Positions 1 through 64,000 of a stretch of DNA of 64,000 nt are shown piece by piece. The DNA is from a virus. The stretch lies in IMG/VR virus record IMGVR_UViG_3300009082_000002, positions 32,001 to 96,000 of that record; one strand, written 5' to 3'. The notes under the pieces were generated by a model. The model was not told the DNA's origin. It searched no databases and worked only from the letters and a program-made list of their open reading frames with translations. Each line of letters begins with the position of its first letter. Within the stretch, counting starts at the first letter, position 1. The translations under genes were made by a program, and so were the position numbers.

Positions 1-1
1 G

Positions 2-385
2 GGCGACCATGACCCGTCCGGGCTTGACATGGATCGCGACGTCCGTGAGCGACTGGAGATGTTCAGCGAAGGTCCGGTCGAGGTGCGGCGACTGGCGCTC
101 ACGCGCGAGCAGATCGACCGCTGGAGCCCGCCGCCTAACCCGGCCAAGTTCACCGACTCGCGCGCCGACGCGTACATCGTGGAGCATGGCCGCCAGTCGT
201 GGGAGCTTGACGCAATCGAGCCGCGCGATCTGGCGCGGCTGGTCAGCGAGGCCGTCCTCGCGTACCGCGACGAGCCGCTCTGGGTTCGCGAGTGCCGCCG
301 CGAGAGCACCATGGTCGACGACCTGAAGAAGATGGCCAAGCGCTACAAGGACCCGGCGATCGACGACGAGAGCGAGGAGGATTAA
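2..385 (+). CDS. 5'-truncated TOPRIM-domain protein (topoisomerase VI-A-like phage family)
   Basis: Frame 2 is open from the window start: GDHDPSGLDM (DxD TOPRIM motif), then RLALTREQI..PPNPAK.TDSRA..Y...G..SWELDA. Confidence 0.7.
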   Translation, partial: GDHDPSGLDMDRDVRERLEMFSEGPVEVRRLALTREQIDRWSPPPNPAKFTDSRADAYIVEHGRQSWELDAIEPRDLARLVSEAVLAYRDEPLWVRECRRESTMVDDLKKMAKRYKDPAIDDESEED

Positions 386-386
386 G

Positions 387-770
387 ATGTGGATCTTCAG
401 TGAGCACGGCTTCTTCAGCATCGTTGTGGACCGCTTCGGCACCGACCCGAACGTGATGCTGGTACGCGCGCGGTGCGAGGCCGACCTCGACCGCTTCGGC
501 GACCTGCTGCCGTCGAGCGGCTGGGTGGCGAAGCCCTGGTACGCACACGACGCCGACTACCACTGGCGCGCGCTGGCCGACCGCGGCGACGTGGCCGAGG
601 CCTTGGTCGCGATGATGCGCGGGCTGGAGTACACCAACTTCAAGGCGCACGTCGCGCGCTCGCCGTCTGGCCTCGCCGAGGGTAGGCTTCACGCCTTGCA
701 CGCGGTCTGGCTGGCGATGGCCGAGTTCGGCGACAAGTTCTGCCAGCCCACGAAGAAGGCGAAGCGATGA
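387..770 (+). CDS. Conserved phage hypothetical protein
   Basis: MWIF..GFFSIV / LVRAR / DY.WRA / Y.NFK pattern, GGAGG SD, coupled to neighbours. Confidence 0.7.
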   Translation: MWIFSEHGFFSIVVDRFGTDPNVMLVRARCEADLDRFGDLLPSSGWVAKPWYAHDADYHWRALADRGDVAEALVAMMRGLEYTNFKAHVARSPSGLAEGRLHALHAVWLAMAEFGDKFCQPTKKAKR

Positions 771-1129
771 TCCATCCGGTCGACGAGTTCAGCGGCGCGC
801 GGCAAGCCCTTCTCGATCTGCTCTGGGATCTGAAGTGGCACAGCCGCAACACGCTGGAAACCGTAGCGGGCAACCGCTACGGTGCGCGGCTGTACGAGTT
901 GCGTCGGCTGGGTTGGATCATCGACTCGCACCCGCATCCGCACGGCAAGGGCAAGTTGTACCGGCTGTGCCAGCATCGGAAGGGCGTGCATGCCGTGAAG
1001 CGGGTCAAGGTGCTGTTCTTTGAGCGCGATGCCGATGTGCTCATCGAGACCGGCACGCTGACGCGGTCCGCTACGCGTTCGCTGCGTCGCGCGCTCGCGT
1101 CCTTCCGGCGGCACAGGGAGAAGCTGTGA
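767..1129 (+). CDS. Winged helix-turn-helix protein
   Basis: RYGARLYELRRLGWII..LYRL is a wHTH-like motif; ATGA overlap with upstream gene. Confidence 0.6.
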   Translation: MIHPVDEFSGARQALLDLLWDLKWHSRNTLETVAGNRYGARLYELRRLGWIIDSHPHPHGKGKLYRLCQHRKGVHAVKRVKVLFFERDADVLIETGTLTRSATRSLRRALASFRRHREKL

Positions 1130-1398
1130 GTAGCCAGGGCGAAGACGAGATCCTGTGGCTGGCGGCGCTCGCCTGCGCGCGGACGGCCGACGCGCTGGTT
1201 TCGGTGCGTCACTTCGAGGTTGTCGCGGCTCTGGCTGGAATCGAAGCCGCAGTCGAGAACGCCCACGGGTGCTGGTGCCGCGCGAAGGATGCGAACGCCG
1301 GGCCGTGCGCTTGCTGTGAGCTGCGCGAGCTGCTCGGCATCGCGCAGCCGCGCGAGAGCAGGTTCTATCGAGGCGAACCGTCGAGGGCCAGGGGGTGA
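1126..1398 (+). CDS. Hypothetical Cys-rich protein
   Basis: GTGA overlap with upstream stop; CxC and CxxC motifs. Confidence 0.5.
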   Translation: MSSQGEDEILWLAALACARTADALVSVRHFEVVAALAGIEAAVENAHGCWCRAKDANAGPCACCELRELLGIAQPRESRFYRGEPSRARG

Positions 1399-1402
1399 TG
1401 GA

Positions 1403-1885
1403 ATGAGCGCTACCGTATTCGCTCGCCAGCCCGACCGGTACGAGATCGTTGCGCTGCCAGTCGAGCGCAAGCCCGGCTGCCTGACTGTCAACCCGACTCT
1501 GGTAGACATCCTCTATCGCGAGACGATCGGACAGATCCTCGCGGAAGGCGTCCAGCTCGGCGGCGAAGCCGGCTACCAGCGCGTCATCCACGGCCTGCAG
1601 ACCATCGTCAAGCTCCGCATGGGAGCGCGAGGTGCAAGGATGCCGAGCGATAGCAAACAGTCGCTTTTGAAGCTGATGGAATCTGCGGCAGGCAAGATGT
1701 TCGAGGTTGTAGTCCGCGAGACCGCGGATGACCTTGCCATGCCGCGCGAGCTGGTCCGCAAGGCCTTCGGCGAGCCGCAGCCGGATGACGGGCCGGAGGT
1801 GACCGCGGCGCGCGAGAAGCTCATCCAGTATTTTTCCTGTGCGTCGCGCCTCGAAGCGCGGGCCGTGGTCAGTAAGGACGTCTAA
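1403..1885 (+). CDS. Hypothetical protein
   Basis: ATG at 1403 fits gene tiling; GC3-rich codons. Confidence 0.6.
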   Translation: MSATVFARQPDRYEIVALPVERKPGCLTVNPTLVDILYRETIGQILAEGVQLGGEAGYQRVIHGLQTIVKLRMGARGARMPSDSKQSLLKLMESAAGKMFEVVVRETADDLAMPRELVRKAFGEPQPDDGPEVTAAREKLIQYFSCASRLEARAVVSKDV

Positions 1886-2313
1886 TGCCGACGCTGGACG
1901 ATCTGCGCGAGCGCTTCAAGCAACACCGGCCGCGAGCGCTGCGCCGTGACAACATCCGGTCGGTGCCGTCCGGCAACGTGCCGTCGACCGAGTGGATGTC
2001 AGTCAAGCCGCTGCCAGCGTGGGCCAGCCCGGCCGACGCGGAGATTCTCGACACGATACGGATCAAGATTCGCGTGTCCGAGAGAACGATCGAGAGGTTG
2101 TTCCGACCGCCGATGAATGAGCGCGAGCTGCGTGTCTTCTTCCTTGACCGCTTGCTCGCGGTGCGCGGCGTGACTTCGCTGTCGCCGGAAGAGATCAAGC
2201 CCATTGCGCGCGACTGCGATCTTTCGTCTGGCGACTTCATCTTCATCGTCGAGGTGCCGCGCCGGTTGCGCGCCGCCCTGGCTGATGAGTTAATCGAGGA
2301 GATCAAATTATGA
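1885..2313 (+). CDS. Hypothetical protein (MPTLDDLR N-terminus)
   Basis: TAATG coupling; N-terminus resembles that of 6547..7518. Confidence 0.65.
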   Translation: MPTLDDLRERFKQHRPRALRRDNIRSVPSGNVPSTEWMSVKPLPAWASPADAEILDTIRIKIRVSERTIERLFRPPMNERELRVFFLDRLLAVRGVTSLSPEEIKPIARDCDLSSGDFIFIVEVPRRLRAALADELIEEIKL

Positions 2314-2798
2314 TCTGGCACGTGCTCGCCGGCCTGGCTGTGCTGTTCCTGATTCTGATCTACGCGGCCCGCGCCCGCATCGTCCGCGGCAGGAAGATCC
2401 ACGTCCGTGTGCCTGACGAGAGCGTGGCGCAGACGGACCCGCGCGAGGCTGTGCGCGTCCGGCTGCACACCGCGATCAACTGCCTGATGACGGCCAAGCT
2501 CCACGTCGAACGTGGTTTGAAGGCGAAGCTCTCCACGCGGAAGACCGACGAGCTTCGCAATCGGCTGTTGACCGAGCTGGCAGTCGCGCAAGGTGGACTC
2601 GCCGAGCTGTTGCTCGCTGTCCGGCCCGAGCGAAGCGACGTCGAGGACCTGGAAGAAGAGATCGAGGGCGCGACGCCGAAGGTTGTGCAACTCGACCAGG
2701 GCCGCGGACTGCCGCCCATCGAGAACGGTGTCTGCGTGATCTGCGGGAAACTCCCTTGCCGGCACTATCCGTTCAACGCCGGGGAGCAGAACCGATGA
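2310..2798 (+). CDS. Hypothetical membrane-anchored protein
   Basis: Hydrophobic N-terminal helix; C-terminal CxxC..C.H. Confidence 0.6.
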   Translation: MIWHVLAGLAVLFLILIYAARARIVRGRKIHVRVPDESVAQTDPREAVRVRLHTAINCLMTAKLHVERGLKAKLSTRKTDELRNRLLTELAVAQGGLAELLLAVRPERSDVEDLEEEIEGATPKVVQLDQGRGLPPIENGVCVICGKLPCRHYPFNAGEQNR

Positions 2799-3313
2799 CC
2801 GTGCTGACGCTGCCAGAAGTCGCTGCCATGCTGCGCCTGAAGAACGAACGCACGGTGCGCAAGTGGTGTCGCGCTGGCAAGGTGCCAGGCGCCTTCAAAA
2901 CCAGCGGCGCTCGTGGCCGTTGGCGCATTCCGTCCAGCACCGTCGCGGTGCTGGTGAGCAGAGGAGGAGACATGGTCGAGAACGAGGGAAACGACACGCT
3001 GTCACTGGATGAGTACCTGGCACGTCACGGCTTGCGCCGGCTGCCGTGCGGGCTCCACTCCCGCATCAACGCCACGGCCGAGCCAGTGGTGGAGCTGTGG
3101 GTTGACGCCTGCATCAAGGACGGGAGGCCGGAGGCTGCGCTCATCTTCCGGCTCACGCGGGCCGATCTGGAGATCGTGAGCGCGCACCTGGGGCGGATCG
3201 AGCTGGCCGCTTCGCTCGGCTCGATGCTGAAGGGGTTGGGGCTGTGCTCGACCTCATCCGGCGCCCTGCGGGACGCGTCGAGCATGAAGCCGTCAAGGTA
3301 CATGGAGAGCTGA
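2795..3313 (+). CDS. Excisionase/MerR-like HTH DNA-binding protein with C-terminal extension
   Basis: [35 protein letters not shown]. Confidence 0.7.
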
Positions 3314-3314
3314 C

Positions 3315-4142
3315 ATGCGCGCGTTGGTGTTCCTGATTCTTCTGGCCGGCTGCACGACCGACGACGGCCAGAACGGAGAGCAAGGGTTGCCCGGCCCGCA
3401 GGGCGAGCCAGGCGAAGCGGGTGCGCAAGGCCCGCCTGGTCCGCCTGGCGAACGCGGCCCGCAGGGCGTGGCTGGAGAGCGCGGCCAAGCCGGCGAGCGG
3501 GGGCCAGCGGGCGCACAGGGCCCGCCAGGAGCGCAGGGTACGATCGGAGAGCGTGGCGAGCCCGGCCTGCAGGGAGAACGCGGCCCAGCGGGCGCGCAGG
3601 GCCTGCCTGGTGCGCGAGGAGAGCAGGGCGAGCAGGGTACGGCTGGCGAGCGTGGTCCGCAGGGTGAACCCGGCGAGCGGGGGCTGGCAGGCCCTGCTGG
3701 CCTGCCAGGTCCAGCCGTGGTCTGGTGCGATGCCTCCGGCTCCTTCGTCGGCTTCGGCAGCGTGACCGATACGCGGCTCTGGTACGCGGACCGGGACGGC
3801 CTGTTCTGGAAGTTCGACGTTGGCTGGCTCACGCACTCGCCCGATGACCTCGCGGTCTACTGGACCGAGCCCGGCTGCACCGGCACGGCCATCGTGGCCG
3901 AGCGAGCCCCGCGCGTCACCTTCCGCACCGATGGCGAGTACCGCGTCCGCGGGCTTGAAGTCGCCAGCTTGCTCGACGTGCAGGCCGCGTCCGTGACGCA
4001 GTTGAGCGGCCAGTGCGCCGAGAGCGGTCAGTTCTTCTACCGTGCGCTACCGCTCGACGCGCTGGCCGTCGTGACCGCGCCGGACCTGCCATTTTCCCGG
4101 CCGCTGTACCCGGCGGTCGGCTCGTGTCAAGAGGAGGAGTGA
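3315..4142 (+). CDS. Collagen-like lipoprotein
   Basis: Lipobox LAGC after a hydrophobic signal; long uninterrupted G-X-Y run (~3370-3715); globular C-terminal domain. Confidence 0.85.
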
Positions 4143-4143
4143 G

Positions 4144-4596
4144 ATGTCCAGACGAAGGCAGTGGTTCGAGACCATGGCGGCTGCGGTTTCCGCCGCGGCA
4201 ATCTACACCGAGAGGGACGGCAAGAAGCACCGCGTCCAGAAGATCGCGTGGAGTTCAAAAGGCGAATTCTACGTGTCGGCCGCGGGTGCCAGCGCTGGCA
4301 CCCCGAAGGCGAAGGGCGCTGCCGCGCGAGCGGCAAGCCAGAGTGCCAAGCTGTCCAGTCGGGTCAGCTCGGCGTCGAAGAAGCACTCCGCGCCAGCGAA
4401 GCTCCGGGCGCCGAAGCGTGGTGACGTCTACCGGGACCGCGACACGCGTATCAACGGCGAGCGCCTGCTCACGGTGCGGGCGATCCTCGATGACGTCGCT
4501 CACTGCGACGTCAGCATGAACGCGGAAGCCACGAATCGCAAGGTGAAGATCAAGCTCAAGCGGCTCGCGAGCCGCGACTACGAGCGGGTCGTCTAG
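4144..4596 (+). CDS. Hypothetical basic protein
   Basis: GAGGAG SD; Lys/Ala/Ser-rich centre. Confidence 0.6.
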   Translation: MSRRRQWFETMAAAVSAAAIYTERDGKKHRVQKIAWSSKGEFYVSAAGASAGTPKAKGAAARAASQSAKLSSRVSSASKKHSAPAKLRAPKRGDVYRDRDTRINGERLLTVRAILDDVAHCDVSMNAEATNRKVKIKLKRLASRDYERVV

Positions 4597-4648
4597 TGCT
4601 TTCGGTGCTTTGAGAAGCTGACCGGCCGGAAGCCGGGGGAGGTAGTCG

Positions 4649-4858
4649 ATGGGTGACGAGCTGATCGGGACCGCGGAGGCTGTGCCAGTCTGCCAGGTGC
4701 GCGACCGCTGCAACTACGCCGACCAGGGCGCGTGTATCTACGCGGACCCTGCCGGCTGGTTCGAGCCCGAGGTCCGCGTGACGCGCTCGCGGAACCCTGA
4801 CCGGCCGGCGTGGCGGTTCGGCTGCGTGGCCTTCGTCGAGAAGCGGAGGCCCGGATGA
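4649..4858 (+). CDS. Hypothetical small Cys-containing protein
   Basis: GGAGG SD; ATGA overlap with the next gene. Confidence 0.5.
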   Translation: MGDELIGTAEAVPVCQVRDRCNYADQGACIYADPAGWFEPEVRVTRSRNPDRPAWRFGCVAFVEKRRPG

Positions 4859-5169
4859 GCTGCCCCGCCCTCGACCGGCTGTTCTACCGCGTGATCGAAC
4901 CGGACACGCCGGACGGCCTGCCGCGTGCGCGCCGCTTGCGGCCGGACGAGGTGCTGCGGCTCGAAGCGAAGCTCCTGTGCCGGATGAAGACCGAGATCGG
5001 CGCGGTGTTGAAAGAGCACGGCCGCCCTGGTGCAGCCGGCCCAGCGATATCGAAGGCGGTCGCCGCCGCGCTGCAGGAGCTTGCCGAGCAGGAGGGCCTG
5101 GCATCCAAGGCCAGCGTTCACTTCTTGGGCCTCGTCATCGAGGACGATCTGCCCGGCCCGGAAGCGTGA
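4855..5169 (+). CDS. Hypothetical protein
   Basis: GGAGG SD, ATG at 4855. Confidence 0.55.
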   Translation: MSCPALDRLFYRVIEPDTPDGLPRARRLRPDEVLRLEAKLLCRMKTEIGAVLKEHGRPGAAGPAISKAVAAALQELAEQEGLASKASVHFLGLVIEDDLPGPEA

Positions 5170-5224
5170 GTCGCGCCTTTTCTGGTGCGAGTGAACTGCT
5201 TAAAATCATTAGCTGAATCGGCTC

Positions 5225-5275
5225 GCTAAAAAAAAACTTGCAATTAGCTTTGCGCCGTGTAGAATGGCAGCCATG
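5225..5275 (+). promoter_or_regulatory. Sigma70-type promoter, cassette copy 1
   Basis: A-tract, TTGCAA (5238-5243), 16 nt, TAGAAT (5260-5265); same architecture as the copies at 19.8 and 21.2 kb. Confidence 0.75.
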
Positions 5276-5317
5276 GGAAAGAAAAATCACATCGCGTTAA
5301 CCGGAGGAGAGGCGAGC

Positions 5318-5539
5318 ATGAACGATCAAGAGTATGAGATGGCCAAGCGGATCTCGCACAGCAAGAGCTGCTCGGTTTATCGCGACTGGCACGGCGGCCA
5401 CGGTGGCGGATTCATCGCTGCGCTGCGCGGGGAGTTCGACACCGAGGCTGGCGTCCACGAGTGGATCGTGCTCGGAGTTTTCGCTTCGCGTGGCGAAGCG
5501 CAGAAAGCCGTCGCGACCGCGATGGGCTGGGAGGCGTGA
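5318..5539 (+). CDS. Hypothetical early protein
   Basis: GGAGGAG SD; alternative in-frame ATG at 5273. Confidence 0.6.
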   Translation: MNDQEYEMAKRISHSKSCSVYRDWHGGHGGGFIAALRGEFDTEAGVHEWIVLGVFASRGEAQKAVATAMGWEA

Positions 5540-5541
5540 CG

Positions 5542-5877
5542 ATGAAGGCAATCATTTTCAAGCCCGCGAAGGCCTGGATCGAGAACCTGCGCGAGGGCGA
5601 TCTTGCACCCGACTGCTTCGGCCGCCTGGCCGAGGTGGTGCGGGTCAGCTACCGCGGAACCGACACGCTGGGCCGCGAGTTTGTCGGCGTCGACTTGCTG
5701 TTCGGCGAGCGCGGCACGATCAGCGACTCCTACAAGGCCGGTCGGATTCATCGCAGCGTACCGCTCTGCAACCGGTACACGAGCGCGGAGCTGGATGCGC
5801 TGGAACGGCACGCGCCGGAGCGCAGCGACATGTTTCTCGGCGACCATGGCGACGACCTGGTCGAGCTGGAGGTGTGA
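5542..5877 (+). CDS. Hypothetical protein
   Basis: GGAGG SD, gene tiling. Confidence 0.6.
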   Translation: MKAIIFKPAKAWIENLREGDLAPDCFGRLAEVVRVSYRGTDTLGREFVGVDLLFGERGTISDSYKAGRIHRSVPLCNRYTSAELDALERHAPERSDMFLGDHGDDLVELEV

Positions 5878-5878
5878 C

Positions 5879-6112
5879 GTGGATCGCCGGTACTACAGCC
5901 GCAGGCACTTCGAGCTGCTCCGCAATGGCCCGCCAGACACCGCCGAGACCATCGCGGAGCGGCTGCGCCAACGTGCCGCCGCGGAGCAGGCGATGCGAGA
6001 GCGCGACGAGCGCTGGCCGGAGCTGACGGCCGAGAACGCTGGCGAAGCGCTGGTCTGGCAGCGAGCCCGTGAGCGCGAGCTGTGCGAACTGCTCGCAGCG
6101 GAGAAAGCATGA
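5879..6112 (+). CDS. Hypothetical protein
   Basis: GGAGGT SD, GTG start. Confidence 0.5.
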   Translation: MDRRYYSRRHFELLRNGPPDTAETIAERLRQRAAAEQAMRERDERWPELTAENAGEALVWQRARERELCELLAAEKA

Positions 6113-6411
6113 ATTTGACGCACATCCCGCACCATGCGGAGACAGGTGGCGACTATGTGCGGATCAAGTTCCGTCCGGTCGCGGCTGACGGAACTGAACT
6201 CCGCGCCCGCTGGGCGTGGGCTGTCCGGCTGCACGCCGGCCAGACCAGGCTTCCGCGCTACCTTCTGATCACGCGCGAAGGCGAGAACGTGGTCGCCGAC
6301 CGCGAGCAGGACAACGTGATCACCGAGACCCGTTCGATCCTCGTCGGCACGCCAATGGAGGAGCGGCCAGCCGCCATGAACTTGAAGTACGGCTGGCTAG
6401 AGGAAGTCTGA
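6109..6411 (+). CDS. Hypothetical protein
   Basis: ATGA overlap, GGAG SD. Confidence 0.55.
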   Translation: MNLTHIPHHAETGGDYVRIKFRPVAADGTELRARWAWAVRLHAGQTRLPRYLLITREGENVVADREQDNVITETRSILVGTPMEERPAAMNLKYGWLEEV

Positions 6412-6546
6412 TGGCGAGTAAACTTTCTGGCGCAACGCTCGTCGATCGGGCTCACTGCCGAAGGCCACACGTGGGCAGAGGAAGCCTCCGGTTGAACCCG
6501 GGCCAGAGGCGAAAGCAGGACGACGTGGACGCGGTACGGGGACGTG

Positions 6547-7518
6547 ATGCCGACGCTCGATGAACTTCGACGCCGTTTCAGGAAGGACACGCGGCTCAAG
6601 CCCGGCGGCCGGTCAGGTACCGTCTCGCCCAAGCTGAAGCTGGAGCTGAAGACCACTGGCAGCGACGGCAAGCCGCTGTTCACAGAGGAAGCCCTGCTCG
6701 AGATGGTGCGGTTGGAAGCGAACTTCCTCGCCAAGCTCGGCATCCCGCCAGAGCTTGTGCTGCCGACGCTCGAACATGCCAAGTCGGATGACCCGGCCCG
6801 CATCGCCGAGGCGATTTTCGATCTCGCGGACAAGGCTGGGATCGGACTCGGCCCCGCCGCAGTCGCGACGGCCAGAATCAGGACCCAGCTCGCGAGCCCA
6901 TGGCTGGAAGAGTTGCTCCAGCGGGTGAAATCCGAGATGCGCAACTCCGTCCACCGACACCGCCGGAGCTACGCGGAAGTCGAGTCCGCCATCGGTGACT
7001 TTCTCAACGGGGCCCGAGCCGCGTGGACGCCGAGGGCGGACACGGACCCTGCATGGTCGCGCCCACACGCGGAAGCTGTGCGCGAGGCCACGAGCGCGCT
7101 GGATGCGGACTGGCTGGCGAACGAGTACGTGGTCAAGACCTTTAGCACGACCGCGACCGTGGAGCTGCACGGCCGCGGGAAGATCCACATTGGCACACCA
7201 ACGGTCGTCCTCGCGACGCGGGACGGTGTCGTGCCGTGGATGCTGGTCGACAGGCTGTTCTATCGCTGGCAGAAGAAGACCGGGAAGCGCGACGGCAGGA
7301 CCGTCTTCGAGCATGACGTCGCGATGGCGACGGTCAAGGAGCTTGGCCGCCGCGCCGGGTTGAGGCTGACGACGGACCGAGTACTTCTGAACGACTTCGC
7401 AATCGTCCCCAACCGCAAGAACTCGTCAGGCTATCTGTACACGCGACTCGTCATGCGAGCGGAGGACGCGAACGCGTTGATCGCGATGACCAGCCGACAC
7501 GGAGGGGACGACCGATGA
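6547..7518 (+). CDS. Hypothetical protein upstream of the repeat region
   Basis: 323-aa ORF with typical codon bias; no motif I can assign. Confidence 0.7.
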   Translation: MPTLDELRRRFRKDTRLKPGGRSGTVSPKLKLELKTTGSDGKPLFTEEALLEMVRLEANFLAKLGIPPELVLPTLEHAKSDDPARIAEAIFDLADKAGIGLGPAAVATARIRTQLASPWLEELLQRVKSEMRNSVHRHRRSYAEVESAIGDFLNGARAAWTPRADTDPAWSRPHAEAVREATSALDADWLANEYVVKTFSTTATVELHGRGKIHIGTPTVVLATRDGVVPWMLVDRLFYRWQKKTGKRDGRTVFEHDVAMATVKELGRRAGLRLTTDRVLLNDFAIVPNRKNSSGYLYTRLVMRAEDANALIAMTSRHGGDDR

Positions 7519-7916
7519 CGAAGAGGAAGGCCGAGCTGCCAGATCTGACGAGGACCGCACGCGCGGTTGAAGCGCTCGACGCAGAGTACGCGAAGCCCGA
7601 CAGCGAGATCGACTGGAGCAAGATCATCGAGCTGGACAGGGAAGTCGGCCGCGCCTTCGGCGAGGACACCGCGGACCGGAACAACCAGAGGACGTGCGAG
7701 CAATGCGTCCGCGCAGGCAGACCGAGCCCAGGACCAGGGTTCGAGCTGGCGCCCGTCCGCAGGTGGGTTGAGCAGTGGAAGAAGAAGAAGCGCAGCACCA
7801 ACACCAGCAGCGAGCAGGGGGGTGAAGGTGGTAGGACCAACCGCGGAAAGGATGGGCCGGGACGCAGCGGAGAAGGTGAAGCAAAGCGCGTTGTATGGAG
7901 TACCCCCGAAAGATAG
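7515..7916 (+). CDS. Hypothetical protein
   Basis: GGAGG SD, ATGA overlap; the 3' half runs into purine-rich low-complexity DNA. Confidence 0.5.
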   Translation: MTKRKAELPDLTRTARAVEALDAEYAKPDSEIDWSKIIELDREVGRAFGEDTADRNNQRTCEQCVRAGRPSPGPGFELAPVRRWVEQWKKKKRSTNTSSEQGGEGGRTNRGKDGPGRSGEGEAKRVVWSTPER

Positions 7917-8201
7917 GGATAGAAGAAGACGGGCCAGCGCGAGAAGAGATGGGCCAGCAAGACAGGAAGAGAGGCAGGAGAAGGACATGGAGAAGAATGG
8001 GGCAAGATGCAGGGCGGGCCCGCGGAGAGGGGAAAGGGGGAAGCCCTACCTCGCGCCCACTCCGGCCGCCTCCAGTCACATCCGGCCACATCCCTCCGGA
8101 GGGAAAAGGATGAATCCCTCCCCCCGCTGCTCTCGCCGCGGTCCCCACCCCGGCCCGGCGCCGCACCAAAAGCCTAGCCCGCAAGCCGCCGCGCCACGCT
8201 G

Positions 8202-8334
8202 CAACGTGCCAAAGGATAGCTAACTTCGCATTATCACAACAGAACACCAGCGCCAACGTGCCAAAGGCCCAACGTGCCAAAGGATAGACAACTCCGCATT
8301 ATCACACGATATTCGCCGCGACAACGTGCTAAAG
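8202..8334. repeat. Iteron-like direct repeats (CAACGTGCYAAAG x4; 37-bp unit x2)
   Basis: Core copies start at 8202, 8254, 8270 and 8322. 8202-8238 matches 8270-8306 with 3 mismatches. Confidence 0.85.
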
Positions 8335-8454
8335 ACCCCAGCGCCCAAGGCGCGCGGCTCCGGCGCACCAAGCCCAGCGCCGGGAGCGCGGGCCACGCGT
8401 AGCCAAGGCGCGCGTGGTGCGTGAGCCGAGCCCGGCGCGCTGGCAGCTCCGCGT

Positions 8455-8660
8455 CCGCATCCTGCCACCACCTGGGCAAGCCTGGGCCAGCCCGCCACCT
8501 GCCACGCACTGCCACGCGGGCCGGCCTGCCACCTGCCACACGCTGCCACGTTCTGCCACGCCACGCGGCCAGCTTGAGCTTGCTCGCCTCCTACCGCATC
8601 CTGCCACCAACCAGGCAAGCCGGGCCAAGCCCACCTCCTACCACATCCTGCCACCAACCA
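8455..8660. repeat. TGCCAC hexamer cluster and 27-bp direct repeat
   Basis: Nine exact TGCCAC copies; CCTCCTACCRCATCCTGCCACCAACCA at 8587-8613 and 8634-8660. Confidence 0.85.
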
Positions 8661-9007
8661 TGCCCGGGTTCAGCCAGGCCCGGCAATGGCAGGAGGCCAG
8701 GATGGGAAACCGCGGTGCCTCGGGCCGGTAGGATGCCGCGCAGGATTGGCTCTCATCCTTCCGATCCTGCCCGAACAGGCCGGCCCTTGCCCCGTCGCCC
8801 GCCAGCCCGCGCGTGCTCGGGATTGCCTGGCCCCCTCCCGATTCAAGCACGCCCCGGAAACCCGTCACTAAAAGCCAGGCTTTAATAACCCAGGCCTGGG
8901 CCAGCCGCACGGCTGCCTCCCGTGCCCACGTTTCCGGAAAAATTTTTTGGCGCGAGGACTCGGTACCTCCGCTGTGCTCTTCGCGAACCATCGCGCGGAG
9001 GTGCTTG

Positions 9008-9256
9008 ATGGCGGCAAGAAGCTGTAAACGCGCCCTGCGCTGGCTCATCGAAGACGCTCCACTCCTGGGCTTCGCGCGCGGCTGCGCGTTCCATTTTGTC
9101 TGGCGCGGCCCGCTGCCGCGCTGGGCGCAGGACGCCGCGCCGTGGCTCATGGCCTTCGCGCTGCGGTCCTGGCCGCTGCGGGTCAGCAAGCTCGTCGAGA
9201 CAGACCACGGGCAACGCGGCGTCGAGATCTCCAACCGCTACTGGCTGGGCGCATAA
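9008..9256 (+). CDS. Hypothetical protein
   Basis: GGAGGT SD; TAATG coupling to the next gene. Confidence 0.5.
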   Translation: MAARSCKRALRWLIEDAPLLGFARGCAFHFVWRGPLPRWAQDAAPWLMAFALRSWPLRVSKLVETDHGQRGVEISNRYWLGA

Positions 9257-9558
9257 TGAGCTGGAACAATGTCGTCCGCCTCTCCGCGCCGGTCGTCAAC
9301 CAGCTGCGGCGCGAGAGCGACAAGGTTCAGCTCCCGGAAGATGTTGTCCGGCTGCTCCTGGACGTCTACGGCACCGCGACGCTGAACTGGGTGCGCGCCA
9401 TGCCCGACAGCCGTGCGGGCTTTGAGATCATCCGTTGTGCCGCGCTCGACGCGCTCGGGCTCCACGGGGACACCTTGCTCGGAATCCTCACCGGTGCAGG
9501 TCTCGACCCCCTGGTGCTCGAAGCGTTCTGGCGCGCAAGGGCACGGGACACGCGATGA
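9256..9558 (+). CDS. Hypothetical protein
   Basis: Translational coupling on both sides. Confidence 0.6.
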   Translation: MSWNNVVRLSAPVVNQLRRESDKVQLPEDVVRLLLDVYGTATLNWVRAMPDSRAGFEIIRCAALDALGLHGDTLLGILTGAGLDPLVLEAFWRARARDTR

Positions 9559-9809
9559 CCTCGCAGGAGCGAATCGACAGGCTCGGCCGCGTGCTGTGCT
9601 TCACGCCGGGCTCGGCCGGGTTCGACCTGAAGCAGGACATCGGTGGTCGGCGGTGCTGGTGGCTCGTCGGCGGTGTCGAGGGCGACCAGGCGCTGCCTGG
9701 CACCTGCGGGATGAACACGCTGGCCGAAGCGCTGGACGCGGCCGAGGCGTGGTTCGCGCCGGAGGTCGACGAGTTCGAGAACGCGTCGGCAAGGGCAAGA
9801 ACGCGATGA
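9555..9809 (+). CDS. Hypothetical protein
   Basis: ATGA overlaps. Confidence 0.55.
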   Translation: MTSQERIDRLGRVLCFTPGSAGFDLKQDIGGRRCWWLVGGVEGDQALPGTCGMNTLAEALDAAEAWFAPEVDEFENASARARTR

Positions 9810-10150
9810 GCGAGTGCGACTCGGCCGCGCGGCCGCGGCACGCCCGGGCTCTGCGTGACGTGGGGCTCGCAGCGGTTCGTCGTCACGGTCGAGGAGCTGG
9901 AGGAGAGACGGTGAAGAAAGACGCACGCACGGAGCACGGGCCGGTGATCATCGAGGACCTGGCCGGCGTGCCTGCGGCCCTTTACGAGCTGGCCGAGCGT
10001 CTCTCGTGGAACGGGAAGCCGATCTCCGCCTCACGGGTCGAGAGCTGCGCACGGGAAAGTGCTGTCCTTCTGGCCAGCGCGCGCTTCGTGCCGCTGTTCT
10101 CCAGCCTGCCTCAACTTGGGCCGTTGAATCCGGCCCGGAGGAATCGCTGA
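9806..10150 (+). CDS. Hypothetical protein (start may be GTG 9911)
   Basis: Gene tiling; strong GGAGGAG SD before 9911. Confidence 0.45.
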   Translation: MSECDSAARPRHARALRDVGLAAVRRHGRGAGGETVKKDARTEHGPVIIEDLAGVPAALYELAERLSWNGKPISASRVESCARESAVLLASARFVPLFSSLPQLGPLNPARRNR

Positions 10151-10392
10151 TGACGGCGAGACGGTGGACCAAGGAACGGCCGACCGGCCAGTGGCAGATG
10201 GCGGTGGTGCTCTACGCTGATGGCGACTTCGCGGTGCGTTTTCCGCACGCCGTCGAACACCGGCCGGTGGCGGCATGGCTCGTAGTGACGCCGCCGCGCT
10301 CCAGCCAGTGCCCAGGGTGCGACTCCGAGGTGCTGGCCGGCGAAGCGTGCGGGGTCTGCGGTGCTACGCCGTCGAAGGGTCGGGCGAGGTGA
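10150..10392 (+). CDS. Hypothetical zinc-ribbon protein
   Basis: CPGC..CGVC; GGAGG SD. Confidence 0.5.
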   Translation: MTARRWTKERPTGQWQMAVVLYADGDFAVRFPHAVEHRPVAAWLVVTPPRSSQCPGCDSEVLAGEACGVCGATPSKGRAR

Positions 10393-10541
10393 TGATGTTC
10401 GATCTGCGGAAGTTCGTGCGCGAACATGTGCTACTCATCCGGCAGCGTCCGACAGTACGGATTCCTGATGGTGCGGTACGCGGAGGGCGCGATGGGCGCG
10501 TCCGACAGGTATGACACCATCGCCACGATACGAGCGGAGGC

Positions 10542-11009
10542 GTGATGTGGTTCTACTTCAACGGTCACGGCGAGATCGATTGGGACTTTGACGACGTGCC
10601 GGGCGGTGCGCACGATTCGGCCAGGCTCATCAAGGGCGCGATTCGCGAGGCCCTGGTGAAGTTCGGGCTCGTGAACATCGACCTCGCCGTTGAGCCCGAC
10701 ACGCGCGACAACCCGGGCAGCGAGCCCCGGCTCGATCAGAAGGCGTTGGAGGCCAGAGAGTGGAAGTTCAAAGACAAGCCGAAGGTCTCGGCAGAGCTGG
10801 AGGACTTGGCGGTCGAGTTGTTGGCCAAGGCCGTCGAGCGCTGCGGCGAAGGCCAGCCGCGTGAACTTCGGCACGTCCACCTTGAACGCCTCTTCGCGAC
10901 CGGCTCGTCCTTCGTCTTCTGGCTCTGCCGCGAGTTCGGCATCGACCCTCACGAGGAGCTTGGCGAGCGCCGTTGCGGCTCCCGTACCTGCCCGGAGTGC
11001 AACCGATGA
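10542..11009 (+). CDS. Hypothetical protein
   Basis: GGAGG SD; C-terminal Cys cluster. Confidence 0.6.
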   Translation: MMWFYFNGHGEIDWDFDDVPGGAHDSARLIKGAIREALVKFGLVNIDLAVEPDTRDNPGSEPRLDQKALEAREWKFKDKPKVSAELEDLAVELLAKAVERCGEGQPRELRHVHLERLFATGSSFVFWLCREFGIDPHEELGERRCGSRTCPECNR

Positions 11010-11452
11010 GCGGCAAGCCGATGCTCGTTCTTGACGACCTCGAAGTCGGCGGCACGATGACCGAGGCGAGCGCGCGTCGGTTCATAGGCCTCTGTGAGCG
11101 GTACAGCCTGCTCGATGTTTACTTCCCGCCGCGTGTCGTGATCGGCCCGCTGCCCTTGCTCGACCGGATGGCCCAGGCGGTGTGCAACTGGAGCGCGGCC
11201 TTGCAGCGCGCTCACGTCCGCGCCTGGTGCAAGGCGCACGGCGTCGATTGCCCGTGGGGCTACATCGACCACGTCCGAAGCCAGAGCGCGAAGCTGCGCA
11301 CGCCCTGGACGCAACGGCCGGACTGTACGAGGTACCCGCGCGCAGAAGTGCGCGACGGCAACGGCTCGACCATCGTGATCGTGTCGACGCGCGCGTTCAA
11401 GCAGGATCTCTTCGAGTCGTTGAAGAAGCGAACGAAAGGAATCGAGGGGTGA
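11006..11452 (+). CDS. Hypothetical protein
   Basis: ATGA overlap. Confidence 0.55.
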   Translation: MSGKPMLVLDDLEVGGTMTEASARRFIGLCERYSLLDVYFPPRVVIGPLPLLDRMAQAVCNWSAALQRAHVRAWCKAHGVDCPWGYIDHVRSQSAKLRTPWTQRPDCTRYPRAEVRDGNGSTIVIVSTRAFKQDLFESLKKRTKGIEG

Positions 11453-11727
11453 TGGCAAAGCCAAAGGTGAAGGCGACTATCCTGCCGCTGGTCCAGGTCC
11501 GCATCGAGGGCGAGCAGCCGAAGGGGAAGATCGGGTTCCCGGTCATCCGCGACGATGGCGGCCTGGTCCACGAGTTCCTTCTGTGGCAGCTCGACTCCGG
11601 CGTGTTCGGTGTGGCGCGGGCCGGCGGGCAAAGCGGCGGCGGTTCCTTCTGCGGGTACTTCTATCCGGAGGATGCGGAAGCTGTCGCCGCGTGGCTGCGC
11701 GAGCACGGCGTCGAGGTGGAAGCGTGA
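11452..11727 (+). CDS. Hypothetical protein
   Basis: TGATG coupling. Confidence 0.55.
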   Translation: MAKPKVKATILPLVQVRIEGEQPKGKIGFPVIRDDGGLVHEFLLWQLDSGVFGVARAGGQSGGGSFCGYFYPEDAEAVAAWLREHGVEVEA

Positions 11728-11990
11728 CGGAGCTGACCACCTTCGACCTGGTCGTCATCGTCGTCGCGACGTTCGGGACCGGCCTGCTGATAGGCCGACT
11801 CTTCGAGCGGACTGGCTGGCGGTACGGCATCGCGCTCAACACCGAAGCGGACGGTTTTTTTCATGTCCTTTTCCTCAAGCTCTGGCGCCGCGAGCTTCAT
11901 CCTTCACAAGCCGCGACCGCGCTGGTCGCGTGGAGTCGCGGCGACGCAGCCTTCCGGGTCTGGATCAGTGACCACGTTGACTCTGACTAA
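11724..11990 (+). CDS. Hypothetical membrane protein
   Basis: GTGA overlap; N-terminal hydrophobic helix. Confidence 0.5.
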   Translation: MTELTTFDLVVIVVATFGTGLLIGRLFERTGWRYGIALNTEADGFFHVLFLKLWRRELHPSQAATALVAWSRGDAAFRVWISDHVDSD

Positions 11991-12082
11991 AGCGCGTTTT
12001 TTAGGTCCACGGCCGACCGCTTCCGCGAATCATTGGCTAGGTACGGGCATGGCGCCCGATAGTCGAACCAAGGAGGGCAAAG

Positions 12083-13279
12083 ATGATCAGGGTCGATCAA
12101 CGCGACTTTTCGGCGGCGTTGGAGGCAGCGCGGCAAGCCTGTAGCCGGGTAGGCTCGCTCCCCATCCTGGCGCAGGCGAGCGTTGTCTGCCACGACGGCG
12201 AGTTGAAGATCGACTGCACCGATCTCGACGTGCGGCTGGTCTGCACGCTGGCCGCGGCAGGCGAGGGCAAGTTCCTTCTGCCTGCCGCGAAGCTGGCCAA
12301 GGTCGTAAAGCCGCAGGGCGCGAAGAAGGCTTCGCGCCAGATCGTGATCGGCGTCGAGGACGAAAAGCCCATCGTCATGATCGACGGCGCGAAGGTGAAG
12401 TTCCCGCTCCAGTGCGCGCCGGAGGACTGGCCTGTCGAGGCCGTCTGTGAGTGGAAGCTCCGCGGCCACTACGCGACGGCCGAGACGCTGCGCGCGTTGA
12501 AGTACTGTCTGCCGGCTGCTTCCACCGACGATATGCGCCCGCACCTGGGCTGTGTGTTCTTCTTCGGCTCGCGGCTCATCTCCACGGACGGGCACCGGCT
12601 CCACATCGTGCACCTCGGCGGCGAGCCACACGAGAGCACGTGGCTTGCGCGTCAGGGCGTGTGCCACCTCGTCAAGCTCTGTGACGCCGAGTCCTTCGAT
12701 CTCTTCGCGGTCGATGGCGAGGATCACATCGGTCGTTGTCGCGTGACGTGGCCAGGTCGTGTGCTCGTCCGCGACACGCCGGTCGGTGCCATCGATCTGA
12801 ACTTCGACCGAGTCATCGGTGACACGCGCGCATCCCGCGGCATCGTCTTCAATCTGACGCGCGTGGATCTGCTCGACCGGTTGAAGAAAGCGAAGGCGAT
12901 GCTCGACAAGAGCGCGGATCTGATCGTGGAGTACGAGTCGGGACGCTGGCTGAAAATGGAGGGGTGCGAGCGTGTCGCGGACAAGACCACGGTGGAGTGG
13001 AAGCAACCGCACGACGGCGTCGAGGACAATCGCGAGAAGTTCGTCCCAGACTGTCAGCCGAGCGACGTGAGCGACGAGGAGTGGGCCGAGCATGCGCACG
13101 CCGAGCCACAGTCCTGTCACTTCGCGCAGCCGGCCAAGTTCTGCGTTGGGCTCGACTACGCGATTGACGCGCTGGCCGATGGTGACGACCTGGTCGAGCT
13201 GAAGTTCACCGACTCGCTGCTGCCGATCCACTTGCGCAGCGGCGATTATGAATCGATCGTCATGCCGATCAGGATCTAG
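12083..13279 (+). CDS. DNA polymerase III beta sliding-clamp-like protein (divergent, phage-encoded)
   Basis: LPILA..TDLDV, AASTDDMRPHLGCV, STDGHRL and C-terminal IVMPIRI match DnaN hallmarks; AAGGAGG SD. Confidence 0.85.
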   Translation: MIRVDQRDFSAALEAARQACSRVGSLPILAQASVVCHDGELKIDCTDLDVRLVCTLAAAGEGKFLLPAAKLAKVVKPQGAKKASRQIVIGVEDEKPIVMIDGAKVKFPLQCAPEDWPVEAVCEWKLRGHYATAETLRALKYCLPAASTDDMRPHLGCVFFFGSRLISTDGHRLHIVHLGGEPHESTWLARQGVCHLVKLCDAESFDLFAVDGEDHIGRCRVTWPGRVLVRDTPVGAIDLNFDRVIGDTRASRGIVFNLTRVDLLDRLKKAKAMLDKSADLIVEYESGRWLKMEGCERVADKTTVEWKQPHDGVEDNREKFVPDCQPSDVSDEEWAEHAHAEPQSCHFAQPAKFCVGLDYAIDALADGDDLVELKFTDSLLPIHLRSGDYESIVMPIRI

Positions 13280-13288
13280 TTCGGAGGT

Positions 13289-14314
13289 ATGCGAGCGATG
13301 AGCAAGTGTCGGGTGGCGCGAGTTCCGAAGGAGGAAAGCAAGGGCTGGCATGAGTACGGGTGGCTCAAGCCGATCTTGCTCGCTTGTGACAGCCTCATCG
13401 GCCATGGCCGGCTGGAGTACTGGCTCGGCGTCGAGGCCGAGGGCAAGCTGCCGGCCGAACCCATCCCGCAGATCCACTGGCGGCACTCGATGGATACCGA
13501 GACCCGTGAGAACTTGCGCGAGTTGTCGAAGACGGTCGCGGAGCGCGGCGAGTACAAGGGCCCACCGCTCTCGCCCAAGGGTGCGTACCAGCACGTCGGC
13601 CAACTGATCGACAAGCTCGGCGGCGGGTGGGATGCGCTCACTTACTTCATCCGCTGGCTGGCCTGGGGGCTGGGCGTGAGCGCGGAACGCAACGAGGAAC
13701 CATACCAGCCATGGGGCGCGGATGCGGCCTGGGGCGATACGCTCTTTCGTGAGTTCCACCTTCAACGCCTGCTCGCGGCTGACGCGGACGTGCTTGGCTA
13801 CTGGCTCGCGGAGCGACGCGGCAAGGGCTGGAATCCTAACGCGTTCTTCCCGACGCCGATGAACGTGTGCGATTGCATGGCGCGGATGACCATGCACGAT
13901 GTCGGTTCGACATTGCCGGACGGCCGGGACGCGCGGCTCGCCTCGGTGTGCGATCCATGCGTTGGCACCGGGCGGATGCTCCTGGCTGCGAGTAACTTCT
14001 CGCTCAACCTCCACGGTATGGACATCGACGGCCTGATGGTCGACGCCTGCTCGGTGAACCTCGCCCTTTTCGCGCCGTGGGCGGTGTACATCGGACCGCG
14101 CCAGCGGGAGATCCTGTCGCGCGACTCGGGCTCCGGCGAAGACGGTGAGCGGCGCGTGGAACAGATCGATGCGCTCCGCGCGGAGCGCGGGATGCCGACA
14201 CTACCGAAGACGATCAAGCGCGAGCGGCCGGGATATGTGGTCAGCCGTCACGGCAGCGGCGACATCTTTTCGGCCAAGGTCGTGAAACGTGAGCGACCGA
14301 AAGGGATCGTATGA
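13289..14314 (+). CDS. N-6 DNA methylase-like SAM-binding protein
   Basis: FFPTP..V..MARM, DPCVGTGRMLLA, GMDID; no NPPF/Y motif seen. Confidence 0.7.
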   Translation: MRAMSKCRVARVPKEESKGWHEYGWLKPILLACDSLIGHGRLEYWLGVEAEGKLPAEPIPQIHWRHSMDTETRENLRELSKTVAERGEYKGPPLSPKGAYQHVGQLIDKLGGGWDALTYFIRWLAWGLGVSAERNEEPYQPWGADAAWGDTLFREFHLQRLLAADADVLGYWLAERRGKGWNPNAFFPTPMNVCDCMARMTMHDVGSTLPDGRDARLASVCDPCVGTGRMLLAASNFSLNLHGMDIDGLMVDACSVNLALFAPWAVYIGPRQREILSRDSGSGEDGERRVEQIDALRAERGMPTLPKTIKRERPGYVVSRHGSGDIFSAKVVKRERPKGIV

Positions 14315-14682
14315 ATGCGTATGAGTGGGGGCGAACACGCAAGCCATACCCGAGCTGCGAGGTCGCGCTGGAGTGGCGGAGTAGGCTTGGGCCGATCAGG
14401 AGGTACCCCGTGAGCGAGTCGCATGCGTTGATGAGTGCAGAGTTGGTGGCTCTGCGTCAGGAGAACGACCGGCTCCGCGAGGAGAAAGACCAGGCTGTGC
14501 AGGCGCTCCGGCAGGAAGTGGAAGCACTGCGCCAGCGGTACTCGGTGCTCATGCAGCAGTATCAGGACGAGGTCGAGTTGCGTCTGGCCGCGGAGTGCGA
14601 CGCGAAGACCCTGGAAGAGAAGCTGGCTGTCCTGCGCGAATCGATCACGGTCCTTCCGCAAAGTGGCGGCAGGATGCCTTGA
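14311..14682 (+). CDS. Coiled-coil hypothetical protein (paralogue of 16220..16438)
   Basis: QYQ.E.ELR.AAECDA..L..KL shared with 16220..16438. Confidence 0.6.
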   Translation: MNAYEWGRTRKPYPSCEVALEWRSRLGPIRRYPVSESHALMSAELVALRQENDRLREEKDQAVQALRQEVEALRQRYSVLMQQYQDEVELRLAAECDAKTLEEKLAVLRESITVLPQSGGRMP

Positions 14683-14732
14683 CGACACGTGGGCTATCAT
14701 CGACGACGAGCGCTGGCTCGGAGGAGGCTGCG

Positions 14733-14957
14733 ATGGGATGGATCGGTGATGCGAGCAGGATCGAAGACGCGCTTAAGGCGCGCGGTGCCGGGAAGGACGA
14801 GCAGGGCCGCTTCCTGATTCGCAGCGGGCGCGTCGTGACTTTCATGGGCGCTGGCGGGGAGGCCGTGGTGGACGACGCTTGCGAGTGCCTGATCAACGGT
14901 GAGTGGACGCCGCTCATCCCGCTGCTTCACGGCGGGCTGCGCGTGACGGTGATCTGA
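14733..14957 (+). CDS. Hypothetical protein
   Basis: GGAGGAGG SD. Confidence 0.55.
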   Translation: MGWIGDASRIEDALKARGAGKDEQGRFLIRSGRVVTFMGAGGEAVVDDACECLINGEWTPLIPLLHGGLRVTVI

Positions 14958-15277
14958 TGTTGACCAGGACTGCGCGCTTGAGGGTTGTGCTGGAGATGCC
15001 GGAGGAGCACTGCTGGCACGATCCACCGTGCCTGGTTTCGGTTGAGTTCGTGGACCCGACCGCGTGCGAGCCCGGGAGGATGGCGGATACGAAGGCGTTC
15101 CGCGAGGAGTGGGGCGCTGTCGGCGAGGCTCTGTTCTGGGATGTCGAGGATCGCGAGTTTCACGGGTGCAGGATCGAGGTGGTCGGGACTCTCTGGTGGG
15201 AGAGCACGAGCAGCGCCGATTATGGGATCGACTACGACTGTGGCTTTGATGTCACGGAGAGGAGGATTGTGCCGTGA
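14957..15277 (+). CDS. Hypothetical acidic protein
   Basis: TGATG coupling. Confidence 0.5.
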   Translation: MLTRTARLRVVLEMPEEHCWHDPPCLVSVEFVDPTACEPGRMADTKAFREEWGAVGEALFWDVEDREFHGCRIEVVGTLWWESTSSADYGIDYDCGFDVTERRIVP

Positions 15278-15912
15278 ACACGGAGATCCCGTGCATGGCC
15301 GATGTGATGCCCGAGGGCGAGGTTGGTGCGGCACGGGTGTCGCACTTCGAGCTGAAGGGTGATGCGTTACTGCTCGCCAACGTGCGCGCGATCTGTAGCG
15401 GGTTCGGCATCGGCATGGTGAGTACCGGACGGTACGCGCGCTTGAGCATCGGCAGCGTGCTCTGGATGTCTGACACGCAGTTGGAGCGGCGTTCTTCGGA
15501 GGAGTTCTTGTGCGAGGCGCGGGGGGACGTGCTGATCAGTGGCCTCGGTCTGGGGATGGTCGTCGTCCCGCTGCTGTCCGATTCGAAGGTGCACTCGATC
15601 ACGGTGATCGAGCGCAGCGAGGATGTCGTGCAACTCATCGAGCCCAGGCTCAAGGCGATGCCAGGTGGTGAGAAGCTCACGGTCATCGTAGCCGATGTGT
15701 TCGAGTGGCAGCCGCCCAAGGGGCAGACGTGGGATGTGATCTATCACGATGTCTGGCTGGACATATGCACGGGCAACCTGAAAGAGATTGCGGTGCTGAA
15801 GCGAAAGTTCGCTCGACGGAAGCGCCCTGGCGGCTGGCACGGGGCGTGGTTGCACGGCTGGTTGACCAGGAGGCGGCGTCAGGAGCAGAGACGGTCGGGG
15901 AGGATCTGGTGA
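15274..15912 (+). CDS. Class I SAM-dependent methyltransferase (spermidine-synthase-like fold)
   Basis: VLISGLGLG, ITVIERS.DV, ADVFEW, WDVIYHDVW. Confidence 0.75.
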   Translation: MNTEIPCMADVMPEGEVGAARVSHFELKGDALLLANVRAICSGFGIGMVSTGRYARLSIGSVLWMSDTQLERRSSEEFLCEARGDVLISGLGLGMVVVPLLSDSKVHSITVIERSEDVVQLIEPRLKAMPGGEKLTVIVADVFEWQPPKGQTWDVIYHDVWLDICTGNLKEIAVLKRKFARRKRPGGWHGAWLHGWLTRRRRQEQRRSGRIW

Positions 15913-15951
15913 ACACATCGAAGAGATCCAAGAAGTACCGCAAGCGAGACG

Positions 15952-16215
15952 GTGCGGCGCACGAAGGGCCGCGCAGCCTTCCTCACGGAGCACGGCGTGG
16001 TCTGCATCCACGACGCCGTGAAGCTCGGGCCGTGGCGCGTCGTTGCGTACAGCGAGATCAAGGCTGGCGACGTGATCCGGCTGGCACCGCACGAATCAGG
16101 GATCTGTTCGTGCTGCGGCGAGATTAACCCTGACGCTCACGAGCCAGTCCTGGTGCGGCTCGTGAGGTCCGACGGTTCGCGCGAAGGCGTCTTCGTCCGC
16201 GACTTGAGAAGGTGA
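15952..16215 (+). CDS. Hypothetical protein
   Basis: ORF fills the gap; CxxC; start uncertain. Confidence 0.45.
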   Translation: MRRTKGRAAFLTEHGVVCIHDAVKLGPWRVVAYSEIKAGDVIRLAPHESGICSCCGEINPDAHEPVLVRLVRSDGSREGVFVRDLRR

Positions 16216-16219
16216 AGCG

Positions 16220-16438
16220 ATGGCGACGTCTGATGCAATCCCGATCCAGGAGATCGCGGATCTGCGGCGAGAGAACCGACTGCTCCGCGAGCGGTGCGAG
16301 GTGCTGGCCGACCAGTATCAGCAGGAGGCCGAGCTGCGTTATGCTGCCGAGTGCGACGCAGCCTGGCTGAAGAAGAAGCTGGACGAGGCGCAGGCGAAAC
16401 AGGTCGCCTGGGAACGCGACGAGGTGAACTGGCCATGA
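16220..16438 (+). CDS. Coiled-coil hypothetical protein
   Basis: AAGGTG SD; paralogous to 14311..14682. Confidence 0.6.
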   Translation: MATSDAIPIQEIADLRRENRLLRERCEVLADQYQQEAELRYAAECDAAWLKKKLDEAQAKQVAWERDEVNWP

Positions 16439-16689
16439 AGCAGAGTCGGCGGCGTGGGCGGCAGGAGCGGCGGCGCGGCCCGGACGGGGACATGTGCGCG
16501 CTCCGAATGATGCGGAAGGATCTTGGTGTGCGCCAGAAGGAACTCGCCTTCGCAGTCGGCTGTTGCCGGCAGTATCTAGCAGGCTGCGAGATCGGCACCA
16601 GAGTTCCGAGCCCAGAGCTGCGAGAGCGAATTCGTGCTGCACTGACGCGGTACGATCTCGGCGGAAGCCTGGAGGCGAGGAAGCCGTGA
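16435..16689 (+). CDS. XRE-family HTH regulator
   Basis: LRMMRKDLGVRQKELAFAVGCCRQYLAGCEIGTRVPS. Confidence 0.8.
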   Translation: MKQSRRRGRQERRRGPDGDMCALRMMRKDLGVRQKELAFAVGCCRQYLAGCEIGTRVPSPELRERIRAALTRYDLGGSLEARKP

Positions 16690-16880
16690 AGACCTTGCGC
16701 GAGTTCGAGGTCGGTAGCAGCTTCGAGATCAAGGACAAGACGGACCTCATGATCCGGCTTGTCTGCTTGAAGTGCGGGCACGACTTCGTTGTGGACCTCA
16801 CCTGGCTCGACAACGCGGCCTGGAGCTCGCGTCTTGCTTGCTACATGCCGCGCTGCCCGAACTGCGGATCGACCGGATGA
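16686..16880 (+). CDS. Zinc-ribbon protein
   Basis: CLKCG...CPNCGS. Confidence 0.6.
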   Translation: MKTLREFEVGSSFEIKDKTDLMIRLVCLKCGHDFVVDLTWLDNAAWSSRLACYMPRCPNCGSTG

Positions 16881-17206
16881 CGGACGAGCTACCGATCCGG
16901 CCCTGCGTCGGCTGCGGGTATTGCTGTCGCAAGGCGCGCTGCGCTGTGTCCTTCATCGCGGAGGGCTGGCCAGTTGGCGTGGACCCGTTTGATGTCGTCG
17001 GCGAGTCGCGGGCTTGTCCGTTCCTGTTGCGGCACGGCGGACTCTATCGCTGCAGCATTGCCGGGCAGTATGCGGCGGCGTTGGCTATCGGAGCCGGCTG
17101 TTGTGCGCCTTTTAACAGCGACCGGCTGGCGATGGTCCGTCGCCTTCGCGAGCAGCGAATCATCGAGCAGACCGCGCAGAGCCGCGGCGAGGAGGACAGC
17201 CGATGA
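16877..17206 (+). CDS. CxxCxxCC (YkgJ-like) cysteine-cluster protein
   Basis: CVGCGYCC..C..CPFL..CSI. Confidence 0.65.
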   Translation: MTDELPIRPCVGCGYCCRKARCAVSFIAEGWPVGVDPFDVVGESRACPFLLRHGGLYRCSIAGQYAAALAIGAGCCAPFNSDRLAMVRRLREQRIIEQTAQSRGEEDSR

Positions 17207-17613
17207 GCGACGAGAAGAAACGGCCGGAGCCGCGCGAGTGGGAAGTGGTGCTCGACGACGTGGGTGACAAGCTCAATGAGGATCTGGCGTCTGGTGCTCT
17301 TGGCCGGCGCGTGGTGGGATACATCCGCGAGGTGGTCCTGCAGTTCTTCGAGACCGAGTTCAAGGCAATGGCCGAGCGTATGGACGCCGACGAGGACAGG
17401 ATCTCCGAACTGGAGGAGGAGAAAGAAACCCAGCTCACGGTCGAGTGCGAGGACGTCGAACGCGCGCTCGTCATCGGTGGCTTGCTCTCGCATCGCTTCG
17501 AGGCTCACGATGCGGCGCGCTTCCTGTCGGAAGTCGCCGACCTGCTGCGCGGGGCGAGTCGCGAGCTGGCAGAAAAGCTCGACGAGGTGGCGCGCGTGAT
17601 CGGGAGGTGCTAG
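17203..17613 (+). CDS. Hypothetical acidic protein
   Basis: GAGGAGG SD, ATGA overlap. Confidence 0.6.
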   Translation: MSDEKKRPEPREWEVVLDDVGDKLNEDLASGALGRRVVGYIREVVLQFFETEFKAMAERMDADEDRISELEEEKETQLTVECEDVERALVIGGLLSHRFEAHDAARFLSEVADLLRGASRELAEKLDEVARVIGRC

Positions 17614-17952
17614 GTGGCGAAGCCAGGGAAGAAGCGGAGCCCAGCGCCGGCTGCGGAGCCAGCGCGGATCACGGCAGTCACAGTCGCGATGCAACGGGTC
17701 TATAGCATCGGTCGCTTCAAGACGCTGCGCTACGATGTCCAGGCCCAGGGCGAGGTCCAGTCTGGTCACGACGCGTCCGACGCGGTCGATCAACTCACGG
17801 CATTCCTTGACGCGAAGGTCGCGCAGTTTGCAGCGGACCGAGACCTTGACCACTTGGTCCCGAACCGCGACTCGGCCGCAGCGCTCGGCAGCGAGTTTGA
17901 GGAAAAGGAAGAAGACGAGAACGATCCCGATTATGACGACGAGGGCGAGTAG
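17614..17952 (+). CDS. Hypothetical protein with acidic tail
   Basis: GGAGGT SD; D/E-rich C-terminus. Confidence 0.6.
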   Translation: MAKPGKKRSPAPAAEPARITAVTVAMQRVYSIGRFKTLRYDVQAQGEVQSGHDASDAVDQLTAFLDAKVAQFAADRDLDHLVPNRDSAAALGSEFEEKEEDENDPDYDDEGE

Positions 17953-17954
17953 CG

Positions 17955-18003
17955 GGGCGCCTGGCGCGGCAAGTTCCCCTCCGACTTGCCGCGCCAGGCG
18001 CCC
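17955..18003. repeat. Perfect 20-bp inverted repeat (hairpin)
   Basis: GGGCGCCTGGCGCGGCAAGT, 9-nt loop, ACTTGCCGCGCCAGGCGCCC. Confidence 0.9.
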
Positions 18004-18027
18004 GGGGCTCAACGAAAGGAGCACACG

Positions 18028-18333
18028 GTGAAGAAGGAACGAACCGGAAAGGGTCAAGCGCCGAGGCGGCACAGGCGAGACCTCTCCACGCTCGGCGAGT
18101 TCGTCGTGGCGCGGCTGAAGCGGCTCGACGTCGAGAAGCAAGCCGTTGCAGCGCGGCACGGGATCTCTCCGCAGAACTTGAGCGCCATGCTGCGCTCTCA
18201 CGATCCGCGTCTTTCAACGATTCGCAAGCTGGCTGCGATTCTCGGCACGACTGCCGCCAAGTTGCTCGGCGACGTGGACCGTATCGCGCATCGGCGCGGA
18301 GCCATCAAAAGGATGCGGCCGTCTTCCACTTGA
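18028..18333 (+). CDS. Cro/CI-type HTH regulator
   Basis: QAVAARHGISPQNLSAML..DPRLSTIRKLAAILG; AAGGAG SD. Confidence 0.75.
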   Translation: MKKERTGKGQAPRRHRRDLSTLGEFVVARLKRLDVEKQAVAARHGISPQNLSAMLRSHDPRLSTIRKLAAILGTTAAKLLGDVDRIAHRRGAIKRMRPSST

Positions 18334-18359
18334 CCATCCGTCTCTTCGTCTGGTAGGCT
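18330..18359 (+). promoter_or_regulatory. Putative sigma70 promoter
   Basis: TTGACC, 18 nt, TAGGCT preceded by TGn (extended -10). Confidence 0.45.
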
Positions 18360-18399
18360 ATGTCCGTCTTGCAAGGCATTTTTGCCAGGAGGAAGGACA

Positions 18400-18990
18400 A
18401 TGGCAATCGTAGCTCTCACAGCGGACCAGAAGCTCGCGGAAGCGGACCTCGAAGGAAGCGGGGCATCGACAAGCCACGCGCCGGAACTGAAGGAGAAGTT
18501 CAACGACGTGGTGGACAAGGTGAACGAGCTGGTGGCCATCGGCTCCGACGACATCGCCAACGACTCGGGCGTGACCGGCACCACGATCAGCGACGCCATC
18601 GACCAGCTCGACACCGATCTCGGCGACCGCATCGAAGGTTCCGTGGCCGCCGTCGATCTCAAGGATGCCGGAGCCACCGACTACACCATCGCGCTCGGCG
18701 GCACCACGGGCAAGCGCTTCGTCCCCACGAAGGTCGCGGTCCGCTGCAAGACTGCCACGGCTCTCACCGGCGACGCCAAGATCAAGATCGGTACCGCGCT
18801 CGGCGGCGAGCAGGTCGCGGCCGAGATCACGCTCACCGGGCTCAACGTGGTGGACGAGGTGTACGTCGCGACGCCGGCCGATGGCGTCCGCGCCGTGGCC
18901 GCCGACGCCACGATCCACGTCCAGGTCAGCAGCCCGGACAGCGGCACCAGCGGCACCGCCGACGTGTCGATCATCGGCTTCGAGGTCTAG
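18400..18990 (+). CDS. Putative virion structural protein, isolated from the structural module
   Basis: AGGAGG SD; extreme GC3 bias like capsid and sheath; A/T/D/V/G-rich beta-type C-terminal domain. Confidence 0.5.
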   Translation: MAIVALTADQKLAEADLEGSGASTSHAPELKEKFNDVVDKVNELVAIGSDDIANDSGVTGTTISDAIDQLDTDLGDRIEGSVAAVDLKDAGATDYTIALGGTTGKRFVPTKVAVRCKTATALTGDAKIKIGTALGGEQVAAEITLTGLNVVDEVYVATPADGVRAVAADATIHVQVSSPDSGTSGTADVSIIGFEV

Positions 18991-18993
18991 CCG

Positions 18994-19581
18994 TCAGCGG
19001 TGGCGGTAAATCGACGCGAGCCTGACCGCGTGGTTCGTCGAGCCGACGACGGCGATGAGTCCGCACTGTAGAAGCTCGCTTTTCCTGTACTGTGGATTGA
19101 TGGTATCGAGCCACACGGCGAAACCGCCGGGCTCCAGCACGCGTGCCACCTCGCGCAGCACAGCGAGTCGGTGCGGTACCTTCGGCACCCCGTAGATCCT
19201 CGCATCCTTGTCGGTGTACGGCGTGTCGGCCAGGACCAGATCGAAGCTCGCTGGTCGGAACGGCAGCGCACGCGCGTCGCCGCGGACGTCGGCCTTGGCC
19301 TCTGGGTTGGGCTGCAAGTCGAGCCGCACGGTCGCGGGCTCGGCTCGGAGCGAGCCGCTGAACAGGTGCAGGGTCCGGCACCGGTCCGGGAACATCGAGC
19401 GCACGCGGGCCAGGTATCTACGCGGGTAGGAGCCATGGTACCCGCTCCCGCGGTAGCAGGCCCCGGTCACCCACACGGCCTGAAGCCAGCGCCCGGTTGC
19501 CACCACTGGCCAGGAGTCGGGCCACTGCGGGAAGGCCCGGGCGTATTGCTGCGCGCGCCATCGGAGCGGCCTGCGGTCCAC
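18994..19581 (-). CDS. Small SAM-dependent (probably DNA) methyltransferase
   Basis: YHGSYP, LHLFSGS, GDARALPF...SFDLVLADTPY, EVARVL.PGG; GGAGGTG SD. Confidence 0.75.
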   Translation of the reverse strand: MDRRPLRWRAQQYARAFPQWPDSWPVVATGRWLQAVWVTGACYRGSGYHGSYPRRYLARVRSMFPDRCRTLHLFSGSLRAEPATVRLDLQPNPEAKADVRGDARALPFRPASFDLVLADTPYTDKDARIYGVPKVPHRLAVLREVARVLEPGGFAVWLDTINPQYRKSELLQCGLIAVVGSTNHAVRLASIYRHR

Positions 19582-19761
19582 GCTTCACCTCCGGGTTGAT
19601 GGTTAGAAAGAGCAAGAGTTTCCGGAGCTTCCGTGCTAAATTGGGCCTAACTAGCTGGTATTATTAGGGGTTTTTCCAGGGGACACGCCGCCACCAGCGC
19701 CGCAAGAAAAAAACGATTTTTTTTAGCCTCCCTTCTATGCGGTATTCTTACTGATTCTGAT

Positions 19762-19848
19762 TCGCTAAAAAAAAACCTTTACAAGCTCCGCGCCCCGTGT
19801 ATAATGGGAACCATGGAAAGAAAGAACCGCAAGCGGGAGAAGAAAATG
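19762..19848 (+). promoter_or_regulatory. Sigma70-type promoter plus leader, cassette copy 2
   Basis: A-tract, TTTACA (19778-83), 16 nt, TATAAT (19800-05); leader near-identical to copy 3. Confidence 0.85.
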
Positions 19849-20037
19849 GAAACGAAGAACTGGGAAAGCGCGCACATCGAGATCAACCTGGCTCGTCGCG
19901 CAGAGCGCTTCGGTGAGTACGGGGCTGCCGTGGGCCACTGGTGCAGGGCCGCTCGCATTCACGAAAAGCGCGGCAGCATGCACGCTGCGGCCGAGTGCCG
20001 TCGCCAGGCGGACATCCAGCAGGCGCTCGCGGAATAG
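19846..20037 (+). CDS. Hypothetical early protein
   Basis: GGGAG SD; alternative in-frame ATG at 19813. Confidence 0.6.
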   Translation: METKNWESAHIEINLARRAERFGEYGAAVGHWCRAARIHEKRGSMHAAAECRRQADIQQALAE

Positions 20038-20047
20038 GGAGAAAAAA

Positions 20048-20287
20048 ATGGCAAAGCGCACCAACCTGATCTGGAAGGGCCGTGGCAGCAAGCTCACCAG
20101 CGTGGCCGCCCTGGTTACCTTCCGCGGCACGCGGTACGAGGTCAAGAAAATCCTGCGCTCCAACGGGCGCGAGGAGATTATCTATTCGGAGCTGACTCCG
20201 GCCGGGATCTGCCAGCTGAAGCTGGCCAGCGTTCCGGCTGCTCTTTACTGGAAGCGGGATCTCGTCGCCCGCTGCTCACTCGGTTAG
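20048..20287 (+). CDS. Hypothetical early protein
   Basis: GGGAG + A-run + ATG. Confidence 0.6.
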   Translation: MAKRTNLIWKGRGSKLTSVAALVTFRGTRYEVKKILRSNGREEIIYSELTPAGICQLKLASVPAALYWKRDLVARCSLG

Positions 20288-20298
20288 TGGAGGACACG

Positions 20299-20583
20299 AT
20301 GAAGACCAAGAAGACCGGCCCCAGCAAGCGCGACGTCGCCTTCGCGCTCACGTCAACCCAGGCCCAGATCGTCCAGACCGCTGGCCGGCTGGCGCGCGCC
20401 TTCGACCCAGCGCAGCAGGCCGAGCTGGTCGAGGAGCTGGAGTGCCTGAAGCGCGCGGAGCGTGGCTTCCGCGCTGTGCTGCGCAGCTTCCAGCCCGAGC
20501 AGGAGCCCGCGCCGCGCTTCTCCAGCCGGCCCCAGCTGCCCCAGGCGCTCACGGTCATCCGCCGGCCGCTCGCGGCCTGCTAA
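20299..20583 (+). CDS. Hypothetical early protein
   Basis: GGAGGA SD. Confidence 0.6.
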   Translation: MKTKKTGPSKRDVAFALTSTQAQIVQTAGRLARAFDPAQQAELVEELECLKRAERGFRAVLRSFQPEQEPAPRFSSRPQLPQALTVIRRPLAAC

Positions 20584-20595
20584 CAGGAGGAAAAG

Positions 20596-20835
20596 ATGAA
20601 GACCAGCAGTGCACAGCTCGCAGCCCTGCGCAAGATCCGTTCCTGCGGCGGGTGGATAGTCATCGGCCTCGGGATCTCAAGGACCATGGCCCGCGCGTTG
20701 GAACGGCGCGGGCTGGCTGTCGTCACCGGCCAGCCGATGACCCAAGCGGATCTGGAGTGGCGGGCCATCACGGAGCAGATCGGGCGCGTGGCACTGACCA
20801 AGGCGGGTGCGAAGCTCGCAGAGCAGGAGGGCTAA
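20596..20835 (+). CDS. Hypothetical protein (wHTH-like)
   Basis: AGGAGG SD; RTMARALERRGL..V..LTKAG pattern. Confidence 0.6.
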   Translation: MKTSSAQLAALRKIRSCGGWIVIGLGISRTMARALERRGLAVVTGQPMTQADLEWRAITEQIGRVALTKAGAKLAEQEG

Positions 20836-20838
20836 CCG

Positions 20839-21069
20839 ATGAAGGACAACCAGACACCGAAGGCAATCCAGAACGCACGTGATGCCCGCGCCGAGTACGA
20901 TGCCACCGAGAAGCGCTGCCGCGCAGTGCTCGACGCGATCCGCCTGCGGCTCGACGCCGAGACCGTGGGCGCGAAGAACTGGGCCGAGGTCGGCAGCCTG
21001 GGCCACGTTGAGGAACTGCTCGGCGAGGTCGCGGCCTTCCTGGACTGCCCGGGCTACCGTGACCGCTAG
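20839..21069 (+). CDS. Hypothetical protein
   Basis: GGAGG SD; NW..VGSL.HV..L pattern. Confidence 0.6.
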   Translation: MKDNQTPKAIQNARDARAEYDATEKRCRAVLDAIRLRLDAETVGAKNWAEVGSLGHVEELLGEVAAFLDCPGYRDR

Positions 21070-21159
21070 CTTCCCGCCCCCGCGCCTGATCGCTGGCCCA
21101 GCCGCGCAAAAGCCGAAAATCCCGCTGGTCAACTGCGCGGAATCCTTGCCGAAACAAAA

Positions 21160-21246
21160 AAACTAAAAAAAATCCTTTACAAGCAATCAGCACCGTGTAT
21201 AATGGGAACCATGGAAAGCAAGAACCGCAAGCGGGAGAAGAAAATG
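21160..21246 (+). promoter_or_regulatory. Sigma70-type promoter plus leader, cassette copy 3
   Basis: A-tracts, TTTACA (21176-81), 16 nt, TATAAT (21198-203). Confidence 0.85.
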
Positions 21247-21639
21247 GCAAAGGCAACGGCCAACGGCAGCCACGGTGCGAAGTGGATAAGACGCGAGAAG
21301 CGGCTCGCGATTTACATCCGCGACGGGCTCTGCTGCTGTTACTGCGGGGCGAGCGTCGAAGACGGCACGGCGCTCACGCTGGACCACATCAAGCCGCGTG
21401 GCAAGGGCGGAAGCCACGACCAGACCAATCTGGTGACTTCCTGCCTGCGCTGCAACTCCGCGCGGGGCGACCGGCCGCTGGCCACCTTCGCCCGCGCGGT
21501 CGCAGAGTACTGCAACGATCGGACCGCGGACCAGATCGTGAAGACGGTAAACCGCCTCCGCCGCCGGGTGCTCGACGTGCCCGCTGCGAAGGCGCTCATC
21601 AGCAAGCGCGGCTCCTACGCTGCCGCGCTCAACAAGTAG
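21244..21639 (+). CDS. HNH endonuclease
   Basis: RDG..C.YCG, LTLDHIKP...GG....NLVTSC..CN. Confidence 0.9.
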   Translation: MAKATANGSHGAKWIRREKRLAIYIRDGLCCCYCGASVEDGTALTLDHIKPRGKGGSHDQTNLVTSCLRCNSARGDRPLATFARAVAEYCNDRTADQIVKTVNRLRRRVLDVPAAKALISKRGSYAAALNK

Positions 21640-21652
21640 GGAGGATGCAAGG

Positions 21653-22123
21653 ATGAAGACCAAGGATCTGGAGCCCGGGATGGTGGTCGCCGTGGGGTCA
21701 GTGCAGGACTTCGAGAACGGATGGTGCCAGCGCGCGATGGTCGTCGAGGTCGGCAACTGGGAGGCGGACGGCCGTTTCCACAGGATCATCCGCCGGCCGG
21801 GCGCGACCGGCATCGCGCTGGCCATCGCGTACCAGCGGGACGGCAAGCCCACCGAGTGGAACAGAGTCGTCAAGCTCGCGAACCAGATCCGTTGCACCTG
21901 GGAAGCGTACCTGGAGCACGGAGAGCTGGTGGAGGCGCGCAAGGCGCAGGCGCTCAAAGCCAAGGCGCAGGGCGAGGCCAGGCGGGATGAACTGGTCAAG
22001 AAGCTCTCGGAGCTGCTGGGTGTGCCCTGCCGGGTCGCCTTCGAGCGCATCGGCGGAAACTACGTGCCAGGCCACATTGCCATCAACTTCAGCGACGCCG
22101 AGTCGCTGGTCGACACGCTCTAG
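21653..22123 (+). CDS. Hypothetical protein
   Basis: GGAGG SD. Confidence 0.6.
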   Translation: MKTKDLEPGMVVAVGSVQDFENGWCQRAMVVEVGNWEADGRFHRIIRRPGATGIALAIAYQRDGKPTEWNRVVKLANQIRCTWEAYLEHGELVEARKAQALKAKAQGEARRDELVKKLSELLGVPCRVAFERIGGNYVPGHIAINFSDAESLVDTL

Positions 22124-22141
22124 GGCGTGGTGGAGGACGTC

Positions 22142-23350
22142 ATGCGCGAGACTTACGAAATCCCGGTGAGCCGCTTGGAAGAGCTGAAGGACCGGATGGC
22201 CAAGGTCAACAAGGTCGCCGACAAGCTCGGCTGCGCGCCGGTCAAGCTCTTCGAGGGCGACGAGATCGTCCGCGACCATCCGGAGGACGGGCACAAGCCC
22301 GAGCACCTGCGGCGTAAGGTGAAGTTCATCGCGGTCACCATCGAAGGCGAGACGCCGATGATCGCTGGCTACACCTTCCGGGCAACGCTGCTTCACACCT
22401 ACGGCGAGGAGGCTGGCACCATCATCCTCGCAGTGCCAGGCTACTCGAAGGATCTGCCGCCGCAATACCGCGAGGCCAGCGCGACCTGCGACCATTGCGG
22501 ACACGACCGCAAGCGCAAGAAGACCTACGTCCTTCAACACGAGGACGGCTCCTGGATTCAAGTCGGCTCGACGTGTATCTCGGACTTCCTCGGCGGCGCT
22601 CACGACCCGGACCGCGTGGCGAGTCTCTGCGAGGGTCTGGGCAAGCTGGTCGCGTTCTGTCGCACGGCGGCACGGGAGCCGGGCGATACCGCGGAGCCGA
22701 TCTTCGACCTCGTCGCGTACCTTGCGATCGTGATCGCGGTTGTTCGAGAGCACGGCTGGGTCAGCAAGGCGGTCGCGAGGCGCAGCGCGAGCACGGCGAC
22801 GGTTGCGCGGGTCGACGCCCGCCTCTTCGGCCTGAACACGGATGCTAGCCCTTCCTTCACGGAAGACGACAAGACGCGGGCCGAAGGCATCGCGGCGTGG
22901 ATGGAGAACCTCGGCGAGCGACCGGATCTCAACGACTACATGCACAACCTCTCGGTCATCGGCGCGGCCGGATACGTTGGCCTGAAGACCTCCGCGCTGG
23001 CTGCATCCGCGCCCGCCGCCTTCGCACGGGAGTCGGACGACAGCAAGCCCGCCGAGATCCCGAGTCGTGGCAACGCTTACTTCGGCACGCTGGGCGAGCG
23101 CGAGACCTTCACGCTCACGGTCACGCGGATCGGCACATTTGACGGCCGCTATGGTCGCACCTGGGTCGTCGGCTTCGCGGATGCGGATGGCAACGAGGGA
23201 GTCTGGTTCGCGACCAAGGAGCCGGAGATCGCGCGCGGCGACTGCTGCGCGGTCACGGGCACGGTCAAGAAGCACGGCAGCTTCCGGGGCATCAAACAGA
23301 CCACCCTGGCGCGCTGCAAGGTCGTCGTCGTCAAACGGTGTGCTGCATAG
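22142..23350 (+). CDS. Conserved phage protein with Zn-finger and C-terminal OB-fold
   Basis: CDHCG..RKRK.TY..QVGSTC..DFLG; C-terminal G..GER..GTVKKH..F.G.KQT.L.RCK. Confidence 0.65.
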   Translation: MRETYEIPVSRLEELKDRMAKVNKVADKLGCAPVKLFEGDEIVRDHPEDGHKPEHLRRKVKFIAVTIEGETPMIAGYTFRATLLHTYGEEAGTIILAVPGYSKDLPPQYREASATCDHCGHDRKRKKTYVLQHEDGSWIQVGSTCISDFLGGAHDPDRVASLCEGLGKLVAFCRTAAREPGDTAEPIFDLVAYLAIVIAVVREHGWVSKAVARRSASTATVARVDARLFGLNTDASPSFTEDDKTRAEGIAAWMENLGERPDLNDYMHNLSVIGAAGYVGLKTSALAASAPAAFARESDDSKPAEIPSRGNAYFGTLGERETFTLTVTRIGTFDGRYGRTWVVGFADADGNEGVWFATKEPEIARGDCCAVTGTVKKHGSFRGIKQTTLARCKVVVVKRCAA

Positions 23351-23366
23351 CAGCCGCAGGAAAACA

Positions 23367-23394
23367 GCGGGGCGGGCGGTACCGCCCGCCCCGC
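23367..23394. repeat. Perfect 28-bp palindrome
   Basis: GCGGGGCGGGCGGT|ACCGCCCGCCCCGC, intergenic. Confidence 0.9.
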
Positions 23395-23409
23395 GCGGGA
23401 GGAGAAGTC

Positions 23410-24081
23410 ATGCCGAGGATCAACACCGTGAAGAAGGCCAGGAAGGATCAGGGCGCCTGCTCGAAGTGCGGCAAGCAGATCGTTGTCGGAAGCCCGTACC
23501 AGTGGATCGCTTTTCGCCACGGTGGGCGCCGCGTGATCTGCGACGGCTGCACGTTTCGCGCCAGCGACCTCACGCAGTCGAAGATGAGCGGCGTCTATGC
23601 CGCGCAGGAGAGCGCGGTTGAAAGCATCGGCAGCTGGGACGGCGAGGACGTGGAAGAACTCCGAGACATCCTTCAGGCCTGCGCGGAAGCGATCCGCGAG
23701 GTGGCGCAGGAGTACCAAGACAGCGCGGACGCGATCCACGATAGTTTTTGCGAGTCCGCCACTGCGGACGAGTGCGAGGAGAAGGCGCAGGAGCTGGAGA
23801 GCTGGGCAGACATGATCGAGGGCACCGAGTTCGATGAGTTCGACGAGGATGAGCACCGGAGCAAGTTGACCGAGGAGTTCGAGGGCTTGGAGCCAGATTA
23901 TGCCTGCGAGGCGTGCAATGGCGTCGGGCATGACGTGGCCGGCGCGGGGTGCCAGGCGTGCGGCGGTACCGGGAACACCATCGCCGCAGAGATCGAGGAC
24001 CGGCTGGAGAAGATGAAAGCCGACTGGGTCCAGGAGCAGTGCGACGAGGCGTCCAGCGTCCTGGAAGATTGCCCCTGCTAG
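23410..24081 (+). CDS. Acidic Zn-finger protein
   Basis: CSKCG..CDGC, a DnaJ-like CxxCxGxG pair, very acidic; GGAGGAG SD. Confidence 0.65.
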   Translation: MPRINTVKKARKDQGACSKCGKQIVVGSPYQWIAFRHGGRRVICDGCTFRASDLTQSKMSGVYAAQESAVESIGSWDGEDVEELRDILQACAEAIREVAQEYQDSADAIHDSFCESATADECEEKAQELESWADMIEGTEFDEFDEDEHRSKLTEEFEGLEPDYACEACNGVGHDVAGAGCQACGGTGNTIAAEIEDRLEKMKADWVQEQCDEASSVLEDCPC

Positions 24082-24107
24082 CGCAGGGCGCGGAAGGAGA
24101 CTGGAAG

Positions 24108-24377
24108 TTGACGAGCGGGACAGACAAAGTCATCGAGGCCCTCGCGGACATGGCCAACGGCGCGCGCACTGTGTACACGCCGCAGGCCAAGCAGATCGCT
24201 TCAGCAATGCGGAGCCTTGTTGGCCGCTGTTGCTGCAGCGGGACGGACCGGGCGCAGCTCGACAAGCTCGCGGACGCGGCCGAGCCGATGATCATCATGC
24301 TCGCGCAGAAGATCGCAGCCGATGCTCTGGCGCTGGCAGAGGCCGTCGTCGAGCGCGGCGAGGTTGAAGAGAACTGA
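24108..24377 (+). CDS. Hypothetical protein
   Basis: AAGGAG SD, TTG start; start uncertain. Confidence 0.4.
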   Translation: MTSGTDKVIEALADMANGARTVYTPQAKQIASAMRSLVGRCCCSGTDRAQLDKLADAAEPMIIMLAQKIAADALALAEAVVERGEVEEN

Positions 24378-24403
24378 TGCCGGAAGGCGAGGAGGATGGA
24401 AGG

Positions 24404-24790
24404 ATGATCACGAGCATCGACAGACGGGCATGCAAATTGATTATGCAGGAGTGTGGCGAAGCGTTGACCGCGGTCGCGGCGCGGCACGGCCTCAACCTCA
24501 CCAAGCGTCCCGGTCGCTTCACCAACGCGATGATGACCTTCAAGTGCGAGTTCGTGGTTCAGAACGAGGAAGGCATCCCGGCTGACTTCATCGCGCACGC
24601 CAACCGCTTCGGGCTTCGCGCAACGGACCACGGGCGCGAGTTCAAAATGATGGGTGGTGCAATCGCCATCCTGGTCGGTATCAACCCGCACGCCAAGAAG
24701 TATCCGATGATCGGCGAGCGGCGCAGCGACGGCCAGCGCTTCCGCTTCTCCGCACACTTCATTCGCGAGCAGTTCGCCAGTCCAGAGTAG
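24404..24790 (+). CDS. Conserved phage hypothetical protein
   Basis: G.EF....LVGINP.AKKYP.I....DG..F.F pattern. Confidence 0.65.
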   Translation: MITSIDRRACKLIMQECGEALTAVAARHGLNLTKRPGRFTNAMMTFKCEFVVQNEEGIPADFIAHANRFGLRATDHGREFKMMGGAIAILVGINPHAKKYPMIGERRSDGQRFRFSAHFIREQFASPE

Positions 24791-24842
24791 CTCACCGGCC
24801 CTAGCCGCTGGTTAGCGTCCTGCCAGCTAGCGGCCCCCACGC

Positions 24843-24870
24843 AGGCCAGCCCTCGGGCTGGCCTTTCTAT
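24843..24870 (+). terminator. Intrinsic terminator
   Basis: AGGCCAGCC-ctcg-GGCTGGCCT followed by TTCT, between convergent genes. Confidence 0.65.
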
Positions 24871-24916
24871 GTGCGGACCAGGCTTGACCAGGGCGCGCCA
24901 GGCGCGCGAACCGGGT

Positions 24917-25306
24917 CTAGGCTGGACGCTTGCGCGTGACGAGGCGTGTGCGCTCCCTGGCGCGCTCCGGTTGGCTGGCTTGTCCTGCGCTGGCGTGAGT
25001 GCCCCCCGCGGCTTCGGTTTTCCGGTGGAGCTTCCGCAAGTACTCCTGCCAGCGGTCATACACGCGCTGGCAGTCGCGGTCGACGAAAGTTGCGAAGGGG
25101 ACTTTGATCTTCTTGCCGGTGCTCGGGTCGCTGACGATGAGATCGTAGGATGTAAGGATGCGGACGTTGAGCATCGCGCCGCTGACCAGCCGCGAGAGGT
25201 TGAAGAAGTACCAGTGCTGGACGTCAGGCGTCAGCCAGCGTCCGTCCGACGTCTGACAGCACTTGGCTTCCTGTACGAGCGGAAGATCGAACCCGAGGTC
25301 CTTCAT
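24917..25306 (-). CDS. Hypothetical protein
   Basis: GGAGG SD on the minus strand before ATG at 25306. Confidence 0.6.
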   Translation of the reverse strand: MKDLGFDLPLVQEAKCCQTSDGRWLTPDVQHWYFFNLSRLVSGAMLNVRILTSYDLIVSDPSTGKKIKVPFATFVDRDCQRVYDRWQEYLRKLHRKTEAAGGTHASAGQASQPERARERTRLVTRKRPA

Positions 25307-25494
25307 CGCGCCTCCCCTCCGATCAGGTTGCGTGCAAGCCGATCCGCGCCGGGCCCCATTCTCAATTTGCACGTTGACGGCGAGTGCAGCAGGCGCACCA
25401 GACATTCCTTGCGTCTGGTCCGAGCCTGAACTTTCATCGCAGGCCTCCGGCGGATAGTTCGCGAACTGCGAGCCGCACGAACGATAGAAGGGAC

Positions 25495-25524
25495 TTGCGC
25501 GGCTCGGCGCGTCCCGTCTATACT
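25495..25524 (+). promoter_or_regulatory. Putative promoter of the morphogenesis operon
   Basis: TTGCGC, 18 nt, TATACT in the divergent intergenic region. Confidence 0.5.
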
Positions 25525-25682
25525 TGCTGGCGAGATGCGCCAGGAGGTTCGGATGTTCTGGTCTGGGTGGGTCGACGTGGTACGGTCGAGATCAGGGACA
25601 AGTTCCCCCCCCTTGGCTTTGGTCGAAGCCGTGTCGGCCCACCCGCTTTCTCACCTAGACAAGAGACGAGGGAGCGTGCTAC

Positions 25683-26099
25683 ATGGGCGAGCGTGAGTAC
25701 ACCGACGCTGATCTCGGACTCGATTTCATCACCAGCCGCCGAGGCGCGACTGACCTCCGCGAGCTGGTGGTTGTCGGCTTCACAAAACAGGGTGCCGCAA
25801 TCAAGCAACTCGGACGGGACGTCGAGCGCCTGGAGAGCGTGATGGTAACCGACGAGTCCTGCAAGGTGCGCATTCTGCAATTAGCAGCGGATGTCGGCAA
25901 AGTGGTCAAAGCCGAGACGAAGGAAGCGATCCAACAGGCAACCAGAGCAGCGGTCATGGATGCTACCACGGAGGCGGTGCGCAGGTCGAACGGATACAAG
26001 CCGTTCTGGCCGGTCGATGCGCGCGGCTGGTTAGCGCTCGCAGTCATGTTCGTCACCTTCCTCGGCTGGGTCGGTGCCAACGTCCTGCTCCTGAAGTAG
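25683..26099 (+). CDS. Hypothetical protein with C-terminal transmembrane helix
   Basis: GAGGGAG SD; coiled-coil then WLALAVMFVTFLGWVG. Confidence 0.6.
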   Translation: MGEREYTDADLGLDFITSRRGATDLRELVVVGFTKQGAAIKQLGRDVERLESVMVTDESCKVRILQLAADVGKVVKAETKEAIQQATRAAVMDATTEAVRRSNGYKPFWPVDARGWLALAVMFVTFLGWVGANVLLLK

Positions 26100-26114
26100 C
26101 GCGCGCCTCGGGGG

Positions 26115-27569
26115 GTGTCGATGGCCAGTGCGTCAGCTAAAGCGATCCGTGTCGACGAGAAGGAAGAGCTCGTCCGCGCCTTTGGCGAGTATGAGGCCAT
26201 CTCCAATGAGACCCTACGACGCGAGATTCTGCTCAACAGCCGATTCGACCTGCTCGCGGAATACGTGCTTGGCATCGAGCTGGAGCAAGTCCACCGTGAG
26301 CTGATCGCATACGCGCTCGAACACCCGGAGTCTCTGCACCTTGCCTTCCGTGGTTGCGGGAAGACGACTTCCTTCGTCTGCGTGTACATTGTCGGCCGCT
26401 TGCTTCAGAACCCGGAGCTTTGTATCCTGATCGCATCGCGCGCCGGACAGTACGCCAAGGCGATCTTGAAAGAGGTCAAGGGCCACCTAGTCAGCGAGCG
26501 GCTGGTCAGGATCTTCGGCGAGCAGATTGGCGAGAAGTGGGAAGAGACCGAGATCGTCGTCGGGCGAAAGAAGCGAAATACGAAGGAAGCCTCGGTCACG
26601 GCGCTCGGCGCCGAGGGCTCGATGACCGGTCGGCACTTCGACATCATCTTCTTCGACGATGGCGTGGACTTGGCGAACAGCCGCACGCGTGGCCAGCGCG
26701 AGAAGATCAAGGAATTCTACTACACGACTCTCGACCCGTGCCTGAAGCCGGGTGGAGAGCGCAAGGTCGTCGGCACACGCTACCATCCGCACGACCTCTA
26801 TGGCTGGCTCTCCGCTCACGAGTACAAAGGTTGTGCGCAGATCCTTCCGGCCCTGCACGAGGTCCGCGATGGCGGCGGATCGGTCACATACTACTCCAGC
26901 GCGCCAAAGCGCTTCACAGTCGAGTACCTCCTGGGCAAGCGATCCACGATCCCGACCTTCTCGTGGGTCACGCAGTTCCAGTGCACGGCGGAGCGGTTCC
27001 AGGGCAAGGTCTTCAAGCCGGAGTACTTCGAGGCCGAGGGCTTCTTCTTCACCGGCCCATTGCCGACCGGCCCTCTCTTCCAGTCCGTCGACCCTGCCGT
27101 GACCGAGGACACAAAGAATGACTACTTCGCCCACATGACTGGCGTCGCTGATCACGAGGGCCACGTATGGGTCGACGTCTTCCACAACATCCGTATCGAG
27201 TTTCCGAAGCAATCGCAGTTTTGCCACGATGAATTTGAGGCGCGCGATCCGGTGCGACTTGGTATCGAGAGCAACGCATACCAGAAGGCGCTCGGCCAGC
27301 AAATTGTCGCCGACTACCCGGACCTCAAGGGCAAGGTGATCGGCGTTCCGACCGACAAGGACAAGATGACTCGGGCCCTGAAGTTGACAGCCTATTTTGA
27401 GGCGGGCAGAATCCACTTCAGACCGGAGCACAAGGAACTCGTCGAGCAACTGCTGGAGTTCCCGGACGGAGAACACGATGATCTTTTCGACGCCCTGTAT
27501 CTGCTAGTCTTGCTCGGGACGCGGATGCGGGTGAAGAAGAAGCGGCGCAAAGAGCCGGGCGTCCTTTGA
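26115..27569 (+). CDS. terL: Terminase large subunit
   Basis: Walker A AFRGCGKT, Walker B TGRHFDIIFFDD, GTRYH..D, nuclease VDPA / IESN / HDDLFDAL. Confidence 0.95.
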   Translation: MSMASASAKAIRVDEKEELVRAFGEYEAISNETLRREILLNSRFDLLAEYVLGIELEQVHRELIAYALEHPESLHLAFRGCGKTTSFVCVYIVGRLLQNPELCILIASRAGQYAKAILKEVKGHLVSERLVRIFGEQIGEKWEETEIVVGRKKRNTKEASVTALGAEGSMTGRHFDIIFFDDGVDLANSRTRGQREKIKEFYYTTLDPCLKPGGERKVVGTRYHPHDLYGWLSAHEYKGCAQILPALHEVRDGGGSVTYYSSAPKRFTVEYLLGKRSTIPTFSWVTQFQCTAERFQGKVFKPEYFEAEGFFFTGPLPTGPLFQSVDPAVTEDTKNDYFAHMTGVADHEGHVWVDVFHNIRIEFPKQSQFCHDEFEARDPVRLGIESNAYQKALGQQIVADYPDLKGKVIGVPTDKDKMTRALKLTAYFEAGRIHFRPEHKELVEQLLEFPDGEHDDLFDALYLLVLLGTRMRVKKKRRKEPGVL

Positions 27570-27580
27570 AGGGAGCAGGC

Positions 27581-29407
27581 ATGGCAGATCAGAAGGTGGT
27601 GAGGATGCGACGGCGCCCGGTCGTGGGCTCCGCGAAGTCTTCTCCCAGCGACGCAGTCGAGAGCGGTGCAGTTCACATCGTGGACCACGCGTCTCGAGCT
27701 GTCGTCAAGGCGCTGGTGATCGAGGCCGACGCGGAGAAGGTGCCGGTGCCGACGTCCCAGGTCATGCCCGACGATCCCTTTCAGTCGCTCCTCGACAACC
27801 GTCAGATCCTCGCGCCGCCACTCGACCCGCGGCTGCTCGCGTCGCTGTGGGAGTACAACTCCCACCTCGGCCCGTGCATCGCGACGATGATGGTCAACTG
27901 CGAGAGCTTCGGCTATCAGTTCGAGCCTCGCATCCGCGTCAACGAGGACACGTCGAAGGCGGTGCGCCAGCGCATCGAAGAGGAGCGCCTCATCCTCGAC
28001 AACTTCTTCGGCAACTGCGTGATCGAGGGCGACGACAGCTTCACCGGTCTACGGATGCGGAAGCGGCAAGACGAGGAGGCCATCGGCTTCGCGGCGTGGG
28101 AGGTCATCGAGGTCAACGGCGACCTTCTCGGCTTCAACTACATGCCAGCTCATACCGTCCGGCTGACGGGGCTCGACGAAAAGCGGGTCCGTATCGGGCG
28201 CAAGCTCCTCGTCCGCGGGGCCAGCGGTGTCTTCTCCTACGTCGAGCGACCGGTCTGGCGGCGGTTCCGCAAGTTCGTCCAGGTGCGCGGGACCAAGATG
28301 AGGTGGTTCAAGGAGTACGGCGACCCGCGCATGATGAACGCGGACTCTGGCGAGTACGTCGACGACCCCGCCAAGCTCCCGGTTCACAAGCGGGCCAACT
28401 CCGTCCTCTTCTTCGCGCTGCCCGCGCCGCGCACGCCATACGGCATCCCGCGCTACATCGGCAATCTTCTCGGGGTCTACGGCTCGCGCGCGACCGACGA
28501 GATCAACTTCTTCACCTTCGAGAGCAACAACGTGCCGTCGATGGTCGTGATGGTCAGCAACGGGATGCTGACCGAGGGCTCGGTGGATCGGATTCAGAAG
28601 TTCGTTGAAGCGCAGGCCAACGGCCAGCGGAACTACAGCCGCTTTCTCATCCTCGAAGCGGAGACCGACAGCGAAGGTCTCGGCGACCCGGGCCGCGTCG
28701 CGCTCCATATCGAGCCGCTCACGAATCAGCAGCGGACCGACGCTCTCTTCACCGAGTACAAGAAGCAGTGCAAGTCCGATGTGCGTCAGAGCTTTCGCAT
28801 CCCGGACCTTTTCTTCGGCGAAGCCTCATCGTCTGCCGGAGGCGCGGTCGGCGCGATGGAGATCATGAGAAAGCTCACGGATGAACAGGTCTTCATGCCG
28901 GAGCGCAACGCCTTCGACGACCGCATCAACAAGCTCATCATTCCGGCGCTGGGCGTGGTCTATCTGAAGTTCAAGAGCAACACGCCGGAGACGACGGACA
29001 ACAAGGATCTCATCCGCATTCTCGCAATGGCCGAGAAGTCCGGTGGCGTCACCCCACGGATCGCTCGCGAGGTACTCAACCGCGTGGTCGGGCAGAACCT
29101 CGGCGACGTCACGGATATCGAGCCCGACGTCCCCTTCTCGCTCCAGGTCGCGGAAGCTGCACGCAGTCAAGGCGATCCGCGCACAGCGCTCTCCGTGCCC
29201 GGTACCAACTCGCTCCGCAGGATGGGCGCGACGACCCGCGCCGAGCTAGGGCTGGAGTCCACGGCCAAGGCGGAGGACGGCGACGAACCGTGGGAAGGCG
29301 AGGCCGTCATCGCAAGCCTCGGCTTGCTCCACAACAAGATCGCCGAGGAGCAAGCTCGCCGCGCTGGCAAGATGGTCAAGCGCGAGCGGCCGAAGCCCGT
29401 CGAGTAG
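27581..29407 (+). CDS. Portal protein (PBSX-like)
   Basis: Follows TerL; IG.AAWEV, P.HTVR, YGIPRY, FF..N.VP, SFRIP motifs; GGAG SD. Confidence 0.9.
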   Translation: MADQKVVRMRRRPVVGSAKSSPSDAVESGAVHIVDHASRAVVKALVIEADAEKVPVPTSQVMPDDPFQSLLDNRQILAPPLDPRLLASLWEYNSHLGPCIATMMVNCESFGYQFEPRIRVNEDTSKAVRQRIEEERLILDNFFGNCVIEGDDSFTGLRMRKRQDEEAIGFAAWEVIEVNGDLLGFNYMPAHTVRLTGLDEKRVRIGRKLLVRGASGVFSYVERPVWRRFRKFVQVRGTKMRWFKEYGDPRMMNADSGEYVDDPAKLPVHKRANSVLFFALPAPRTPYGIPRYIGNLLGVYGSRATDEINFFTFESNNVPSMVVMVSNGMLTEGSVDRIQKFVEAQANGQRNYSRFLILEAETDSEGLGDPGRVALHIEPLTNQQRTDALFTEYKKQCKSDVRQSFRIPDLFFGEASSSAGGAVGAMEIMRKLTDEQVFMPERNAFDDRINKLIIPALGVVYLKFKSNTPETTDNKDLIRILAMAEKSGGVTPRIAREVLNRVVGQNLGDVTDIEPDVPFSLQVAEAARSQGDPRTALSVPGTNSLRRMGATTRAELGLESTAKAEDGDEPWEGEAVIASLGLLHNKIAEEQARRAGKMVKRERPKPVE

Positions 29408-29416
29408 GATCGAAGG

Positions 29417-32400
29417 ATGATCCTCGCAGCGCGCAAGCTAGGTCCGATGGATGCCATCTTCCGGTCGATGACCGACGAGCAACTTGCGACCGCGAAGGCG
29501 GTCGCTCGCGAAGCTCTCCAGTGGTCGGGCGTACTCAAGGCGGCAGATGTCTATCTCGGCGTCGACGAGGATCTCTCCGCGACGCTCCTGCACAAGTGGG
29601 ATGCCAAAGCGAAGGAGCAGATTGACAAAGGCGCCAAGGTGCTTGCGAAGGCGCAGAAGGGCGAGGTTGTCCAGTCCACGCTGAAGGGTACGTTGTGGAA
29701 GCTCGGCAAGGTGATGGGCGAGGAGTATGGCGAGGCCGTGTTGCCCGACTTCATCCGCGCGACGCTACTGACCTGGAGTCTGGCAAGCAAGGAAACGATG
29801 GGCCGACTTCAGCTCAAGTGGTCAACCGAACTTGTCGACCAGAACGCCGCAGCTCGGCTTTCCAAGTTCCACACCTATTGGGTCGGAAAGCACTACGAAA
29901 CTAGCATTGCGAATTCGCTCCAGATCGCCACGCGGCAGACCATCATCGAAGGCGGACTTGCTGGCACGCAGGCAGCCAACGCCTTCCGCGACATCGCCTC
30001 GAAGTACTTGGCCGGCAAGGGCGAGTCCTTCCCCGAGGTTCCGAAGGGCTGGACTGGCACGACGGACGAGTACTTTGCTGGGCTCGCGAATCACGTCGGC
30101 ACACAGGCCCGCGTCTTCAGCCGACTCGAATCCTACGAGCGCGTCGGGATCACGACCTACACCATCGTCGCCGTCCTCGACAACCGGACGAGCGATATTT
30201 GCCAGATGATGCACGGGCAGACATTCACGGTCGAGCAAGGTCTCGGCGTCGCGGAGACCTGGACGGAGGAGTACACTCCAGAGGCAGTCAAGGAGAAGGC
30301 CGGCTGGATGCGCGCGCAGGACGCAGCCAAGCTCGCCGGGCTGTCGGACTACAAGCCCGGCACGGTCTCACCAAAGATCAGCCCGAAGGGAATGGACGCA
30401 CTGGCCGAGGCTGGCATGGCGCTTCCGCCGTACCACTTCCGCTGCCGGACAGACATCGTCGCGGAGCAGGAGGTCATGACCTTCCCGAGCGGCGGCGAGC
30501 CGACTTACAAGCCGGTGAAGCCGCCGAAGGCCGAATCGCCGAAGCCGCCGCCGGCCGCGCCTACGCCGCCATCCAAGGCGACGGGCGGATTCCCGTGGCA
30601 GATGTCCCAGCTCACGTCGGTTGAGAAGTCCGCGAAGGGAATGCACGCCAAAGCCTTCTTCCACGACCCGGACGGCAACGAGTGGATGTTCAAGCCCGCG
30701 CCGGAGGGGCTGCGTTTTCGTGCAGAGGTCGAGAAGCTGGCTGCCGATGCGGCGCGCGCGCTCGAAGTCGACACGGCCGACGTCTTCATGGTTGAGCACG
30801 AAGGAAAGATCGGGACGATTCAACGCCTCTTCAAAGACATCAAGCACGACGGGCTCACCAAGGTCGGCGTCCAGGGCTTGACGCAGGAGCAGGTCGCACA
30901 GCTCCAGCGCCAGCACATTTTTGACTGGCTCATCGGGAACAACGACGGCCACATCGACAACTTCCTCGTCTTGAAGGACGGCAAGCTCGTCGGCATCGAC
31001 CGAGGGCAGGCCTTCCGCTATTTCAAGACAGACAAACTCGCGCTCGACTACAACCCCAATGCGCGCTATGGGATCAAGGTCTTCTACAACGACGTCTTCG
31101 CAGCGGCACGCGACGGCAAGTTGCCGACTGGCGTAGAGATGCTCGGGCTCGACGCGCCGGAGATTGCCAGTCTGGTTAAGAAGGCCGAGTCGCTGTCCGA
31201 CGAGCAGTGGCTTACGATCTGGCGGCCGTACATCGACGGCGCGATGAAGAACAAGAGCCTCGCCTACGGCTCGCGCGCCGCCTTTGAACGCGAGCTACTT
31301 CGACGGAAGAACCAGCTAGGGAGTGATCTCGACGAGTTCTATCGCGGCCTCCTCGGAAAAGGACGCGCGGCGCGTCGGACAGCGGAGACGCAGAAGGGTG
31401 TCCTGACTCCGGTTGACAAGTCCTTCGTGAGTGAGATGCAAGCCGCGAAGAACCGCGGCAAGTCCGTGCTCGTCGCGTCGGAAGAGATCGAAAACGGCAA
31501 CGTCCTCGTCTACACCTACGCGGACGGGACGGTCGTGGTCGAAGGCAAGATGCGGAAGCTCGCCGACGAGATGGTGCGGGCGCAGCTTGCTGGCCCGCAG
31601 GCTGCGGGCGCAACGCCGGGGACCGACTCGCTGTGGGACGACGTGCTCTCCTGCATCAAGTCTTTCAATCACCATCTCGGGCCAGGCGGCAGCGGTACGA
31701 TCCCGGACAGCAAGCAACGTCTTTTCGTGCGGACGCTCAACGCGGCAAAAAAACAATGGGCCGAAGGCTGGACCGTACCGGGCGGGACGCAGGCTGGACA
31801 GATGGGTGAATACTACGTCAAGCTCCTCCAGCAGTATGGGACCGAGTCGCTCGGGATGCGGCTGACCACAACGACAAAGAAAATGCTCGGCGTCAAGAAC
31901 CAGCCGTTCAAGGTGCCAGGCGTGAAGGCCAAGGCACTCGCTGGTCGCGTGAAGCGGTCGAGCATCGAGAGAATCTACGAGGAGGAGCGCAAGCTGGTCC
32001 GCGGAGTGATCAAGAACAAGCACGGCGAGATTGCGAGTCAGTCCACCTTCGGATGCGGAATGGATGAGACCAAAGAGATGATTGTGGCTGTGCTCGATGA
32101 CGGCACGGAGATCCACTACATCCCACACAACGGATATAGGCAGGGCCAGGCGTACTCGAAGCAAGGCCGCTTCAGGATTAAGGTGCAACCGGCTACCGGC
32201 GCGAAGGACGTCACGCCGAAGCAAGTCCAGAAGGCACTTGACGCCATCGGTGATCTCGGCGTCTCGCCGAAGCTGATGACCGAGGCCGACTTCGAGTTGC
32301 TCTACTTGCAGAAAAACCAGTTCGCGATGGGCTACGCGAACGATGCGGCTTTCGCCAACATCCCGGCCAACGGCTCAACCGAGGAAAAAATCCAGGCGTA

Positions 32401-33067
32401 CCTCGACGCCTTCAGAAAGAAGCTGCGGAAAAATCCGCGTTCGCTGCCCGGCTACGATCCGCGGCCGGTCTACTACAGCGGGGACAACGCGGGCATTCCG
32501 CGTTTCCGGCGTTTCGACATTGACCGGAAGAAGCTAGCAGAGGCGGACCTTGAATTCACACACAGAGTTCAAGGGGGCGCGGATGAAGTGCTTCTTTCGA
32601 TCATCGACGGAGAGTCTGGCGGCTTGATCTCGACGGAGGAGAAGCTCCGTCGCGGAGTTGAAATCAGCGGGATGAGCCCTGGCGAGGACCAGATGACCGG
32701 CGGTGCGCAATACGTTTTCGCGCGGGCGAAGGGGATTGGCCGGGAGCGCAACTGGAACATGATCATCTTTAAGAAGGAACTGGCACTCGACACGAACATG
32801 GTCTCCTATTCGACAGACAAATTCGGGTGTATGGAGCCAGGCAGGAAGGAAGCGACTCGCGCGAAGACGTTTCAGAAGTTGATGGGTTTCCGCAAATTCG
32901 ACGCTAATGAGTCGCTCATCAAAAACGAGATTCCGCTGGACATGTGGGAGCACGTCATCGTCAGGCGGTCCACGCGGGTCAAGCTACTCGATGAACTCGA
33001 AAAGCGTGGCGTGAAGACACTTGGCGGGAAGCCCGTCGAGGAGTTCGTGATCGGGCTCGGGAGGTGA
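29417..33067 (+). CDS. MuF (SPP1 gp7-like) head protein fused to a HipA/PI3-4-kinase-like domain and a C-terminal putative toxin domain
   Basis: AVLDNRTS.IC..MHG and PPYHFRCR (MuF); WMFKP, FDWLIGNNDGH.DN, IDRGQAF (kinase); position after portal. Confidence 0.85.
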   Translation: MILAARKLGPMDAIFRSMTDEQLATAKAVAREALQWSGVLKAADVYLGVDEDLSATLLHKWDAKAKEQIDKGAKVLAKAQKGEVVQSTLKGTLWKLGKVMGEEYGEAVLPDFIRATLLTWSLASKETMGRLQLKWSTELVDQNAAARLSKFHTYWVGKHYETSIANSLQIATRQTIIEGGLAGTQAANAFRDIASKYLAGKGESFPEVPKGWTGTTDEYFAGLANHVGTQARVFSRLESYERVGITTYTIVAVLDNRTSDICQMMHGQTFTVEQGLGVAETWTEEYTPEAVKEKAGWMRAQDAAKLAGLSDYKPGTVSPKISPKGMDALAEAGMALPPYHFRCRTDIVAEQEVMTFPSGGEPTYKPVKPPKAESPKPPPAAPTPPSKATGGFPWQMSQLTSVEKSAKGMHAKAFFHDPDGNEWMFKPAPEGLRFRAEVEKLAADAARALEVDTADVFMVEHEGKIGTIQRLFKDIKHDGLTKVGVQGLTQEQVAQLQRQHIFDWLIGNNDGHIDNFLVLKDGKLVGIDRGQAFRYFKTDKLALDYNPNARYGIKVFYNDVFAAARDGKLPTGVEMLGLDAPEIASLVKKAESLSDEQWLTIWRPYIDGAMKNKSLAYGSRAAFERELLRRKNQLGSDLDEFYRGLLGKGRAARRTAETQKGVLTPVDKSFVSEMQAAKNRGKSVLVASEEIENGNVLVYTYADGTVVVEGKMRKLADEMVRAQLAGPQAAGATPGTDSLWDDVLSCIKSFNHHLGPGGSGTIPDSKQRLFVRTLNAAKKQWAEGWTVPGGTQAGQMGEYYVKLLQQYGTESLGMRLTTTTKKMLGVKNQPFKVPGVKAKALAGRVKRSSIERIYEEERKLVRGVIKNKHGEIASQSTFGCGMDETKEMIVAVLDDGTEIHYIPHNGYRQGQAYSKQGRFRIKVQPATGAKDVTPKQVQKALDAIGDLGVSPKLMTEADFELLYLQKNQFAMGYANDAAFANIPANGSTEEKIQAYLDAFRKKLRKNPRSLPGYDPRPVYYSGDNAGIPRFRRFDIDRKKLAEADLEFTHRVQGGADEVLLSIIDGESGGLISTEEKLRRGVEISGMSPGEDQMTGGAQYVFARAKGIGRERNWNMIIFKKELALDTNMVSYSTDKFGCMEPGRKEATRAKTFQKLMGFRKFDANESLIKNEIPLDMWEHVIVRRSTRVKLLDELEKRGVKTLGGKPVEEFVIGLGR

Positions 33068-33073
33068 GCACCG

Positions 33074-33502
33074 ATGGGTCGGTACTCCACGCGTGGCGAC
33101 AAGGCAACCATGGCCGCGGCGCAGGCGCACTTCAACCAGCTCATCAAACGATACGGCGGGGTCGTCGTCGAGCCGTTCTTCGCTGACGAAGACGGCTCCG
33201 AGTTCGCTGCTGCCGGCTTGCTGCCGACCGACCTCGTGATTTTTGATGAGGACGACCGCCGCTTCGGCTGGAGCTTCGGAACTTGCCCGCACGTCCTTCG
33301 GTTCCACGAGGCGCGGATCGATGACGTCGATCTGATCTTGCTCGGGTACATGCGCGGCGACGACGAGCAGTTGACGGGCGTGGTCGTCTCTGGCATCCTC
33401 TTCGGCGTCGACGCGGAGACGCTCAAGCAGGGGAAGAAGGACGTCGGCGGGGAGCTGTGGAAGCAAGCGGAGGCTGACTTGCTGGAGGCGATGAGTGGCT
33501 GA
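33074..33502 (+). CDS. Acidic hypothetical protein, candidate immunity protein
   Basis: GGAGGTG SD; directly after the MuF fusion. Confidence 0.6.
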   Translation: MGRYSTRGDKATMAAAQAHFNQLIKRYGGVVVEPFFADEDGSEFAAAGLLPTDLVIFDEDDRRFGWSFGTCPHVLRFHEARIDDVDLILLGYMRGDDEQLTGVVVSGILFGVDAETLKQGKKDVGGELWKQAEADLLEAMSG

Positions 33503-33854
33503 CCGGACCTACACCGCGGTTTTCGTCCAGCGAATGGAAGCCGACGACCTCACTACCATCGCCGCGCTCGCCTTCTGGGAACGTGACGCCTGTGTACTCC
33601 CGGTCCCTGGCTTCGAGCAAGCCGCGCTTCTCTGGCACCATCGCCTTCTCGTGGCCAGACAGCACGGCGTCACGCCCCAGGAATTCTATGAGGAGTGGGA
33701 CGGGCACAACGGCGTGACCTACGGCTTCGGACCGCCGGAGCGGGTGCGCGCCCGAAGCGCGGCTGACGCCTGCCGGAAGGTACTCGCACAGCACCCGAAC
33801 TTCGGCGGCACCGTCAATTGGGATTCCGCGCAGGAGTTCGGCCCGCAGCCGTAG
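33495..33854 (+). CDS. Hypothetical protein, candidate immunity protein
   Basis: GGAGG SD; overlaps the upstream stop. Confidence 0.55.
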   Translation: MADRTYTAVFVQRMEADDLTTIAALAFWERDACVLPVPGFEQAALLWHHRLLVARQHGVTPQEFYEEWDGHNGVTYGFGPPERVRARSAADACRKVLAQHPNFGGTVNWDSAQEFGPQP

Positions 33855-33864
33855 CGGAGGGGCG

Positions 33865-34038
33865 ATGAGCAGAGATCCGCTTGTTGAGATCGAGCAGCGC
33901 TACCGCGCGAAGAGGCTCTCCGCTCTCGGCCTCGCCAGCATCATCAGACGAGCCTGCGACACCTTTGAGGCATCCGAGCGACTGCGCAAGCGTTGGTCCG
34001 CACGCAAGGCCGTGATCGATCAGGAGGCCGGTCGATGA
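33865..34038 (+). CDS. 57-aa hypothetical protein (not in ORF track)
   Basis: GGAGGGG SD, ATG 33865, stop overlaps the polyprotein ATG (ATGA). Confidence 0.5.
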   Translation: MSRDPLVEIEQRYRAKRLSALGLASIIRRACDTFEASERLRKRWSARKAVIDQEAGR

Positions 34039-37000
34039 AGATCAAGGACATCTCGCCGACTTCCTTGCGCGGAGTAAAGGACCAGGAGCTTCTCTCGCTC
34101 CACCTTCGGACTCATCAGCTTTACGGCGCGAACTTCGGGCCGGACGCCCCGCCAGAGCGCGGCTACCGCGACGACACGGGAGACACGGCCAAGGACGGCT
34201 TGAGGCTCGACGAGGAGACCGCGCGGAAGATCTGGCGCGGCGAGGTCAAGGCGGTCACCTTCTCCGACGACCCCGGTGACGTTGAGCGCGCTCTGTTCCT
34301 GCTGTCGCCCGGCTTCGCCTACGGCATCATCCGGCTTGACGAGACCGACACCGACGACCACAAGTACAAGGTCGACTACTTCCGCGCTTTCGAGGTGCCG
34401 CTCACATTCAAGGGCACGGGCGACGGCCTGCTCGTGACGGGAGTCGAGATCACGTCGGAGGAGTCGCCGCTGTCGCTGGAAGACCTGGTCCACGCTCACC
34501 AGTTCATCCTCGACGAGATGAACCGCCGGAAGATGCGCCACCAGTGGGCCTCGCAGCTCGACGACGAGACCAGCCCGGGCGAGGAGATTGAGAAGGCGAC
34601 CGGACCTTTCAAGCGCTGGGGTGGGTCTGCCCAGTACGCAGCAAAAATCGCGAAGTACGTACCAGCGAACGCTGGCGCGTACATCGAGCCCTTCGCTGGT
34701 GCGGCCAGCGTGTTTTTCTCACTGACCGACACGCCGAGGAAGCGCGTGCTGGCCGACCTGGACCCGGAGCTAGTTCACGCCTTCAAGATGATCCAGGGCG
34801 CGGCGAAGAACGGGCTCATCAAGGCGCTCGAAAAAAAGGACCGTGTTGTCAGCGAAAAGCAGTGGCAGAAGTTGCGGCATCGGATTCCGAGCGGCGACGT
34901 CGAGCGCGTTCATCGGTTCCTGTACCTGCTCGGCGGATCGTGGTCCGGCGTGCGGAGTGGCGCGCGCCCGAACAAGAAACGAGTCGGTCAGATTTCCTAC
35001 GATCCGAAGCGGCTGGAGAAGTTCATCAAGCCGTTGCAGGGCGTGACGCTCAAGAACCAGAACTGGCAGAAGACGCTGAAGGACAACGACGCGCCGGACG
35101 CCTTCTTCTTCATCGATCCGCCGTACCCGGGCGAGTGGGACAAGAACGCCGACGACACAGGCACGGACGGCAAGCAGTTCGACGTCGAGGCTCTTGTCGA
35201 GGCGATGAAGGATCTGAAGGGTGGCTGGCTTCTCGTTCTTGGCGACACCAAGACCCAGACGGATGCGCTGGCGAAACTGGAGAAGGAAGCCGGCGCATCT
35301 CGCTTCAAGATCCAGTTGAGCGAGGCTGCGAGTTCTGGTGGGCACAAGGAAGCCTATCGGTACTTCGCGATGCGCCCGCTTCAGTCCCGCGTGCGGAAGG
35401 CCGACGACGTTGGCGTGAGCCGCGACCAGGTACTCGACCTCATGGAAGAGGCCGGCAGCTTTGTGGTGGTACCGAGTTATGTGTCGCTCGTCGGCTCCGT
35501 CGTGACCGGCGAGGATGACCAGTCGGCACACGACATTGATCTGCTTGTTCGCGATGACGAGATCGATTCCAAGGTCGGGCTCAAGCTGGACCGCCTCTTT
35601 CCCGCGTCGATGCGCGACAAGGTCCACTACATCCCCGACCCGCAGGGACCGAATTGGGATCACCTGCCGCTGTACGATCTGGTCCTGCGGAAGCGCAGCG
35701 CGCTGGAAGTGGTCGAGGTCGATGAACCGGAGTACCACCCCTTCCTGTCCGGCGATGTGCGCCGCTACGGCGAGCAAGTCGCGAAGGGGAAGTTCACCAT
35801 CGTCCGTGGAATCTGGGGCTCGCCCGGCGGCAAGGCTTTTCTCGCAAAGCGCATCGCCACCGTCATCCCGCCTCACAAAATCTACGTCGAGCCGTTCGCT
35901 GGCGGTGGCGCGGTTCTCTTCGCGAAGCCGCCGGTCGAAAAGGAAGTCGTCAACGACCTCGACAGCGAGATCGCCTTCGCGTGGCGGTTCGTCAGCAAGG
36001 TCACGGACGACCAGCTCGACGCGCTCCGCAAGATGAACTGGGTGGCGAGCGGCAAGCTGTTCGCCAAGCTGCGTGACATGAAGCCGCCGTCCGATCCGGT
36101 CGAGCGATTTCATCGGTTCATGTACCTCTACCGCTGGAGCATCAACGGCAACCGCGAGAAGACGCACACGATGCCGCCGACCTACGAAGGGCTCCGGCAG
36201 CAGGCAGTCGAAGCGGTCGAGCGGTGTCGCGAGCGCGTGCATGGCCTCATCGTGCGGAGCGCCGACTACGAGAAGGTTATCGACGAGTTCGACAGCAAGG
36301 ACACCTTCTTCTTCATCGATCCGCCGTACAAGCATTATGATGCCCAGCTCACCGAGGAGAAGAAGCAAGAGGACTTCGACGAGGAGCGATTCGTCGAGGT
36401 GCTGAAGAAAATCAAGGGCAAGTTCCTTGTGACCTACGGAATCCGCAGCGGCACGGATCTCTTCAAGGGCTTCACGGTCCAGCGGTGGCAGCACCGAGGT
36501 CGGCCCGGGCCGGCCGTGGGCGGCAAGTTCCAGAAGGTCACGACGCTCATGGTCTCAAACTATCCGCTGCCGCAGCGGACGCGCAAGGCGAAGGTGGGGC
36601 TCATGCAGCCCTTCACTCCGCTGAAGGCGAAGGGCGGGTACCATCAGGGCGAGTTCTTCGAGGCCGACCCGCTGTGGGATCTCTGGGCTGGCCCTGCGAT
36701 CAAGGACGGGAAGACCGTCGCCGTCGAAACCAAGTTCGACGGAATTCGGATGGTCATCCACAAGGAAGGCGACAACGTCGCGATCTACACCGAGGATAAG
36801 AAGCGCGACCGCGCGAGCATCCTTCCGGACTTGGCCGACGAGGTTCGCAAGCTGACAGTCGAGAACGTGATCCTTGACGCCGAGGTCGTCTGGTGGAAGG
36901 GCAGCAAGCCGCTGGCCCGTCACGACATGATGGCGCTCGTTGTCGGCAAGGACCCGATCAAGGGCGAGGATATCCGGGCCAACGTGTTCGACGTCCTGTG

Positions 37001-39323
37001 GTTCGGCGGCGAGGGCAGCCTGGCCGATGAGTCGTGGGAGGATCGCCAGTCGTACCTGCGCAAGGTTCTGCCGAAGGATGGGAAGCATCTCATTCGCGTG
37101 GTGCCGCGGCTGGTCAACAACCGGCGCGAGTTCGATGCCGCACTCAAGGCTGCGCGTCGAGCAGTCGGCAGCGAAGGCGCGATGCTGAAGCTCGCCAATG
37201 CGCCGTACGATCTGGAAGGCCAGACTGGCGCGTGGGCCAAGCTCAAGGACGTGTACGAGATCAAGTGTGTCGTCATCGGTGTCCGCAAGAAGATCCCGAG
37301 CGAGCAGGAGGACCCCGGCTTCAAGAAGGACCCCTCGCGCTGGAACTACGCCGGTATCAAGGAGCCCAGCGCTTTCACCTACCGCTGCGCCGTCCGTGGT
37401 GAGGGTGGCAAGCTCATCCCCATCGAGGGCGAGCGGACGTACACCGGCTCGGATCTCAAGGTGCGGTGGGTCGAGAAGGGCCAGAAGGACCCGGTGACGG
37501 GTGAGACCGCGAGCGAGAGCGAGTGGCGCGGTACCGACGATCCGAAGCTCTGGAAGATGGGGCTCGGCTTCAACAACCGCGACGTCGGCGACACCGAGTA
37601 CGGCACGACCTACGGCACCGGAGTCGAGGCGAAGATCGGTGACGTCATCACGGTCTCTCCGGTCTTGGTCCGAGAGTGGGTCGGGGACAGCGGCCGGCGT
37701 CACTACTCGTGGACCTTCCCCATCGTGCGCGAATCCGACCCGACACGCGACGAGCCTGACCGCGTCGAAGACCTGCGGCGCATCGCAGCGGCGAGCCGGC
37801 AGCGCGCACCGGAGAAGATGCCGAGCGAGGAAGCCGTCGAAACCGCGGCGGTGTCGAAGTCCGTCGCGAGGATCGCCCACCTGCAGAAACAGCGGCGCGG
37901 CGACCTGGACCCCGACGAGACCAAGCTCAATCGCGAGGAGGAACGCGAACGGCAGGAGAAGATCACGGGCGACCCGTACATGGTCGAGCAGAAGGCCAAG
38001 GCCAAGGCACGGTTCGTCTTGCAACAACACTATCGCGGGTTCTGGTCGCCGGACGAGCGGAAGCAACTGCGAGACGGAATCACGCGGGCTCGCGAGCTGG
38101 CCGAGTCCGACAAGAAAGATGAGGCCAAGGATCTGCTCAAGGGTCTCTGGCAGGAGTACCAACCGCTCATGCTCAAGGCCAGCATCGCAGAGATCCGCGA
38201 GGCAGCCGAGGCCGCAGACAACGCAGGCGAAGGCGAGGTCAGTCCGGCGGTTGCGCGCCGTCTATCGGAAGCGGTGCCGATGTTCGATGAGCTCGAAGGG
38301 GTCGAAGATCGGATCGTCAACCGGGGCAACGTCCACACCGACCTTCGGATGGAGTCGCCGTCCGGCGACTGGCTGATCGGCTGGACGCTGGATACGCCGA
38401 AGCTGGCCCTGCAGACGCTCGACGGGAAGGCGCATGACCTCCTCCGGTCCTACGTGATTGACAACAAGCCGGACGACAACGCGCTCGCCCAGCGCAAGCT
38501 GGTCCAGCCCGAGAACTGGCTGGCCATCGTCAACGAGAAGAAGCCGATCTACCAGACCGCTCCGGGCGACGTCGGCTCAACGCGCGGCACCGCTGGCGAG
38601 TACCACTACATTGACTCGGGCGTTGTGATCTTCGGCGTGCAGAAGTCCGACTATCACGAGTACTTCTTCTTCCCCGAGAAGCACAAGGGCTGGGCCGGTC
38701 GGTGGGGGCTGCAGCTCATCGAGGGGAGCCCGAGCTACGCCCGCGCGCCGAGCGAGTTCTGGATGGCCAACCGGCCGAAGGAAACGCAGACCCCCTACAT
38801 CCAGACGCACGACCTCGACGAGGAGGAGAAGAAGGCCAAGACCGACAAGATCGACCTCGTGTGGAACCCCGACACGGTCGAGGCACTGAAGGCGGTCGGG
38901 TACGAATCGCTCGCCGACGTGTCGAAGTCCGCTGGCGGCGAGCTTGAACCGATCAGCGTCAACGTCCGAATCGTGAAGGCGGCGAAGGAGGAGCGGTACG
39001 TTCTCGGCGTTGTGATGAAACCGGATGACGTCGACGCCCACGGAGAGATTACCACGGCAGCCGAGATCAGGAAGGCTGCCCACAATTTTCTTGTCAATGG
39101 TCCGAAGATCGGCTATCAACATGAAGAGACACCTGGAGGTCTGATCTTGATCGAGAGCTTCCTGGCCCCCGCAGAGTTCAAGCTCGGTGGCGAGACGATC
39201 ACTGTTGGCACCTGGCTCATCGCGGTTCGCGTGAACAACGACAAGGTGTGGAAGGCCGTCAAGGAAGGGAAGATCACCGGCTTCAGCATCGAAGGTTACG
39301 CAAAGAAAGTGCCGCTCGAATAG
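34035..39323 (+). CDS. Polyprotein: Dam MTase, NTase-like, Dam MTase, ATP-dependent DNA ligase, LigD phosphoesterase-like, XkdF-type prohead protease
   Basis: Two EPFAG..DPPY sets (DPPY at 35115 and 36318); VGS..DID (35490-35540); ETKFDG (36726), LDAE, FDVL, EGAMLK, WAKLK; FVLQQH..HTDLRME; PDDVDAHG..AAH.F..H..IES..GTW..GFSIEG. Confidence 0.85.
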   Translation: MKIKDISPTSLRGVKDQELLSLHLRTHQLYGANFGPDAPPERGYRDDTGDTAKDGLRLDEETARKIWRGEVKAVTFSDDPGDVERALFLLSPGFAYGIIRLDETDTDDHKYKVDYFRAFEVPLTFKGTGDGLLVTGVEITSEESPLSLEDLVHAHQFILDEMNRRKMRHQWASQLDDETSPGEEIEKATGPFKRWGGSAQYAAKIAKYVPANAGAYIEPFAGAASVFFSLTDTPRKRVLADLDPELVHAFKMIQGAAKNGLIKALEKKDRVVSEKQWQKLRHRIPSGDVERVHRFLYLLGGSWSGVRSGARPNKKRVGQISYDPKRLEKFIKPLQGVTLKNQNWQKTLKDNDAPDAFFFIDPPYPGEWDKNADDTGTDGKQFDVEALVEAMKDLKGGWLLVLGDTKTQTDALAKLEKEAGASRFKIQLSEAASSGGHKEAYRYFAMRPLQSRVRKADDVGVSRDQVLDLMEEAGSFVVVPSYVSLVGSVVTGEDDQSAHDIDLLVRDDEIDSKVGLKLDRLFPASMRDKVHYIPDPQGPNWDHLPLYDLVLRKRSALEVVEVDEPEYHPFLSGDVRRYGEQVAKGKFTIVRGIWGSPGGKAFLAKRIATVIPPHKIYVEPFAGGGAVLFAKPPVEKEVVNDLDSEIAFAWRFVSKVTDDQLDALRKMNWVASGKLFAKLRDMKPPSDPVERFHRFMYLYRWSINGNREKTHTMPPTYEGLRQQAVEAVERCRERVHGLIVRSADYEKVIDEFDSKDTFFFIDPPYKHYDAQLTEEKKQEDFDEERFVEVLKKIKGKFLVTYGIRSGTDLFKGFTVQRWQHRGRPGPAVGGKFQKVTTLMVSNYPLPQRTRKAKVGLMQPFTPLKAKGGYHQGEFFEADPLWDLWAGPAIKDGKTVAVETKFDGIRMVIHKEGDNVAIYTEDKKRDRASILPDLADEVRKLTVENVILDAEVVWWKGSKPLARHDMMALVVGKDPIKGEDIRANVFDVLWFGGEGSLADESWEDRQSYLRKVLPKDGKHLIRVVPRLVNNRREFDAALKAARRAVGSEGAMLKLANAPYDLEGQTGAWAKLKDVYEIKCVVIGVRKKIPSEQEDPGFKKDPSRWNYAGIKEPSAFTYRCAVRGEGGKLIPIEGERTYTGSDLKVRWVEKGQKDPVTGETASESEWRGTDDPKLWKMGLGFNNRDVGDTEYGTTYGTGVEAKIGDVITVSPVLVREWVGDSGRRHYSWTFPIVRESDPTRDEPDRVEDLRRIAAASRQRAPEKMPSEEAVETAAVSKSVARIAHLQKQRRGDLDPDETKLNREEERERQEKITGDPYMVEQKAKAKARFVLQQHYRGFWSPDERKQLRDGITRARELAESDKKDEAKDLLKGLWQEYQPLMLKASIAEIREAAEAADNAGEGEVSPAVARRLSEAVPMFDELEGVEDRIVNRGNVHTDLRMESPSGDWLIGWTLDTPKLALQTLDGKAHDLLRSYVIDNKPDDNALAQRKLVQPENWLAIVNEKKPIYQTAPGDVGSTRGTAGEYHYIDSGVVIFGVQKSDYHEYFFFPEKHKGWAGRWGLQLIEGSPSYARAPSEFWMANRPKETQTPYIQTHDLDEEEKKAKTDKIDLVWNPDTVEALKAVGYESLADVSKSAGGELEPISVNVRIVKAAKEERYVLGVVMKPDDVDAHGEITTAAEIRKAAHNFLVNGPKIGYQHEETPGGLILIESFLAPAEFKLGGETITVGTWLIAVRVNNDKVWKAVKEGKITGFSIEGYAKKVPLE

Positions 39324-39338
39324 CGGTCGGGATGGGCG

Positions 39339-40352
39339 ATGTCGAAGAAGGCCGAGCGCGAACTCAAGGACATCGTGGTCACGAATGTGGACCTTGTGGA
39401 CCGCGCCGCGAACGAGGAACAATTCGCAGTCGTGAAACGGAAGGAGGGCCGAGGGATGGCCGACAAGACCAAGGTGAAGAAGGACGAAGAGACCGAGGAG
39501 GAGAAGGTGGCCGGCGAGGTGGCAGGCGCCGCCGAGACCGAGACCGACACGGAGGCCAGCACCGATGAAGGCGGCGACGACAAGAGCGCGGTCGCCAAGA
39601 CGGCCGAGGCCGTCACGGGCCTGACCGCGCGGCTCGACTCGCTCCTCGACCACCTGGAGAAGAAGGGCAAGACCTCGAAGCAGGACGAGGACGAGGAGGA
39701 CGTCACGAAGGCGGACGGGATCAAGATGGCCAAGGACGCGCTCGCTGCGGCCCTCGTCGTCAAGAACCTGCCGGCCGACGCGAAGGCCAAGATCGAGTCG
39801 GCAATCGCCCTGCTCGACAAGATGAAGGCCAACGGCTACGGCTACCCGAAGCCGACCGAGGCCAAGAAGTCCGAGAGCGTCGTCGGCGACGCCGAGGCCG
39901 TGGCCAAGGCCGGTCGCATCCTGTCGAAGGCCAACCTCGGCAAGCTCCAGACCGCGGCCAAGGCCATGAACGACGCGACCGAGACGATCACATCCATGCT
40001 CAAGCAGGCGATGGGCACGACCGACGAGGAGGAGGACGAGGAGGCCAAGTCGAAGACGAAGAAGGCCAAGGCCAAGAAGCAGGACGACGAGGAGGACGAG
40101 ACCGACGTCGAGGCCAAGAAGGCCAAGGGCAAGAAGGCCGAGAAGGCCGAGGACGAGGACGAGGAGGTCAAGAAGTCGCTACTCGCGATCTCCGACAGCC
40201 TCACCAAGATCAGCAAGCGGCTCGACGACGCCGAGGCCGCCGTGGGGATCACCAAGTCCCTCGGCGACGGCGAGGATGCTCCCGAAGGCGAGACGGTCAA
40301 GAAGTCGCAAGGCGGCCTGTGGGCCGGACTCGGCCTGGTGCCGGGGCGCTAG
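39339..40352 (+). CDS. Capsid scaffolding protein with N-terminal protease-fold strand
   Basis: N-terminal RELKD..VDLVDRAAN..F.V.K; K/E/D/A-rich helical body; lies between protease and capsid; internal AAGGAGG + ATG at 39456. Confidence 0.75.
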   Translation: MSKKAERELKDIVVTNVDLVDRAANEEQFAVVKRKEGRGMADKTKVKKDEETEEEKVAGEVAGAAETETDTEASTDEGGDDKSAVAKTAEAVTGLTARLDSLLDHLEKKGKTSKQDEDEEDVTKADGIKMAKDALAAALVVKNLPADAKAKIESAIALLDKMKANGYGYPKPTEAKKSESVVGDAEAVAKAGRILSKANLGKLQTAAKAMNDATETITSMLKQAMGTTDEEEDEEAKSKTKKAKAKKQDDEEDETDVEAKKAKGKKAEKAEDEDEEVKKSLLAISDSLTKISKRLDDAEAAVGITKSLGDGEDAPEGETVKKSQGGLWAGLGLVPGR

Positions 40353-40427
40353 CAGCAAGGACAACCGACGCGTTGACCGCGTAGGAAGAACCGGGTGAAG
40401 GAACCCACGAGAGAAGGAGGCAGGAAT

Positions 40428-41636
40428 ATGCCGGCAGTGACCAACAGAGAGGCGCTCAAGAAGGCGGTCATCACGACGGACTCGATCACGACCGCCGGGA
40501 AGCTCAACCCCCTCCAGGCGGATCGGTTCATCGACTTCGTCTGGGACGTGACCAAGCTCAAGGGGCACGTGCGGACCGTCAAGTTCCGCAACGACGAGAT
40601 GTACATCGACAAGGTCGGGGTCGGCACTCGCGTCGCGGTGCCGAAGGTCGAGGCCGTGGACCCGGGTGTCCGGCGCGGCATCACGACCTCGCGCGTGACG
40701 CTGAAGCCGTCCGAGGTCATGTGCCCCTTCGAGATCAGCTACGAGATGCTCGACGAGAACCTGGAAGGCGAGGCCTTCGCCGAGCACCTGGTCAAGATGT
40801 TCGCCACGCAGTTCGGCAACGACATGGAGGAGCTGTGCATCAACGGCGATGCGCTGGGCCCGGCAGTCCTCCAGTCCGAGTACGTGGCCGGCGGCAGCGC
40901 GACCAAGTACGTCAAGGACGCGTACCTCGCGCTTCACGACGGCTGGCTGACCCTCGCGCGGCAGGGGCACGGTGTCGACTTCGCCGGGGCCAACGTGAGC
41001 AACCGCCTCTTCAGCCGACTGATCAACGCCCTGCCCGAGAAGTTCAAGAAGGACCGGACCAAGCTCCGCTTCTTCTGCTCCACGGACTTCGAGCAGAACT
41101 ACCGCGAGAAGGTGGCCGCCCGGGCGACCGGCAAGGGTGACGTGGCGCTGATGAGCGAGATGCCGCTGACGCCCTTCGGCGTGCCGCTCATCGCGGTGCC
41201 GCTGCTGCCCTTCCAGCCGAAGGTGGTCCAGCACATCGTCCTGACCGGCACCACGGCGACCGCGCTCCTCTTCAAGGATGTGACCAGCGTGGTCGTGACG
41301 ACCTCGACCCTGGACGCCACCCCCGAGGATGCGTACACCGAGGGCGCGGGTGGTGACTACGTGCTGGATGCGGTCAACGGCACCATCGCTCGGACCGCCG
41401 GCTCGACCATCGGTTCCGGCGCGACCGTGAAGGTGACCTACAACGCCGAGGCCCAGGTCATCTGCACGCACGAGAGCAACTTCATCATGGCGCTCGGCCG
41501 TGACTCGATCCGGCTGGAGACGGACCGGGACATCTTCAAGTCCACGCTCCAGTACTCGCTGACCGCCAAGATCGACTGCGAGTTCGAAGAGGCCGATGCG
41601 ATCAGCTTCGGCTACAACATCGGGCTCGACGTCTAG
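40428..41636 (+). CDS. Major capsid protein (HK97 fold) with beta-rich insertion
   Basis: G.LNP.QA.RFI, EISYE.L.EN.EG, F..D.EEL..NGD, DGWL, LP.K; AAGGAGG SD; extreme codon bias. Confidence 0.93.
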   Translation: MPAVTNREALKKAVITTDSITTAGKLNPLQADRFIDFVWDVTKLKGHVRTVKFRNDEMYIDKVGVGTRVAVPKVEAVDPGVRRGITTSRVTLKPSEVMCPFEISYEMLDENLEGEAFAEHLVKMFATQFGNDMEELCINGDALGPAVLQSEYVAGGSATKYVKDAYLALHDGWLTLARQGHGVDFAGANVSNRLFSRLINALPEKFKKDRTKLRFFCSTDFEQNYREKVAARATGKGDVALMSEMPLTPFGVPLIAVPLLPFQPKVVQHIVLTGTTATALLFKDVTSVVVTTSTLDATPEDAYTEGAGGDYVLDAVNGTIARTAGSTIGSGATVKVTYNAEAQVICTHESNFIMALGRDSIRLETDRDIFKSTLQYSLTAKIDCEFEEADAISFGYNIGLDV

Positions 41637-41669
41637 TCGGCCAGTGCTGCTCGACTGCTAGTGCTCGAC

Positions 41670-41712
41670 GCGGGAGCGGCCTGGTGACGGGCCGCTCCCG
41701 CTCTGCTCTTTC
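41670..41712 (+). terminator. Stem-loop/terminator after the capsid gene
   Basis: GCGGGAGCGGCC, 8 nt, GGCCGCTCCCGC followed by a T-rich tract. Confidence 0.7.
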
Positions 41713-41739
41713 AACTGCCAGACGAGGAGGAGGAACCTC

Positions 41740-42243
41740 ATGGCCACGCGCAAGCCCAAGTCAGGGGCAAAGAAGAAGCCTGCTGCCAAGGCGAGCAAGC
41801 CCGAGAAGCCCGAGTGCTACGGCGACGCCGAGAAGCTGGACCCGTCCGATCTTGACTGTCTGGAATGCGACACCTTCGAGGCCTGCTCGGACGCGGTTTC
41901 GCTTTCACAGGTTCCAGAGCCCGAGTCCGAGCCCGAGCCCGAGCTCGAGGACGAAACCCAGGCCGAGCCGGAGCCGAAGCCAGAGCCGAAGCCGAGCGCG
42001 ATCACCACGAGCGATCTTCCGCCGAAGCCGGGTGCACCGCGCCGCGCACGCCCGCCGGTTGATCCGATGTCGGGCGTGAAGCCGCCGGAGCATGGCGCCG
42101 TCGTCATGCTCCTCGTCGGCGCCAGCGATTCTCTGGCCGGAGGCCAGCGGTTCGTCAGGAACAAGCCGGTCACGATCTATGACCAGCGGCTCATCGCCTG
42201 CCTCGAAGGTAACCCGCGGTACTCCGTCGTGACGAAGAAGTAG
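41740..42243 (+). CDS. Pro/Glu/Lys-rich hypothetical protein
   Basis: GAGGAGGAGG SD; C-x-G..CxxC..C knuckle; EP repeats. Confidence 0.7.
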   Translation: MATRKPKSGAKKKPAAKASKPEKPECYGDAEKLDPSDLDCLECDTFEACSDAVSLSQVPEPESEPEPELEDETQAEPEPKPEPKPSAITTSDLPPKPGAPRRARPPVDPMSGVKPPEHGAVVMLLVGASDSLAGGQRFVRNKPVTIYDQRLIACLEGNPRYSVVTKK

Positions 42244-42253
42244 GGAGGCGGCC

Positions 42254-42676
42254 ATGACCATGACCTGGAAAGTCCGCACGAAGAAGCGCGGTCTGCACAT
42301 GGTCGAGATCGGCAAGCGCAAGCTGCCGCTCGTCGGTGGTCGCTGGGTCCGCGTCTCCGAGGACGATCTGACGGAGCTGCGCGAGCATCCCGACTCCGCG
42401 AGCTTCGAGTTCAAGAAGCTGGCCAGCCCGCCGCAGGTCAAGCCGCAGGCGAAGCCGCAGCGGCCGACGCCCAAGCCCGCGCTCAAGGTCAAGCCCGCGC
42501 CCGAGCCGCCGCAGAGCCCGTCGCCAGAGGATTCCGCAGAGGCGAAGGCCGTAGACCAGGAGCGCAGACAGTCGCACCTGCATGACGACGGCGCGAAGGA
42601 GTCGCGGAAGAAGCGCGGCCGGAAGCCAACGTCAGATAGCGGCGACGAGGGTGCCGAGAGCTGCGAGGGCGAGTAG
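42254..42676 (+). CDS. Pro/Lys-rich hypothetical protein
   Basis: GGAGG SD. Confidence 0.65.
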   Translation: MTMTWKVRTKKRGLHMVEIGKRKLPLVGGRWVRVSEDDLTELREHPDSASFEFKKLASPPQVKPQAKPQRPTPKPALKVKPAPEPPQSPSPEDSAEAKAVDQERRQSHLHDDGAKESRKKRGRKPTSDSGDEGAESCEGE

Positions 42677-42701
42677 CTCGCCGCTCGCCCCGGGGGCGGC
42701 C

Positions 42702-43100
42702 GTGCTGAAGGTTAACTGTCGCGACGGCCGGACGCTCACCTTCGATCTCCTCGATGATCGTGGGCACGAGGACTGGCTGCGCTACCAGCGCGATCTCAAT
42801 TTCCAGTCGCAGATCACAGCGGCAGGGATTCTCCACGATGGCACGCTTCACGCGCTGCCGCTTCCGGCTGGCTTCCGGCATCCCGTCTTCGAGGCCGACG
42901 TCCTCACTCGGGCGAACGGAGGTGGAGAGCAGAGAGTTGCAGGCGAGTGGCTCGCCTGCTACGCTGATCAGGTGAAGTTCACGCTGACGGTCTACTACGG
43001 AACGCGGCCGAAGGTGGTGAGGTTCAGTGGTGCGAAGGTGGGGAAGATGCGCTACAATCCGGCCATCCATGGCCCGGTGAAGGAAGGAGACAGACAATGA
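42702..43100 (+). CDS. Hypothetical protein
   Basis: GTG start after the upstream stop; gene tiling. Confidence 0.6.
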   Translation: MLKVNCRDGRTLTFDLLDDRGHEDWLRYQRDLNFQSQITAAGILHDGTLHALPLPAGFRHPVFEADVLTRANGGGEQRVAGEWLACYADQVKFTLTVYYGTRPKVVRFSGAKVGKMRYNPAIHGPVKEGDRQ

Positions 43101-43573
43101 CCGTTTACAGATACGAGGGCGGCACGCCCCACCTCGACGACCCGCGCCAGCTCGAACCGGACGCAGGATCTGCCGAGGGGCATCCCATCCAGGCGCCGAA
43201 GATCAAGACCAAGCAGGGCCAGCTCTCGGGCGTGCTCGTCACGGTCGGCGCTGTGCTGGAGCTGAACCCGCTGGAGTTCAGGGGCAAGATCGTCAGGCTC
43301 CAGGTCGAGCAGACTGCCGGCAGCGCGGCGAACTACACGGTTGCTCTGTTCACGCAGGACCCGGCCGCGACCACGTTCCACGACTTCGACACTGCGTATC
43401 CGGCCACGTCCTTCGCGGTTGCCAGCGATCCGGTCGACGTGCCCGTGGACAAGGTGTACGAGAATCAGGATGCTCCGACGATGAAGCGTTCACTCTACGT
43501 TCAGATCATCCCTGACGACAGCGCCACGCCGAACGACTACGACATCCGCGTGACCGTCGAACAGCGGGTCTGA
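43097..43573 (+). CDS. Putative structural protein
   Basis: AAGGAG SD; beta-rich composition; lies in the structural module. Confidence 0.6.
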   Translation: MTVYRYEGGTPHLDDPRQLEPDAGSAEGHPIQAPKIKTKQGQLSGVLVTVGAVLELNPLEFRGKIVRLQVEQTAGSAANYTVALFTQDPAATTFHDFDTAYPATSFAVASDPVDVPVDKVYENQDAPTMKRSLYVQIIPDDSATPNDYDIRVTVEQRV

Positions 43574-43579
43574 TGATCG

Positions 43580-44083
43580 ATGCGCCTTGCACTCGCGACC
43601 GATGGCCGCTCACACGATGGTCTCGTGGTCGGGGTTCATGATCACCACGCACAGCCAGCAATGTTCTCATTCTCGAACACCTCGCAGAGTCTTCCGCCCG
43701 GCACAACTTACGATCTGGACGTTGCGCTCGGCCGTGACGACTACCAGCTCGCGACGATCCACATGATCGGGGCGCGACGCTATCCATCGACGACGAACTG
43801 GTACGAGACGGCTTGTGTGTACGCCACGAGAGTCGCCGCCGAGGCTATTGCTCGGAGTGCACGAGGCGTCGGCTACAGGCAGAGCTACGTCTCCCAGTAC
43901 TCAAAGTTCGCTGGAGACGCGTATCTCACGCACAAGATTTTTGACTCGAATACTACCGAGGCGAACATCTACATCGCGCTCCAGGACGCGGTGCTCACGG
44001 GCTCCGTGCTGCGGCTGACGTTCAAGAACTTCTACGGAGGGAGCGCGACCCTCTGGGTGAAGGGCGAGGCGCTGCTGCGATGA
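43580..44083 (+). CDS. Putative fibre/decoration protein, paralogue 1 of 3
   Basis: MRL..H.....DHH N-terminus; YSK..GD.YLTHK.F. Confidence 0.6.
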   Translation: MRLALATDGRSHDGLVVGVHDHHAQPAMFSFSNTSQSLPPGTTYDLDVALGRDDYQLATIHMIGARRYPSTTNWYETACVYATRVAAEAIARSARGVGYRQSYVSQYSKFAGDAYLTHKIFDSNTTEANIYIALQDAVLTGSVLRLTFKNFYGGSATLWVKGEALLR

Positions 44084-44568
44084 GACTTAACGGACGCCAG
44101 ATCGTGACCGACCACGACCTGATGCTGAATCAGGGGCCGGATGACCACCACAACCAGGCCACGAGCTACACGATCCTCGTCAACTCTCTATCGATCGCTC
44201 CGGGCGCGTACCAGTACCGGGTGTCAGTTGGCCTCGGGTTCAAGTGCGTCGAGACGAGTCTGCGAGGCCCCGAACTCGTGGACATCCAGGGCGCCGTTGG
44301 ATTCTGGGGCGTGGCGACGGACACGGCCGGTCAGAGCGGCGGCGAGAGCATCCGACCCTACGGAGGCGGCTACTACACGTCGTACATGGGCGCATATTCC
44401 CGGCTCCACGGCGACAGCTACCTGACTCACGCCGGTCAGTTCGGGACGGGGATCTCACTGCGGGATCTCTGGTACGACTCTGCGACGGGCGAAGTGGTTC
44501 ACGAGTTCTACAATCATGCCCTAGTGAATCGCAACTTGACCGTTCACGGCACTGGTCTGGTGAAGTAG
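44080..44568 (+). CDS. Putative fibre/decoration protein, paralogue 2 of 3
   Basis: MRL..H.....DDHH; YSR..GD.YLTH. Confidence 0.6.
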   Translation: MRLNGRQIVTDHDLMLNQGPDDHHNQATSYTILVNSLSIAPGAYQYRVSVGLGFKCVETSLRGPELVDIQGAVGFWGVATDTAGQSGGESIRPYGGGYYTSYMGAYSRLHGDSYLTHAGQFGTGISLRDLWYDSATGEVVHEFYNHALVNRNLTVHGTGLVK

Positions 44569-45090
44569 ATGCGCCTCGCGGACCCGCGCCAGCATCCGGC
44601 AGTTCACGCGGCGTTGACGGGCGTGCTGCCCGAGCAGCACCACATCCGTCCGAGCAACGTGGAGACGTCGAACACGTCGCTGGTCGTGCCGCCGCTTCCG
44701 GGCGGCCCTGGCGTCTGGGACATCTCTGTGCCCTATGACGCTCTCGTAGTCGCATTCTACTTCCGGTCTGCGCTCACCGTGGACGACGGCGGGGGCAAGG
44801 CGGGTGTCAGTGGTATTGCGACTCGAAGCCAGCTCCAGACGACAGCGCTCTCGCATGGTGGTGACTCGACGACGGCGATGACTGCGCGCAACGCCTGGTA
44901 TAGCAAGGTCGCCGCTGCACTGAACCTTTCACACAAGGTCTTCAGCTCGGTGGGCGACGCCATCGCGTTGACCGACGCCTGGCTCTACGCGACTGGGCCG
45001 AGTACGCGAGTGCTTCGGACCTACTGGACGAACTACGGCGTGGCACTGAAGACGCTGAACTGCTGGGCTGAAATCGCGGTGCTCGGATGA
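44569..45090 (+). CDS. Putative fibre/decoration protein, paralogue 3 of 3
   Basis: MRL..H.....QHH; YSK....LSHKVF. Confidence 0.6.
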   Translation: MRLADPRQHPAVHAALTGVLPEQHHIRPSNVETSNTSLVVPPLPGGPGVWDISVPYDALVVAFYFRSALTVDDGGGKAGVSGIATRSQLQTTALSHGGDSTTAMTARNAWYSKVAAALNLSHKVFSSVGDAIALTDAWLYATGPSTRVLRTYWTNYGVALKTLNCWAEIAVLG

Positions 45091-45163
45091 GAGGGAACTT
45101 GACAGAGCAATTTTATGTTACGAGCGACGGTCTGGAATTGTACGCCTGTCTGTGGGTAAGCGG

Positions 45164-46387
45164 ATGAGTGACAAGCTCCGCGTCCTGGCCGTCTGCCACG
45201 AAGACCCGGCGAACATCCTCGGCGGCATGGGGATGCACGTCCGAGAACTGTACCGGGCTCTCGGAACACGGGGCGACGTAGAGATCGATCTGCTAACCAG
45301 CGGACCGGGCGAGGGCTCACAGCTCTACTCGCCGGGGTTCACGCGGCACTTGTCGGACAAGCTCATCTGCTTCAAGCCGCGCGAAGCAAACCTGGCCGCG
45401 CTGCTCTCGGCGGACATCCAGTTGATCAAGACGTTCACACGGCTGCTCGCGGAGGGCAAGTGCTGGGATGTGCTGCACGTCCACGAGTGGAACTCGCTTC
45501 AGGTGGCGCGGCTGATCCGTGACACGCTCGATCTTCCGATGGTCGGCACCATGCACTTGTGCATGAGCAAGCTAGCCGAGGAAGATCCGATCGAGCGGTT
45601 CACAGAGGGCCACCTCTACATGCTCCAGCAGGAGGGAGCCCTTGTCTGCGGATCGGACGAGCTGATCCTCTGCTCGCAAGCCTACGAACGCATCGCTCGC
45701 GAGAAGTTCATGACTGACCGCAAGATCAACGTGATCTACAACGGCATCCGCTGTGACGAGTGGAGCAGGGAGCGTGGAGTCGGTGTGCGGGCGCGAGCGA
45801 AGCACAACCTGCCCCCGAGGGACATCGCGCTCTTCGTCGGGCGTATCGCCGACATGAAGGGCATTCGAGTCCTGCTCGATGCAATCGAGGCCGACGAGAG
45901 CGGGCGCTACTGCTACGTAGTCGCCGGTTCCGTCAACGCGGACACGCCCGAGCAAGGAGAGCACTGGGACGTGACGCAGAGGTTGCGTCAGATCGAACGC
46001 GAGCATCCGAGCCGGCTGCGCTGGGTTGATTTCGTTCACGGGCAGGACTTGCTCGACCTCTACGCCTGCGCCAGCGTCGGGCTCATGCCGTCGCTACATG
46101 AGCCCTTCGGCATCGCTGCGCTGGAGCACATGGCAATGGGCGTGCCTCTCGTCGCCACCGAGGTCGACGGCCTCGGCGAGATCGTCTGCGACGGTCTCGG
46201 CGGCGAGTACGCGATGATCATCCCGGCTGGGTGTCCGGTTGCGATTTTATCGGCGCTGGCCGAGCTTGACGTGGAGAAGCGGCAGGCGCTCTCGGCCCTC
46301 GGTCGGGCGCGAGCGGCTGCATTCGACTGGACCGAGGTTGCAGCGCAGACGCTCTCGGTGTACAAGAGGGCGGTAGGGAGGCTATGA
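45164..46387 (+). CDS. Glycosyltransferase, GT-B fold (GT4 family)
   Basis: GGMG.HV.EL, DV.HVHEW, VIYNGI, FVGR...KG, PS..EPFGIAALE.MA.G.P.VAT. Confidence 0.93.
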   Translation: MSDKLRVLAVCHEDPANILGGMGMHVRELYRALGTRGDVEIDLLTSGPGEGSQLYSPGFTRHLSDKLICFKPREANLAALLSADIQLIKTFTRLLAEGKCWDVLHVHEWNSLQVARLIRDTLDLPMVGTMHLCMSKLAEEDPIERFTEGHLYMLQQEGALVCGSDELILCSQAYERIAREKFMTDRKINVIYNGIRCDEWSRERGVGVRARAKHNLPPRDIALFVGRIADMKGIRVLLDAIEADESGRYCYVVAGSVNADTPEQGEHWDVTQRLRQIEREHPSRLRWVDFVHGQDLLDLYACASVGLMPSLHEPFGIAALEHMAMGVPLVATEVDGLGEIVCDGLGGEYAMIIPAGCPVAILSALAELDVEKRQALSALGRARAAAFDWTEVAAQTLSVYKRAVGRL

Positions 46388-46890
46388 TGCTCGCGACCAT
46401 CATCAACCCAGACCCGAACTCCCCGCTGGACAAGGCGAGAGTTGCAGCGTTCAAGCCGGAATTGAACAAGTACCAAGGAAGACTCTGGTTGGAAGTCTGG
46501 GTCGTGATCGGGAAGCTGCTCGACCCCGAGGATGAGGACAGCTTCGTGGAGTACCCGGTCCCCGGCACCGGGAAGGCCGCCCTGGAGTTCAAGATCGAAG
46601 ACGGCGTGCATCCACTTCGGCCGGGCACCGCGCTTGGAAAGTGCCGGACTTGCGGAGCGTGGCACCCTAGGACGGCTGGGGTGTGCGGCGATGACGGCTG
46701 CGAGGGAACAGTCGTCATGTACGACGGATTCACCCGGGTTCGCCAGGTGCCGGAAGTGATCGAGGGCGACTGCTGCTTCTCGATCCAGGCTGACAAGATC
46801 CTGGAGTTCCTGGTCACGGAAGAAGTACCGGACCCAGACACCTGGGAGATCGTTAAGGTGTTCAACGCCACGCTGAACGGAGGGGAGTGA
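46384..46890 (+). CDS. Hypothetical Zn-binding protein
   Basis: CRTCG..C....C; GGAGG SD. Confidence 0.6.
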   Translation: MMLATIINPDPNSPLDKARVAAFKPELNKYQGRLWLEVWVVIGKLLDPEDEDSFVEYPVPGTGKAALEFKIEDGVHPLRPGTALGKCRTCGAWHPRTAGVCGDDGCEGTVVMYDGFTRVRQVPEVIEGDCCFSIQADKILEFLVTEEVPDPDTWEIVKVFNATLNGGE

Positions 46891-46891
46891 C

Positions 46892-49084
46892 GTGCCTTCC
46901 GTCGTCCGCATCCAGACCGGGGCGACCGAGCGCATCGAGGCCCTGATCCTCGACGGCTCGCTGGTTCCGCTCGCGGGTAAGACCGACATCCTGGTATCGA
47001 TCCGTCGGTGGAGCGACGGCTACTTCCTCGACTGGAACGACGACACGTTCAAGGCGAGCGGGTGGACCACGCGCCAGGTCGCCATGACCGAGGTGTCGGC
47101 AACGAACGCTCCCGGCGAGTACTATCGCGCGCTGGATACCTCGGCGATCACGAACCAGACCGCCGACGACACCTACGAGATCAGGGTGGACCAGAGCCCC
47201 GGGACTGACGCGAAGAACTTGCCGCAGGTTGGCGAGATCAAGGTCGGGCAGTTCGTTGATGAGCTGGACGCGGCCGTATCAAGCCGGGCCGCGCCGGGCG
47301 ACGAGATGGCGCTGGTGGATGACGCTATCGAGGCTGGGAAGTTCGACGAGAGCACGGCGTTCCCGCTGAAGGACGACGACAGCGGCGCAACACAGGTCGC
47401 GCGTACTGGGGCAGACGGGGACACGCTGGAGACTCTGTCGGATCAGCTCGACGTTGCCCAAGCTGATCTCGACAACCCGAACCAGTACAAAGCCGATGTG
47501 TCTGCCTTGGCCTTGGAAGCGAACGTCGAGGGCCATGCAGCGGACGCGTTAACGACCTATGATCCTCCGACCAGAGCAGAGGCTACGTCGGATAAGAACG
47601 AGATCCTTGCCGCGATCCCAACGGCAAGCTCCGTTGCGGATGCGGTCTGGGACGAGCCGATGGCCGGACACACGACTGGCGGCACGGCTGGCGAGCAGCA
47701 GAATCACCTCGACGCGGATATCAGCTCGCGTGCCACGCAAGCCGACATCCTTGCCGACGCGACCCCCTTCAACGGGGCAGACATCGACGCAGCTATCAGC
47801 AGCCGAAGCTCCCACTCGGCAGCGGACGTGGACACCGTCCTCACGGCTGCGCACGGTGCAGGCTCCTGGCAGACTGCTGATCTCTCGACGATCCCGGCCC
47901 TAGTTGCGGATGCGGTCTGGGACGAGGCGCTAGCTGGTCACGTCACCGGAGGGTCTGCCGGCGAGGCCGTTGGCCGCGTCGACGTCCAGGTGAGCACGCG
48001 GTCCAGCCACACACCAGCCGACGTTGACGCGGCTCTTTCCGCTTCGCACGGCGCCGGCTCTTGGCAACCGGCGTCGCTGGCCTCGATTGCGAGCGCGGTC
48101 TGGGAGGAACTTCTCGCCGCGCACACCACACCAGGCACGACCGGCTTGGCACAGAACAGGATCGACGTCGCGGTCAGCAGCCGCAGCTCACACACGCCGG
48201 CAGATGTGGACACCCAGCTCTCGGGGAGCCACGGCGCGGGGTCGTGGCAAAGCGATTCGAGCGCTGTTGCTGACGCGGTCTGGGATGAGCTGTTGGCAGG
48301 GCATACCGCGGCGGGCAGCGCGGGCCAGGCGATGGCCAGAGTGGATGCGACGGTCAGTAGTCGGGCTGTGCCGGGCGACGCGATGGATCTGATTGCGAAC
48401 GCAGTTGACTCCGCGAGTCTGGCGGCCAGTGGCGTCAATGAGATTCGCGATGGCATCCTCTCGGACTCGACGCCTTTTGCTGGTGCCAGGATCGACGCGG
48501 CGATTAGCTCGCGCAGCTCGCACACGCCAGCCGACGTCGACGCGCAGCTCTCCGGTAACCACGGTGCCGGGTCGTGGGAGAGCGGCCCGACGACCTCGCA
48601 GATCGCGGACGCCGTCTGGGATGAGGCCCTCGCTGGTCACGTCGTCGCAGGGAGCGCGGGCCAAGCGCAGGCCCGTGTTGACGTCGCGGTCAGCAGCCGC
48701 AGCTCACACACGCCGGCCGACGTGGACACGGAGCTGACGGCAACGCACGGAGCTGGAGCCTGGAACACTGGCGACCCGGGGGCCATTGCGGATGCGGTCT
48801 GGGATGAGGCGCTCGCTGGTCACGTCGTCGCAGGTAGCGCCGGCCAGGCGATGGGACGTGTTGACGTCGCGGTCAGCTCGCGCAGCTCGCACTCCGCAAC
48901 CGACGTTGATACGGTACTGACAGCCGCACACGGCGCCGGGTCGTGGCAAGCTGCGAGCGTCGACCCGTCTGTCATTGCGGACGCCGTCTGGGATGAGGCC
49001 TCGGCAGACCACATGACCGAGAACACGATGGGCGGGCTGCAGAACAGGCGCGACGTCGGATCGCCCTGGGGTACCGGACTCTAG
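46892..49084 (+). CDS. Repeat-containing virion protein (AVWDE / SSH..DVD..HGAGSW repeats)
   Basis: 7 copies of [VI]A.AVW[DE]E..A.H and 6 copies of S.RSSH..DVD..L...HGAG.W. Confidence 0.75.
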   Translation: MPSVVRIQTGATERIEALILDGSLVPLAGKTDILVSIRRWSDGYFLDWNDDTFKASGWTTRQVAMTEVSATNAPGEYYRALDTSAITNQTADDTYEIRVDQSPGTDAKNLPQVGEIKVGQFVDELDAAVSSRAAPGDEMALVDDAIEAGKFDESTAFPLKDDDSGATQVARTGADGDTLETLSDQLDVAQADLDNPNQYKADVSALALEANVEGHAADALTTYDPPTRAEATSDKNEILAAIPTASSVADAVWDEPMAGHTTGGTAGEQQNHLDADISSRATQADILADATPFNGADIDAAISSRSSHSAADVDTVLTAAHGAGSWQTADLSTIPALVADAVWDEALAGHVTGGSAGEAVGRVDVQVSTRSSHTPADVDAALSASHGAGSWQPASLASIASAVWEELLAAHTTPGTTGLAQNRIDVAVSSRSSHTPADVDTQLSGSHGAGSWQSDSSAVADAVWDELLAGHTAAGSAGQAMARVDATVSSRAVPGDAMDLIANAVDSASLAASGVNEIRDGILSDSTPFAGARIDAAISSRSSHTPADVDAQLSGNHGAGSWESGPTTSQIADAVWDEALAGHVVAGSAGQAQARVDVAVSSRSSHTPADVDTELTATHGAGAWNTGDPGAIADAVWDEALAGHVVAGSAGQAMGRVDVAVSSRSSHSATDVDTVLTAAHGAGSWQAASVDPSVIADAVWDEASADHMTENTMGGLQNRRDVGSPWGTGL

Positions 49085-49093
49085 GAGGACGTC

Positions 49094-50272
49094 ATGCCGA
49101 GCCTCGCACGCGGCGAAGAGAACACCACCTCGATTCTCAACTGGTTCATCCGGCAGAGCGGGGTCTTGGTGGATGTACACGAGATCGGTTACCAGGTCTG
49201 GGACATCTCTGGCGGCGCGCCCGGAACGCTGCGCTTTCCGAATCCGGCGGACCCGAGCGAGTGGGAGGACGTGACCAGCGGCGACGGCCACTTTGGGACC
49301 GGCTCGTACTACGCCTTCGACAACGACAACGCCAGCGGCTTCACGCCGGACCTCGGCGAACCGCTCGGCGAGCACTGGATCAAGTGGCGTTGGAAGTTCG
49401 CGTCTGGCTCCCCCTACGTCGAGGATCAGGAAGCCTTCACCGTCCTCACGCAGAGCAGCGGCTCCGTCTCGGATGAGTACTGTACCGTCGACGAAATCCA
49501 CGACGAGGGTGTGCCGCTCGAAGTTGATGGCGGGCCGAGTGACACCGAGATTCTTGCGATCATCCAGCTCTATTCCTCGGCCATCGACAAGGTCACGCGT
49601 TCCTTCTTCGCTCCGCGGACCATGACGTTCTACCTCGACGGCAGCGGACACAACACGCTTTTCTTGCCGTACCCGATCATCAATATCACCGAAGTGGAGG
49701 CCAACCTCCTGCCGGGGCCGAGCCCGCGGTCCGGCACCGTCCTCGCAGAGGACGAGTTCTCGGTCTATAACCGGGACATCCCCAACGATAAACGCAACCC
49801 GCGGATCGAGCTGGTCCGTGGCGGCGGGTCGATCTACGCCGGCACCTTCAACGGGATCTTCCGCGCGTCCTCGCTCAACCAGAAGATCACCGGGACATTC
49901 GGCTGGCTCGAAGGCGGCGACACCCCCAAGCTCATCAAGCAGGCGTGCAAGCGGCTCGTCATCCGCAACCTCGGCAAGCTCGCGACCGGGGCCGGAGGGC
50001 CTGCGACTTGGGGTGGCGGCGGGTCTGCGGTCTCGGCGTGGGGCGTCGAGAAGGAGACCACTGACCGGCACTCGATTGACTACACCGACGCACGAGCAGG
50101 CGCCGGGCTTGGCGCCGATGCGACCGCGCTTCAGCTCATCAACGACTCGGTCGCCTACGCGATGATCATGCAGTACCGCGCTGCGACGCCGGCCATCGCC
50201 TGGTCGAGCAGGCCGACCGAGCGCCAGATGATGAGCGACGATTCCGACGAGCGGAGCGGTGGCGAATGGTAG
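49094..50272 (+). CDS. Head-tail adaptor with extra N-terminal beta domain
   Basis: YCTVDEI..ID..T..FF, DGSG..L.LP.PI, ITGTFGW..P.LIK.AC; position. Confidence 0.7.
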   Translation: MPSLARGEENTTSILNWFIRQSGVLVDVHEIGYQVWDISGGAPGTLRFPNPADPSEWEDVTSGDGHFGTGSYYAFDNDNASGFTPDLGEPLGEHWIKWRWKFASGSPYVEDQEAFTVLTQSSGSVSDEYCTVDEIHDEGVPLEVDGGPSDTEILAIIQLYSSAIDKVTRSFFAPRTMTFYLDGSGHNTLFLPYPIINITEVEANLLPGPSPRSGTVLAEDEFSVYNRDIPNDKRNPRIELVRGGGSIYAGTFNGIFRASSLNQKITGTFGWLEGGDTPKLIKQACKRLVIRNLGKLATGAGGPATWGGGGSAVSAWGVEKETTDRHSIDYTDARAGAGLGADATALQLINDSVAYAMIMQYRAATPAIAWSSRPTERQMMSDDSDERSGGEW

Positions 50273-50670
50273 CACCGAACCTCATCCACCAGATACCTGT
50301 CGTCATCGAGCAGATCGACAAGGACGCCACGCTTTACGACGAAGACGCAGAGGAGCCTATTGGCCGCGCCGAGTACAACCAGGTCAGGATCTCCGCGCAG
50401 GTCAAGTGGCGATCGATCGACGACCCGGACTGGATGTGGAGCGGGCGTCGGGAGAACTGGAAGGGGTACCTTCTTTTCCTTCGCTCGACGCTGGTCGCTC
50501 GTGGGCTCACCATCGCCAAGGGCGACCTGATCACGAGCATCGGTCATCGTGCCTGCCGCGTCTACGTCGAGAGCTTTGAAGATGCGGGCCACTACCCGGA
50601 CATCGGCGGCAACGGACTCATGCTCGCGTTCTTCTCCGACCGAAGTCCGGCAGAGCCGCAGGAGGTCTGA
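50266..50670 (+). CDS. Putative head-closure protein
   Basis: Size, position, GYL.F..GD.I pattern. Confidence 0.6.
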   Translation: MVAPNLIHQIPVVIEQIDKDATLYDEDAEEPIGRAEYNQVRISAQVKWRSIDDPDWMWSGRRENWKGYLLFLRSTLVARGLTIAKGDLITSIGHRACRVYVESFEDAGHYPDIGGNGLMLAFFSDRSPAEPQEV

Positions 50671-50671
50671 C

Positions 50672-51307
50672 GTGGCCACGGTCGAAGGCTTCTCCGTTAA
50701 AGGAGCTGGGCTCAAGCTCTCTGGCGACTGGAAAAAATACGGCGACACGCTCGACGCCTTCTCGGACAACTTCAGGAAGCTGATCGAAAGAGCCACGGAG
50801 CGGAACGCAATCCTCGCCCGCGACGAGATGCGGTTGCGGGTCAACGCGCGGAAGTACACGGCCAACGCACCGCGCACCGTGATCCTCAAGGGCGGCGACC
50901 TGCCGCTCGCGGGGAAGACCGGCTCGCCGGAGTCGGCAGCGGGGGCCTCTGGTGGTGGTACCGGGGCCGCGCTGCTCAAGTCTCTCGCGTATCAGATGGA
51001 AGGTCCTCTCTCGGCCATCGTCGGTGTGAACCGCTGGGCCAATTATCGCGGCCGGAAGAACATCGGCAAGATCGTCCACGATGGGGTCACCATCCCCGTC
51101 ACGGAGCGGATGCGAAAGTACTTCTACTTCCTCGCCTTCAAGTACGGCAGCAAGGGCTTCAAGCCGCTCCACCCGCGGACGAAGAAGATTGTCATCCCGC
51201 CGCGACCGTTCATCAAGAACGTGATTGACGACCCGACGGTACAAGCTAGAATGAGGGCCCAGTGGGAAGCGGCGGTCGACGCAGCCTTCGGAGGTAAGAA
51301 GGTCTAA
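50672..51307 (+). CDS. Putative neck/tail-completion protein
   Basis: NAP.T, V.DG.TI.VT..MR, IPPRPF; GGAGGT SD. Confidence 0.65.
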   Translation: MATVEGFSVKGAGLKLSGDWKKYGDTLDAFSDNFRKLIERATERNAILARDEMRLRVNARKYTANAPRTVILKGGDLPLAGKTGSPESAAGASGGGTGAALLKSLAYQMEGPLSAIVGVNRWANYRGRKNIGKIVHDGVTIPVTERMRKYFYFLAFKYGSKGFKPLHPRTKKIVIPPRPFIKNVIDDPTVQARMRAQWEAAVDAAFGGKKV

Positions 51308-52557
51308 TGCAGGAGCGCGACCTCATCAAGGCCTTCAAGTACGGCGAGGAATGGCGCGACGACCTCGTCTTCTCTGGCACGGACATTTACCTCGAAAGCA
51401 CGAACAGCGAACGCGGCGTGATGCTGCGCAAGGACAGCGACGGCGACTACCCGGTCACTGGCGAGCAGTACGTCAGGCACCGCGTCACGGAGCCACTCGC
51501 GCTCCAGTCCTGGGAAGGCTTCGACTATGAGGCCGTGGAGCCGACCGGGACCGCGCTCGCCTTCAGGATCTCGGACGGCACGGACGACTACTGGTGGGAC
51601 GGCGGTACGTGGGTCGTGGTCACGCCGGACCCCGCGGAGTGGAACACCAGGCAGGAGATCCACGACCACATCGCGGGCTTCCGCGCCGCTGTCAGCTCGC
51701 GCAAGCTCCAGGTCGTGACTCGTCTGACTACGACAGATCCGAGCTTGACTCCGCGGCTGACCACGACTAAACTCCTGTATCGAGCTTGGATCAACTTCAC
51801 GGAGGATCTGATCTTGCGCTCCTTCGTCCCGACGCTGAAGGCGCAGATCCGGCCCTGGAAAGATTCGTCCTTCAAGGCCAAGTCTGCGACCGATACTTTC
51901 GCGCTCGGCGAAGGTGGCGCTTACACGCTCCGGCCGTACCGCGTGGAAGAGATCGTCGGTGTCTGGGACCACGACAACGACCCGCAGCACCTCGTCAGCT
52001 TGTTCGACTCTTACGACACCGGCACCGAGATCATGACGCTGACCAGCGCCGTCGCGAGCGGCACGCGTCTCTTCATGACCTTCAAGTACGCGCCGCGCGT
52101 GTCCGTCGCCAAGCACCCGGACTACATCGAGGTCGAAGACGACATCCCATCGCTGACGCTGGAAGGCCTGCGCGCTGTGCTCAAGATGCGCGGCAGCCCG
52201 GCGCGGAGAGATGCCATCATCAACCGAGCTGACTTTTCGGCGAAGGTCGTGGCCAGCGTAGACGCGACGACCTTCGATCTTGACATCTTGGTTTCGGCCG
52301 ACCGCAACACCGACCGCTTCCGGCTCTCGGACGCGGTCCGCGACTTCCTCGAAGACAACCCGCTCCTCAACCTGGTGGGCGTCGACGAGGACACGCCAGT
52401 TCGGCTTTTGCAGGACCCGTCGTTCAGCGGGCGACCAGAGAACAGCGGACTCTTGCAAGAGACGATCACAGTTCGCTTCGACCGTGTACACTACTTCCCG
52501 CAAGCGAAGGACAGGTACTCGGTCAATGAAATGAATGTGGCACTGACGCAAGCCTAG
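51307..52557 (+). CDS. Putative tail terminator with N-terminal extension
   Basis: Immediately upstream of the sheath; PSLTL..F.LDI..D...L pattern in the C-terminal third. Confidence 0.5.
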   Translation: MQERDLIKAFKYGEEWRDDLVFSGTDIYLESTNSERGVMLRKDSDGDYPVTGEQYVRHRVTEPLALQSWEGFDYEAVEPTGTALAFRISDGTDDYWWDGGTWVVVTPDPAEWNTRQEIHDHIAGFRAAVSSRKLQVVTRLTTTDPSLTPRLTTTKLLYRAWINFTEDLILRSFVPTLKAQIRPWKDSSFKAKSATDTFALGEGGAYTLRPYRVEEIVGVWDHDNDPQHLVSLFDSYDTGTEIMTLTSAVASGTRLFMTFKYAPRVSVAKHPDYIEVEDDIPSLTLEGLRAVLKMRGSPARRDAIINRADFSAKVVASVDATTFDLDILVSADRNTDRFRLSDAVRDFLEDNPLLNLVGVDEDTPVRLLQDPSFSGRPENSGLLQETITVRFDRVHYFPQAKDRYSVNEMNVALTQA

Positions 52558-52613
52558 CAACCCGGCTCGCGCGCAGGCCGCTCGAACAGAACGGGAAGGA
52601 CGAAAGGTGGACC

Positions 52614-55031
52614 ATGGCGCAGCGTAGGTTCGGACCTGTCCTCGGGGCTGGCACGGCGGTCGTCGAGAAGGAGTCACAAAAACAGATCGTTCCGGGCTCG
52701 CTCGGGAATATCGGTTACATCGGCATCCTGGAAAAGGGTCCGGTAGGCGAGCTGATCGGCTGCCTCAAGCGCGGCGACTTCGACAACAAGTGCGGCGGTC
52801 GAATCGACGAGTCGCTGGTACCCGACGCGGCCCAGGACTTCTGGAGCCTCGGCGACGGAGCCGGCGAGCTGTGGTGCATTCGAGTCACGGACGGAGAGGA
52901 GCAGGACGCGAGCGCCACCTTCTGGACCCGCCACGACGACGCCCACACCGGGAGCGGGACCTTCTTCAACGGCGCCGTGGCGTCGCTGAAGGTCGAGGGC
53001 AAGTCCGCTGGCATGTGGGCCGGCGGCGCCTTCCGCCACGAGCAGTCGGTTCTCGTGGCCGACGTGACCGCGACCACCATCGACCTCGATCTGGCACTCA
53101 CGCCGATCCCGGTCGACATCATGATCGACGCCGAGATCTACGTCGAGGAGCCCTACGGTGCGGGGCGTGCCGGACCCTACAAGGTCACGGGCAACACGGC
53201 TGCGGGTCTGGTCTCCGTCGAGTCGCACAACGACATGGCGGCCGACTGGCCGACCTCCGGTGCCAATCCGAGCATCGTGATCATCGAGCGTGGAAACGTG
53301 GACCGCAAGGGCGACCCGCGGCACGTCTCCGTGATGTTCGGTGACGGCGTCGAGAACCCGCTGACCGAGTTCTCGATGACCGTCTACGTGAACGGCAACG
53401 AGGTTCGGACCTACGAGAACCTTTCGATGGACCCCTCTTCCGGTCGGTACGTCGAGAACGTGGTCAACAACGACACTGGCAACCACTGGGTCGAGGTGAC
53501 GAACCAGTGGACCGGCGGCGTGACCGCGCTCGCTCGCCCGACCAACTGCTGGCGTGGCGAGTCCTCGGCCCTCACGGACCCCAGCGACGCCGACCCGGAT
53601 CTGCTCACGGCCATCGTGACGGCCGTGACGCTTGGCGGCACCAACGTCGGAAACGGCACCGGCAGCGTCACGGCGTACAGCTCCGACTACCTGGAGGATT
53701 CGCTCGTCTTCACGTGCACCACGCTCGGCGGCGCAGGGGTCGGGAAGTTCAAGTGCGTCTCGACGATCTACGGCACCAGCGCGAACGATGCCGTGACGGA
53801 CGGAACAGCCTTCTCGACCGGTGACCGTGGCGTGAGCGTGACGCTGGTGTCCGGGGCGACGCCGTGGGCGGTCGGCGATATCGTGACGATCAAGGTGTAC
53901 CGCCTGGCCAAGAACGATGCGTTGGTCGGCGGGTACCTCTGGCCGGATGCGGATGGCAATCCCAATGACTCCTACCGCATCATCGAGAACACCGGGCACA
54001 CGATCCGCGTGAGCGTCGGCAGCGACCTGACCTCCGTCGCCACCATCGGCGACACCTTCAAGGTGCAGGCGCCGCAGCAGCTCATCGAAGGCTGGGACGG
54101 CTTCGGCGGGCTCAAGGCCAACCTCAACCCCTGGCTGGTCGCGCTCGACCCGGTGACCTGTCCCTGGAACGGGCTGCGTGGCCAGGGTAAGGGCCTCGTG
54201 AAGCTGGCCTCGCCTGGCATCGCCTGGTGGGGCGAGGAGCACACGCTCCTTTCCGAGCTGGTCGAGAAGGCCGGCGAGGACTACGCGGAGAGTCGCGGGT
54301 ACCAGTGGCACGTCGAGGTGCCGCCGTCCACGACCGACGAGATCAACGCGGACGCCTACGTCAACGGCACGGTCGGCAAGAATGACTTTGCCGTGACCAT
54401 GATGCCGGGCTACTGCTACGTCCTCGACCCCGACTCGACGGATGGCGCGCTCAAGCTGGTCTCGATGGTCGGCATGAAGCACGGTCGCGAGGCCGGCGTC
54501 GCACGCGACTACAAGGGCTATCACAAGGCCGCTGCCGGAATCGAGGTCTCGCTGCCGCGCGTGGTGAAGCTGACCACGGACGGCCAGACGCTCAACGAGG
54601 AGTACCTCAACCCACGCGGCCTGAACGTGGTCAAGAAGGTCGGCGGCAACTATGTGATCTGGGGCGACCGCACCATCGCGCAGGACCCGACCTGGAAGTG
54701 GAAGCACCAACGCGAGCAGATGAGCCACTACGAGCTGTCGCTCATGGAGAGCTTCGACTGGATCATCTGGGCCATCAACGACCAGGCGACCTGGCAGCTC
54801 GCACTGACCGCGCTGTACAGCTTCTTCCTGCCAGAGTACCGGAAGCGCGCGCTGCAGGGCGACACCTTTGAGGAGGCCGCACGCATCAAGGTCGACGGCG
54901 ACATCAACGACGCAGCCGAGCGTGCGGCCGGGAACCTCAACGCGCAGGTCACGCTCTGGCTCGCCGACACCGTCGAGCGGTTCGTGATCATGATGGGCAA
55001 GCGAGGGATTTTCGAGGAGGTCGCGGCCTAG
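52614..55031 (+). CDS. Tail sheath protein
   Basis: G..EKGP, YENLSM, GYHKAAAG, LNPRGLN, IWGDRT, W.....R, E.F; sheath C-terminal signature. Confidence 0.93.
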   Translation: MAQRRFGPVLGAGTAVVEKESQKQIVPGSLGNIGYIGILEKGPVGELIGCLKRGDFDNKCGGRIDESLVPDAAQDFWSLGDGAGELWCIRVTDGEEQDASATFWTRHDDAHTGSGTFFNGAVASLKVEGKSAGMWAGGAFRHEQSVLVADVTATTIDLDLALTPIPVDIMIDAEIYVEEPYGAGRAGPYKVTGNTAAGLVSVESHNDMAADWPTSGANPSIVIIERGNVDRKGDPRHVSVMFGDGVENPLTEFSMTVYVNGNEVRTYENLSMDPSSGRYVENVVNNDTGNHWVEVTNQWTGGVTALARPTNCWRGESSALTDPSDADPDLLTAIVTAVTLGGTNVGNGTGSVTAYSSDYLEDSLVFTCTTLGGAGVGKFKCVSTIYGTSANDAVTDGTAFSTGDRGVSVTLVSGATPWAVGDIVTIKVYRLAKNDALVGGYLWPDADGNPNDSYRIIENTGHTIRVSVGSDLTSVATIGDTFKVQAPQQLIEGWDGFGGLKANLNPWLVALDPVTCPWNGLRGQGKGLVKLASPGIAWWGEEHTLLSELVEKAGEDYAESRGYQWHVEVPPSTTDEINADAYVNGTVGKNDFAVTMMPGYCYVLDPDSTDGALKLVSMVGMKHGREAGVARDYKGYHKAAAGIEVSLPRVVKLTTDGQTLNEEYLNPRGLNVVKKVGGNYVIWGDRTIAQDPTWKWKHQREQMSHYELSLMESFDWIIWAINDQATWQLALTALYSFFLPEYRKRALQGDTFEEAARIKVDGDINDAAERAAGNLNAQVTLWLADTVERFVIMMGKRGIFEEVAA

Positions 55032-55093
55032 TCGGTCGCGTGCCGTAGTGACCAACGCCTCGCAAAAGAAGCGAGGCCGAGAGGAGGAACGAG

Positions 55094-55402
55094 ATGGCAA
55101 GCGGTGGCAGCAGGTGCGTGACAGGGTCCTTCGTCGGGACGGGTGCGGCGCAGGACGTGCCGGTCGGGTTCCGGCCGCGGGCGGTCGAGATCATCAACCG
55201 GTCCGGCAACTGCCGGGCCGACTGGTGCGAGACCATGCCCGTCGCCTCGATGGCGAAGATCGTGGACAGCGGTGCGGGCGCGACCGACCTGTCCTTCGTC
55301 ACCAGCGGCGGCGTGACGCCGGCCGACGATGGCTTCGCGCTGGGGACCGACACGGATCTCAACGTGAGCGGCGAGGTCTGCTACTTCAAGGCCTGGGACT
55401 AG
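55094..55402 (+). CDS. Small structural protein
   Basis: GSFVGTGA....VGFRP..V..GF.LG..LN..G..Y.AW; GAGGAGG SD. Confidence 0.65.
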   Translation: MASGGSRCVTGSFVGTGAAQDVPVGFRPRAVEIINRSGNCRADWCETMPVASMAKIVDSGAGATDLSFVTSGGVTPADDGFALGTDTDLNVSGEVCYFKAWD

Positions 55403-55483
55403 CCTGCGAGCCTGGCCTTCCTTTCCTTCCTTGGGGTCCGTTCACCGGGAAGGTCGGAGAGACGCGAACGGAGGAGGTGACGT

Positions 55484-55933
55484 ATGCTCGGCAAGGCGAC
55501 TCTGGAACCGGACCACCTGCCGGTCTCCAGGTTCGATCTTCTCGTGGTCGGCGTTCCCGTCCCGATCCACTTCGTGACCCTGTCGGGCATCGAGGAGGAG
55601 GGCGAGGTCGTCGAGCTGCCGGACCGGACGAAGGCGACCGGCGGACGCACGCGGGCCGTCGAGTTCACGGCGTCGATTCCGCTGCACCACACCGCGGAGT
55701 ACCTGGCGTTGGAGCAGTGGTACGCGTCGGCGCACGACAAGGTCTTGCCCGACTACAAGCGGGCCGCGACCCTGTTGATCTGGAACCTCTCGCAGGGGCT
55801 CCCGCGGAGCTTCCTGCTGGAGGGCGTCTGGATCTCCCGGCGTGCGCTGCCGGACCTCGACGCCAACAACGATGGCGAGATGGCCGTGGTCGAGTACACG
55901 TTCCAGGCCGACAACGTGGCTATCGGGACGTGA
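55484..55933 (+). CDS. Tail tube protein (T4 gp19-like)
   Basis: F..LSG.E, W....YKR..TL, PDLDA..GE.A..E; GGAGGAGGTG SD. Confidence 0.85.
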   Translation: MLGKATLEPDHLPVSRFDLLVVGVPVPIHFVTLSGIEEEGEVVELPDRTKATGGRTRAVEFTASIPLHHTAEYLALEQWYASAHDKVLPDYKRAATLLIWNLSQGLPRSFLLEGVWISRRALPDLDANNDGEMAVVEYTFQADNVAIGT

Positions 55934-56009
55934 GCTAGGCAACGGCACTCACGGTTGACCCAGGCTGACCTCACAACCGCTCGCCACGCGAGCTGACTTG
56001 GAGGGTGCC

Positions 56010-56861
56010 ATGACCCAGGATCAGGAACAGACCTCGGGGAGCGAGAGCGAACGCGCTCCCGCTTTCACTTTCAAGACCGTTGCGAAGCAGGGCTTTCAGC
56101 TCCCCATCGGCGCGCTCGAAGGCGATGCGCTTGACAAGGCCTTCGCCTTTCGTCCGTACACCATGGCCGAAGACAAGGCCATCGCCAGAGACATCGCGCA
56201 CGACCCGCAGGCCACGGAGTCGGCAAAGGTCACGGCTGCCCTCAAGCACACGCTGATCACGCTGGGCTCGCGCGACCTGTCAGAGGCCAAGCCCGAGCAA
56301 GTTGAAGCGGCAGTCAAGGGCATGTTCTTCGGCGATGTGATGTACGCGTACCTCCTCCTCCGCATCGTGTCGGTCGGCAAGGAGGTCAAGTTCCCCTACT
56401 CCTGCCCGTTCTGCCGGACGCCGTTTATCTTCACGGGCGACCTCAACACCGTGAGGGTGACGTGCTTCGATGACCCATCGCGGTTGGAGGACGTGGTCAT
56501 GCTGCCGATGCCGTGGCGTGTCCGCGGGATCGACGCGCGGCGCGTTCTGCTGCGACCCTCGCCGTGGGGGATGATCGAGGGCCGGATGCCGACGCCGGTT
56601 CACTATCAAGCCGCGATCATGCAGGGCGCCATCGCTGGTATCGACGACAAGAGCGAAGGCCCCTTCGCTGGCGAGCGCATCCGCCTCGCACCGACCGAGG
56701 TCGACACGATGCCAAAGCGCGTGGTGAACCTGCTCAACGACGCGGTCGCCATCGCCAACGGTGGCCCGCGGTTGAACGTGACGACGGCTTGCCCGTCGCC
56801 GCAGTGCAAGGCCGATCTCGACGAGCCGCTGAACTGGAGCTTTGACAATTTTTTCGGCTGA
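56010..56861 (+). CDS. Tail assembly chaperone (two CxxC-type knuckles)
   Basis: Between tube and tape measure; GD..Y..L.LR, CPFC, CP..C, ends NFFG at a slippery site. Confidence 0.75.
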   Translation: MTQDQEQTSGSESERAPAFTFKTVAKQGFQLPIGALEGDALDKAFAFRPYTMAEDKAIARDIAHDPQATESAKVTAALKHTLITLGSRDLSEAKPEQVEAAVKGMFFGDVMYAYLLLRIVSVGKEVKFPYSCPFCRTPFIFTGDLNTVRVTCFDDPSRLEDVVMLPMPWRVRGIDARRVLLRPSPWGMIEGRMPTPVHYQAAIMQGAIAGIDDKSEGPFAGERIRLAPTEVDTMPKRVVNLLNDAVAIANGGPRLNVTTACPSPQCKADLDEPLNWSFDNFFG

Positions 56862-57058
56862 TACGGCCGGGCCTGGGGCTAACCCTTGACGAGCTGGTCG
56901 AGACCACGTTCCAGATCTCGTATCACACCAAGGGCGGTGTGCCTGCGCAGTACATCGACTCGCTGCCGCCGGCCGAGGTCGGCCTCTATATGGAGCACCT
57001 CATCGCGCAGCGCAAGCGGGAGAACAAGGAAGCGAAGCGGCTCGCGGGGAAGAAGTAG
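56849..57058 (+). CDS. -1 frameshift extension of the tail assembly chaperone
   Basis: Heptamer T TTT TTC (56849-55); the -1 frame stays open to TAG 57056-58 (LDELVETTFQISYHTKGG..LPPAE..LIAQRKREN). Confidence 0.8.
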   Translation, partial: FFRLIRPGLGLTLDELVETTFQISYHTKGGVPAQYIDSLPPAEVGLYMEHLIAQRKRENKEAKRLAGKK

Positions 57059-57068
57059 GAGCTAGGCC

Positions 57069-59672
57069 ATGCCAACGCAGATGGGCCTTTTCGCTCGACT
57101 TCAGTTTGACGGCGGCAAGGCCGTCAGCGGGATGCGCTCGGCAAGTGGGGCCTTCAAGGGCCTCGCTGTCTCTGCGCGCGGTGCACAGCAGGCCACAGCC
57201 GGCGTCAAGCAGGCAATGGGAAGCCTCACCATCGCGTCGGCCGCGATTGCTGGCGTCCTCGGGATCGGGCTGAAGAAGGCAGCCAGCTTCGAGTCACAGA
57301 TGGCCACGGTCAACGGACTCATCAAGCTCAACGCGAAAATCTCTGGCCAGTCGGCAGAGTCAGCGGAAAAGGATTTTCAGGATCTCTCGAACCTCGCCAA
57401 GAAGCTGGGAGCTTCAACGCGGTACTCTGCGACGCAAGCCGCCGAGGGAATTGAAATTATGTCGAAGGCCGGCTTCGGCGTGCAAGACGTCATTGCTGGC
57501 TTGCCGGGAATTTTGAACACTGCTGCGGCAGAAAATATGAATCTTGCGGATGCGACTGATATCGTTTCCGGCGTGCTTCGTCAATTCCGCTGGGATACGG
57601 GCAAGGCGGGAAAGATTGCGGACATCCTTGCGGCAGCAAGCGCAGCGACCAGCACAGACATGCGGGATCTTGGCGAAGCCTTCAGGTATGGAGGCTTACA
57701 AGCGGCCAACCTTGGGTTGAGCGTTCAGGAAACGGCGGCCCTCTTCGGTATTTTTTCGAACTCGACTCTTAAGGCTTCAGTCGGCGGCACCTCGTTGATG
57801 AACATGCTCCTCGGCTTCGTAAAGGGTGTGAAAGGAAAGGGTGGAGCCGCCGAGACACTTAAAAAGTGGGGCGTTCAAGTCAAAGACCAGCAAGGCAATC
57901 TTCGCAATATCGGTTTGATCTTTCGTGATCTTGCTGAAGTGATCAACAAGACCAGCGGCAATCTGACGAAAGCATCGGAACTCGAAACAGTCTTTGGAGT
58001 CCGTGGCGTGAAGGGCGTAATGGCCCTGATCAACGCACAAGGAGAAGCGAAGGACGCCTTTGGTAAGACTGCTAACGCCGTCGCTCTTTTGTCTGAACGA
58101 CTCGACGTTGACGGCGCAGCCGCGATCCTTGCAGAATCCAAGCTCGACTCCTTGAGCGGGCAGCTTATCATCCTCGGTAGCGCGCTCGAAGGATTCGCGA
58201 TCGAAGCAATGGAGCCGTTCCTCAAGGGGATGACTGGTGGCGTGAAGGGCTTTGCCGCAAGTATCGGTGACGCTGCGTCCGCGTTGCGTTTTCTCAATAC
58301 GGATTCGAGCCAGCGTTCTGAAGACTTGCTCAAGACGTGGGATGCCCTGCCCGAGTCGACCAAGGAATTCGCGCAGGGCGTGATGGAGGGGATCACCGGG
58401 ATCAAGGAAGGTTTCGCATCGTTGAAGCAGACCTTCAGCGGTGTGCTTGATATGTTCGGCGTCGGCGGTTCGCCACGCGAAGCCGCGAAGCTGATGACCC
58501 AAGTCATCGGTCTCGCACCTGCGATTCTCGGCCTTGCGGCTGCACTCAAGGTTCTTTCGCTTGGCTTCGGCGTCGCGGCCGGCGGCGTGAAAACACTTGT
58601 CGGCGCGACGAAAATGGGGGTTGGCGTTGGCCGTGCCGGGTATGGTGCGGGCAAGGGAATCTTTGGTGCGCTCGCACGCTTTGGCGCAGGTCGCATTCCA
58701 GGTGGTGCTCTTGCGGCAGCTGGCGTTGAAGCGGCGATGGCGCAAGGAACTCCGGTCTATGTCACGAATTTTCAAGAGCTGGCCGCGATGGGTATAGGCG
58801 GCGGCCCACTGTCGAGCAAGCTCGGGGGAGCTGCCGCTCCTGCCGGTGCAACTGCTCTAGGTGCAGCCAGCAGCAAGGCCGCTGCCGCGGCCGGTCTCGG
58901 ACTTGGATCGAAGGCTGCGATGGCAGCCGGGCCGCTCGCGATCCTCACTGGTGGTCTGGCGTTGTTCGGGAACGCTGTCTATCAGTCGATCAATTCGATT
59001 GGCGACTTCGAGGCGCTCGTTGCGAAGTCCCCGCTTCGCGGAATGTACGAACAGGAGAAGAAGGCGCAAGAGGCTAGAGAAGAAGCCTTGCGGCAGCGTG
59101 CAAGAGCGGATGCGGCGAAACGTCAGGAAGAATTCGGCGGCAAGATGTCATTCGAGACACTTGCAATCGCCAAGCGCATGGGCGGAAAGTATCTCGAACG
59201 TGCTCGCACCGGGTTGCTCGGACAGGCAGAACAGCTCGCAGCACAAGGTGACGTCAGCAAGTCCACGCGTATCCTTCGAGAACTGGACATGCCTTTTCAG
59301 GTCAAGCAGGGCGAGCAAGGGCCGTCAATCGCAATGACGGCGCAAGCTAGAGGCCGGCTTGAACAACTCCGCAAGACGAAGACGATGACGTCACAGGAGC
59401 GTGGTGAGTACGAGCAGTTGAAAGAGATGCAGGCGCAGTTGCACATGATTGGGATCGCGCTTGCGTCACGAGGCGCGGCGGCAGAGCCGCTTGAGGCAAC
59501 GGCTACGCTTCAAGTGAATGTACAAATGGAAGCGGAACCGGTAGCGCGCGCCCTGCAGAAAGCGAAGATGAGGTTCGACAAGAGTCGTGGCGTGGTTCAT
59601 GAACCAGAGACGCAGCGCACGATGGAATATACCGGCTTTGAACCCGCGCCAATAGAGGCGAGTGTGCCGTAG
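57069..59672 (+). CDS. Tape measure protein (TP901-type core)
   Basis: AASFE..MA.V, LGAST.YSA.QAAEG, GLPG.LN.AAA, LGEAF.Y, GTSL; Ala/Gly-rich. Confidence 0.92.
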   Translation: MPTQMGLFARLQFDGGKAVSGMRSASGAFKGLAVSARGAQQATAGVKQAMGSLTIASAAIAGVLGIGLKKAASFESQMATVNGLIKLNAKISGQSAESAEKDFQDLSNLAKKLGASTRYSATQAAEGIEIMSKAGFGVQDVIAGLPGILNTAAAENMNLADATDIVSGVLRQFRWDTGKAGKIADILAAASAATSTDMRDLGEAFRYGGLQAANLGLSVQETAALFGIFSNSTLKASVGGTSLMNMLLGFVKGVKGKGGAAETLKKWGVQVKDQQGNLRNIGLIFRDLAEVINKTSGNLTKASELETVFGVRGVKGVMALINAQGEAKDAFGKTANAVALLSERLDVDGAAAILAESKLDSLSGQLIILGSALEGFAIEAMEPFLKGMTGGVKGFAASIGDAASALRFLNTDSSQRSEDLLKTWDALPESTKEFAQGVMEGITGIKEGFASLKQTFSGVLDMFGVGGSPREAAKLMTQVIGLAPAILGLAAALKVLSLGFGVAAGGVKTLVGATKMGVGVGRAGYGAGKGIFGALARFGAGRIPGGALAAAGVEAAMAQGTPVYVTNFQELAAMGIGGGPLSSKLGGAAAPAGATALGAASSKAAAAAGLGLGSKAAMAAGPLAILTGGLALFGNAVYQSINSIGDFEALVAKSPLRGMYEQEKKAQEAREEALRQRARADAAKRQEEFGGKMSFETLAIAKRMGGKYLERARTGLLGQAEQLAAQGDVSKSTRILRELDMPFQVKQGEQGPSIAMTAQARGRLEQLRKTKTMTSQERGEYEQLKEMQAQLHMIGIALASRGAAAEPLEATATLQVNVQMEAEPVARALQKAKMRFDKSRGVVHEPETQRTMEYTGFEPAPIEASVP

Positions 59673-59684
59673 AGGAGGACCGCC

Positions 59685-60527
59685 GTGGCGGGATATAGCT
59701 TCTTTCGACGGCCGACGACCTGGCGGCTCTGGAATACGGATACCTGGGAAAGCATTGAGTCCGGGCACGAGATCGACGGCGACATCACCGAAGCCTTTGG
59801 CGGCAACTGGGTCGAGGCAGAGGCGCCCGGGATGAACGATCCGCTCCAGCAGTGGACAGCCGGTCGGCAAAAAACCGTCACGCTCGACCTCTTCTTCTTT
59901 GCGGAATTCTTCTTCAGTGACATCGTCGGCAAGATCAACTTGCTGAAGCGGTGGGCCGAGCTGGACCTGCATCTCTCCCCACCGCGCGTGCCACGTCTGT
60001 TGCTCGACTACGGTGAGGCGTTTCAGATCCCGTGCAAGCTGGAAGCGGTCGGCGCGCTCCGGTGGGAAGGTCGGCTGCGTGACGATGGCACACCGCGGAT
60101 CGCTCGTGTCTCGCTCACGTTGCGGAGATGGATCGACTCGATCCAGTACGAACCGACTGACCCGACTGCGCAGCCGCACTCCACGATCTATCACACCGTC
60201 CAGTCGGGTCAGACCTTCGAGCACATCGCGGCTCGTCGGTACGGATCGGAGAACGCGATCCTCGGCGTGCTCCTGCGGCAGGATAACCCGGCCAGTGTGC
60301 ACCTCGTCGAGGGCGAGCAGATCGAAGTCACCGACCTGGACAAGGTCTCTGACCGCGTCATTGCTGGCACCTTCCCGCTCTTCGCAGACAGCGCTCTCGC
60401 GGATGCGGCTCTGAAGTCCCACTGGGATCTCCGCAGCGGCCAGGCGCAGACGGCTGATGGCCGTGGCGTTGCCGCGACAGACGCAGGTCTCTCCGTGTTG
60501 CCGATTCTGTTCGGCGTCGGAGGATAG
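59685..60527 (+). CDS. Tail-tube initiator/baseplate protein with LysM (gpX-like) domain
   Basis: PG...P..QW..G..VTL.L, DG.P..A.V.LTL; HTV.SG.T.E.IA.R.YG. Confidence 0.75.
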   Translation: MAGYSFFRRPTTWRLWNTDTWESIESGHEIDGDITEAFGGNWVEAEAPGMNDPLQQWTAGRQKTVTLDLFFFAEFFFSDIVGKINLLKRWAELDLHLSPPRVPRLLLDYGEAFQIPCKLEAVGALRWEGRLRDDGTPRIARVSLTLRRWIDSIQYEPTDPTAQPHSTIYHTVQSGQTFEHIAARRYGSENAILGVLLRQDNPASVHLVEGEQIEVTDLDKVSDRVIAGTFPLFADSALADAALKSHWDLRSGQAQTADGRGVAATDAGLSVLPILFGVGG

Positions 60528-61012
60528 TGATGGCCGAGACATTCGCCAGCGTCGTCTTCGAGCGGCTGGACGGGAGCACCTGGTCTAGAACTTCTGTTCA
60601 AGACCTCGGTTCGCTCATCGCCGGGACGCCCGGTGCTGCGGTCGATCTTCGCGTGCGGAACATCGGGAAGGATCGCGAGGACGTGTTCCTTTACTTGGCC
60701 TCCGAATCTGGCAGTCTCGAAGCCGCAGACTTGGCGACCATGCTCGCCTGGGGTGACGGCGGAGACGGCTTCCAGGTTCAGCAAAAGAACGGACCACTCG
60801 CCGGGGACTGGGGCGCGTGGACCAGCTTCAGCAACGCTGTCTCCTCGATGCTTCTCTCACGCTACGGTGTGGACCCGGTTCAAGCAAGCGACGGCTTGCT
60901 ACCGAAGGCCAAGGCTTGCCGCTTCCGTTGTCGGCTCGCTGTGCCGAGTGGTACGGCGAGCAGGAGCAGGCGGTACAAACCGCGCCTCGGCGTGCGCTAC
61001 GTTGCGGCGTGA
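60527..61012 (+). CDS. Hypothetical baseplate-region protein
   Basis: GGAGGA SD; gene tiling. Confidence 0.6.
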   Translation: MMAETFASVVFERLDGSTWSRTSVQDLGSLIAGTPGAAVDLRVRNIGKDREDVFLYLASESGSLEAADLATMLAWGDGGDGFQVQQKNGPLAGDWGAWTSFSNAVSSMLLSRYGVDPVQASDGLLPKAKACRFRCRLAVPSGTASRSRRYKPRLGVRYVAA

Positions 61013-61020
61013 GGTGAGTC

Positions 61021-62256
61021 GTGCCCGACTTCTGGGACGTGCAAGGGACTCCGACCTTCGCATTGAAGGTGAACAACATCCGCATCAATCAGGATATGGC
61101 TCGTTTGATCGAATCAGTGTCGTGCCAGTACTCCAACGACGCGGCGGATAGCATCAGCCTCACCATCAAAGACCCGGAATTGCGTTTCGTCGACGAGAAG
61201 GTTTTTGCCGAGGGCAACGTCATTGATCTTTGGATGGGCTACGACCATCGCAATCATTACATGGGCCGCGGGATCTTCTTCGAGCCGCCGAGCGGCTCTG
61301 CGCCAGGTAGTGGCGACTGCCAGATCCATGTGGTCGCGCACAGTGCCGCGCGTCGGATGATGGAACACGGGAAGAAAAAGGGAGGGCGTCGTTTCGGCGG
61401 GTATAGTGACCGGCTGCACGACAAGGAGATCGTGGACACACTGGCGCGCGACTACGCCTTCAAGCCCGCCACTGTCGCGACGATTCAGAAACGAAAATCG
61501 TTCAAGTCGCAGGGGATGAGCGACTGGGAATTCGTCCGGCGGCTGGCGCACCTCAACGGGTACCGTGTCTGGGTCGAGTGGATTCCCGAAAATCTCACGA
61601 CCGACAACCGCGGAGACATCAACCAGGGCCAGTGGAATCTGTGCTTTCTCCCGCCCGGCCTTCAGCCTTGGCGTCCGCGTCACCTCGAACCGAAAGGTTA
61701 CGAGTTCGTCTGGGGCACCACGATCCCGAAGCGTGGCAATCGCCTGCTGGACTTCTCGTGGAGCTTTGCGAGCGGCGGCGGTGCGAGCGAGGTCGAGGTG
61801 CTGCGCTTCGACCGCAAGACCTACAACTACGCCAGATATATCGCGCAGCTCGACGTCGAGGGGAAGCCATACGTCTTCAGCGGGCCGGATGCGCGCGAGC
61901 TGATCAAGGACGAGATCAAGACCGGTGCGCGGGTCGTGGCCTCGGTCTTCGGCAAGCAAGTTCACATCATCCGCGACAAGCCGTTCGCGTCGGAGCAAGA
62001 AGCGACGGAGTTTGCCAAGACCTACCTTGAAAGGATCGCGACGTCCTTCGTCCACCTGCAAGGCACGCTCCCCGGCTTGCCAGACGTGCGCAAGTACTCG
62101 CGGCACACGTTCAAAGGCATCCCGGCGCGGCTGAAAGGCGAGTACGAGTTCATGGACGTCGAGCACACGATGAGCCGCAGCAGCGGCTACATGATCCGCT
62201 TCTCCGCGCGTCGCGCACCGGAAGGCCTGCTCGACATGAGCGTGGATCGGGTATAG
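61021..62256 (+). CDS. Baseplate hub (late control D-like)
   Basis: D...L.I.DP, G..I.L.MGY, Q..SDWEF..RLA..NGY, G.Y....VEH....GY...F. Confidence 0.85.
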   Translation: MPDFWDVQGTPTFALKVNNIRINQDMARLIESVSCQYSNDAADSISLTIKDPELRFVDEKVFAEGNVIDLWMGYDHRNHYMGRGIFFEPPSGSAPGSGDCQIHVVAHSAARRMMEHGKKKGGRRFGGYSDRLHDKEIVDTLARDYAFKPATVATIQKRKSFKSQGMSDWEFVRRLAHLNGYRVWVEWIPENLTTDNRGDINQGQWNLCFLPPGLQPWRPRHLEPKGYEFVWGTTIPKRGNRLLDFSWSFASGGGASEVEVLRFDRKTYNYARYIAQLDVEGKPYVFSGPDARELIKDEIKTGARVVASVFGKQVHIIRDKPFASEQEATEFAKTYLERIATSFVHLQGTLPGLPDVRKYSRHTFKGIPARLKGEYEFMDVEHTMSRSSGYMIRFSARRAPEGLLDMSVDRV

Positions 62257-62258
62257 CA

Positions 62259-63242
62259 ATGGCGGGCGTCAAGAGATTTCAGGCCGAGGTTACCAGCATC
62301 AAGGACCCCGAGCGGCGCGGTAGGATCAAGGTGCGCTGCGAGTCGTTGCTCGACCGCGATGCAGAGGCGGGAGAGACCGAGGCGCCGGAGTTGCCAGACT
62401 GGCTGGAGCCGATGTTCCAGACGGCGGGCAACCCGGACAGGAACGGTGGGCGTGCCTATGGTCACTTCTTTGTTCCACGAGTCGGAGACATCGTCGAGAT
62501 TTTCGTGGACGAGGATGCTGGTATAGAAACAGAGGATGGCTTGCGCTGGCTCTGTGCTGTGTACCCGAACGCAGCCGCGTTGCCCCTGGTCTTCAAGGGT
62601 GAGGCGGCGGATCTGGCGGGATGGGGTACCCCGGATGAACTCTATCCGCTGATCCAAGGGTACATCTCTCCGCTCGGCAGCGGGTGGCTCGTAGCCGATC
62701 TTCCAGACAAGGACGGCAAGACCTACTCGTTCATGTCCCTGTTCCACCGTGCTGGCAGCTCTGGGCCGTGGCACGTCATCACGATGGGGGCGCAGAACGG
62801 TTTTAGCGGTCCCGTCATCTTCCTGGCTGACGGCCGTTTGAACAGCATCAGCATCGAGTACGACGAAGATCGGATCACCGTTCAAACTACAGACGGCCAT
62901 CGCATCATGCTCCAGCCCGATGGGATCGAAGTCGAGCACAGCTCCGGAGCCAAGCTCTCGGTTCAGCAGACCTTCATCGAAGTTCTTTCTGGCGGTGGCG
63001 AGGCTGTCAAGATCGACGACGCAGGTGGCATCACCATTGGAACTGGTGCGACGGAGCCGCTCGTTCTCGGTACCTCGTTCACGAACTTGCTGCTACTCGC
63101 GCTCGGTGAAATTTTGAATCATACTCATGCCGGTGGGGCGATCCCGTCTATGGACCCGCCCTTCAGCTCGAACCTTGCAGCGGTCATCAATACGCTAGCT
63201 CTGAACGTCCACCTTTCCGACTTGGCGAAGACGAAGAAGTGA
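62259..63242 (+). CDS. Baseplate spike (gpV/gp5-like)
   Basis: DPE.RGRIKV.C, FFVP.VGD.V, short beta repeats, C-terminal HTH (HxH) tip motif. Confidence 0.85.
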   Translation: MAGVKRFQAEVTSIKDPERRGRIKVRCESLLDRDAEAGETEAPELPDWLEPMFQTAGNPDRNGGRAYGHFFVPRVGDIVEIFVDEDAGIETEDGLRWLCAVYPNAAALPLVFKGEAADLAGWGTPDELYPLIQGYISPLGSGWLVADLPDKDGKTYSFMSLFHRAGSSGPWHVITMGAQNGFSGPVIFLADGRLNSISIEYDEDRITVQTTDGHRIMLQPDGIEVEHSSGAKLSVQQTFIEVLSGGGEAVKIDDAGGITIGTGATEPLVLGTSFTNLLLLALGEILNHTHAGGAIPSMDPPFSSNLAAVINTLALNVHLSDLAKTKK

Positions 63243-63293
63243 TCTAGGATAGGCCGACACAGTCGAGCCTTTGAAGGAGGAGGAAGAAAGAAG

Positions 63294-63869
63294 ATGGCCA
63301 ACAAGAACGTGACATTCGGAGACATCGAGAAGATCGCGAAGTCCGCAGTGACCGAGGACAAGGAGAGCGTGGACCAGTTCTGCGACCGTGTGCAGGCGGC
63401 GTTCCGGCGGGTCTGCGACGACATCCGCACGGCCAACAAGACCGACACCGTCTTCGGCAAGTTGCAGATGAGCGAGAAGTACCAGACCAACGACATCCCG
63501 CGCGTGCAGACCTGGTCGCTCTGGCTCAATCGGTTCTATGCCGGCTTCGCCGTGGTGAAGAACTCGCACGTCGCCAAGTTCTACAAGGTGCCGATCAGCG
63601 ACGACGGCAGCGACATCAAGTTCGATCTCGCCAAGGTCGCGGAGGTCCGCGAGGACTGGATCGCCAAGGCCGAGGGGTTCTGCATCGAATTCGAGCCCGC
63701 GCTCTGGTCGCCGCTCCTCTTCGGCACGACCGAGAAGGCGGTCGGCCCTGGTGGTCATGTGCCGGACGGAACCGGCCCACATGGTCGCGGCGTGGGCCCC
63801 GGCAAGGGCAAGCGCGACGGTTCGGGCATGGCCAAGGAAGAGGACGAGGACAAGGGCAAGGGCAAGTAG
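63294..63869 (+). CDS. Hypothetical protein with Gly-rich PDGTGP tail
   Basis: GGAGGAGG SD; strong codon bias. Confidence 0.65.
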   Translation: MANKNVTFGDIEKIAKSAVTEDKESVDQFCDRVQAAFRRVCDDIRTANKTDTVFGKLQMSEKYQTNDIPRVQTWSLWLNRFYAGFAVVKNSHVAKFYKVPISDDGSDIKFDLAKVAEVREDWIAKAEGFCIEFEPALWSPLLFGTTEKAVGPGGHVPDGTGPHGRGVGPGKGKRDGSGMAKEEDEDKGKGK

Positions 63870-63873
63870 AGCA

Positions 63874-64000
63874 GTGACCGAGAAGACCAAGAGCAAGCTA
63901 GGGCAGTGGGCCGCAGTCTTGACCGGGCTTGCTGCCCTCGTCGGCGCGCTGGTCGCGACCTGGGCCACCGTCGTCGCTCCGCATCTCGAAGCGAACACCA
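63874..64000 (+). CDS. 3'-truncated membrane protein
   Basis: MTEKTKSKLGQWAAVLTGLAALVGALVATW..., open to the window end. Confidence 0.45.
   Translation, partial: MTEKTKSKLGQWAAVLTGLAALVGALVATWATVVAPHLEANT

Follow-up and report, generated by a model that had tools for sequence, protein, structure and literature searches.

The Alt protein of phage T4 is an ADP-ribosyltransferase (ART) that is packaged in the head, enters the cell along with the injected DNA and acts on proteins of the host, and MuF polymorphic toxins have been defined in temperate phages. Fusions of MuF head proteins to ARTs, as well as polyvalent head proteins with effector domains, are already known (PMC5512222, PMC9503650, PMC5576092, PMC7302621), with ARTs being the commonest protein-modifying domain among polyvalent proteins and MuF-effector fusions (PMC5512222, PMC9503650) and with minor-capsid/VIP2 ART fusions encoded by the Microbacterium phages Percival and Goodman (PMC7302621).

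The gene that we describe here varies that theme. It lies at 29417-33067 (+ strand) of the window, the whole 64,000-nucleotide stretch of viral DNA that was analysed, and encodes, as a single ORF with no internal stops, a protein of 1216 amino acids (aa) whose predicted MuF, kinase and ART domains in one chain make it a polyvalent protein as defined by Iyer et al. 2017. The MuF anchor, the several enzymatic domains per chain, the location in the head module and the DNA methylase neighbours are common to this fusion and the described polyvalent and MuF-effector proteins (PMC5512222, PMC9503650). It differs from them, as compared on the families described in those articles, in its ART, which is of the H-Y-E type with a DarT-like fold rather than of the N4-like/HYD2 (H-Y-D) or Alt/VIP2 types, in its kinase, which is HipA/PI3-4-kinase-like and not of the C-lobe-less Ser/Thr/Tyr group of Verrucomicrobia and Bacteroidetes phages, and in the fixed pairing of the two (PMC5512222, PMC9503650). 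With respect to the better studied ARTs, T4 Alt is a mechanistic precedent, but has an R-S-E ART, another capsid-targeting signal and no kinase; the DarT of DarTG (8baq, 7omu, 7omv, 7yk3) has an H-Y-E-type layout in common with the fusion's ART, in which a conserved Arg has a spacing from the Tyr (~20 residues) like that of DarT2, but serves in host defence with the DarG macrodomain, whereas the ART here is phage-encoded, joined to a virion-type protein and without a DarG/NADAR partner. In the searched literature there is no description of this large unannotated family of ARTs with a DarT-like fold (732 clusters, missed by the Pfam, PADLOC and PDB sequence models), of its strict pairing with an atypical kinase, or of the cassette, likewise conserved, that it forms with a DNA methyltransferase and two small ORFs.

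The fusion gene and its MuF domain

The head module runs in the order large terminase (TerL; 26115-27569, + strand; phrog_38, E 2.5e-63), portal (27566-29407, + strand; phrog_12, E 1.9e-22) and then, directly, the fusion gene, which starts 10 nt past the portal gene stop; we take this long start to be real, since a 46%-identical homologue is conserved from residue 5 on. Residues 1-350 (29417..30466, + strand) constitute the MuF (minor head protein) domain, with the motif PPYHFRCR at nt 30425-30448 (aa 337-344). PHROG minor-head families match at E 2e-15 to 5e-10 (phrog_13868 at 2e-15 and phrog_115, 'minor head protein', at 5e-10), as does phrog_9907 at 7e-10. The Pfam model PF04233 scores 18.8-21.8 bits on the protein's own sequence, under its cut-off of 29.6, and matches 20 of 25 homologues with a best E of 5.7e-16. 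A MuF core had been proposed by the first-pass annotation, the motif coordinates of which all proved exact when checked on the translation, and is borne out by the PHROG profiles, by the homologues' PF04233 matches and by portal adjacency; as judged by profile match, membership of the MuF family is beyond chance. The domain is followed by a Pro/Lys-rich linker (aa 351-394; 30467..30598, + strand), read from the translation, the length of which differs among homologues.

An atypical kinase domain

Residues 395-645 (30599..31351, + strand) match HipA_C with 31.3 bits on the whole protein and 36.4 bits on the segment alone (Pfam cut-off 30.5), the match being to the catalytic core alone, with aa 488-521 as its best stretch; PI3_PI4_kinase (Pfam) matches at E 7e-5, under its cut-off, and the PF07804 annotation is precomputed on close homologues. 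In a PDB profile search the catalytic loop and DFG region align to DNA-PKcs, LepB, a HipA_C domain protein (7ab3-5) and Fam20. The features that the domain has in common with HipA-family and PI3/PI4-kinase-like kinases are G-N-x-D-x-H-x-x-N as catalytic loop, I-D-x-G as the counterpart of DFG and a Lys that binds ATP, here represented by GNNDGHIDN (D510, N515; catalytic-loop motif DWLIGNNDGHIDN, nt 30923-30961, + strand), D528 of IDRG (aa 527-530) and K426 (motif FKP, aa 425-427), respectively. Among 184 unique kinase domains, K426 is kept in 183 and both D510 and D528 in all 184, and the three residues are also invariant in three mycobacteriophage lineages. The intact-looking atypical kinase noted earlier is thus upheld by a HipA_C match above cut-off and by conserved catalytic residues, and from its sequence we assign the domain to the kinase superfamily with its catalytic residues intact.

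The domain is not a HipBA toxin-antitoxin kinase: HipA has N-terminal subdomains and a HipB partner, neither of which was found here by Pfam or PHROG, the neighbours being head genes. The T7 kinase is reported to be an anti-defence factor, which shows that phage kinases are able to disarm host defences (PMC13645617); the T7 enzyme is a functional analogue, but it is made early in infection instead of being carried in the virion, and its sequence bears no relation to that of the fusion's kinase.

The middle domain and the ART tip

Approximately 400 aa of unknown sequence were said to follow the kinase, and this description holds for one part of it and not for the other. A conserved middle domain (aa 646-880; 31352..32056, + strand), present in 132 of 150 representatives, is without a recognisable fold: its model (pLDDT 77, pTM 0.54) retrieves nothing by Foldseek and only generic helical bundles by VIA (Z <= 7.7), which is no evidence of a new fold. 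Residues 881-1032 (32057..32512, + strand) form a subdomain of short strands and three helices N-terminal to the ART, which is best regarded as an ART companion; all but one of the 150 representatives (149 of 150) have the two together, and the structure alignments to SopF, CopC and OspC3 extend over the helices of the subdomain. A search of aa 646-1032 against the ESM Atlas gave no usable match.

The tip of the protein (aa 1033-1216, plus the stop codon; 32513..33067, + strand) is predicted to be an ART, as the first-pass annotation had surmised for aa 1030-1216. With the AlphaFold model (pLDDT 83.4, pTM 0.80), the top four VIA-align matches are all DarT, namely 8baq (DarT1; Z 12.0, rmsd 3.4 over 157 aa), 7omu (11.6), 7omv (10.4) and 7yk3 (9.8), with ~150 residues aligned, and are followed by SopF, Tpt1, CopC and OspC3, all of the top eight being ARTs. 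The top Foldseek matches in the PDB are nearly all ARTs, but with weak E-values (4e-3); in BFVD the model matches iridovirus 422L at E 2.7e-5 in a list dominated by ARTs. The model thus places the domain in the H-Y-E / ARTD-like class with the fold closest to DarT, an assignment made at the level of fold, as the sequence models of ART families give no match.

The key residues are H1049 (nt 32561), R1078, S1087, D1091, Y1099 (motif YVF, nt 32711), F1101, R1103, D1134 and E1165 (motif NESLIKNEIP, nt 32906), all on the + strand. In the model, strand 167-171 (model numbering) terminates in H1049, and strands 220-226 and 286-290 begin with Y1099 and E1165, respectively; the three residues are on the strands expected of this class (1, 2/3 and 5). 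The H/Y/E positions are among the most conserved columns across the 732 clusters, E1165 being invariant, H1049 nearly so and Y1099 exchanged only for Phe. S1087, D1091, the GG pair and F1101 are likewise near-invariant. In the sister phage L006 the His is replaced by Ser, and in both L005 and L006 the Tyr by Phe. The conserved R1078 precedes Y1099 by 21 aa, as compared to 20 aa in DarT2 (R51 and Y71; PMC9967889), the mapping being derived from alignment ranges and not from superposition.

Sequence searches of the tip gave a different picture from the fold. No ART family matched tip segments in Pfam at E <= 10, nor did PADLOC or the PDB phmmer and profile searches yield an ART/DarT match; the DarT model (PF14487) had no match in the phage genome at E <= 10 and left a trace in 1 of 19 family members (E 0.053), the control genomes in this search being without DarT. 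The genome is complete (107 kb, bounded by terminal repeats), and a search of it for Macro and NADAR domains found neither. The protein is therefore not a member of DarTG proper, there being neither a DarT sequence match nor an adjacent DarG macrodomain or NADAR antitoxin. An R-S-E ART of the Alt/VIP2 kind is not supported either, as ADPrib_exo_Tox (PF03496) does not match aa 980-1216 at E <= 10, while it does match the mycobacteriophage proteins discussed below. A Tpt1/KptA-like RNA 2'-phosphotransferase was rejected on account of the weaker fold match (Z 6.8 and 4.8) and of the missing conserved Arg-His dyad. The phage's ADP-ribosylglycohydrolase was considered as a family-wide eraser partner and discarded, since only the sister phage has it too and it is absent from 9 other related contigs.

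Pairing of the kinase with an ART and proposed function

Fifty-four of the 57 proteins bearing this kinase end in an ART, either DarT-like or of the unrelated VIP2 type, and the kinase tree splits by ART type. From these counts the pairing of the kinase with a terminal ART is near-obligate. The VIP2 type is exemplified by the mycobacteriophages McProf (gp54) and Onyinye (gp16), in which this kinase-like domain recurs (identity 29% and 23%, E with the family HMM 1e-70 and 5e-55, respectively), unannotated in their records, upstream of a C-terminal ART and in or beside the head module, as in the fusion here; they differ in that their ART is an R-S-E VIP2 domain (PF03496), unrelated to the H-Y-E ART, and in lacking the middle domain and the ART N-subdomain. 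What is constant is, therefore, 'kinase plus ART' and not a particular ART, which argues that the two activities depend on each other. The pairing suggests either sequential modification of a single target or control of one enzyme by the other. Both classes have tractable carriers, namely Onyinye and McProf, with Mycobacterium smegmatis as host, in the VIP2 class and prophages of cultured strains in the DarT-like class.

The reading that we favour, and consider fairly probable, is that of a polyvalent head protein whose MuF anchor and Pro-rich linker carry an atypical kinase and an H-Y-E ART that act in the newly infected cell. The N-terminal MuF domain would place the protein in the capsid, beside the portal; if SPP1 gp7/Mu F and T4 Alt are taken as analogues, it would be packaged in virions and ejected with the DNA. 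The kinase and the mono-ADP-ribosyltransferase, tethered by the flexible linker, would then both be active in the new host cell and may act together, be it on one and the same host target or through regulation of one by the other. That the two enzymes always occur together, in hundreds of uncultured phages and prophages, suggests a two-enzyme tool that would enter the host with the DNA. The proposals made at first pass, an injected double effector and a second route for cargo, fit the MuF context by analogy. As to the target of the ART, on a rough split a protein is plausible, a nucleic acid, as for DarT, is possible, and NAD+ or a small molecule is rather unlikely.

Fixed architecture and the downstream cassette

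The whole architecture is fixed across 732 protein clusters (50% identity), 255 viral contigs and 71 bacterial genomes. Genomic loci were found by a back-translated motif scan, which gave 73 matches including two false ones, L107 and L123 (Streptomyces typhae). Domain order is kept at every viral locus (80 of 80) and at 71 of the 73 genomic ones, and the ART ends 0-9 aa ahead of the stop in nearly every complete gene. Together, the clusters and the fixed order point to purifying selection on the whole module. The members in bacterial genomes are prophages, some of them in cultured strains (Desulfosarcina, Ectothiorhodospira, Geminisphaera).

Directly downstream of the fusion there is an acidic ORF of 142 aa (33074..33502, + strand), 32% identical to the ORF at the same position in L005 and without a Pfam or PHROG match. 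It is the positional counterpart of a family of ~165-aa ORFs that follows the fusion in most loci; homology to that family is not demonstrable (hhalign 10%). The next ORF, of 119 aa (33495..33854, + strand), is probably a remote member of the ~115-aa family found at the second downstream position, which 46 of the 58 viral loci and 33 of the 40 genomic ones possess, as judged by hhalign (probability 69%, E 4e-5). Then comes a 1776-aa polyprotein (33993..39323, + strand) with a D12 DNA methyltransferase, an ATP-dependent DNA ligase and a C-terminal XkdF-type prohead protease (Pfam, PHROG), in the place of which distant relatives have a ~800-aa DNA methyltransferase. The polyprotein gave no match to the HMM of that ~800-aa family; both match phrog_56. 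A DNA methyltransferase is linked to the fusion at 46 of the 58 viral loci and 27 of the 40 genomic ones, to which the polyprotein of the window is to be added.

Small ORFs just behind the gene, a feature of 89% of MuF toxins (PMC5576092), and their conservation as families across the fusion family would fit a MuF polymorphic toxin (Jamet et al.), an antibacterial enzyme for competition or lysogeny decisions with the two small ORFs as its immunity proteins; so would a MuF N-terminus joined to an enzymatic C-terminus and the many members in proviruses or bacterial genomes. We regard this as unlikely, given that the tip is not polymorphic, with the same module in all close and distant relatives (150 representatives, 80 viral and 71 genomic loci), that the type of ART goes with the branch of the kinase tree and is not shuffled, that Pfam and PHROG recognise no antidote domain in the downstream ORFs and the genome is without Macro or NADAR, and that the phage is a complete genome with terminal repeats in which no integrase was found.

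The cassette also admits a speculative reading, to which we give little weight, whereby phages use DarT chemistry offensively: a head-delivered ART would, on entry, ADP-ribosylate host DNA (ssDNA at forks or transcription bubbles) and arrest the host, with the kinase licensing the reaction or cooperating in it, and the two small ORFs and the methyltransferase would spare the phage genome. The kinase-ART pair would then be an obligate two-enzyme machine with its ART half drawn from two unrelated clades. Should DNA be the substrate of the ART, a chemistry so far known from anti-phage defence would have its first counterpart carried by a phage.

It is improbable, in our view, that the enzymes act instead in the producing cell or procapsid, modifying phage DNA or head proteins at packaging as a protective mark beside the methyltransferases, although the fold is closest to the DNA-modifying DarT, the methyltransferase linkage is conserved and MuF sits at the portal, the entry point of the DNA. 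We know of no precedent for ADP-ribosylated phage genomes. The methyltransferase linkage may partly reflect shared head-module ancestry, since the locus counts include many close relatives, and DarT acts on ssDNA (PMC11543638), whereas packaged DNA is double-stranded.

Finally, we consider it very doubtful that either domain, or both, is without catalytic activity and has a structural or binding function instead, e.g. in scaffolding the head from inside or in piloting the DNA: for all that SPP1 gp7 and phrog_9907 ('minor head protein and DNA pilot') exemplify non-enzymatic MuF roles, that L006 is without the ART histidine and that the middle 235 aa bear no enzymatic signature, the near-invariance of exactly the catalytic residues (K426, D510, D528, E1165, S1087, D1091, GG and F1101) at 25-35% overall identity is hard to explain otherwise and favours catalysis.

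For the favoured head-delivered kinase-ART protein, variability of the tip among homologues had been envisaged, and is contradicted by close and distant relatives, all of which keep the kinase-middle-ART module. The A/T-ending codons noted in the last ~600 bp of the gene are present as a dip, with a GC3 of 0.74 in the ART domain versus 0.79-0.83 over the remaining gene (TerL 0.79); this dip is modest and like others elsewhere in the gene, GC3 falling to 0.68 at codons 121-180 and 621-680. Such a marginal dip, together with the fixed architecture, leads us to reject recent horizontal acquisition of the tip, and the two, in a phage without an integrase, speak against a swappable toxin tip. The highest GC of the fusion gene is that of the linker.

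A MuF-kinase-ART fusion in the head module

The fusion protein is encoded by one uninterrupted reading frame of 1216 codons (window 29417-33067, + strand), and the portal gene ends 10 nt before its start. On the 5' side lie the genes for the large terminase (phrog_38, E 2.5e-63) and the portal (phrog_12, E 1.9e-22). On the 3' side come two small ORFs, the gene for a polyprotein of 1776 aa (D12 methyltransferase, ATP-dependent ligase and XkdF-type protease), a scaffold-like gene and the gene for the major capsid protein. The source genome is a complete viral contig of 107,406 bp with direct terminal repeats, of which the window covers bases 32001-96000, and a search of this contig found no integrase of the tyrosine or serine type. 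The nearest relatives of the major capsid protein, at about 35% identity, are found in ~128-kb Streptomyces phages, and an actinobacterial host is plausible given the GC content of 60-65%.

The first-pass annotation had read this protein as a MuF head protein carrying a HipA/PI3-4-kinase-like domain and a probable ART-like tip, and every motif that it listed is found at the nucleotide it named. The MuF call holds on the strength of matches to PHROG minor-head families (E 2e-15 to 5e-10) and a PPxHxxCRC motif; Pfam PF04233 is reached by 20 of 25 homologues, with the fusion protein's own score falling under the cut-off. HipA_C scores above its Pfam cut-off of 30.5 bits (31.3 bits for the whole protein, 36.4 bits for the kinase domain alone) and PI3_PI4_kinase is also touched, in agreement with the proposed kinase assignment. 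The catalytic loop and DFG-like stretch of the kinase-domain profile align, with marginal E-values, to DNA-PKcs, LepB, a HipA_C domain protein (PDB 7ab3-5) and Fam20 kinases, and K426, D510 and D528 are kept in 183-184 of 184 unique kinase domains.

The C-terminal domain has a predicted DarT-like ART fold

We modelled residues 880-1216 with 18 homologues (pLDDT 83.4, pTM 0.80) and compared the predicted model with 48,161 PDB representatives using VIA-align, run separately from Foldseek. The four top VIA-align matches are all DarT: 8baq (Z 12.0, rmsd 3.4, 157 aa), 7omu (11.6), 7omv (10.4) and 7yk3 (9.8), followed by SopF (7.4), Tpt1 (6.8) and then CopC and OspC3. The match spans model residues 154-337, i.e. 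protein residues 1033-1216. The first ~25 Foldseek matches in the PDB are almost all ARTs, with weak E-values (best 4e-3), and the best matches in the viral structure library BFVD are iridovirus 422L (E 2.7e-5) and baculovirus ORF30/ORF32, which probably represent the 'ORF28' family that Iyer et al. (PMC9503650) related to DarT.

In the predicted model H1049 sits at a strand end, and Y1099 and E1165 each at a strand start. With DarT at the top of the search and H, Y and E where an H-Y-E ART needs them, the model supports the ART-like tip that had been suspected from sequence. In a 31-sequence alignment S1087, D1091, G1095, G1096, F1101, D1134 and E1165 are invariant, and H1049, R1078, Y1099 and R1103 near-invariant. 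Judging from the alignment ranges, H1049 would be the counterpart of DarT2 H13; under the same inferred mapping, the 21 residues from R1078 to Y1099 compare with 20 from catalytic R51 to Y71 in DarT2. The two closest relatives carry substitutions: in one (L006:7436-8005) Ser replaces the histidine and Phe the tyrosine, and in the other (L005:8947-9504) Phe replaces the tyrosine; the window's protein retains H and Y. By sequence the domain is outside all described families. Pfam DarT touches it in 1 of 19 members (E 0.05), PADLOC returned zero matches, and two profile searches of the PDB turned up no ART.

The module is conserved rather than variable

No Pfam model matches the C-terminal 575 residues. 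When 1.84 billion representatives were searched exhaustively, 732 relatives were retrieved at E <= 1e-3 (266 at E <= 1e-10), in nearly all of which the stretch aligns whole, as the C-terminal end. Local HMMs resolve it into three: aa 646-880 in the middle, aa 881-1032 as an N-subdomain and aa 1033-1216 as the terminal ART domain, the latter two being present together in 149 of 150 proteins. The predicted model of the middle domain (pLDDT 77) matches generic helical bundles only. Among 25 large homologues, a NUDIX domain, possibly hydrolysing ADP-ribose or NAD, is seen in four, inteins in two, a match to DUF3626 (the SopF ART family) in one, and Rho_N, KOW or SAP domains in others; a metagenomic homologue of 1064 aa (P0114) carries the middle, N-subdomain and ART module twice in tandem and has no kinase.

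The first-pass annotation had also raised variable tips among homologues; instead, the same module is kept across IMG/VR and species-genome loci. In 80 IMG/VR loci, drawn from the 255 contigs that scored positive, MuF, kinase, middle, N-subdomain and ART follow one another in this order wherever the gene is spanned by the contig, and in nearly every complete gene 0-9 residues separate the ART end from the stop codon. A scan of 185,579 species genomes with a back-translated motif yielded 73 loci; 71 of them are genuine members sharing this architecture, mainly from Desulfobacterota, Hydrogenedentota, Verrucomicrobiota and Nitrospirota; cultured carriers include Desulfosarcina alkanivorans PL12, Ectothiorhodospira shaposhnikovii DSM 243, Desulfocarbo indianensis, Geminisphaera colitermitum TAV2 and Syntrophus buswellii DM-2. 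The sole carrier of the ART domain among 50,697 GenBank phage records is Actinomycetia phage DSL-LC01, where it lies internally (aa 2906-3056, family HMM E 5e-17) in a 3290-aa head-module 'hypothetical protein' (WJZ48510.1, L091:4801-14670) that is without kinase, middle domain and N-subdomain. Finally, the more A/T-ending codon usage ascribed to the tip is weakly borne out (GC3 of 0.74 in the last 184 codons versus about 0.80-0.83 upstream): the dip is small and is matched in size by dips elsewhere in the gene.

The kinase is paired with either of two unrelated ARTs

The fusion protein's matches in GenBank phages are restricted to the kinase domain, and are found in mycobacteriophage minor capsid/ADP-ribosyltransferase fusions. 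McProf gp54 has the layout VG15 minor capsid, kinase, ADPrib_exo_Tox (PF03496, a VIP2-type R-S-E ART), and Onyinye gp16 the layout kinase, ADPrib_exo_Tox. GenBank annotates only their capsid and ADP-ribosyltransferase parts, leaving the ~250-aa kinase-like domain between (L001:5980-6759 and L002:4989-5801, respectively) unannotated. A profile search with the kinase domain retrieved 57 proteins: 15 have a C-terminal DarT-like module, 29 have PF03496, and 10 have a homologous VIP2-type tail (with sub-threshold C-terminal PF03496 in 5 of 5 tested), while 3, two of them apparently truncated, have no detectable ART. The 2030-aa hypothetical protein Phrappuccino gp195 (L165:1-6090), which adjoins a 'virion structural protein', has the same kinase at its N-terminus and no Pfam-recognisable ART; it either breaks the kinase-ART rule or conceals a third type of ART.

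A quick tree built by maximum likelihood from 86 kinase domains, with three long branches unplaced, sets a VIP2-associated clade (SH-aLRT 95) apart from the DarT-like-associated sequences. The ART-type label changes 2-3 times on this tree versus about 29 times in shuffles, and therefore the type of ART became fixed at an early stage and has co-diverged with the kinase. That the kinase almost always comes with one or the other of two unrelated ARTs also argues for interdependence of the two activities. One such relationship has a precedent in the Legionella SidJ-SidE pair, in which an enzyme with a kinase fold controls an ART.

Polyvalent effectors that combine a MuF anchor with an ART are an established class. 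The DarT-like ART family, its HipA/PI3-4K-like kinase partner and their fixed coupling are absent from the papers searched; the supplementary family lists of their authors may contain the ART family under another name. Jamet et al. (PMC5576092) never mention a kinase, and Iyer et al. (PMC5512222, PMC9503650) describe another kinase group and ARTs that are H-Y-D or R-S-E.

Proposed role of the fusion protein

MuF proteins, SPP1 gp7 and Mu F among them, belong to the phage head, and the proven case of an injected ART is T4 Alt. MuF-effector fusions are thought to enter the capsid and then exit with the DNA (PMC5512222, PMC5576092). By analogy, the fusion protein is most likely a head-packaged, injected, two-enzyme effector. 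We infer that it would be packaged in the head via its MuF part and injected into the host, where kinase and ART would both be active, their targets being host macromolecules modified as infection starts. For the kinase half, a precedent is the T7 kinase, which was recently reported to disarm defences via broad phosphorylation (PMC13645617).

Neighbouring genes and a possible eraser

The phage genome encodes an ADP-ribosylglycohydrolase (PF03747, 40.7 bits) in a 305-aa open frame about 4 kb before the window start (G000:C1:27579-28337, equivalent to L086:1291-2049), a possible eraser for ADP-ribosylation; it is shared with the sister phage (L088) only, being absent from nine other related contigs. 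No Macro, NADAR or NUDIX genes were found in the phage genome.

Downstream of the fusion gene, a 142-aa ORF is kept, at 32% identity, at the locus of a 46%-identical homologue. Most other loci have, after the fusion gene, a member of a ~165-aa ORF family, one of a ~115-aa family and a ~800-aa DNA methyltransferase. The 119-aa ORF of the window probably belongs to the ~115-aa family as a remote member by profile comparison (hhalign 69%). Among loci with sufficient sequence, the methyltransferase occurs in 46 of 58 viral and 27 of 40 genomic ones, counts that are non-independent since many loci are close relatives. The cassette of MuF-kinase-ART, two small ORFs and DNA methyltransferase is kept (window 33074-39323 and, for example, L029:2525-4909 and L022:7252-10791), with the methyltransferase (phrog_27806/phrog_56) forming a free-standing ~800-aa gene in distant relatives and a polyprotein domain in the window.

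Follow-up and report, generated by a model that had tools for sequence, protein, structure and literature searches.

The uncultured phage behind IMG/VR record IMGVR_UViG_3300009082_000002, known from a metagenome, encodes a 1762-aa polyprotein (P0001) in which a string of DNA-processing enzymes is followed by a C-terminal XkdF-type (Peptidase_S78_2) prohead protease. We consider it somewhat probable that this is a phage polyvalent protein that is loaded into the procapsid via a protease strand carried by the scaffold protein. Cargo loading is the best available reading of the XkdF fusion at the sequence level, and we favor it because variable N-terminal parts ahead of a constant XkdF domain are the rule in the family and because this domain is the only recognizable prohead protease, of the only prohead-protease family, in a search of the complete genome. 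What appears to be new here, as judged from sequence comparisons and structural models, is an XkdF domain that is one strand short, the location of this strand on the scaffold gene and an internal start within the latter.

An uninterrupted reading frame among the head genes

The analyzed window comprises 64,000 nt (positions 32,001 to 96,000 of the record) of a phage genome that is complete at 107,406 bp with a 123-bp DTR; its features are compiled in Table 1. A sequence-only reading had described a single uninterrupted ORF in the slot between MuF and scaffold/capsid, and our checks of the ORF and the gene order agree with this description. The frame is open from TTG 33993 or from ATG 34035, the latter with an AGGAGG located 8 nt upstream, through to its TAG, and two small ORFs lie between the gene of the MuF fusion protein and the polyprotein ORF.

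Given that the sequence is metagenomic, an assembly artefact or fused pseudogenes might be considered as the origin of so long a frame, and the sequence-only reading had itself named stops or misassembly as what would speak against it. The ORF contains no internal stop, and a homolog from another data source and an independent sample (P0002, 1761 aa) shares 92% identity with the polyprotein from end to end, which makes misassembly or gene decay unlikely. With an in-frame coding GC3 of 0.84 that is uniform and matches other genes of the genome, and with dozens of colinear relatives, we regard an artefactual origin as exceedingly improbable. A tblastn search of INPHARED found no near relatives, returning only methylase-level matches, and a profile search of genome contigs with an NT-LIG-PE alignment gave no matches. 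One homolog of the polyprotein carries the label of a Myxococcales MAG.

Table 1. Coordinates of head genes, polyprotein segments and scaffold elements in the window
Feature	Position	Strand	Remarks
TerL	26115-27569		gene order: TerL, portal, MuF, two small ORFs, polyprotein, scaffold, capsid
Portal	27566-29407
MuF-domain fusion protein, 1216 aa	29417-33067	+	HipA/PI3K-like kinase segment
Polyprotein ORF P0001, 1762 aa	34035-39323	+	uninterrupted; stop TAG 39321-39323
N-terminal region	34035-34604	+	aa 1-190; from phmmer domain map of relatives
D12-class (Dam-family) N6-adenine DNA MTase 1	34602-35399	+	EPFAG aa 218, DPPY aa 361
Small Pol-beta-type nucleotidyltransferase-like domain	35397-35804	+	GS-x11-DID aa 487-502; lead only
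D12-class (Dam-family) N6-adenine DNA MTase 2	35802-36584	+	EPFAG aa 619, DPPY aa 762
ATP-dependent DNA ligase	36582-37904	+	adenylation domain aa 892-1071
LigD 3'-phosphoesterase-like beta-barrel	37902-38939	+	fold core aa ~1324-1564
XkdF-type (Peptidase_S78_2) prohead protease domain	38937-39320	+	aa 1645-1758 of 1762
Scaffold gene, long form, 337 aa	39339-40352	+	starts 15 nt past polyprotein TAG, same frame
Strand motif on scaffold N-terminus	39357-39437	+	aa 7-33, RELKDIVVTNVDLVDRAANEEQFAVVK; predicted to complete protease fold
Internal AAGGAGG (39441-39447) and ATG 39456 (M40)	39441-39458	+	predicted start of short scaffold without strand
Major capsid protein	40395-41636	+	phrog_1623, E 4e-73

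Enzyme domains ahead of the protease

We split the polyprotein into seven segments, five of which are identified. The domain list and order of the sequence-only reading held for the D12 MTases, the ligase and XkdF, all recovered by HMM, and for the LigD-type phosphoesterase (PE) by fold only, and its nucleotidyltransferase (NTase) stands as a lead. The N-terminal 190 aa match nothing in Pfam or Atlas; in the phmmer domain map of relatives the two ends of this region (aa 1-35 and 145-180) recur beside the NTase-like domain, and the residues in between (aa 36-144) look like an insertion.

The two methyltransferases are detected by PF02086 (129 bits, two stretches) and TIGR00571 (151.9 bits; cut-off 114.85), each with the SAM motif EPFAG and a DPPY motif. 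The segment that separates them fits the hG[GS]-x9-13-DxD signature through a GS-x11-DID motif found by reading, and we call it NTase-like only because its score against PF01909 (13.8 bits, E 0.078) lies below the cut-off of 21. It is a conserved module among relatives according to the phmmer domain map, and its Atlas neighbors carry PF01909 with scores of 0.88-0.89, which we treat as a lead. The ligase is recognized by PF01068 (78 bits; cut-off 26.2) and by similarity to 3gde (E 3e-17), contains the KxDG lysine as K900 of KFDG together with motifs III, IV and V (LDAE, EGAMLK and WAKLK), and has its best solved relatives among archaeal/Lig1-type enzymes.

The PE-like domain matched nothing in sequence and profile searches of Pfam, NCBIfam and the PDB or in a six-frame search of the genome with PF13298 (LigD_N), possibly because an insertion of ca. 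90 aa, helical and placed after the first strand in the AF2 model, splits the domain. The model has a pLDDT of only 65, and its assignment as a LigD-type eight-stranded barrel is confirmed by fold only: it aligns with 3p4h_A at a VIA Z of 9.8 (109 of 118 residues, rmsd 2.6) and with 3n9b_A at 7.9 (next best row 4.7), and a Foldseek search lists 3p4h first (prob 0.94), with four LigD-PE entries among the top rows. Residues H1332, H1434, D/E1436 and R1438 are invariant in seven relatives. In the PE domain of Pseudomonas aeruginosa LigD, we take the metal and phosphate ligands to be His42, His48, Asp50, Arg52, His84 and Tyr88; invariant Gln1491 and Trp1495 of the polyprotein were placed by eye at the positions of His84 and Tyr88, and the domain may thus be altered or inactive.

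Possible loss of two catalytic residues in the PE domain, together with the lack of any Pfam match between aa 1084 and 1290, downstream of the ligase adenylation domain where an OB fold would follow, would suit the idea that the enzyme folds mainly serve as head-core mass or as DNA-binding ejection proteins for which some or all catalysis is dispensable. Against this stands the retention of all signature motifs in both methylases and in the ligase adenylation domain, and the domains can be aligned to those of P0003, P0004 and P0010 at 38-65% identity. We consider a structural or inert cargo improbable.

With its ATP-dependent ligase, 3'-phosphoesterase fold and putative nucleotide-adding domain, the polyprotein resembles bacterial LigD of non-homologous end joining. 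The order of domains is different, however, the NTase-like domain is of a minimal Pol-beta type instead of an archaeo-eukaryotic primase-type polymerase, Ku was not detected, and the PE domain of the polyprotein differs from that of LigD by its insertion and by the lack of a Pfam LigD_N match.

A protease predicted to lack one strand and the scaffold that follows it

The XkdF domain scores 103.9 bits against PF14550 (cut-off 24; 108 bits in the genome search) and contains an aspartate (DVDAHG, aa 1665), a histidine (GYQH, aa 1696) and a serine (GFSIEG, aa 1751) that do not vary across sets of 82 and of 46 aligned relatives and whose catalytic role is assumed. Based on AF2 modeling and fold alignments, the domain covers the assemblin fold up to, but not including, its last beta-strand. 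This strand was placed with a single AF2 model (pLDDT 83.8), built from an artificial read-through fusion, in which the strand itself, at residues 160-173, reaches a pLDDT of ca. 94. This model aligns with T4 gp21 (5jbl_A) at a VIA Z of 10.9 (residues 31-175, 124 aligned, rmsd 3.0) and with the VZV protease (1vzv_A) at 8.6 over residues 37-187; the alignments to gp21 and herpesvirus proteases span the scaffold-borne strand, and BFVD head proteases align to the model over 175-197 of 192 columns. An assemblin fold at the C-terminus, which the sequence-only reading had named as a check, is thus borne out by matches to T4 gp21 and herpesvirus proteases (Z 10.9, 8.6 and 6.9) at a sequence identity of 13-16%. 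Unlike the XkdF domain studied here, these proteases are single polypeptides with a complete fold. The related proposal of XkdF as a capsid-targeting tag needs to be amended: from the model, the protease domain probably makes up only part of the tag, the missing strand being carried by the scaffold protein.

In 72 of 80 related viral loci, the gene that follows XkdF begins with the same strand motif, and the two genes often overlap as ATGA; the motif is fused behind XkdF in P0019, P0028, P0029, P0032, P0053, P0097 and P0100; the loci and proteins behind these counts are related to each other and not independent. The scaffold N-terminus of our phage matches the tails that follow XkdF in the fused relatives P0028 and P0019, and the Peptidase_S78 (HK97-type) model matches neither the strand motif nor the fused relatives. 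In P0149 and P0167-P0169 the motif is placed before XkdF, so that its structural role could differ from that of the last strand of the fold.

Shortly past the strand motif, 38 of 57 distinct scaffolds have an ATG within 11-15 codons, which is preceded by an SD core in 35 of these 38 (background 16%). This conserved internal start predicts a long scaffold form that bears the strand and a short form that does not. The arrangement recalls the nested protease/scaffold genes of phage lambda (C/Nu3), HSV-1 (UL26/UL26.5) and HFTV1 (gp17/gp17.5), with the conserved SD and ATG at the equivalent place, but it is a variant and not a member of this class: XkdF and the long scaffold are set apart by a stop and a restart, the long scaffold form keeps one protease strand instead of a whole protease domain as in the lambda type, and the protease is part of a polypeptide with 1630 aa of cargo.

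The scaffold ORF lies in the frame of the polyprotein just past a single TAG, and natural fusions of cargo, XkdF and scaffold exist, which might suggest that occasional read-through of TAG 39321 in the manner of Gag-Pol creates a polyprotein-scaffold fusion that enters the procapsid via its scaffold part. TAG is an ordinary stop in this phage, however, terminating 45 of 114 ORFs, and the scaffold of the nearest relative (L007) is in another frame. Across 61 distinct loci, the relative frames of the two genes are spread 29/7/25, with up to five intervening stops between same-frame genes and ATGA overlaps in many pairs. We therefore rejected TAG recoding or programmed read-through, whose probability we rate as very low, and on these comparisons we take the in-frame TAG to be coincidental.

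Cargo loading, its main rival and known systems

Under the cargo-loading reading, the long scaffold isoform, translated just downstream of the polyprotein, would supply the missing assemblin strand to XkdF. This complementation would tie the polyprotein to the scaffold, letting both assemble together within the procapsid, and may also turn on the protease there and nowhere else. With most scaffold made as the short isoform from the conserved internal start, the copy number of cargo would be low. The protease would then cleave scaffold, capsid and the inter-domain linkers, freeing both methylases, the NTase-like domain, the ligase and the phosphoesterase within the head. The released enzymes might then methylate the phage genome, clean up its ends and seal it, either during packaging or once they have been ejected with it. 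For the linkers, cleavage is envisaged at a motif of x-K followed by A, S or G, which occurs at 15 sites compared to 7.6 +/- 2.7 in shuffled sequences; six of these sites fall 1-17 aa from the six domain borders of the polyprotein, and P0003, P0004 and P0010 retain the motif.

Fusions of this kind are widespread around XkdF. In 134 of the 150 nearest XkdF representatives, proteins of 129-2643 aa with variable N-terminal parts, the domain is C-terminal, ending no more than 15 aa before the terminus; 57 representatives have at least 300 aa ahead of it. Fifty-five clusters of 970-2650 aa combine XkdF with MTase, ligase, C5-MTase, NUDIX, DHH, UDG, GNAT and other domains, and the cargo among 82 XkdF representatives includes D12 MTases (10), InPase (6), several 2H/LigT proteins, UDG (4), ligase (4) and Tad3 (1). 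We tentatively propose, with somewhat less than even confidence, that XkdF prohead proteases are usually split enzymes, whether or not cargo is fused to them, and that the strand on a low-abundance long scaffold from the next and often translationally coupled gene acts both as a hook for cargo and as a switch that makes activity dependent on assembly, the bulk of the scaffold starting at the conserved internal SD and ATG.

The main rival reading needs no packaging: methylation of progeny DNA in the cytoplasm of the producer cell by methylases that are made late would explain these enzymes without packaging or injection. The polyprotein would then be a late-expression device from which the protease, acting in the cytoplasm or at the head under assembly, frees enzymes that methylate and nick-seal progeny DNA ahead of packaging or in its course, none of them being in the virion or injected. 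Its gene indeed lies in the late head operon, and its domains are the only D12 methylases and the only ligase in the searched 107,406-bp genome, so that normal replication or maturation of the phage may depend on them. Furthermore, in some relatives these domains occupy the slot as genes of their own: L002 encodes an MTase, a ligase and a PE-XkdF protein as three separate ORFs, and in L003 an MBL gene is found along with a ligase-MTase gene, so that the domains need not be linked covalently to the protease. What this rival fails to explain is why hundreds of unrelated cargo types share a position ahead of a protease of the capsid interior and why the cargo includes counter-defense types such as Tad3, 2H phosphoesterases and UDG that are useful at entry. 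We judge it unlikely, if by no means negligible, and continue to prefer cargo loading.

The sequence-only reading had not recognized the architecture as characterized, but its class has already been described: Iyer, Burroughs, Anand, de Souza and Aravind (J Bacteriol 2017; PMC5512222) reported, in computational work only, polyvalent phage proteins with a C-terminal assemblin-like peptidase which, in their proposal, processes the protein as virions assemble. Like these, our polyprotein joins many unrelated enzyme domains in one chain with the peptidase at its C-terminus, its gene lies in the head-gene region of a terminase-portal phage, and its composition agrees with their definition of two to fifteen unrelated, mostly enzymatic domains. 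Their main text mentions neither DNA ligase nor a LigD phosphoesterase, and a protease strand on the scaffold gene and a nested scaffold start are absent from their description (PMC5512222). The literature that we found on XkdF/PF14550 consists of genome notes and one comparative paper, with no experimental study of XkdF fusions.

As a concept, head-borne cargo of this sort has a precedent in the Dar system of phage P1. DarB is a protein of ca. 2,000 aa, predicted at ca. 45 copies, that resides in the head, is ejected together with the DNA and protects it against type I restriction; loading of Dar proteins is coupled to the morphogenesis of the head, and DarA is trimmed by the prohead protease (PMC12810830). 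Both cases involve a large DNA-modifying protein that is, or in ours would be, carried in the head. P1, in contrast, loads its cargo via the separate adaptors Hdf and DarA on the inner wall of the capsid and not by fusion to a protease, and DarB has methylase and helicase domains without ligase or phosphoesterase.

If the cargo is truly head-borne, the XkdF-fusion family would be a large reservoir of virion-delivered enzymes acting before phage gene expression, spanning methylases, ligase/end-repair kits, UDG, 2H phosphoesterases and a Thoeris inhibitor fold, and would extend the idea of P1 Dar to thousands of uncultured phages; if it is not packaged, the finding shrinks to an unusual late-gene fusion. 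A split protease with long and short scaffold forms would also amount to a concrete loading rule, by which anything fused to XkdF is taken up if the scaffold supplies the strand. Such an arrangement could explain how copy number and the timing of the protease are controlled and might be exploited to fill phage capsids with foreign proteins. We note that the MuF fusion protein encoded upstream is, from its sequence, a second candidate for a capsid-borne multidomain protein of this phage.

The polyprotein and its domains

The polyprotein lies in a complete virus record of 107,406 bp that carries an exact 123-bp direct terminal repeat at its ends, outside the window. Myxococcota are candidate hosts for viruses of this kind. 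The polyprotein's neighborhood comprises, in order, the large terminase, the portal, a MuF protein, two small ORFs, the polyprotein itself, a scaffold-like protein and the major capsid protein. The uninterrupted ORF between MuF and scaffold/capsid described by the sequence-only reading is indeed open throughout, and its in-frame GC3 of 0.84 falls inside the range of the genome's other genes. Because a homolog from an independent data source (P0002; 1761 aa) shares 92% identity along its whole length, sequence comparison argues against misassembly or decay.

Pfam and NCBIfam searches, sequence motifs and a match to a solved relative bore out most of the proposed enzymes, i.e., two D12/Dam adenine methyltransferases with EPFAG and DPPY in each copy, an ATP-dependent DNA ligase adenylation domain (K900 in KFDG; motifs III, IV and V present; closest solved relative 3gde, E 3e-17) and a C-terminal XkdF domain (Peptidase_S78_2, PF14550). 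The LigD phosphoesterase-like region gave no match anywhere in sequence-level searches and was instead confirmed by its predicted fold: Of 48,161 chains compared with an AlphaFold model built with six homologs (mean pLDDT 65, core 80-94), the top two are LigD phosphoesterases (3p4h, Z 9.8, 109/118 residues, rmsd 2.6; 3n9b, Z 7.9), followed by a third-ranked row at Z 4.7, and the same entries top the Foldseek ranking. In this model, around 90 helical residues interrupt the barrel after its first strand. Relatives share His1332, His1434, Asp/Glu1436 and Arg1438 without exception, and likewise a Gln and a Trp that, aligned by eye, fall at the presumed positions of the LigD active-site residues His84 and Tyr88. 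Of the nucleotidyltransferase suggested earlier, the GS-x11-DxD signature is present but a family match was not obtained; given a sub-threshold Pfam match (E 0.078) and weak Atlas neighbors, we therefore treat its identity as a lead. No domain was recognized in the first 190 residues or in the 200 that follow the adenylation domain of the ligase.

The polyprotein holds the genome's only XkdF domain, only ATP- or NAD-dependent ligase and only D12 methylases. Searches of the genome found no HK97-type, ClpP-type or S49 protease, and one for the T4-type (S77) was uninformative, matching no control genome.

Coordinates of the polyprotein, its surroundings and features of related viral loci
Sequence	Feature	Position	Strand	Length	Remarks
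This genome	MuF head protein	29417-33067	+	1216 aa	HipA_C / PI3-PI4-kinase-like stretch at aa ~488-534, then ~680 unannotated residues
This genome	Two small ORFs	33074-33854	+	142 and 119 aa	No Pfam or PHROG match
This genome	Polyprotein (P0001)	34035-39323	+	1762 aa	One frame open from 33993/34035; AGGAGG eight bases upstream of ATG 34035
This genome	Polyprotein stop codon	39321-39323	+		TAG
This genome	Scaffold gene	39339-40352	+		Begins in frame with the polyprotein, 15 nt past the TAG
This genome	AAGGAGG	39441-39447	+		8 nt before the internal ATG
This genome	Internal ATG	39456	+		In frame, Met40
L007 (nearest relative, 107.7 kb)	Stretch with the RKEGRGM peptide	5482-6510			RKEGRGM peptide and 13 bases upstream of ATG identical to this genome
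L002 (relative)	Cargo as three genes	4383-8837		238, 689 and 441 aa	Methyltransferase; ligase protein; phosphoesterase-XkdF
L002 (relative)	Strand-bearing scaffold	9493-10059		188 aa	Motif WSIVDRPAIEEEWLIVKRKE; two genes downstream, behind a 138-aa ORF
L003 (relative)	MBL-fold gene, then ligase + D12 methyltransferase gene; capsid gene (819 aa)	6879-14771			Ligase + methyltransferase gene without XkdF match

A predicted protease strand and a putative second start in the scaffold gene

The scaffold ORF opens with a motif centered on NVDLVDRAAN. Elsewhere this motif, usually EVSLVDRAAN, follows XkdF by around 35 residues in one polypeptide (P0019, P0028, P0029, P0032, P0053, P0097, P0100) or precedes it (P0149, P0167, P0168, P0169). 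With the VSLVD[RK]AAN strand before XkdF in the latter proteins and after it in P0097 and P0100, the protease fold looks circularly permuted.

From an alignment with 45 relatives, we modeled a construct of XkdF, the read-through and scaffold residues 1-39 (pLDDT 83.8), in which the motif is predicted as a 14-residue strand (ca. 94). The top solved match of this model is T4 gp21 (Z 10.9 over 124 residues, model 31-175), and it also matches the proteases of VZV (Z 8.6, model 37-187) and HCMV (Z 6.9), with all three alignments spanning the scaffold-borne strand; alignments with predicted head proteases of viruses cover 175-197 of the 192 columns. The C-terminal domain is thus confirmed to have the assemblin fold, whose absence would have refuted the sequence-only reading, and the match also suggests that XkdF as delimited by Pfam lacks one strand of this fold. 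The strand-on-next-gene layout is not particular to this phage: Across 80 viral loci collected via the XkdF N-terminal pattern, every XkdF ORF ends 0-96 nt after the domain, and in 72 (61 of the 69 distinct loci) the motif follows at a distance of 58-270 nt, close to where the next ORF begins.

Programmed read-through of the TAG at 39321 is unlikely because the scaffold lies at mixed offsets relative to XkdF (0/+1/+2 in 29/7/25), many XkdF-scaffold gene pairs overlap by ATGA, up to five stops separate same-frame pairs, the scaffold frame of L007 differs from that of its XkdF, and TAG is an ordinary stop in this genome, used by 45 of 114 ORFs. With TGA common as well (60/114 ORFs), nothing points to recoding of stop codons. 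XkdF and scaffold are two genes, probably coupled in translation.

An ATG follows the motif by 11-15 codons in 38 of 57 distinct scaffold genes (ca. 10 expected), preceded in 35 of the 38 by a GGAG, GAGG or AGGA core 4-16 nt upstream (background 16%; p ~7e-25, for sequences that are related to each other). In the polyprotein genome, the AAGGAGG upstream of Met40 lies within the codons of an RKEGRGM peptide. The putative internal start fits a scheme known from lambda, HSV-1 and HFTV1, in which protease and scaffold genes are nested and ribosome profiling has revealed the internal start; unlike in these systems, only one protease strand would be left on the long scaffold form.

Probable capsid-directed cargo and its distribution

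On balance, we lean toward reading the polyprotein as capsid-directed cargo, for which we infer binding, loading, cleavage, activity and delivery from facts of sequence. Its XkdF end would bind the strand on the long scaffold form, and the complex would be built into the procapsid, where the completed protease may cleave the linkers along with scaffold and capsid. The methylases so released, together with the ligase/phosphoesterase/NTase-like set, could then work on the genome while it is being packaged or following ejection. The ORF described by the sequence-only reading is confirmed, and its cargo-loading interpretation has partial support. The polyprotein is enriched in a possible processing site: [IVLT]-x-K-[ASG] occurs 15 times (7.6 +/- 2.7 in shuffles, p ~0.006), with six sites located 1-17 residues from the six domain borders, and a K-[ASG] pair is again present at matching linkers of the homologs P0003, P0004 and P0010, despite differences between the linkers themselves. 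Linker Lys residues lie near aa 187, 455, 584, 851, 1275 and 1631. Seven sites of this type occur in the scaffold and a single one in the capsid, at residue 21. This pattern is compatible with cleavage after Lys and proves nothing.

The main rival, which we consider unlikely, is that these enzymes act in the producing cell and are never carried in the virion. It draws on the fact that late methylation of progeny DNA requires no packaging and on unfused copies in relatives, where separate genes in the same slot can encode the same enzymes (L002, L003). In L003, the capsid domain is limited to aa 513-815 of an 819-aa capsid gene product, to which around 510 N-terminal residues, possibly protease or scaffold, are fused.

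Fusions of this design are widespread. Searching a word index returned 55 clusters (970-2650 aa) in which XkdF is combined with one to three Dam methylases, ligase, C5 and other methylases, RNA ligase, DHH, NUDIX, metallo-beta-lactamase, UDG or GNAT domains, with shared modules differing in order. Scanned exhaustively with HMMER, the XkdF domain yielded 6763 representatives. Among the best 150 of these, the domain lies within 15 residues of the protein end in 134 and follows at least 100 residues in 112, at least 300 in 57 and at least 1000 in 8. In a set of 82 of the best 150, Pfam identified cargo domains in some (D12 methylase 10, InPase 6, UDG 4, DNA ligase 4, several 2H/LigT phosphoesterases, ChaB 2, Thoeris inhibitor Tad3 1, MBL 1), while most N-terminal parts are without annotation. 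Several long C-terminal-XkdF proteins in our alignment of representatives (A2; P0058-P0202) carry UDG, InPase, ChaB or 2H phosphoesterase domains, and single members have a domain of the type I Thoeris inhibitor Tad3. In P0057, UDG, ligase and GNAT are all linked with XkdF.

The architecture had not been recognized as characterized, but Iyer et al. (2017, PMC5512222) already defined its class, the polyvalent proteins of phages and conjugative elements, in a paper whose main text names neither a DNA ligase nor LigD. This class is purely computational, and we found no experimental papers on XkdF fusions in the literature. The polyprotein belongs to it as a large member that looks intact and carries an end-repair set. 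The split strand and two-start scaffold seem to be the undescribed part, and this arrangement is directly testable. Beside the polyprotein, the MuF protein is a second candidate for a capsid-borne multidomain protein.

Follow-up and report, generated by a model that had tools for sequence, protein, structure and literature searches.

Capsid N-termini and scaffolds are the classical substrates of phage prohead proteases. T4 gp21 follows the cleavage code L/I-x-E, and HK97 gp4 (MEROPS S78), which is not known to carry enzyme cargo, cuts the delta domain of gp5 at a Lys-Ser bond. For SPN3US gp245, the cuts in head and ejection proteins, measured by mass spectrometry, follow an A-x-E code (PMC10052503). 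In phage polyvalent proteins, enzyme domains of unrelated kinds, among them methylases and NTase, form a single polypeptide encoded among virion genes, and the assemblin-like peptidase of this group is described, in the portions of that work used here, as always C-terminal and is predicted to have a processing role (Iyer, Burroughs, Anand, de Souza and Aravind 2017, J Bacteriol; PMC5512222).

The window, a stretch of 64,000 nucleotides from an IMG/VR virus record, encodes a polyprotein that is flanked by terminase, portal and MuF genes upstream and by scaffold and capsid genes downstream. Its modules follow in the order N-terminal domain, D12 MTase 1, NTase-like module, D12 MTase 2, ATP-dependent DNA ligase, unassigned domain and XkdF protease, with Pfam matches to PF02086 (twice), PF01068 and PF14550. 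As in polyvalent proteins, two D12 MTases, a ligase and a protease are joined in one ORF among virion genes, and the protease is C-terminal: it reaches the stop codon here, and in almost every one of the related loci, which were drawn from IMG/VR for comparison, 0-34 aa separate it from the end of the ORF. For the domain comprising residues 1290-1645 no Pfam match at E<=0.01 was found, and Foldseek with a 538-aa AF2 model (mean pLDDT 58) gave no useful match. The start at ATG 34035 was adopted from the 92%-identical relative P0005, while residue numbers count from TTG 33993. The gene and the Lys sites at its module junctions are the following:

34035..39323 (+), polyprotein gene, translated to 1762 aa from ATG 34035; the frame is open from TTG 33993 and ends with stop codon TAG 39321-39323
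34587..34598 (+), junction 1, I-E-K201/A, three residues upstream of the first conserved MTase motif; VSK/A in P0005
35391..35402 (+), junction 2, V-R-K469/A, where MTase 1 meets the NTase-like module
35778..35789 (+), junction 3, V-A-K598/G, left edge of the MTase-2 cassette; residue 4 of PDB 7m6b aligns to residue 606
36579..36590 (+), junction 4, T-R-K865/A, right edge of the MTase-2 cassette, where the ligase begins
37851..37862 (+), junction 5, V-S-K1289/S, 3' of the ligase; VAK/S in P0006
38919..38930 (+), junction 6, V-S-K1645/S, distal site upstream of the protease; PEK/A in P0006, VKK/S in P0007, FAK/S in P0008 and VKK/D in L002

Read-through of the in-frame TAG, joining protease and scaffold, was rejected. 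In most related loci the scaffold lies in another frame, which implies that the shared frame in this phage is a coincidence.

Compared with the described systems, this polyprotein resembles the polyvalent proteins in its multi-enzyme make-up and its C-terminal capsid-type peptidase, and InPase, listed in that study for phage polyvalent proteins, also occurs in relatives of this polyprotein (PMC5512222). The peptidase class is called 'rather limited' in distribution in the part of the study considered, whereas thousands of homologues were found here. That part contains no cleavage motif, cut positions, ligase-plus-MTase cargo or split scaffold, and our literature search found no paper describing a Lys code. 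The polyvalent architecture as such is already known (PMC5512222).

T4 gp21, phiKZ gp175 and SPN3US gp245 likewise use one three-residue motif across capsid, scaffold/core and packaged cargo, with propeptides cut at several sites; here, cargo junctions, scaffold and capsid N-terminus share a conserved hydrophobic-x-K/small motif. P1 is Glu in those systems and Lys in this one, and we infer cleavage here, whereas for SPN3US it is mass-spectrometric. Moreover, their cargo carries its own N-terminal targeting propeptide, while in this ORF the cargo precedes the protease in one chain, and the capsid protein would lose only ~12 residues. HK97 gp4 is alike in Pfam naming lineage (Peptidase_S78_2), in kind of enzyme and in a P1 Lys with small P1', but belongs to PF04586 instead of PF14550. 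Instead of a delta domain, the present phage has a capsid motif at residue 12 from Met and a separate 337-aa scaffold gene. Bacillus phage 0105phi7-2 encodes a homologous protease (gp5) and capsid protein (gp6) with the same capsid N-terminal K/A position (PMC10219371), and has a comparable element, L-K-K-S-Q-G, close to the C-terminus of the scaffold. Its gp5 is a single protein without cargo that consists of an N-terminal V-S-x-V-D-x-A-A-N peptide, followed by the protease and then the scaffold. In the locus studied here, cargo takes the place of this N-terminal peptide, and the peptide heads the separate scaffold gene.

The sequence-only reading had placed seven junction lysines in the polyprotein, and all seven proved exact in residue and position: K201 (IEK/A), K469 (VRK/A), K598 (VAK/G), K865 (TRK/A), K1289 and K1645 (both VSK/S) and K1662 (IVK/A). 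At junction 1 the alignment to PDB 2dpm begins at residue 198, and MTase modules of relatives also have sites at their N-terminal flank. At the position of junction 2, P0006 reads VAK/G and P0007 KKK/A, in both cases before a conserved NTase-like block and despite different upstream modules. In the column of junction 4 before the ligase, these relatives read VEK/A and VTK/A, respectively. In comparison with P0006 and P0007, the MTase-2 cassette is an insertion whose edges fall exactly at two Lys/small sites, and in P0001, P0006 and P0007 module breakpoints coincide with K/small sites. Thus, Lys/small is retained at the junctions of relatives while flanking residues, and even flanking modules, vary. 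At junction 5, around which AF2 model confidence is moderate to low, P0007 reads LSP/S with Pro instead of K1289. This loss of the Lys after the ligase implies that cutting need not occur at every junction. Junction 6 lies within an AF2 segment of pLDDT<50 (model residues 397-427).

The seventh lysine, K1662, is a different case. Although the residue itself is as claimed, its role as the junction preceding the protease was rejected, since the strand that it ends is present in 129/131 representatives, including stand-alone proteases of 129-144 aa, and falls inside the region aligned to T4 gp21. Its presence in stand-alone proteases implies that K1662 belongs to the protease domain and is not a clear junction; at most, it may be an N-terminal trimming site.

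The association of the motif with domain ends was then examined across relatives. K[ASGT] occurs at +4/+5 after the C-terminal N-Y of the MTases in 17/30 non-redundant flanks (1.4 expected). In 21 non-redundant inter-domain linkers 36 sites were counted, compared to 8.8+-2.8 expected, and 15/21 linkers have a site in their first 8 residues (1.1 expected); these linker values (36 sites; 15/21) were matched by 0/2000 composition-preserving shuffles, P-values that overstate independence because the non-redundant sets consist of related sequences. The anchors were set by rule, using profile alignment and a short pattern, with anchors and offsets picked after the sequences had been seen. Linker motifs mostly adjoin domain ends, and acidic spacers between cargo modules have the Lys motif at both ends. 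In free-standing D12 MTases and in PDB chain 2dpm the sequence stops 0-4 aa past N-Y, before the Lys site, and in the tail of 7m6b, which continues past N-Y, no K-small was found at the junction position. Judged from these sequences, the Lys/small site lies outside the cargo fold. P1' is not strict, with D, N, R or K at some homologous sites.

Within the polyprotein itself, 32 K[ASG] and 15 [VILT]xK[ASG] were counted. The latter amount to 0.10 per lysine, the same rate as in the other Lys-containing proteins of the window, so recurrence of the motif alone is no evidence. The expected enrichment of [VILT]xK[ASG] was accordingly absent at the level of density and present at the level of placement: 6/15 sites fall in six inter-domain windows covering 6.9% of the length, exactly one per window (binomial P=3e-4; probability of 15 random sites reaching all six windows, 1.5e-5). 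The edges of these windows were taken from Pfam, PDB and homology-block boundaries with the sites already known, so this placement test is not fully blind. The six windows are not Lys-rich, containing 9/146 lysines of the polyprotein, and 6/9 of these are motif lysines. Nine further copies of the motif lie inside domain cores, and a reading as cut sites must assume that these are inaccessible.

The candidate enzyme for such cleavage is the C-terminal domain of the same protein:

38970..39320 (+), XkdF-type prohead protease domain, including the strand that ends in K1662 (38976-38978)
39120-39122, 39285-39287 and 39033 or 39153 (+), candidate catalytic residues His1710, Ser1765 and either Asp1681 or Glu1721

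This domain matches PF14550 (Peptidase_S78_2) with 103.8 bits against a cut-off of 24 over residues 1659-1772, and PHROG 3017, head maturation protease, at 1.9e-36. H1710, S1765 (within G-F-S-I-E-G), D1681 and E1721 are invariant in an alignment of 85 sequences, suggesting that His1710 and Ser1765 probably form the active site. In structural comparison, the AF2 model of the domain (pLDDT 88.9) had T4 gp21 (5jbl_A) as best match, with Z 7.8 and rmsd 3.0 A over 103 aligned residues and a Foldseek probability of 0.97 for 5jbl; VZV protease followed at Z 4.8, and then unrelated folds at Z<4. The model thus predicts the fold shared by assemblin, T4 gp21 and the herpesvirus capsid protease. Among the thousands of homologues, most of the best 150 have N-terminal cargo, and in ~150 representatives the protease is nearly always C-terminal, behind variable cargo that includes MTases, ligase, UDG, GNAT and InPase. 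A phiPsa374-like "methyltransferase" was rejected as a known fusion: the gene encodes a 151-aa protease domain only, which implies that its label is wrong.

The same motif was looked for in the other head proteins of the locus:

39339..40352 (+), scaffold protein, 337 aa, with a PHROG 3017 match at its N-terminus
39435, 39597, 39906, 40173 and 40254 (+), scaffold Lys sites kept in three relatives: K33, K87 (VAK/T), K190 (VAK/A), K279 (VKK/S) and K306 (ITK/S)
40428..41636 (+), major capsid protein, XkdG-like, PHROG 1623, starting at ATG 40428
40461-40463 (+), Lys codon of the capsid site L-K-K23/A, numbered from GTG 40395 and equal to residue 12 from Met

All previously noticed copies of the motif, those of the scaffold and that of the capsid N-terminus, are present in the translations. 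Their conservation is uneven. In the three relatives of the scaffold, K124 (VTK/A) is not conserved and K322 (the last VKK/S) only partly so, while the N-terminal L-x-K/A of the capsid protein is kept in 14/15 non-redundant relatives. Conservation was borne out for the junctions, the capsid N-terminus and five scaffold positions, in part for the last scaffold VKK/S, and neither for the scaffold VTK/A nor for the MuF protein. The suggestion that the motif extends into early MuF did not survive alignment: the sites do not recur at fixed positions with a small P1', and since three aligned MuF fusions have no conserved hydrophobic-x-K/small column, they were dropped from the proposed code. The linker between MuF and kinase is Pro/Lys-rich. 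By this alignment, the MuF-kinase fusion without a conserved site serves as a negative control within the same phage.

Mass spectrometry of 0105phi7-2 virions bears on the capsid site. Capsid residues 1-10 were never detected, and a peptide beginning right after the homologous K11/A12 was abundant (PMC10219371). This fits removal of the capsid segment that precedes the homologous Lys/Ala, by analogy and in a suggestive manner only, because the digest used trypsin, which itself cuts after Lys. Nothing usable was found in the literature on mature N-termini of XkdG-type capsids (including PhiCh1 and KIL phages).

We consider it probable (about 0.62) that the Lys motifs are cut sites of the C-terminal XkdF-type protease, which would release packaged enzymes from a capsid-targeted polyvalent polyprotein. 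The comparative evidence from junctions, scaffold and capsid fits this interpretation, and the loss of K1289 in P0007 does not. According to this proposal, the protease domain and the scaffold would enter the procapsid together, with the N-terminal enzymes carried along by the protease domain. Once active, the protease would cut after Lys in exposed (V/I/L/T/A)-x-K / (A/S/G/T), at sites that flank every cargo module, at times two per junction around an acidic spacer, and that also lie along the scaffold and ~12 residues into the capsid protein. The products would be two adenine methyltransferases, the NTase-like module, the DNA ligase together with the domain next to it, and the protease. The same cutting would break up the scaffold and trim the capsid, and the released enzymes would stay in the head, from where they could enter the host along with the DNA.

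Other explanations were weighed against this one. Lys/Ala-rich proteins yield many x-K-[ASG], and the junction pattern might be a product of looking; the 32 K[ASG] of the polyprotein, a per-Lys rate equal to background and the failure of the MuF copies in conservation agree with this. It appears very improbable, given that the junctions are not Lys-rich and yet have 6/9 of their lysines in the motif, that enrichment at the rule-set anchors goes far beyond composition-preserving shuffles, and that the position is conserved across relatives with different cargo. The junction motif could also be conserved and functional without being cut by the phage protease, as a linker cap, as a DNA or capsid contact, or as target of a host trypsin-like protease, the polyprotein remaining one chain or being processed otherwise. 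The loose P1' at some sites is compatible with such a role, as is the MuF fusion, which is presumably packaged in the same head and is without such sites. We nevertheless regard it as unlikely, because the motif is common to cargo junctions, scaffold and capsid N-terminus, three unrelated classes that share only the head protease, because free-standing cargo homologues are without it, and because its presence at both ends of acidic spacers is what spacer excision predicts.

Finally, the fused protease may cut, but outside the head: in cis in the cytoplasm ahead of assembly, with the enzymes then acting in the producing cell, for instance in the methylation of progeny DNA, or only after ejection into the next host. 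Methyltransferases and ligase could indeed serve replication, and in the part of the polyvalent-protein study used here both prepackaging and post-injection processing are considered for other peptidases (PMC5512222). Against this, the gene lies in the head module between MuF and scaffold and carries, fused to the cargo, the one protease for which entry into the procapsid is obligatory, and the Lys-rich composition of the polyprotein is shared by the MuF fusion. In addition, prohead proteases of the assemblin / T4 gp21 fold are generally activated upon assembly. Cleavage outside the head consequently seems improbable to us, and release of the enzymes inside the head by the fused protease is the preferred reading.

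More tentatively, and as a possibility that we hold to be rather doubtful in its full extent, cargo-XkdF fusions could represent a general plug-and-play system of capsid delivery. Cassettes bounded by hydrophobic-x-K/small upstream of the protease would enter the procapsid, be excised together with the acidic spacers and be delivered with the DNA, while V-S-L-V-D-R-A-A-N, moved from the protease to the scaffold N-terminus, might bind the protease in trans and thereby recruit the polyprotein.

Should the Lys code be real, the mature head proteins of thousands of uncultured phages, including the enzymes released and their sizes, would become readable from sequence. The Glu-specific capsid-protease codes of T4, phiKZ and SPN3US would gain a Lys-specific counterpart, and in laboratory phages proteins could be loaded into such capsids by a simple rule of design. 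Moreover, the code would account for the entry into virions of methyltransferases, ligases, glycosylases and other repair or counter-defence enzymes that have no tag of their own.

The head module is encoded on the plus strand of the window, with the following features:
26115-27569, + strand, large terminase
27566-29407, + strand, portal
29417-33067, + strand, MuF fusion with a HipA-like kinase, 1216 aa (Pfam HipA_C, 31.3 bits)
33993 (start of open frame; probable ATG 34035) to stop at 39323, + strand, polyprotein (translation, Pfam)
39339-40352, + strand, scaffold, 337 aa
40428 (ATG) to 41636, + strand, XkdG-like major capsid protein

Pfam assigned two D12 adenine methyltransferases (MTases) and one ATP-dependent DNA ligase to the polyprotein, and an XkdF-type prohead protease to its extreme C-terminus (PF14550, 103.8 bits). 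Neither the NTase-like module (470-598; residues are numbered from the TTG at 33993) nor the domain 1290-1645 (window 37860-38927) had a Pfam match at E<=0.01, and the AF2 model of the latter was poor apart from a confident helical hairpin at residues ~1353-1410. This architecture is that of the phage "polyvalent proteins", in which, according to the sections available of the describing article, assemblin-like peptidases are always C-terminal and probably process these proteins; cut sites were not found in those sections (Iyer et al. 2017, PMC5512222). In the MuF fusion the HipA/PI3-4-kinase-like domain is followed by ~600 more residues; the MuF protein of the related locus L003 lacks the fusion and stops at the equivalent of residue ~349. 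Lysine makes up ~8% of the MuF fusion and the polyprotein versus 1-3% of most other ORFs in this window of 63-66% G+C, and the scaffold is visibly Lys-rich too. By this bias in composition the head-internal proteins stand out.

The sequence-only reading had proposed that an x-K-[A/S/G] motif, here treated as hydrophobic-x-Lys/small with Lys as P1, recurs at the polyprotein junctions as a candidate cleavage code. All seven lysines claimed were correct in coordinates and neighbouring residues: K201 (IEK/A), K469 (VRK/A), K598 (VAK/G), K865 (TRK/A), K1289 and K1645 (both VSK/S) and K1662 (IVK/A). The recurrence itself stayed at background, with 32 K[ASG] and 15 [VILT]xK[ASG] in the polyprotein and 0.10 motifs per lysine, the same as in other Lys-containing window proteins; the bare motif count is unremarkable. 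What held was the placement of the motif, which is non-random and conserved. When domain cores were delimited from Pfam, PDB and homology blocks, six inter-domain windows comprising 6.9% of the chain each contained exactly one of the 15 motifs, and 6 of the 9 lysines in these windows (of 146 in total, hence no Lys enrichment) sat in a motif. As these six windows were drawn with the sites already known, which bears on both the binomial P of 3e-4 and the probability of 1.5e-5 that 15 random sites strike all six, further tests were based on relatives and rule-set anchors.

The seventh lysine did not behave as a junction. K1662 is part of the protease domain, where it ends a strand of the pattern [VI]-x-[LIV]-[LIVA]-K. 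Of 131 representatives, 129 have this strand, stand-alone proteases of 129-144 aa among them, and K1662 may at most serve as a trimming site. The true pre-protease junction is VSK/S at K1645, in a probably flexible segment that was modelled with low confidence. The AF2 model of the protease domain itself was confident (pLDDT 88.9, 85-sequence alignment). Its top structural match by a clear margin was gp21, the prohead protease of T4 (5jbl; Z 7.8, rmsd 3.0 A over 103 residues; Foldseek probability 0.97), followed by the varicella-zoster virus protease (Z 4.8). In the same 85-sequence alignment His1710, Ser1765, Asp1681 and Glu1721 were invariant. On this model the gp21 match identifies the polyprotein C-terminal domain as an assemblin-fold protease of capsid maturation, in line with its Pfam name, although XkdF has been called unrelated in print (PMC7824862).

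The protein search identified one relative 92% identical to the polyprotein (P0005) and three that carry swapped cargo. P0006 consists of four C5 MTases, the NTase-like module, ligase, an unassigned domain and protease; P0007 of an N-terminal domain of no known type, the NTase-like module, ligase, an unassigned domain and protease; and P0008 of three D12 MTases, another domain and protease. In alignments with P0006 and P0007 the K/small sites coincided with homology breakpoints. The transition from the NTase-like block to the ligase reads VEK/A in P0006 and VTK/A in P0007, and at this transition the polyprotein carries the entire MTase-2 cassette as an insertion, edged by VAK/G on the left and TRK/A on the right. 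Upstream of the NTase-like block, where the preceding modules differ, the three proteins read VRK/A (polyprotein), VAK/G (P0006) and KKK/A (P0007), and in P0006 a Lys follows each of the four C5 MTases (K/G, K/S, K/D and K/G). The post-ligase site is not universal, since P0007 has Pro at the position of K1289 in this alignment.

An IMG/VR scan yielded 80 loci and an exhaustive profile search 6734 protease-domain homologues. In nearly all of the 80 loci the protease was the final ORF domain, as it was for most of the 150 best representatives of the 6734. The ORFs span 130-2845 aa and vary in the cargo at their N-terminal side, which includes D12 and C5 MTases, ligase, UDG, GNAT, a metallo-beta-lactamase fold and InPase. 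P0092 combines GNAT, metallo-beta-lactamase fold, ligase and UDG, and P0041 has a D12 MTase with InPase behind the protease. The 151-aa 'DNA methyltransferase' of Pseudomonas phage phiPsa374 (NC_023601.2 35996-36451) is the XkdF protease domain alone; KIL, VCM and vB_PpuM phages share this label, which probably spread from the MTase-protease fusions that make up PHROG 1530.

Taking the C-terminal N-Y of D12 MTase modules as anchor, K[ASGT] occurred at +4 or +5 in 17 of 30 non-redundant flanks (<=50% identical) versus 1.4 expected from 2000 shuffles of each flank, which reached 6 at most, and the residues between N-Y and Lys varied freely. In 21 non-redundant inter-domain linkers [VILMFTA]xK[ASGT] occurred 36 times (8.8+-2.8 expected), with a site in the first 8 residues of 15 linkers (1.1 expected) and in the last 10 residues of 10 (1.7 expected); none of 2000 shuffles matched any of these three values, although shuffling preserves composition and not the relatedness of sequences, so that the shuffle P-values are upper bounds on significance. 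With sites at both linker ends, many junctions thus have a site pair bracketing an acidic spacer. Five free-standing phage D12 MTases and the solved chain 2dpm terminate 0-4 residues past N-Y or the matching position, and the solved chain 7m6b, with a tail ~20 residues longer, has no K-small at that place. The Lys site thus belongs to the fusion context rather than to the MTase fold.

The motif that the sequence-only reading had noted at the capsid N-terminus, L-K-K/A with Lys as residue 12 from Met, was conserved among relatives. It aligns with N-R-x-[IL]-L-x-K/A-D-L, present in ~55 relatives, and among N-termini <=60% identical the Lys column was kept in 15/15 and hydrophobic-x-K/A in 14/15. 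Bacillus phage 0105phi7-2, whose protease and capsid are homologous, has I-E-K11/A12 at the corresponding position. In its published virion mass spectrometry peptide 12-38 was represented by many spectra and residues 1-10 by none, which the authors took as a loss of ~10 residues, noting that trypsin bars a firm call on K11 (PMC10219371); these spectra are the sole experimental hint, and a weak one.

The scaffold sites stood in part. In three relatives of ~55-65% identity K33, K87 (VAK/T, directly behind an acidic low-complexity stretch), K190 (VAK/A), K279 (VKK/S) and K306 (ITK/S) were kept, VTK/A (K124) was not conserved and the last VKK/S (K322) only partly. The site claimed in early MuF fell away: the alignment of MuF fusions had no column combining hydrophobic P3 with small P1', and the Pro/Lys-rich MuF-kinase linker had no conserved Lys/small site. 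The Lys code thus stops short of MuF, which serves as an internal negative control.

Near its start the scaffold has a conserved peptide, V-x-V-D-L-V-D-R-A-A-N...F-A-V-V-K-R (residues 9-35, window 39363-39443). The gene that follows the cargo-protease fusion in nearly all such loci encodes a scaffold headed by V-S-L-V-D-R-A-A-N...F-L-V-V-K-R, and canonical XkdF protease-scaffold proteins (e.g. 0105phi7-2 gp5) carry a V-S-L-V-D-R-A-A-N-type peptide N-terminal to the protease. The polyprotein TAG and the scaffold ATG share one frame, 4 codons apart (window 39321-39338); read-through as a family feature is unlikely and the shared frame coincidental, because most related loci have the scaffold in another frame or overlapping.

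Altogether, candidate protease cleavage sites are the best explanation of the motif sites, to which we assign a probability of about 0.6. While domain architecture, protease fold and the placement and conservation of the motif are established, cleavage and the proposed release of free enzymes in the head are inferred. The protease domain would carry the N-terminal enzymes into the procapsid and, once activated, cleave after Lys at exposed hydrophobic-x-K/small sites, liberating enzymes and spacers, dismantling the scaffold and trimming the capsid protein by ~12 residues, while motif copies in folded cores would be protected. One lead on polyprotein recruitment is the conserved N-terminal peptide of the scaffold, which may attach to the protease in trans and so tether the scaffold to it.

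That proteases of this fold apply one cleavage code to capsid, core and ejected proteins is well established. T4 gp21 cleaves after L/I-x-E, and HK97 gp4 at Lys-Ser. For SPN3US gp245 cleavage occurs after A-x-E (PMC10052503). A description of a Lys code was not found in literature searches. Compared with known systems, this phage differs in its putative Lys at P1, where gp21 and gp245 have Glu, in cargo fused straight to the protease instead of bearing its own targeting propeptide, and in its site-bounded cassettes and split scaffold.
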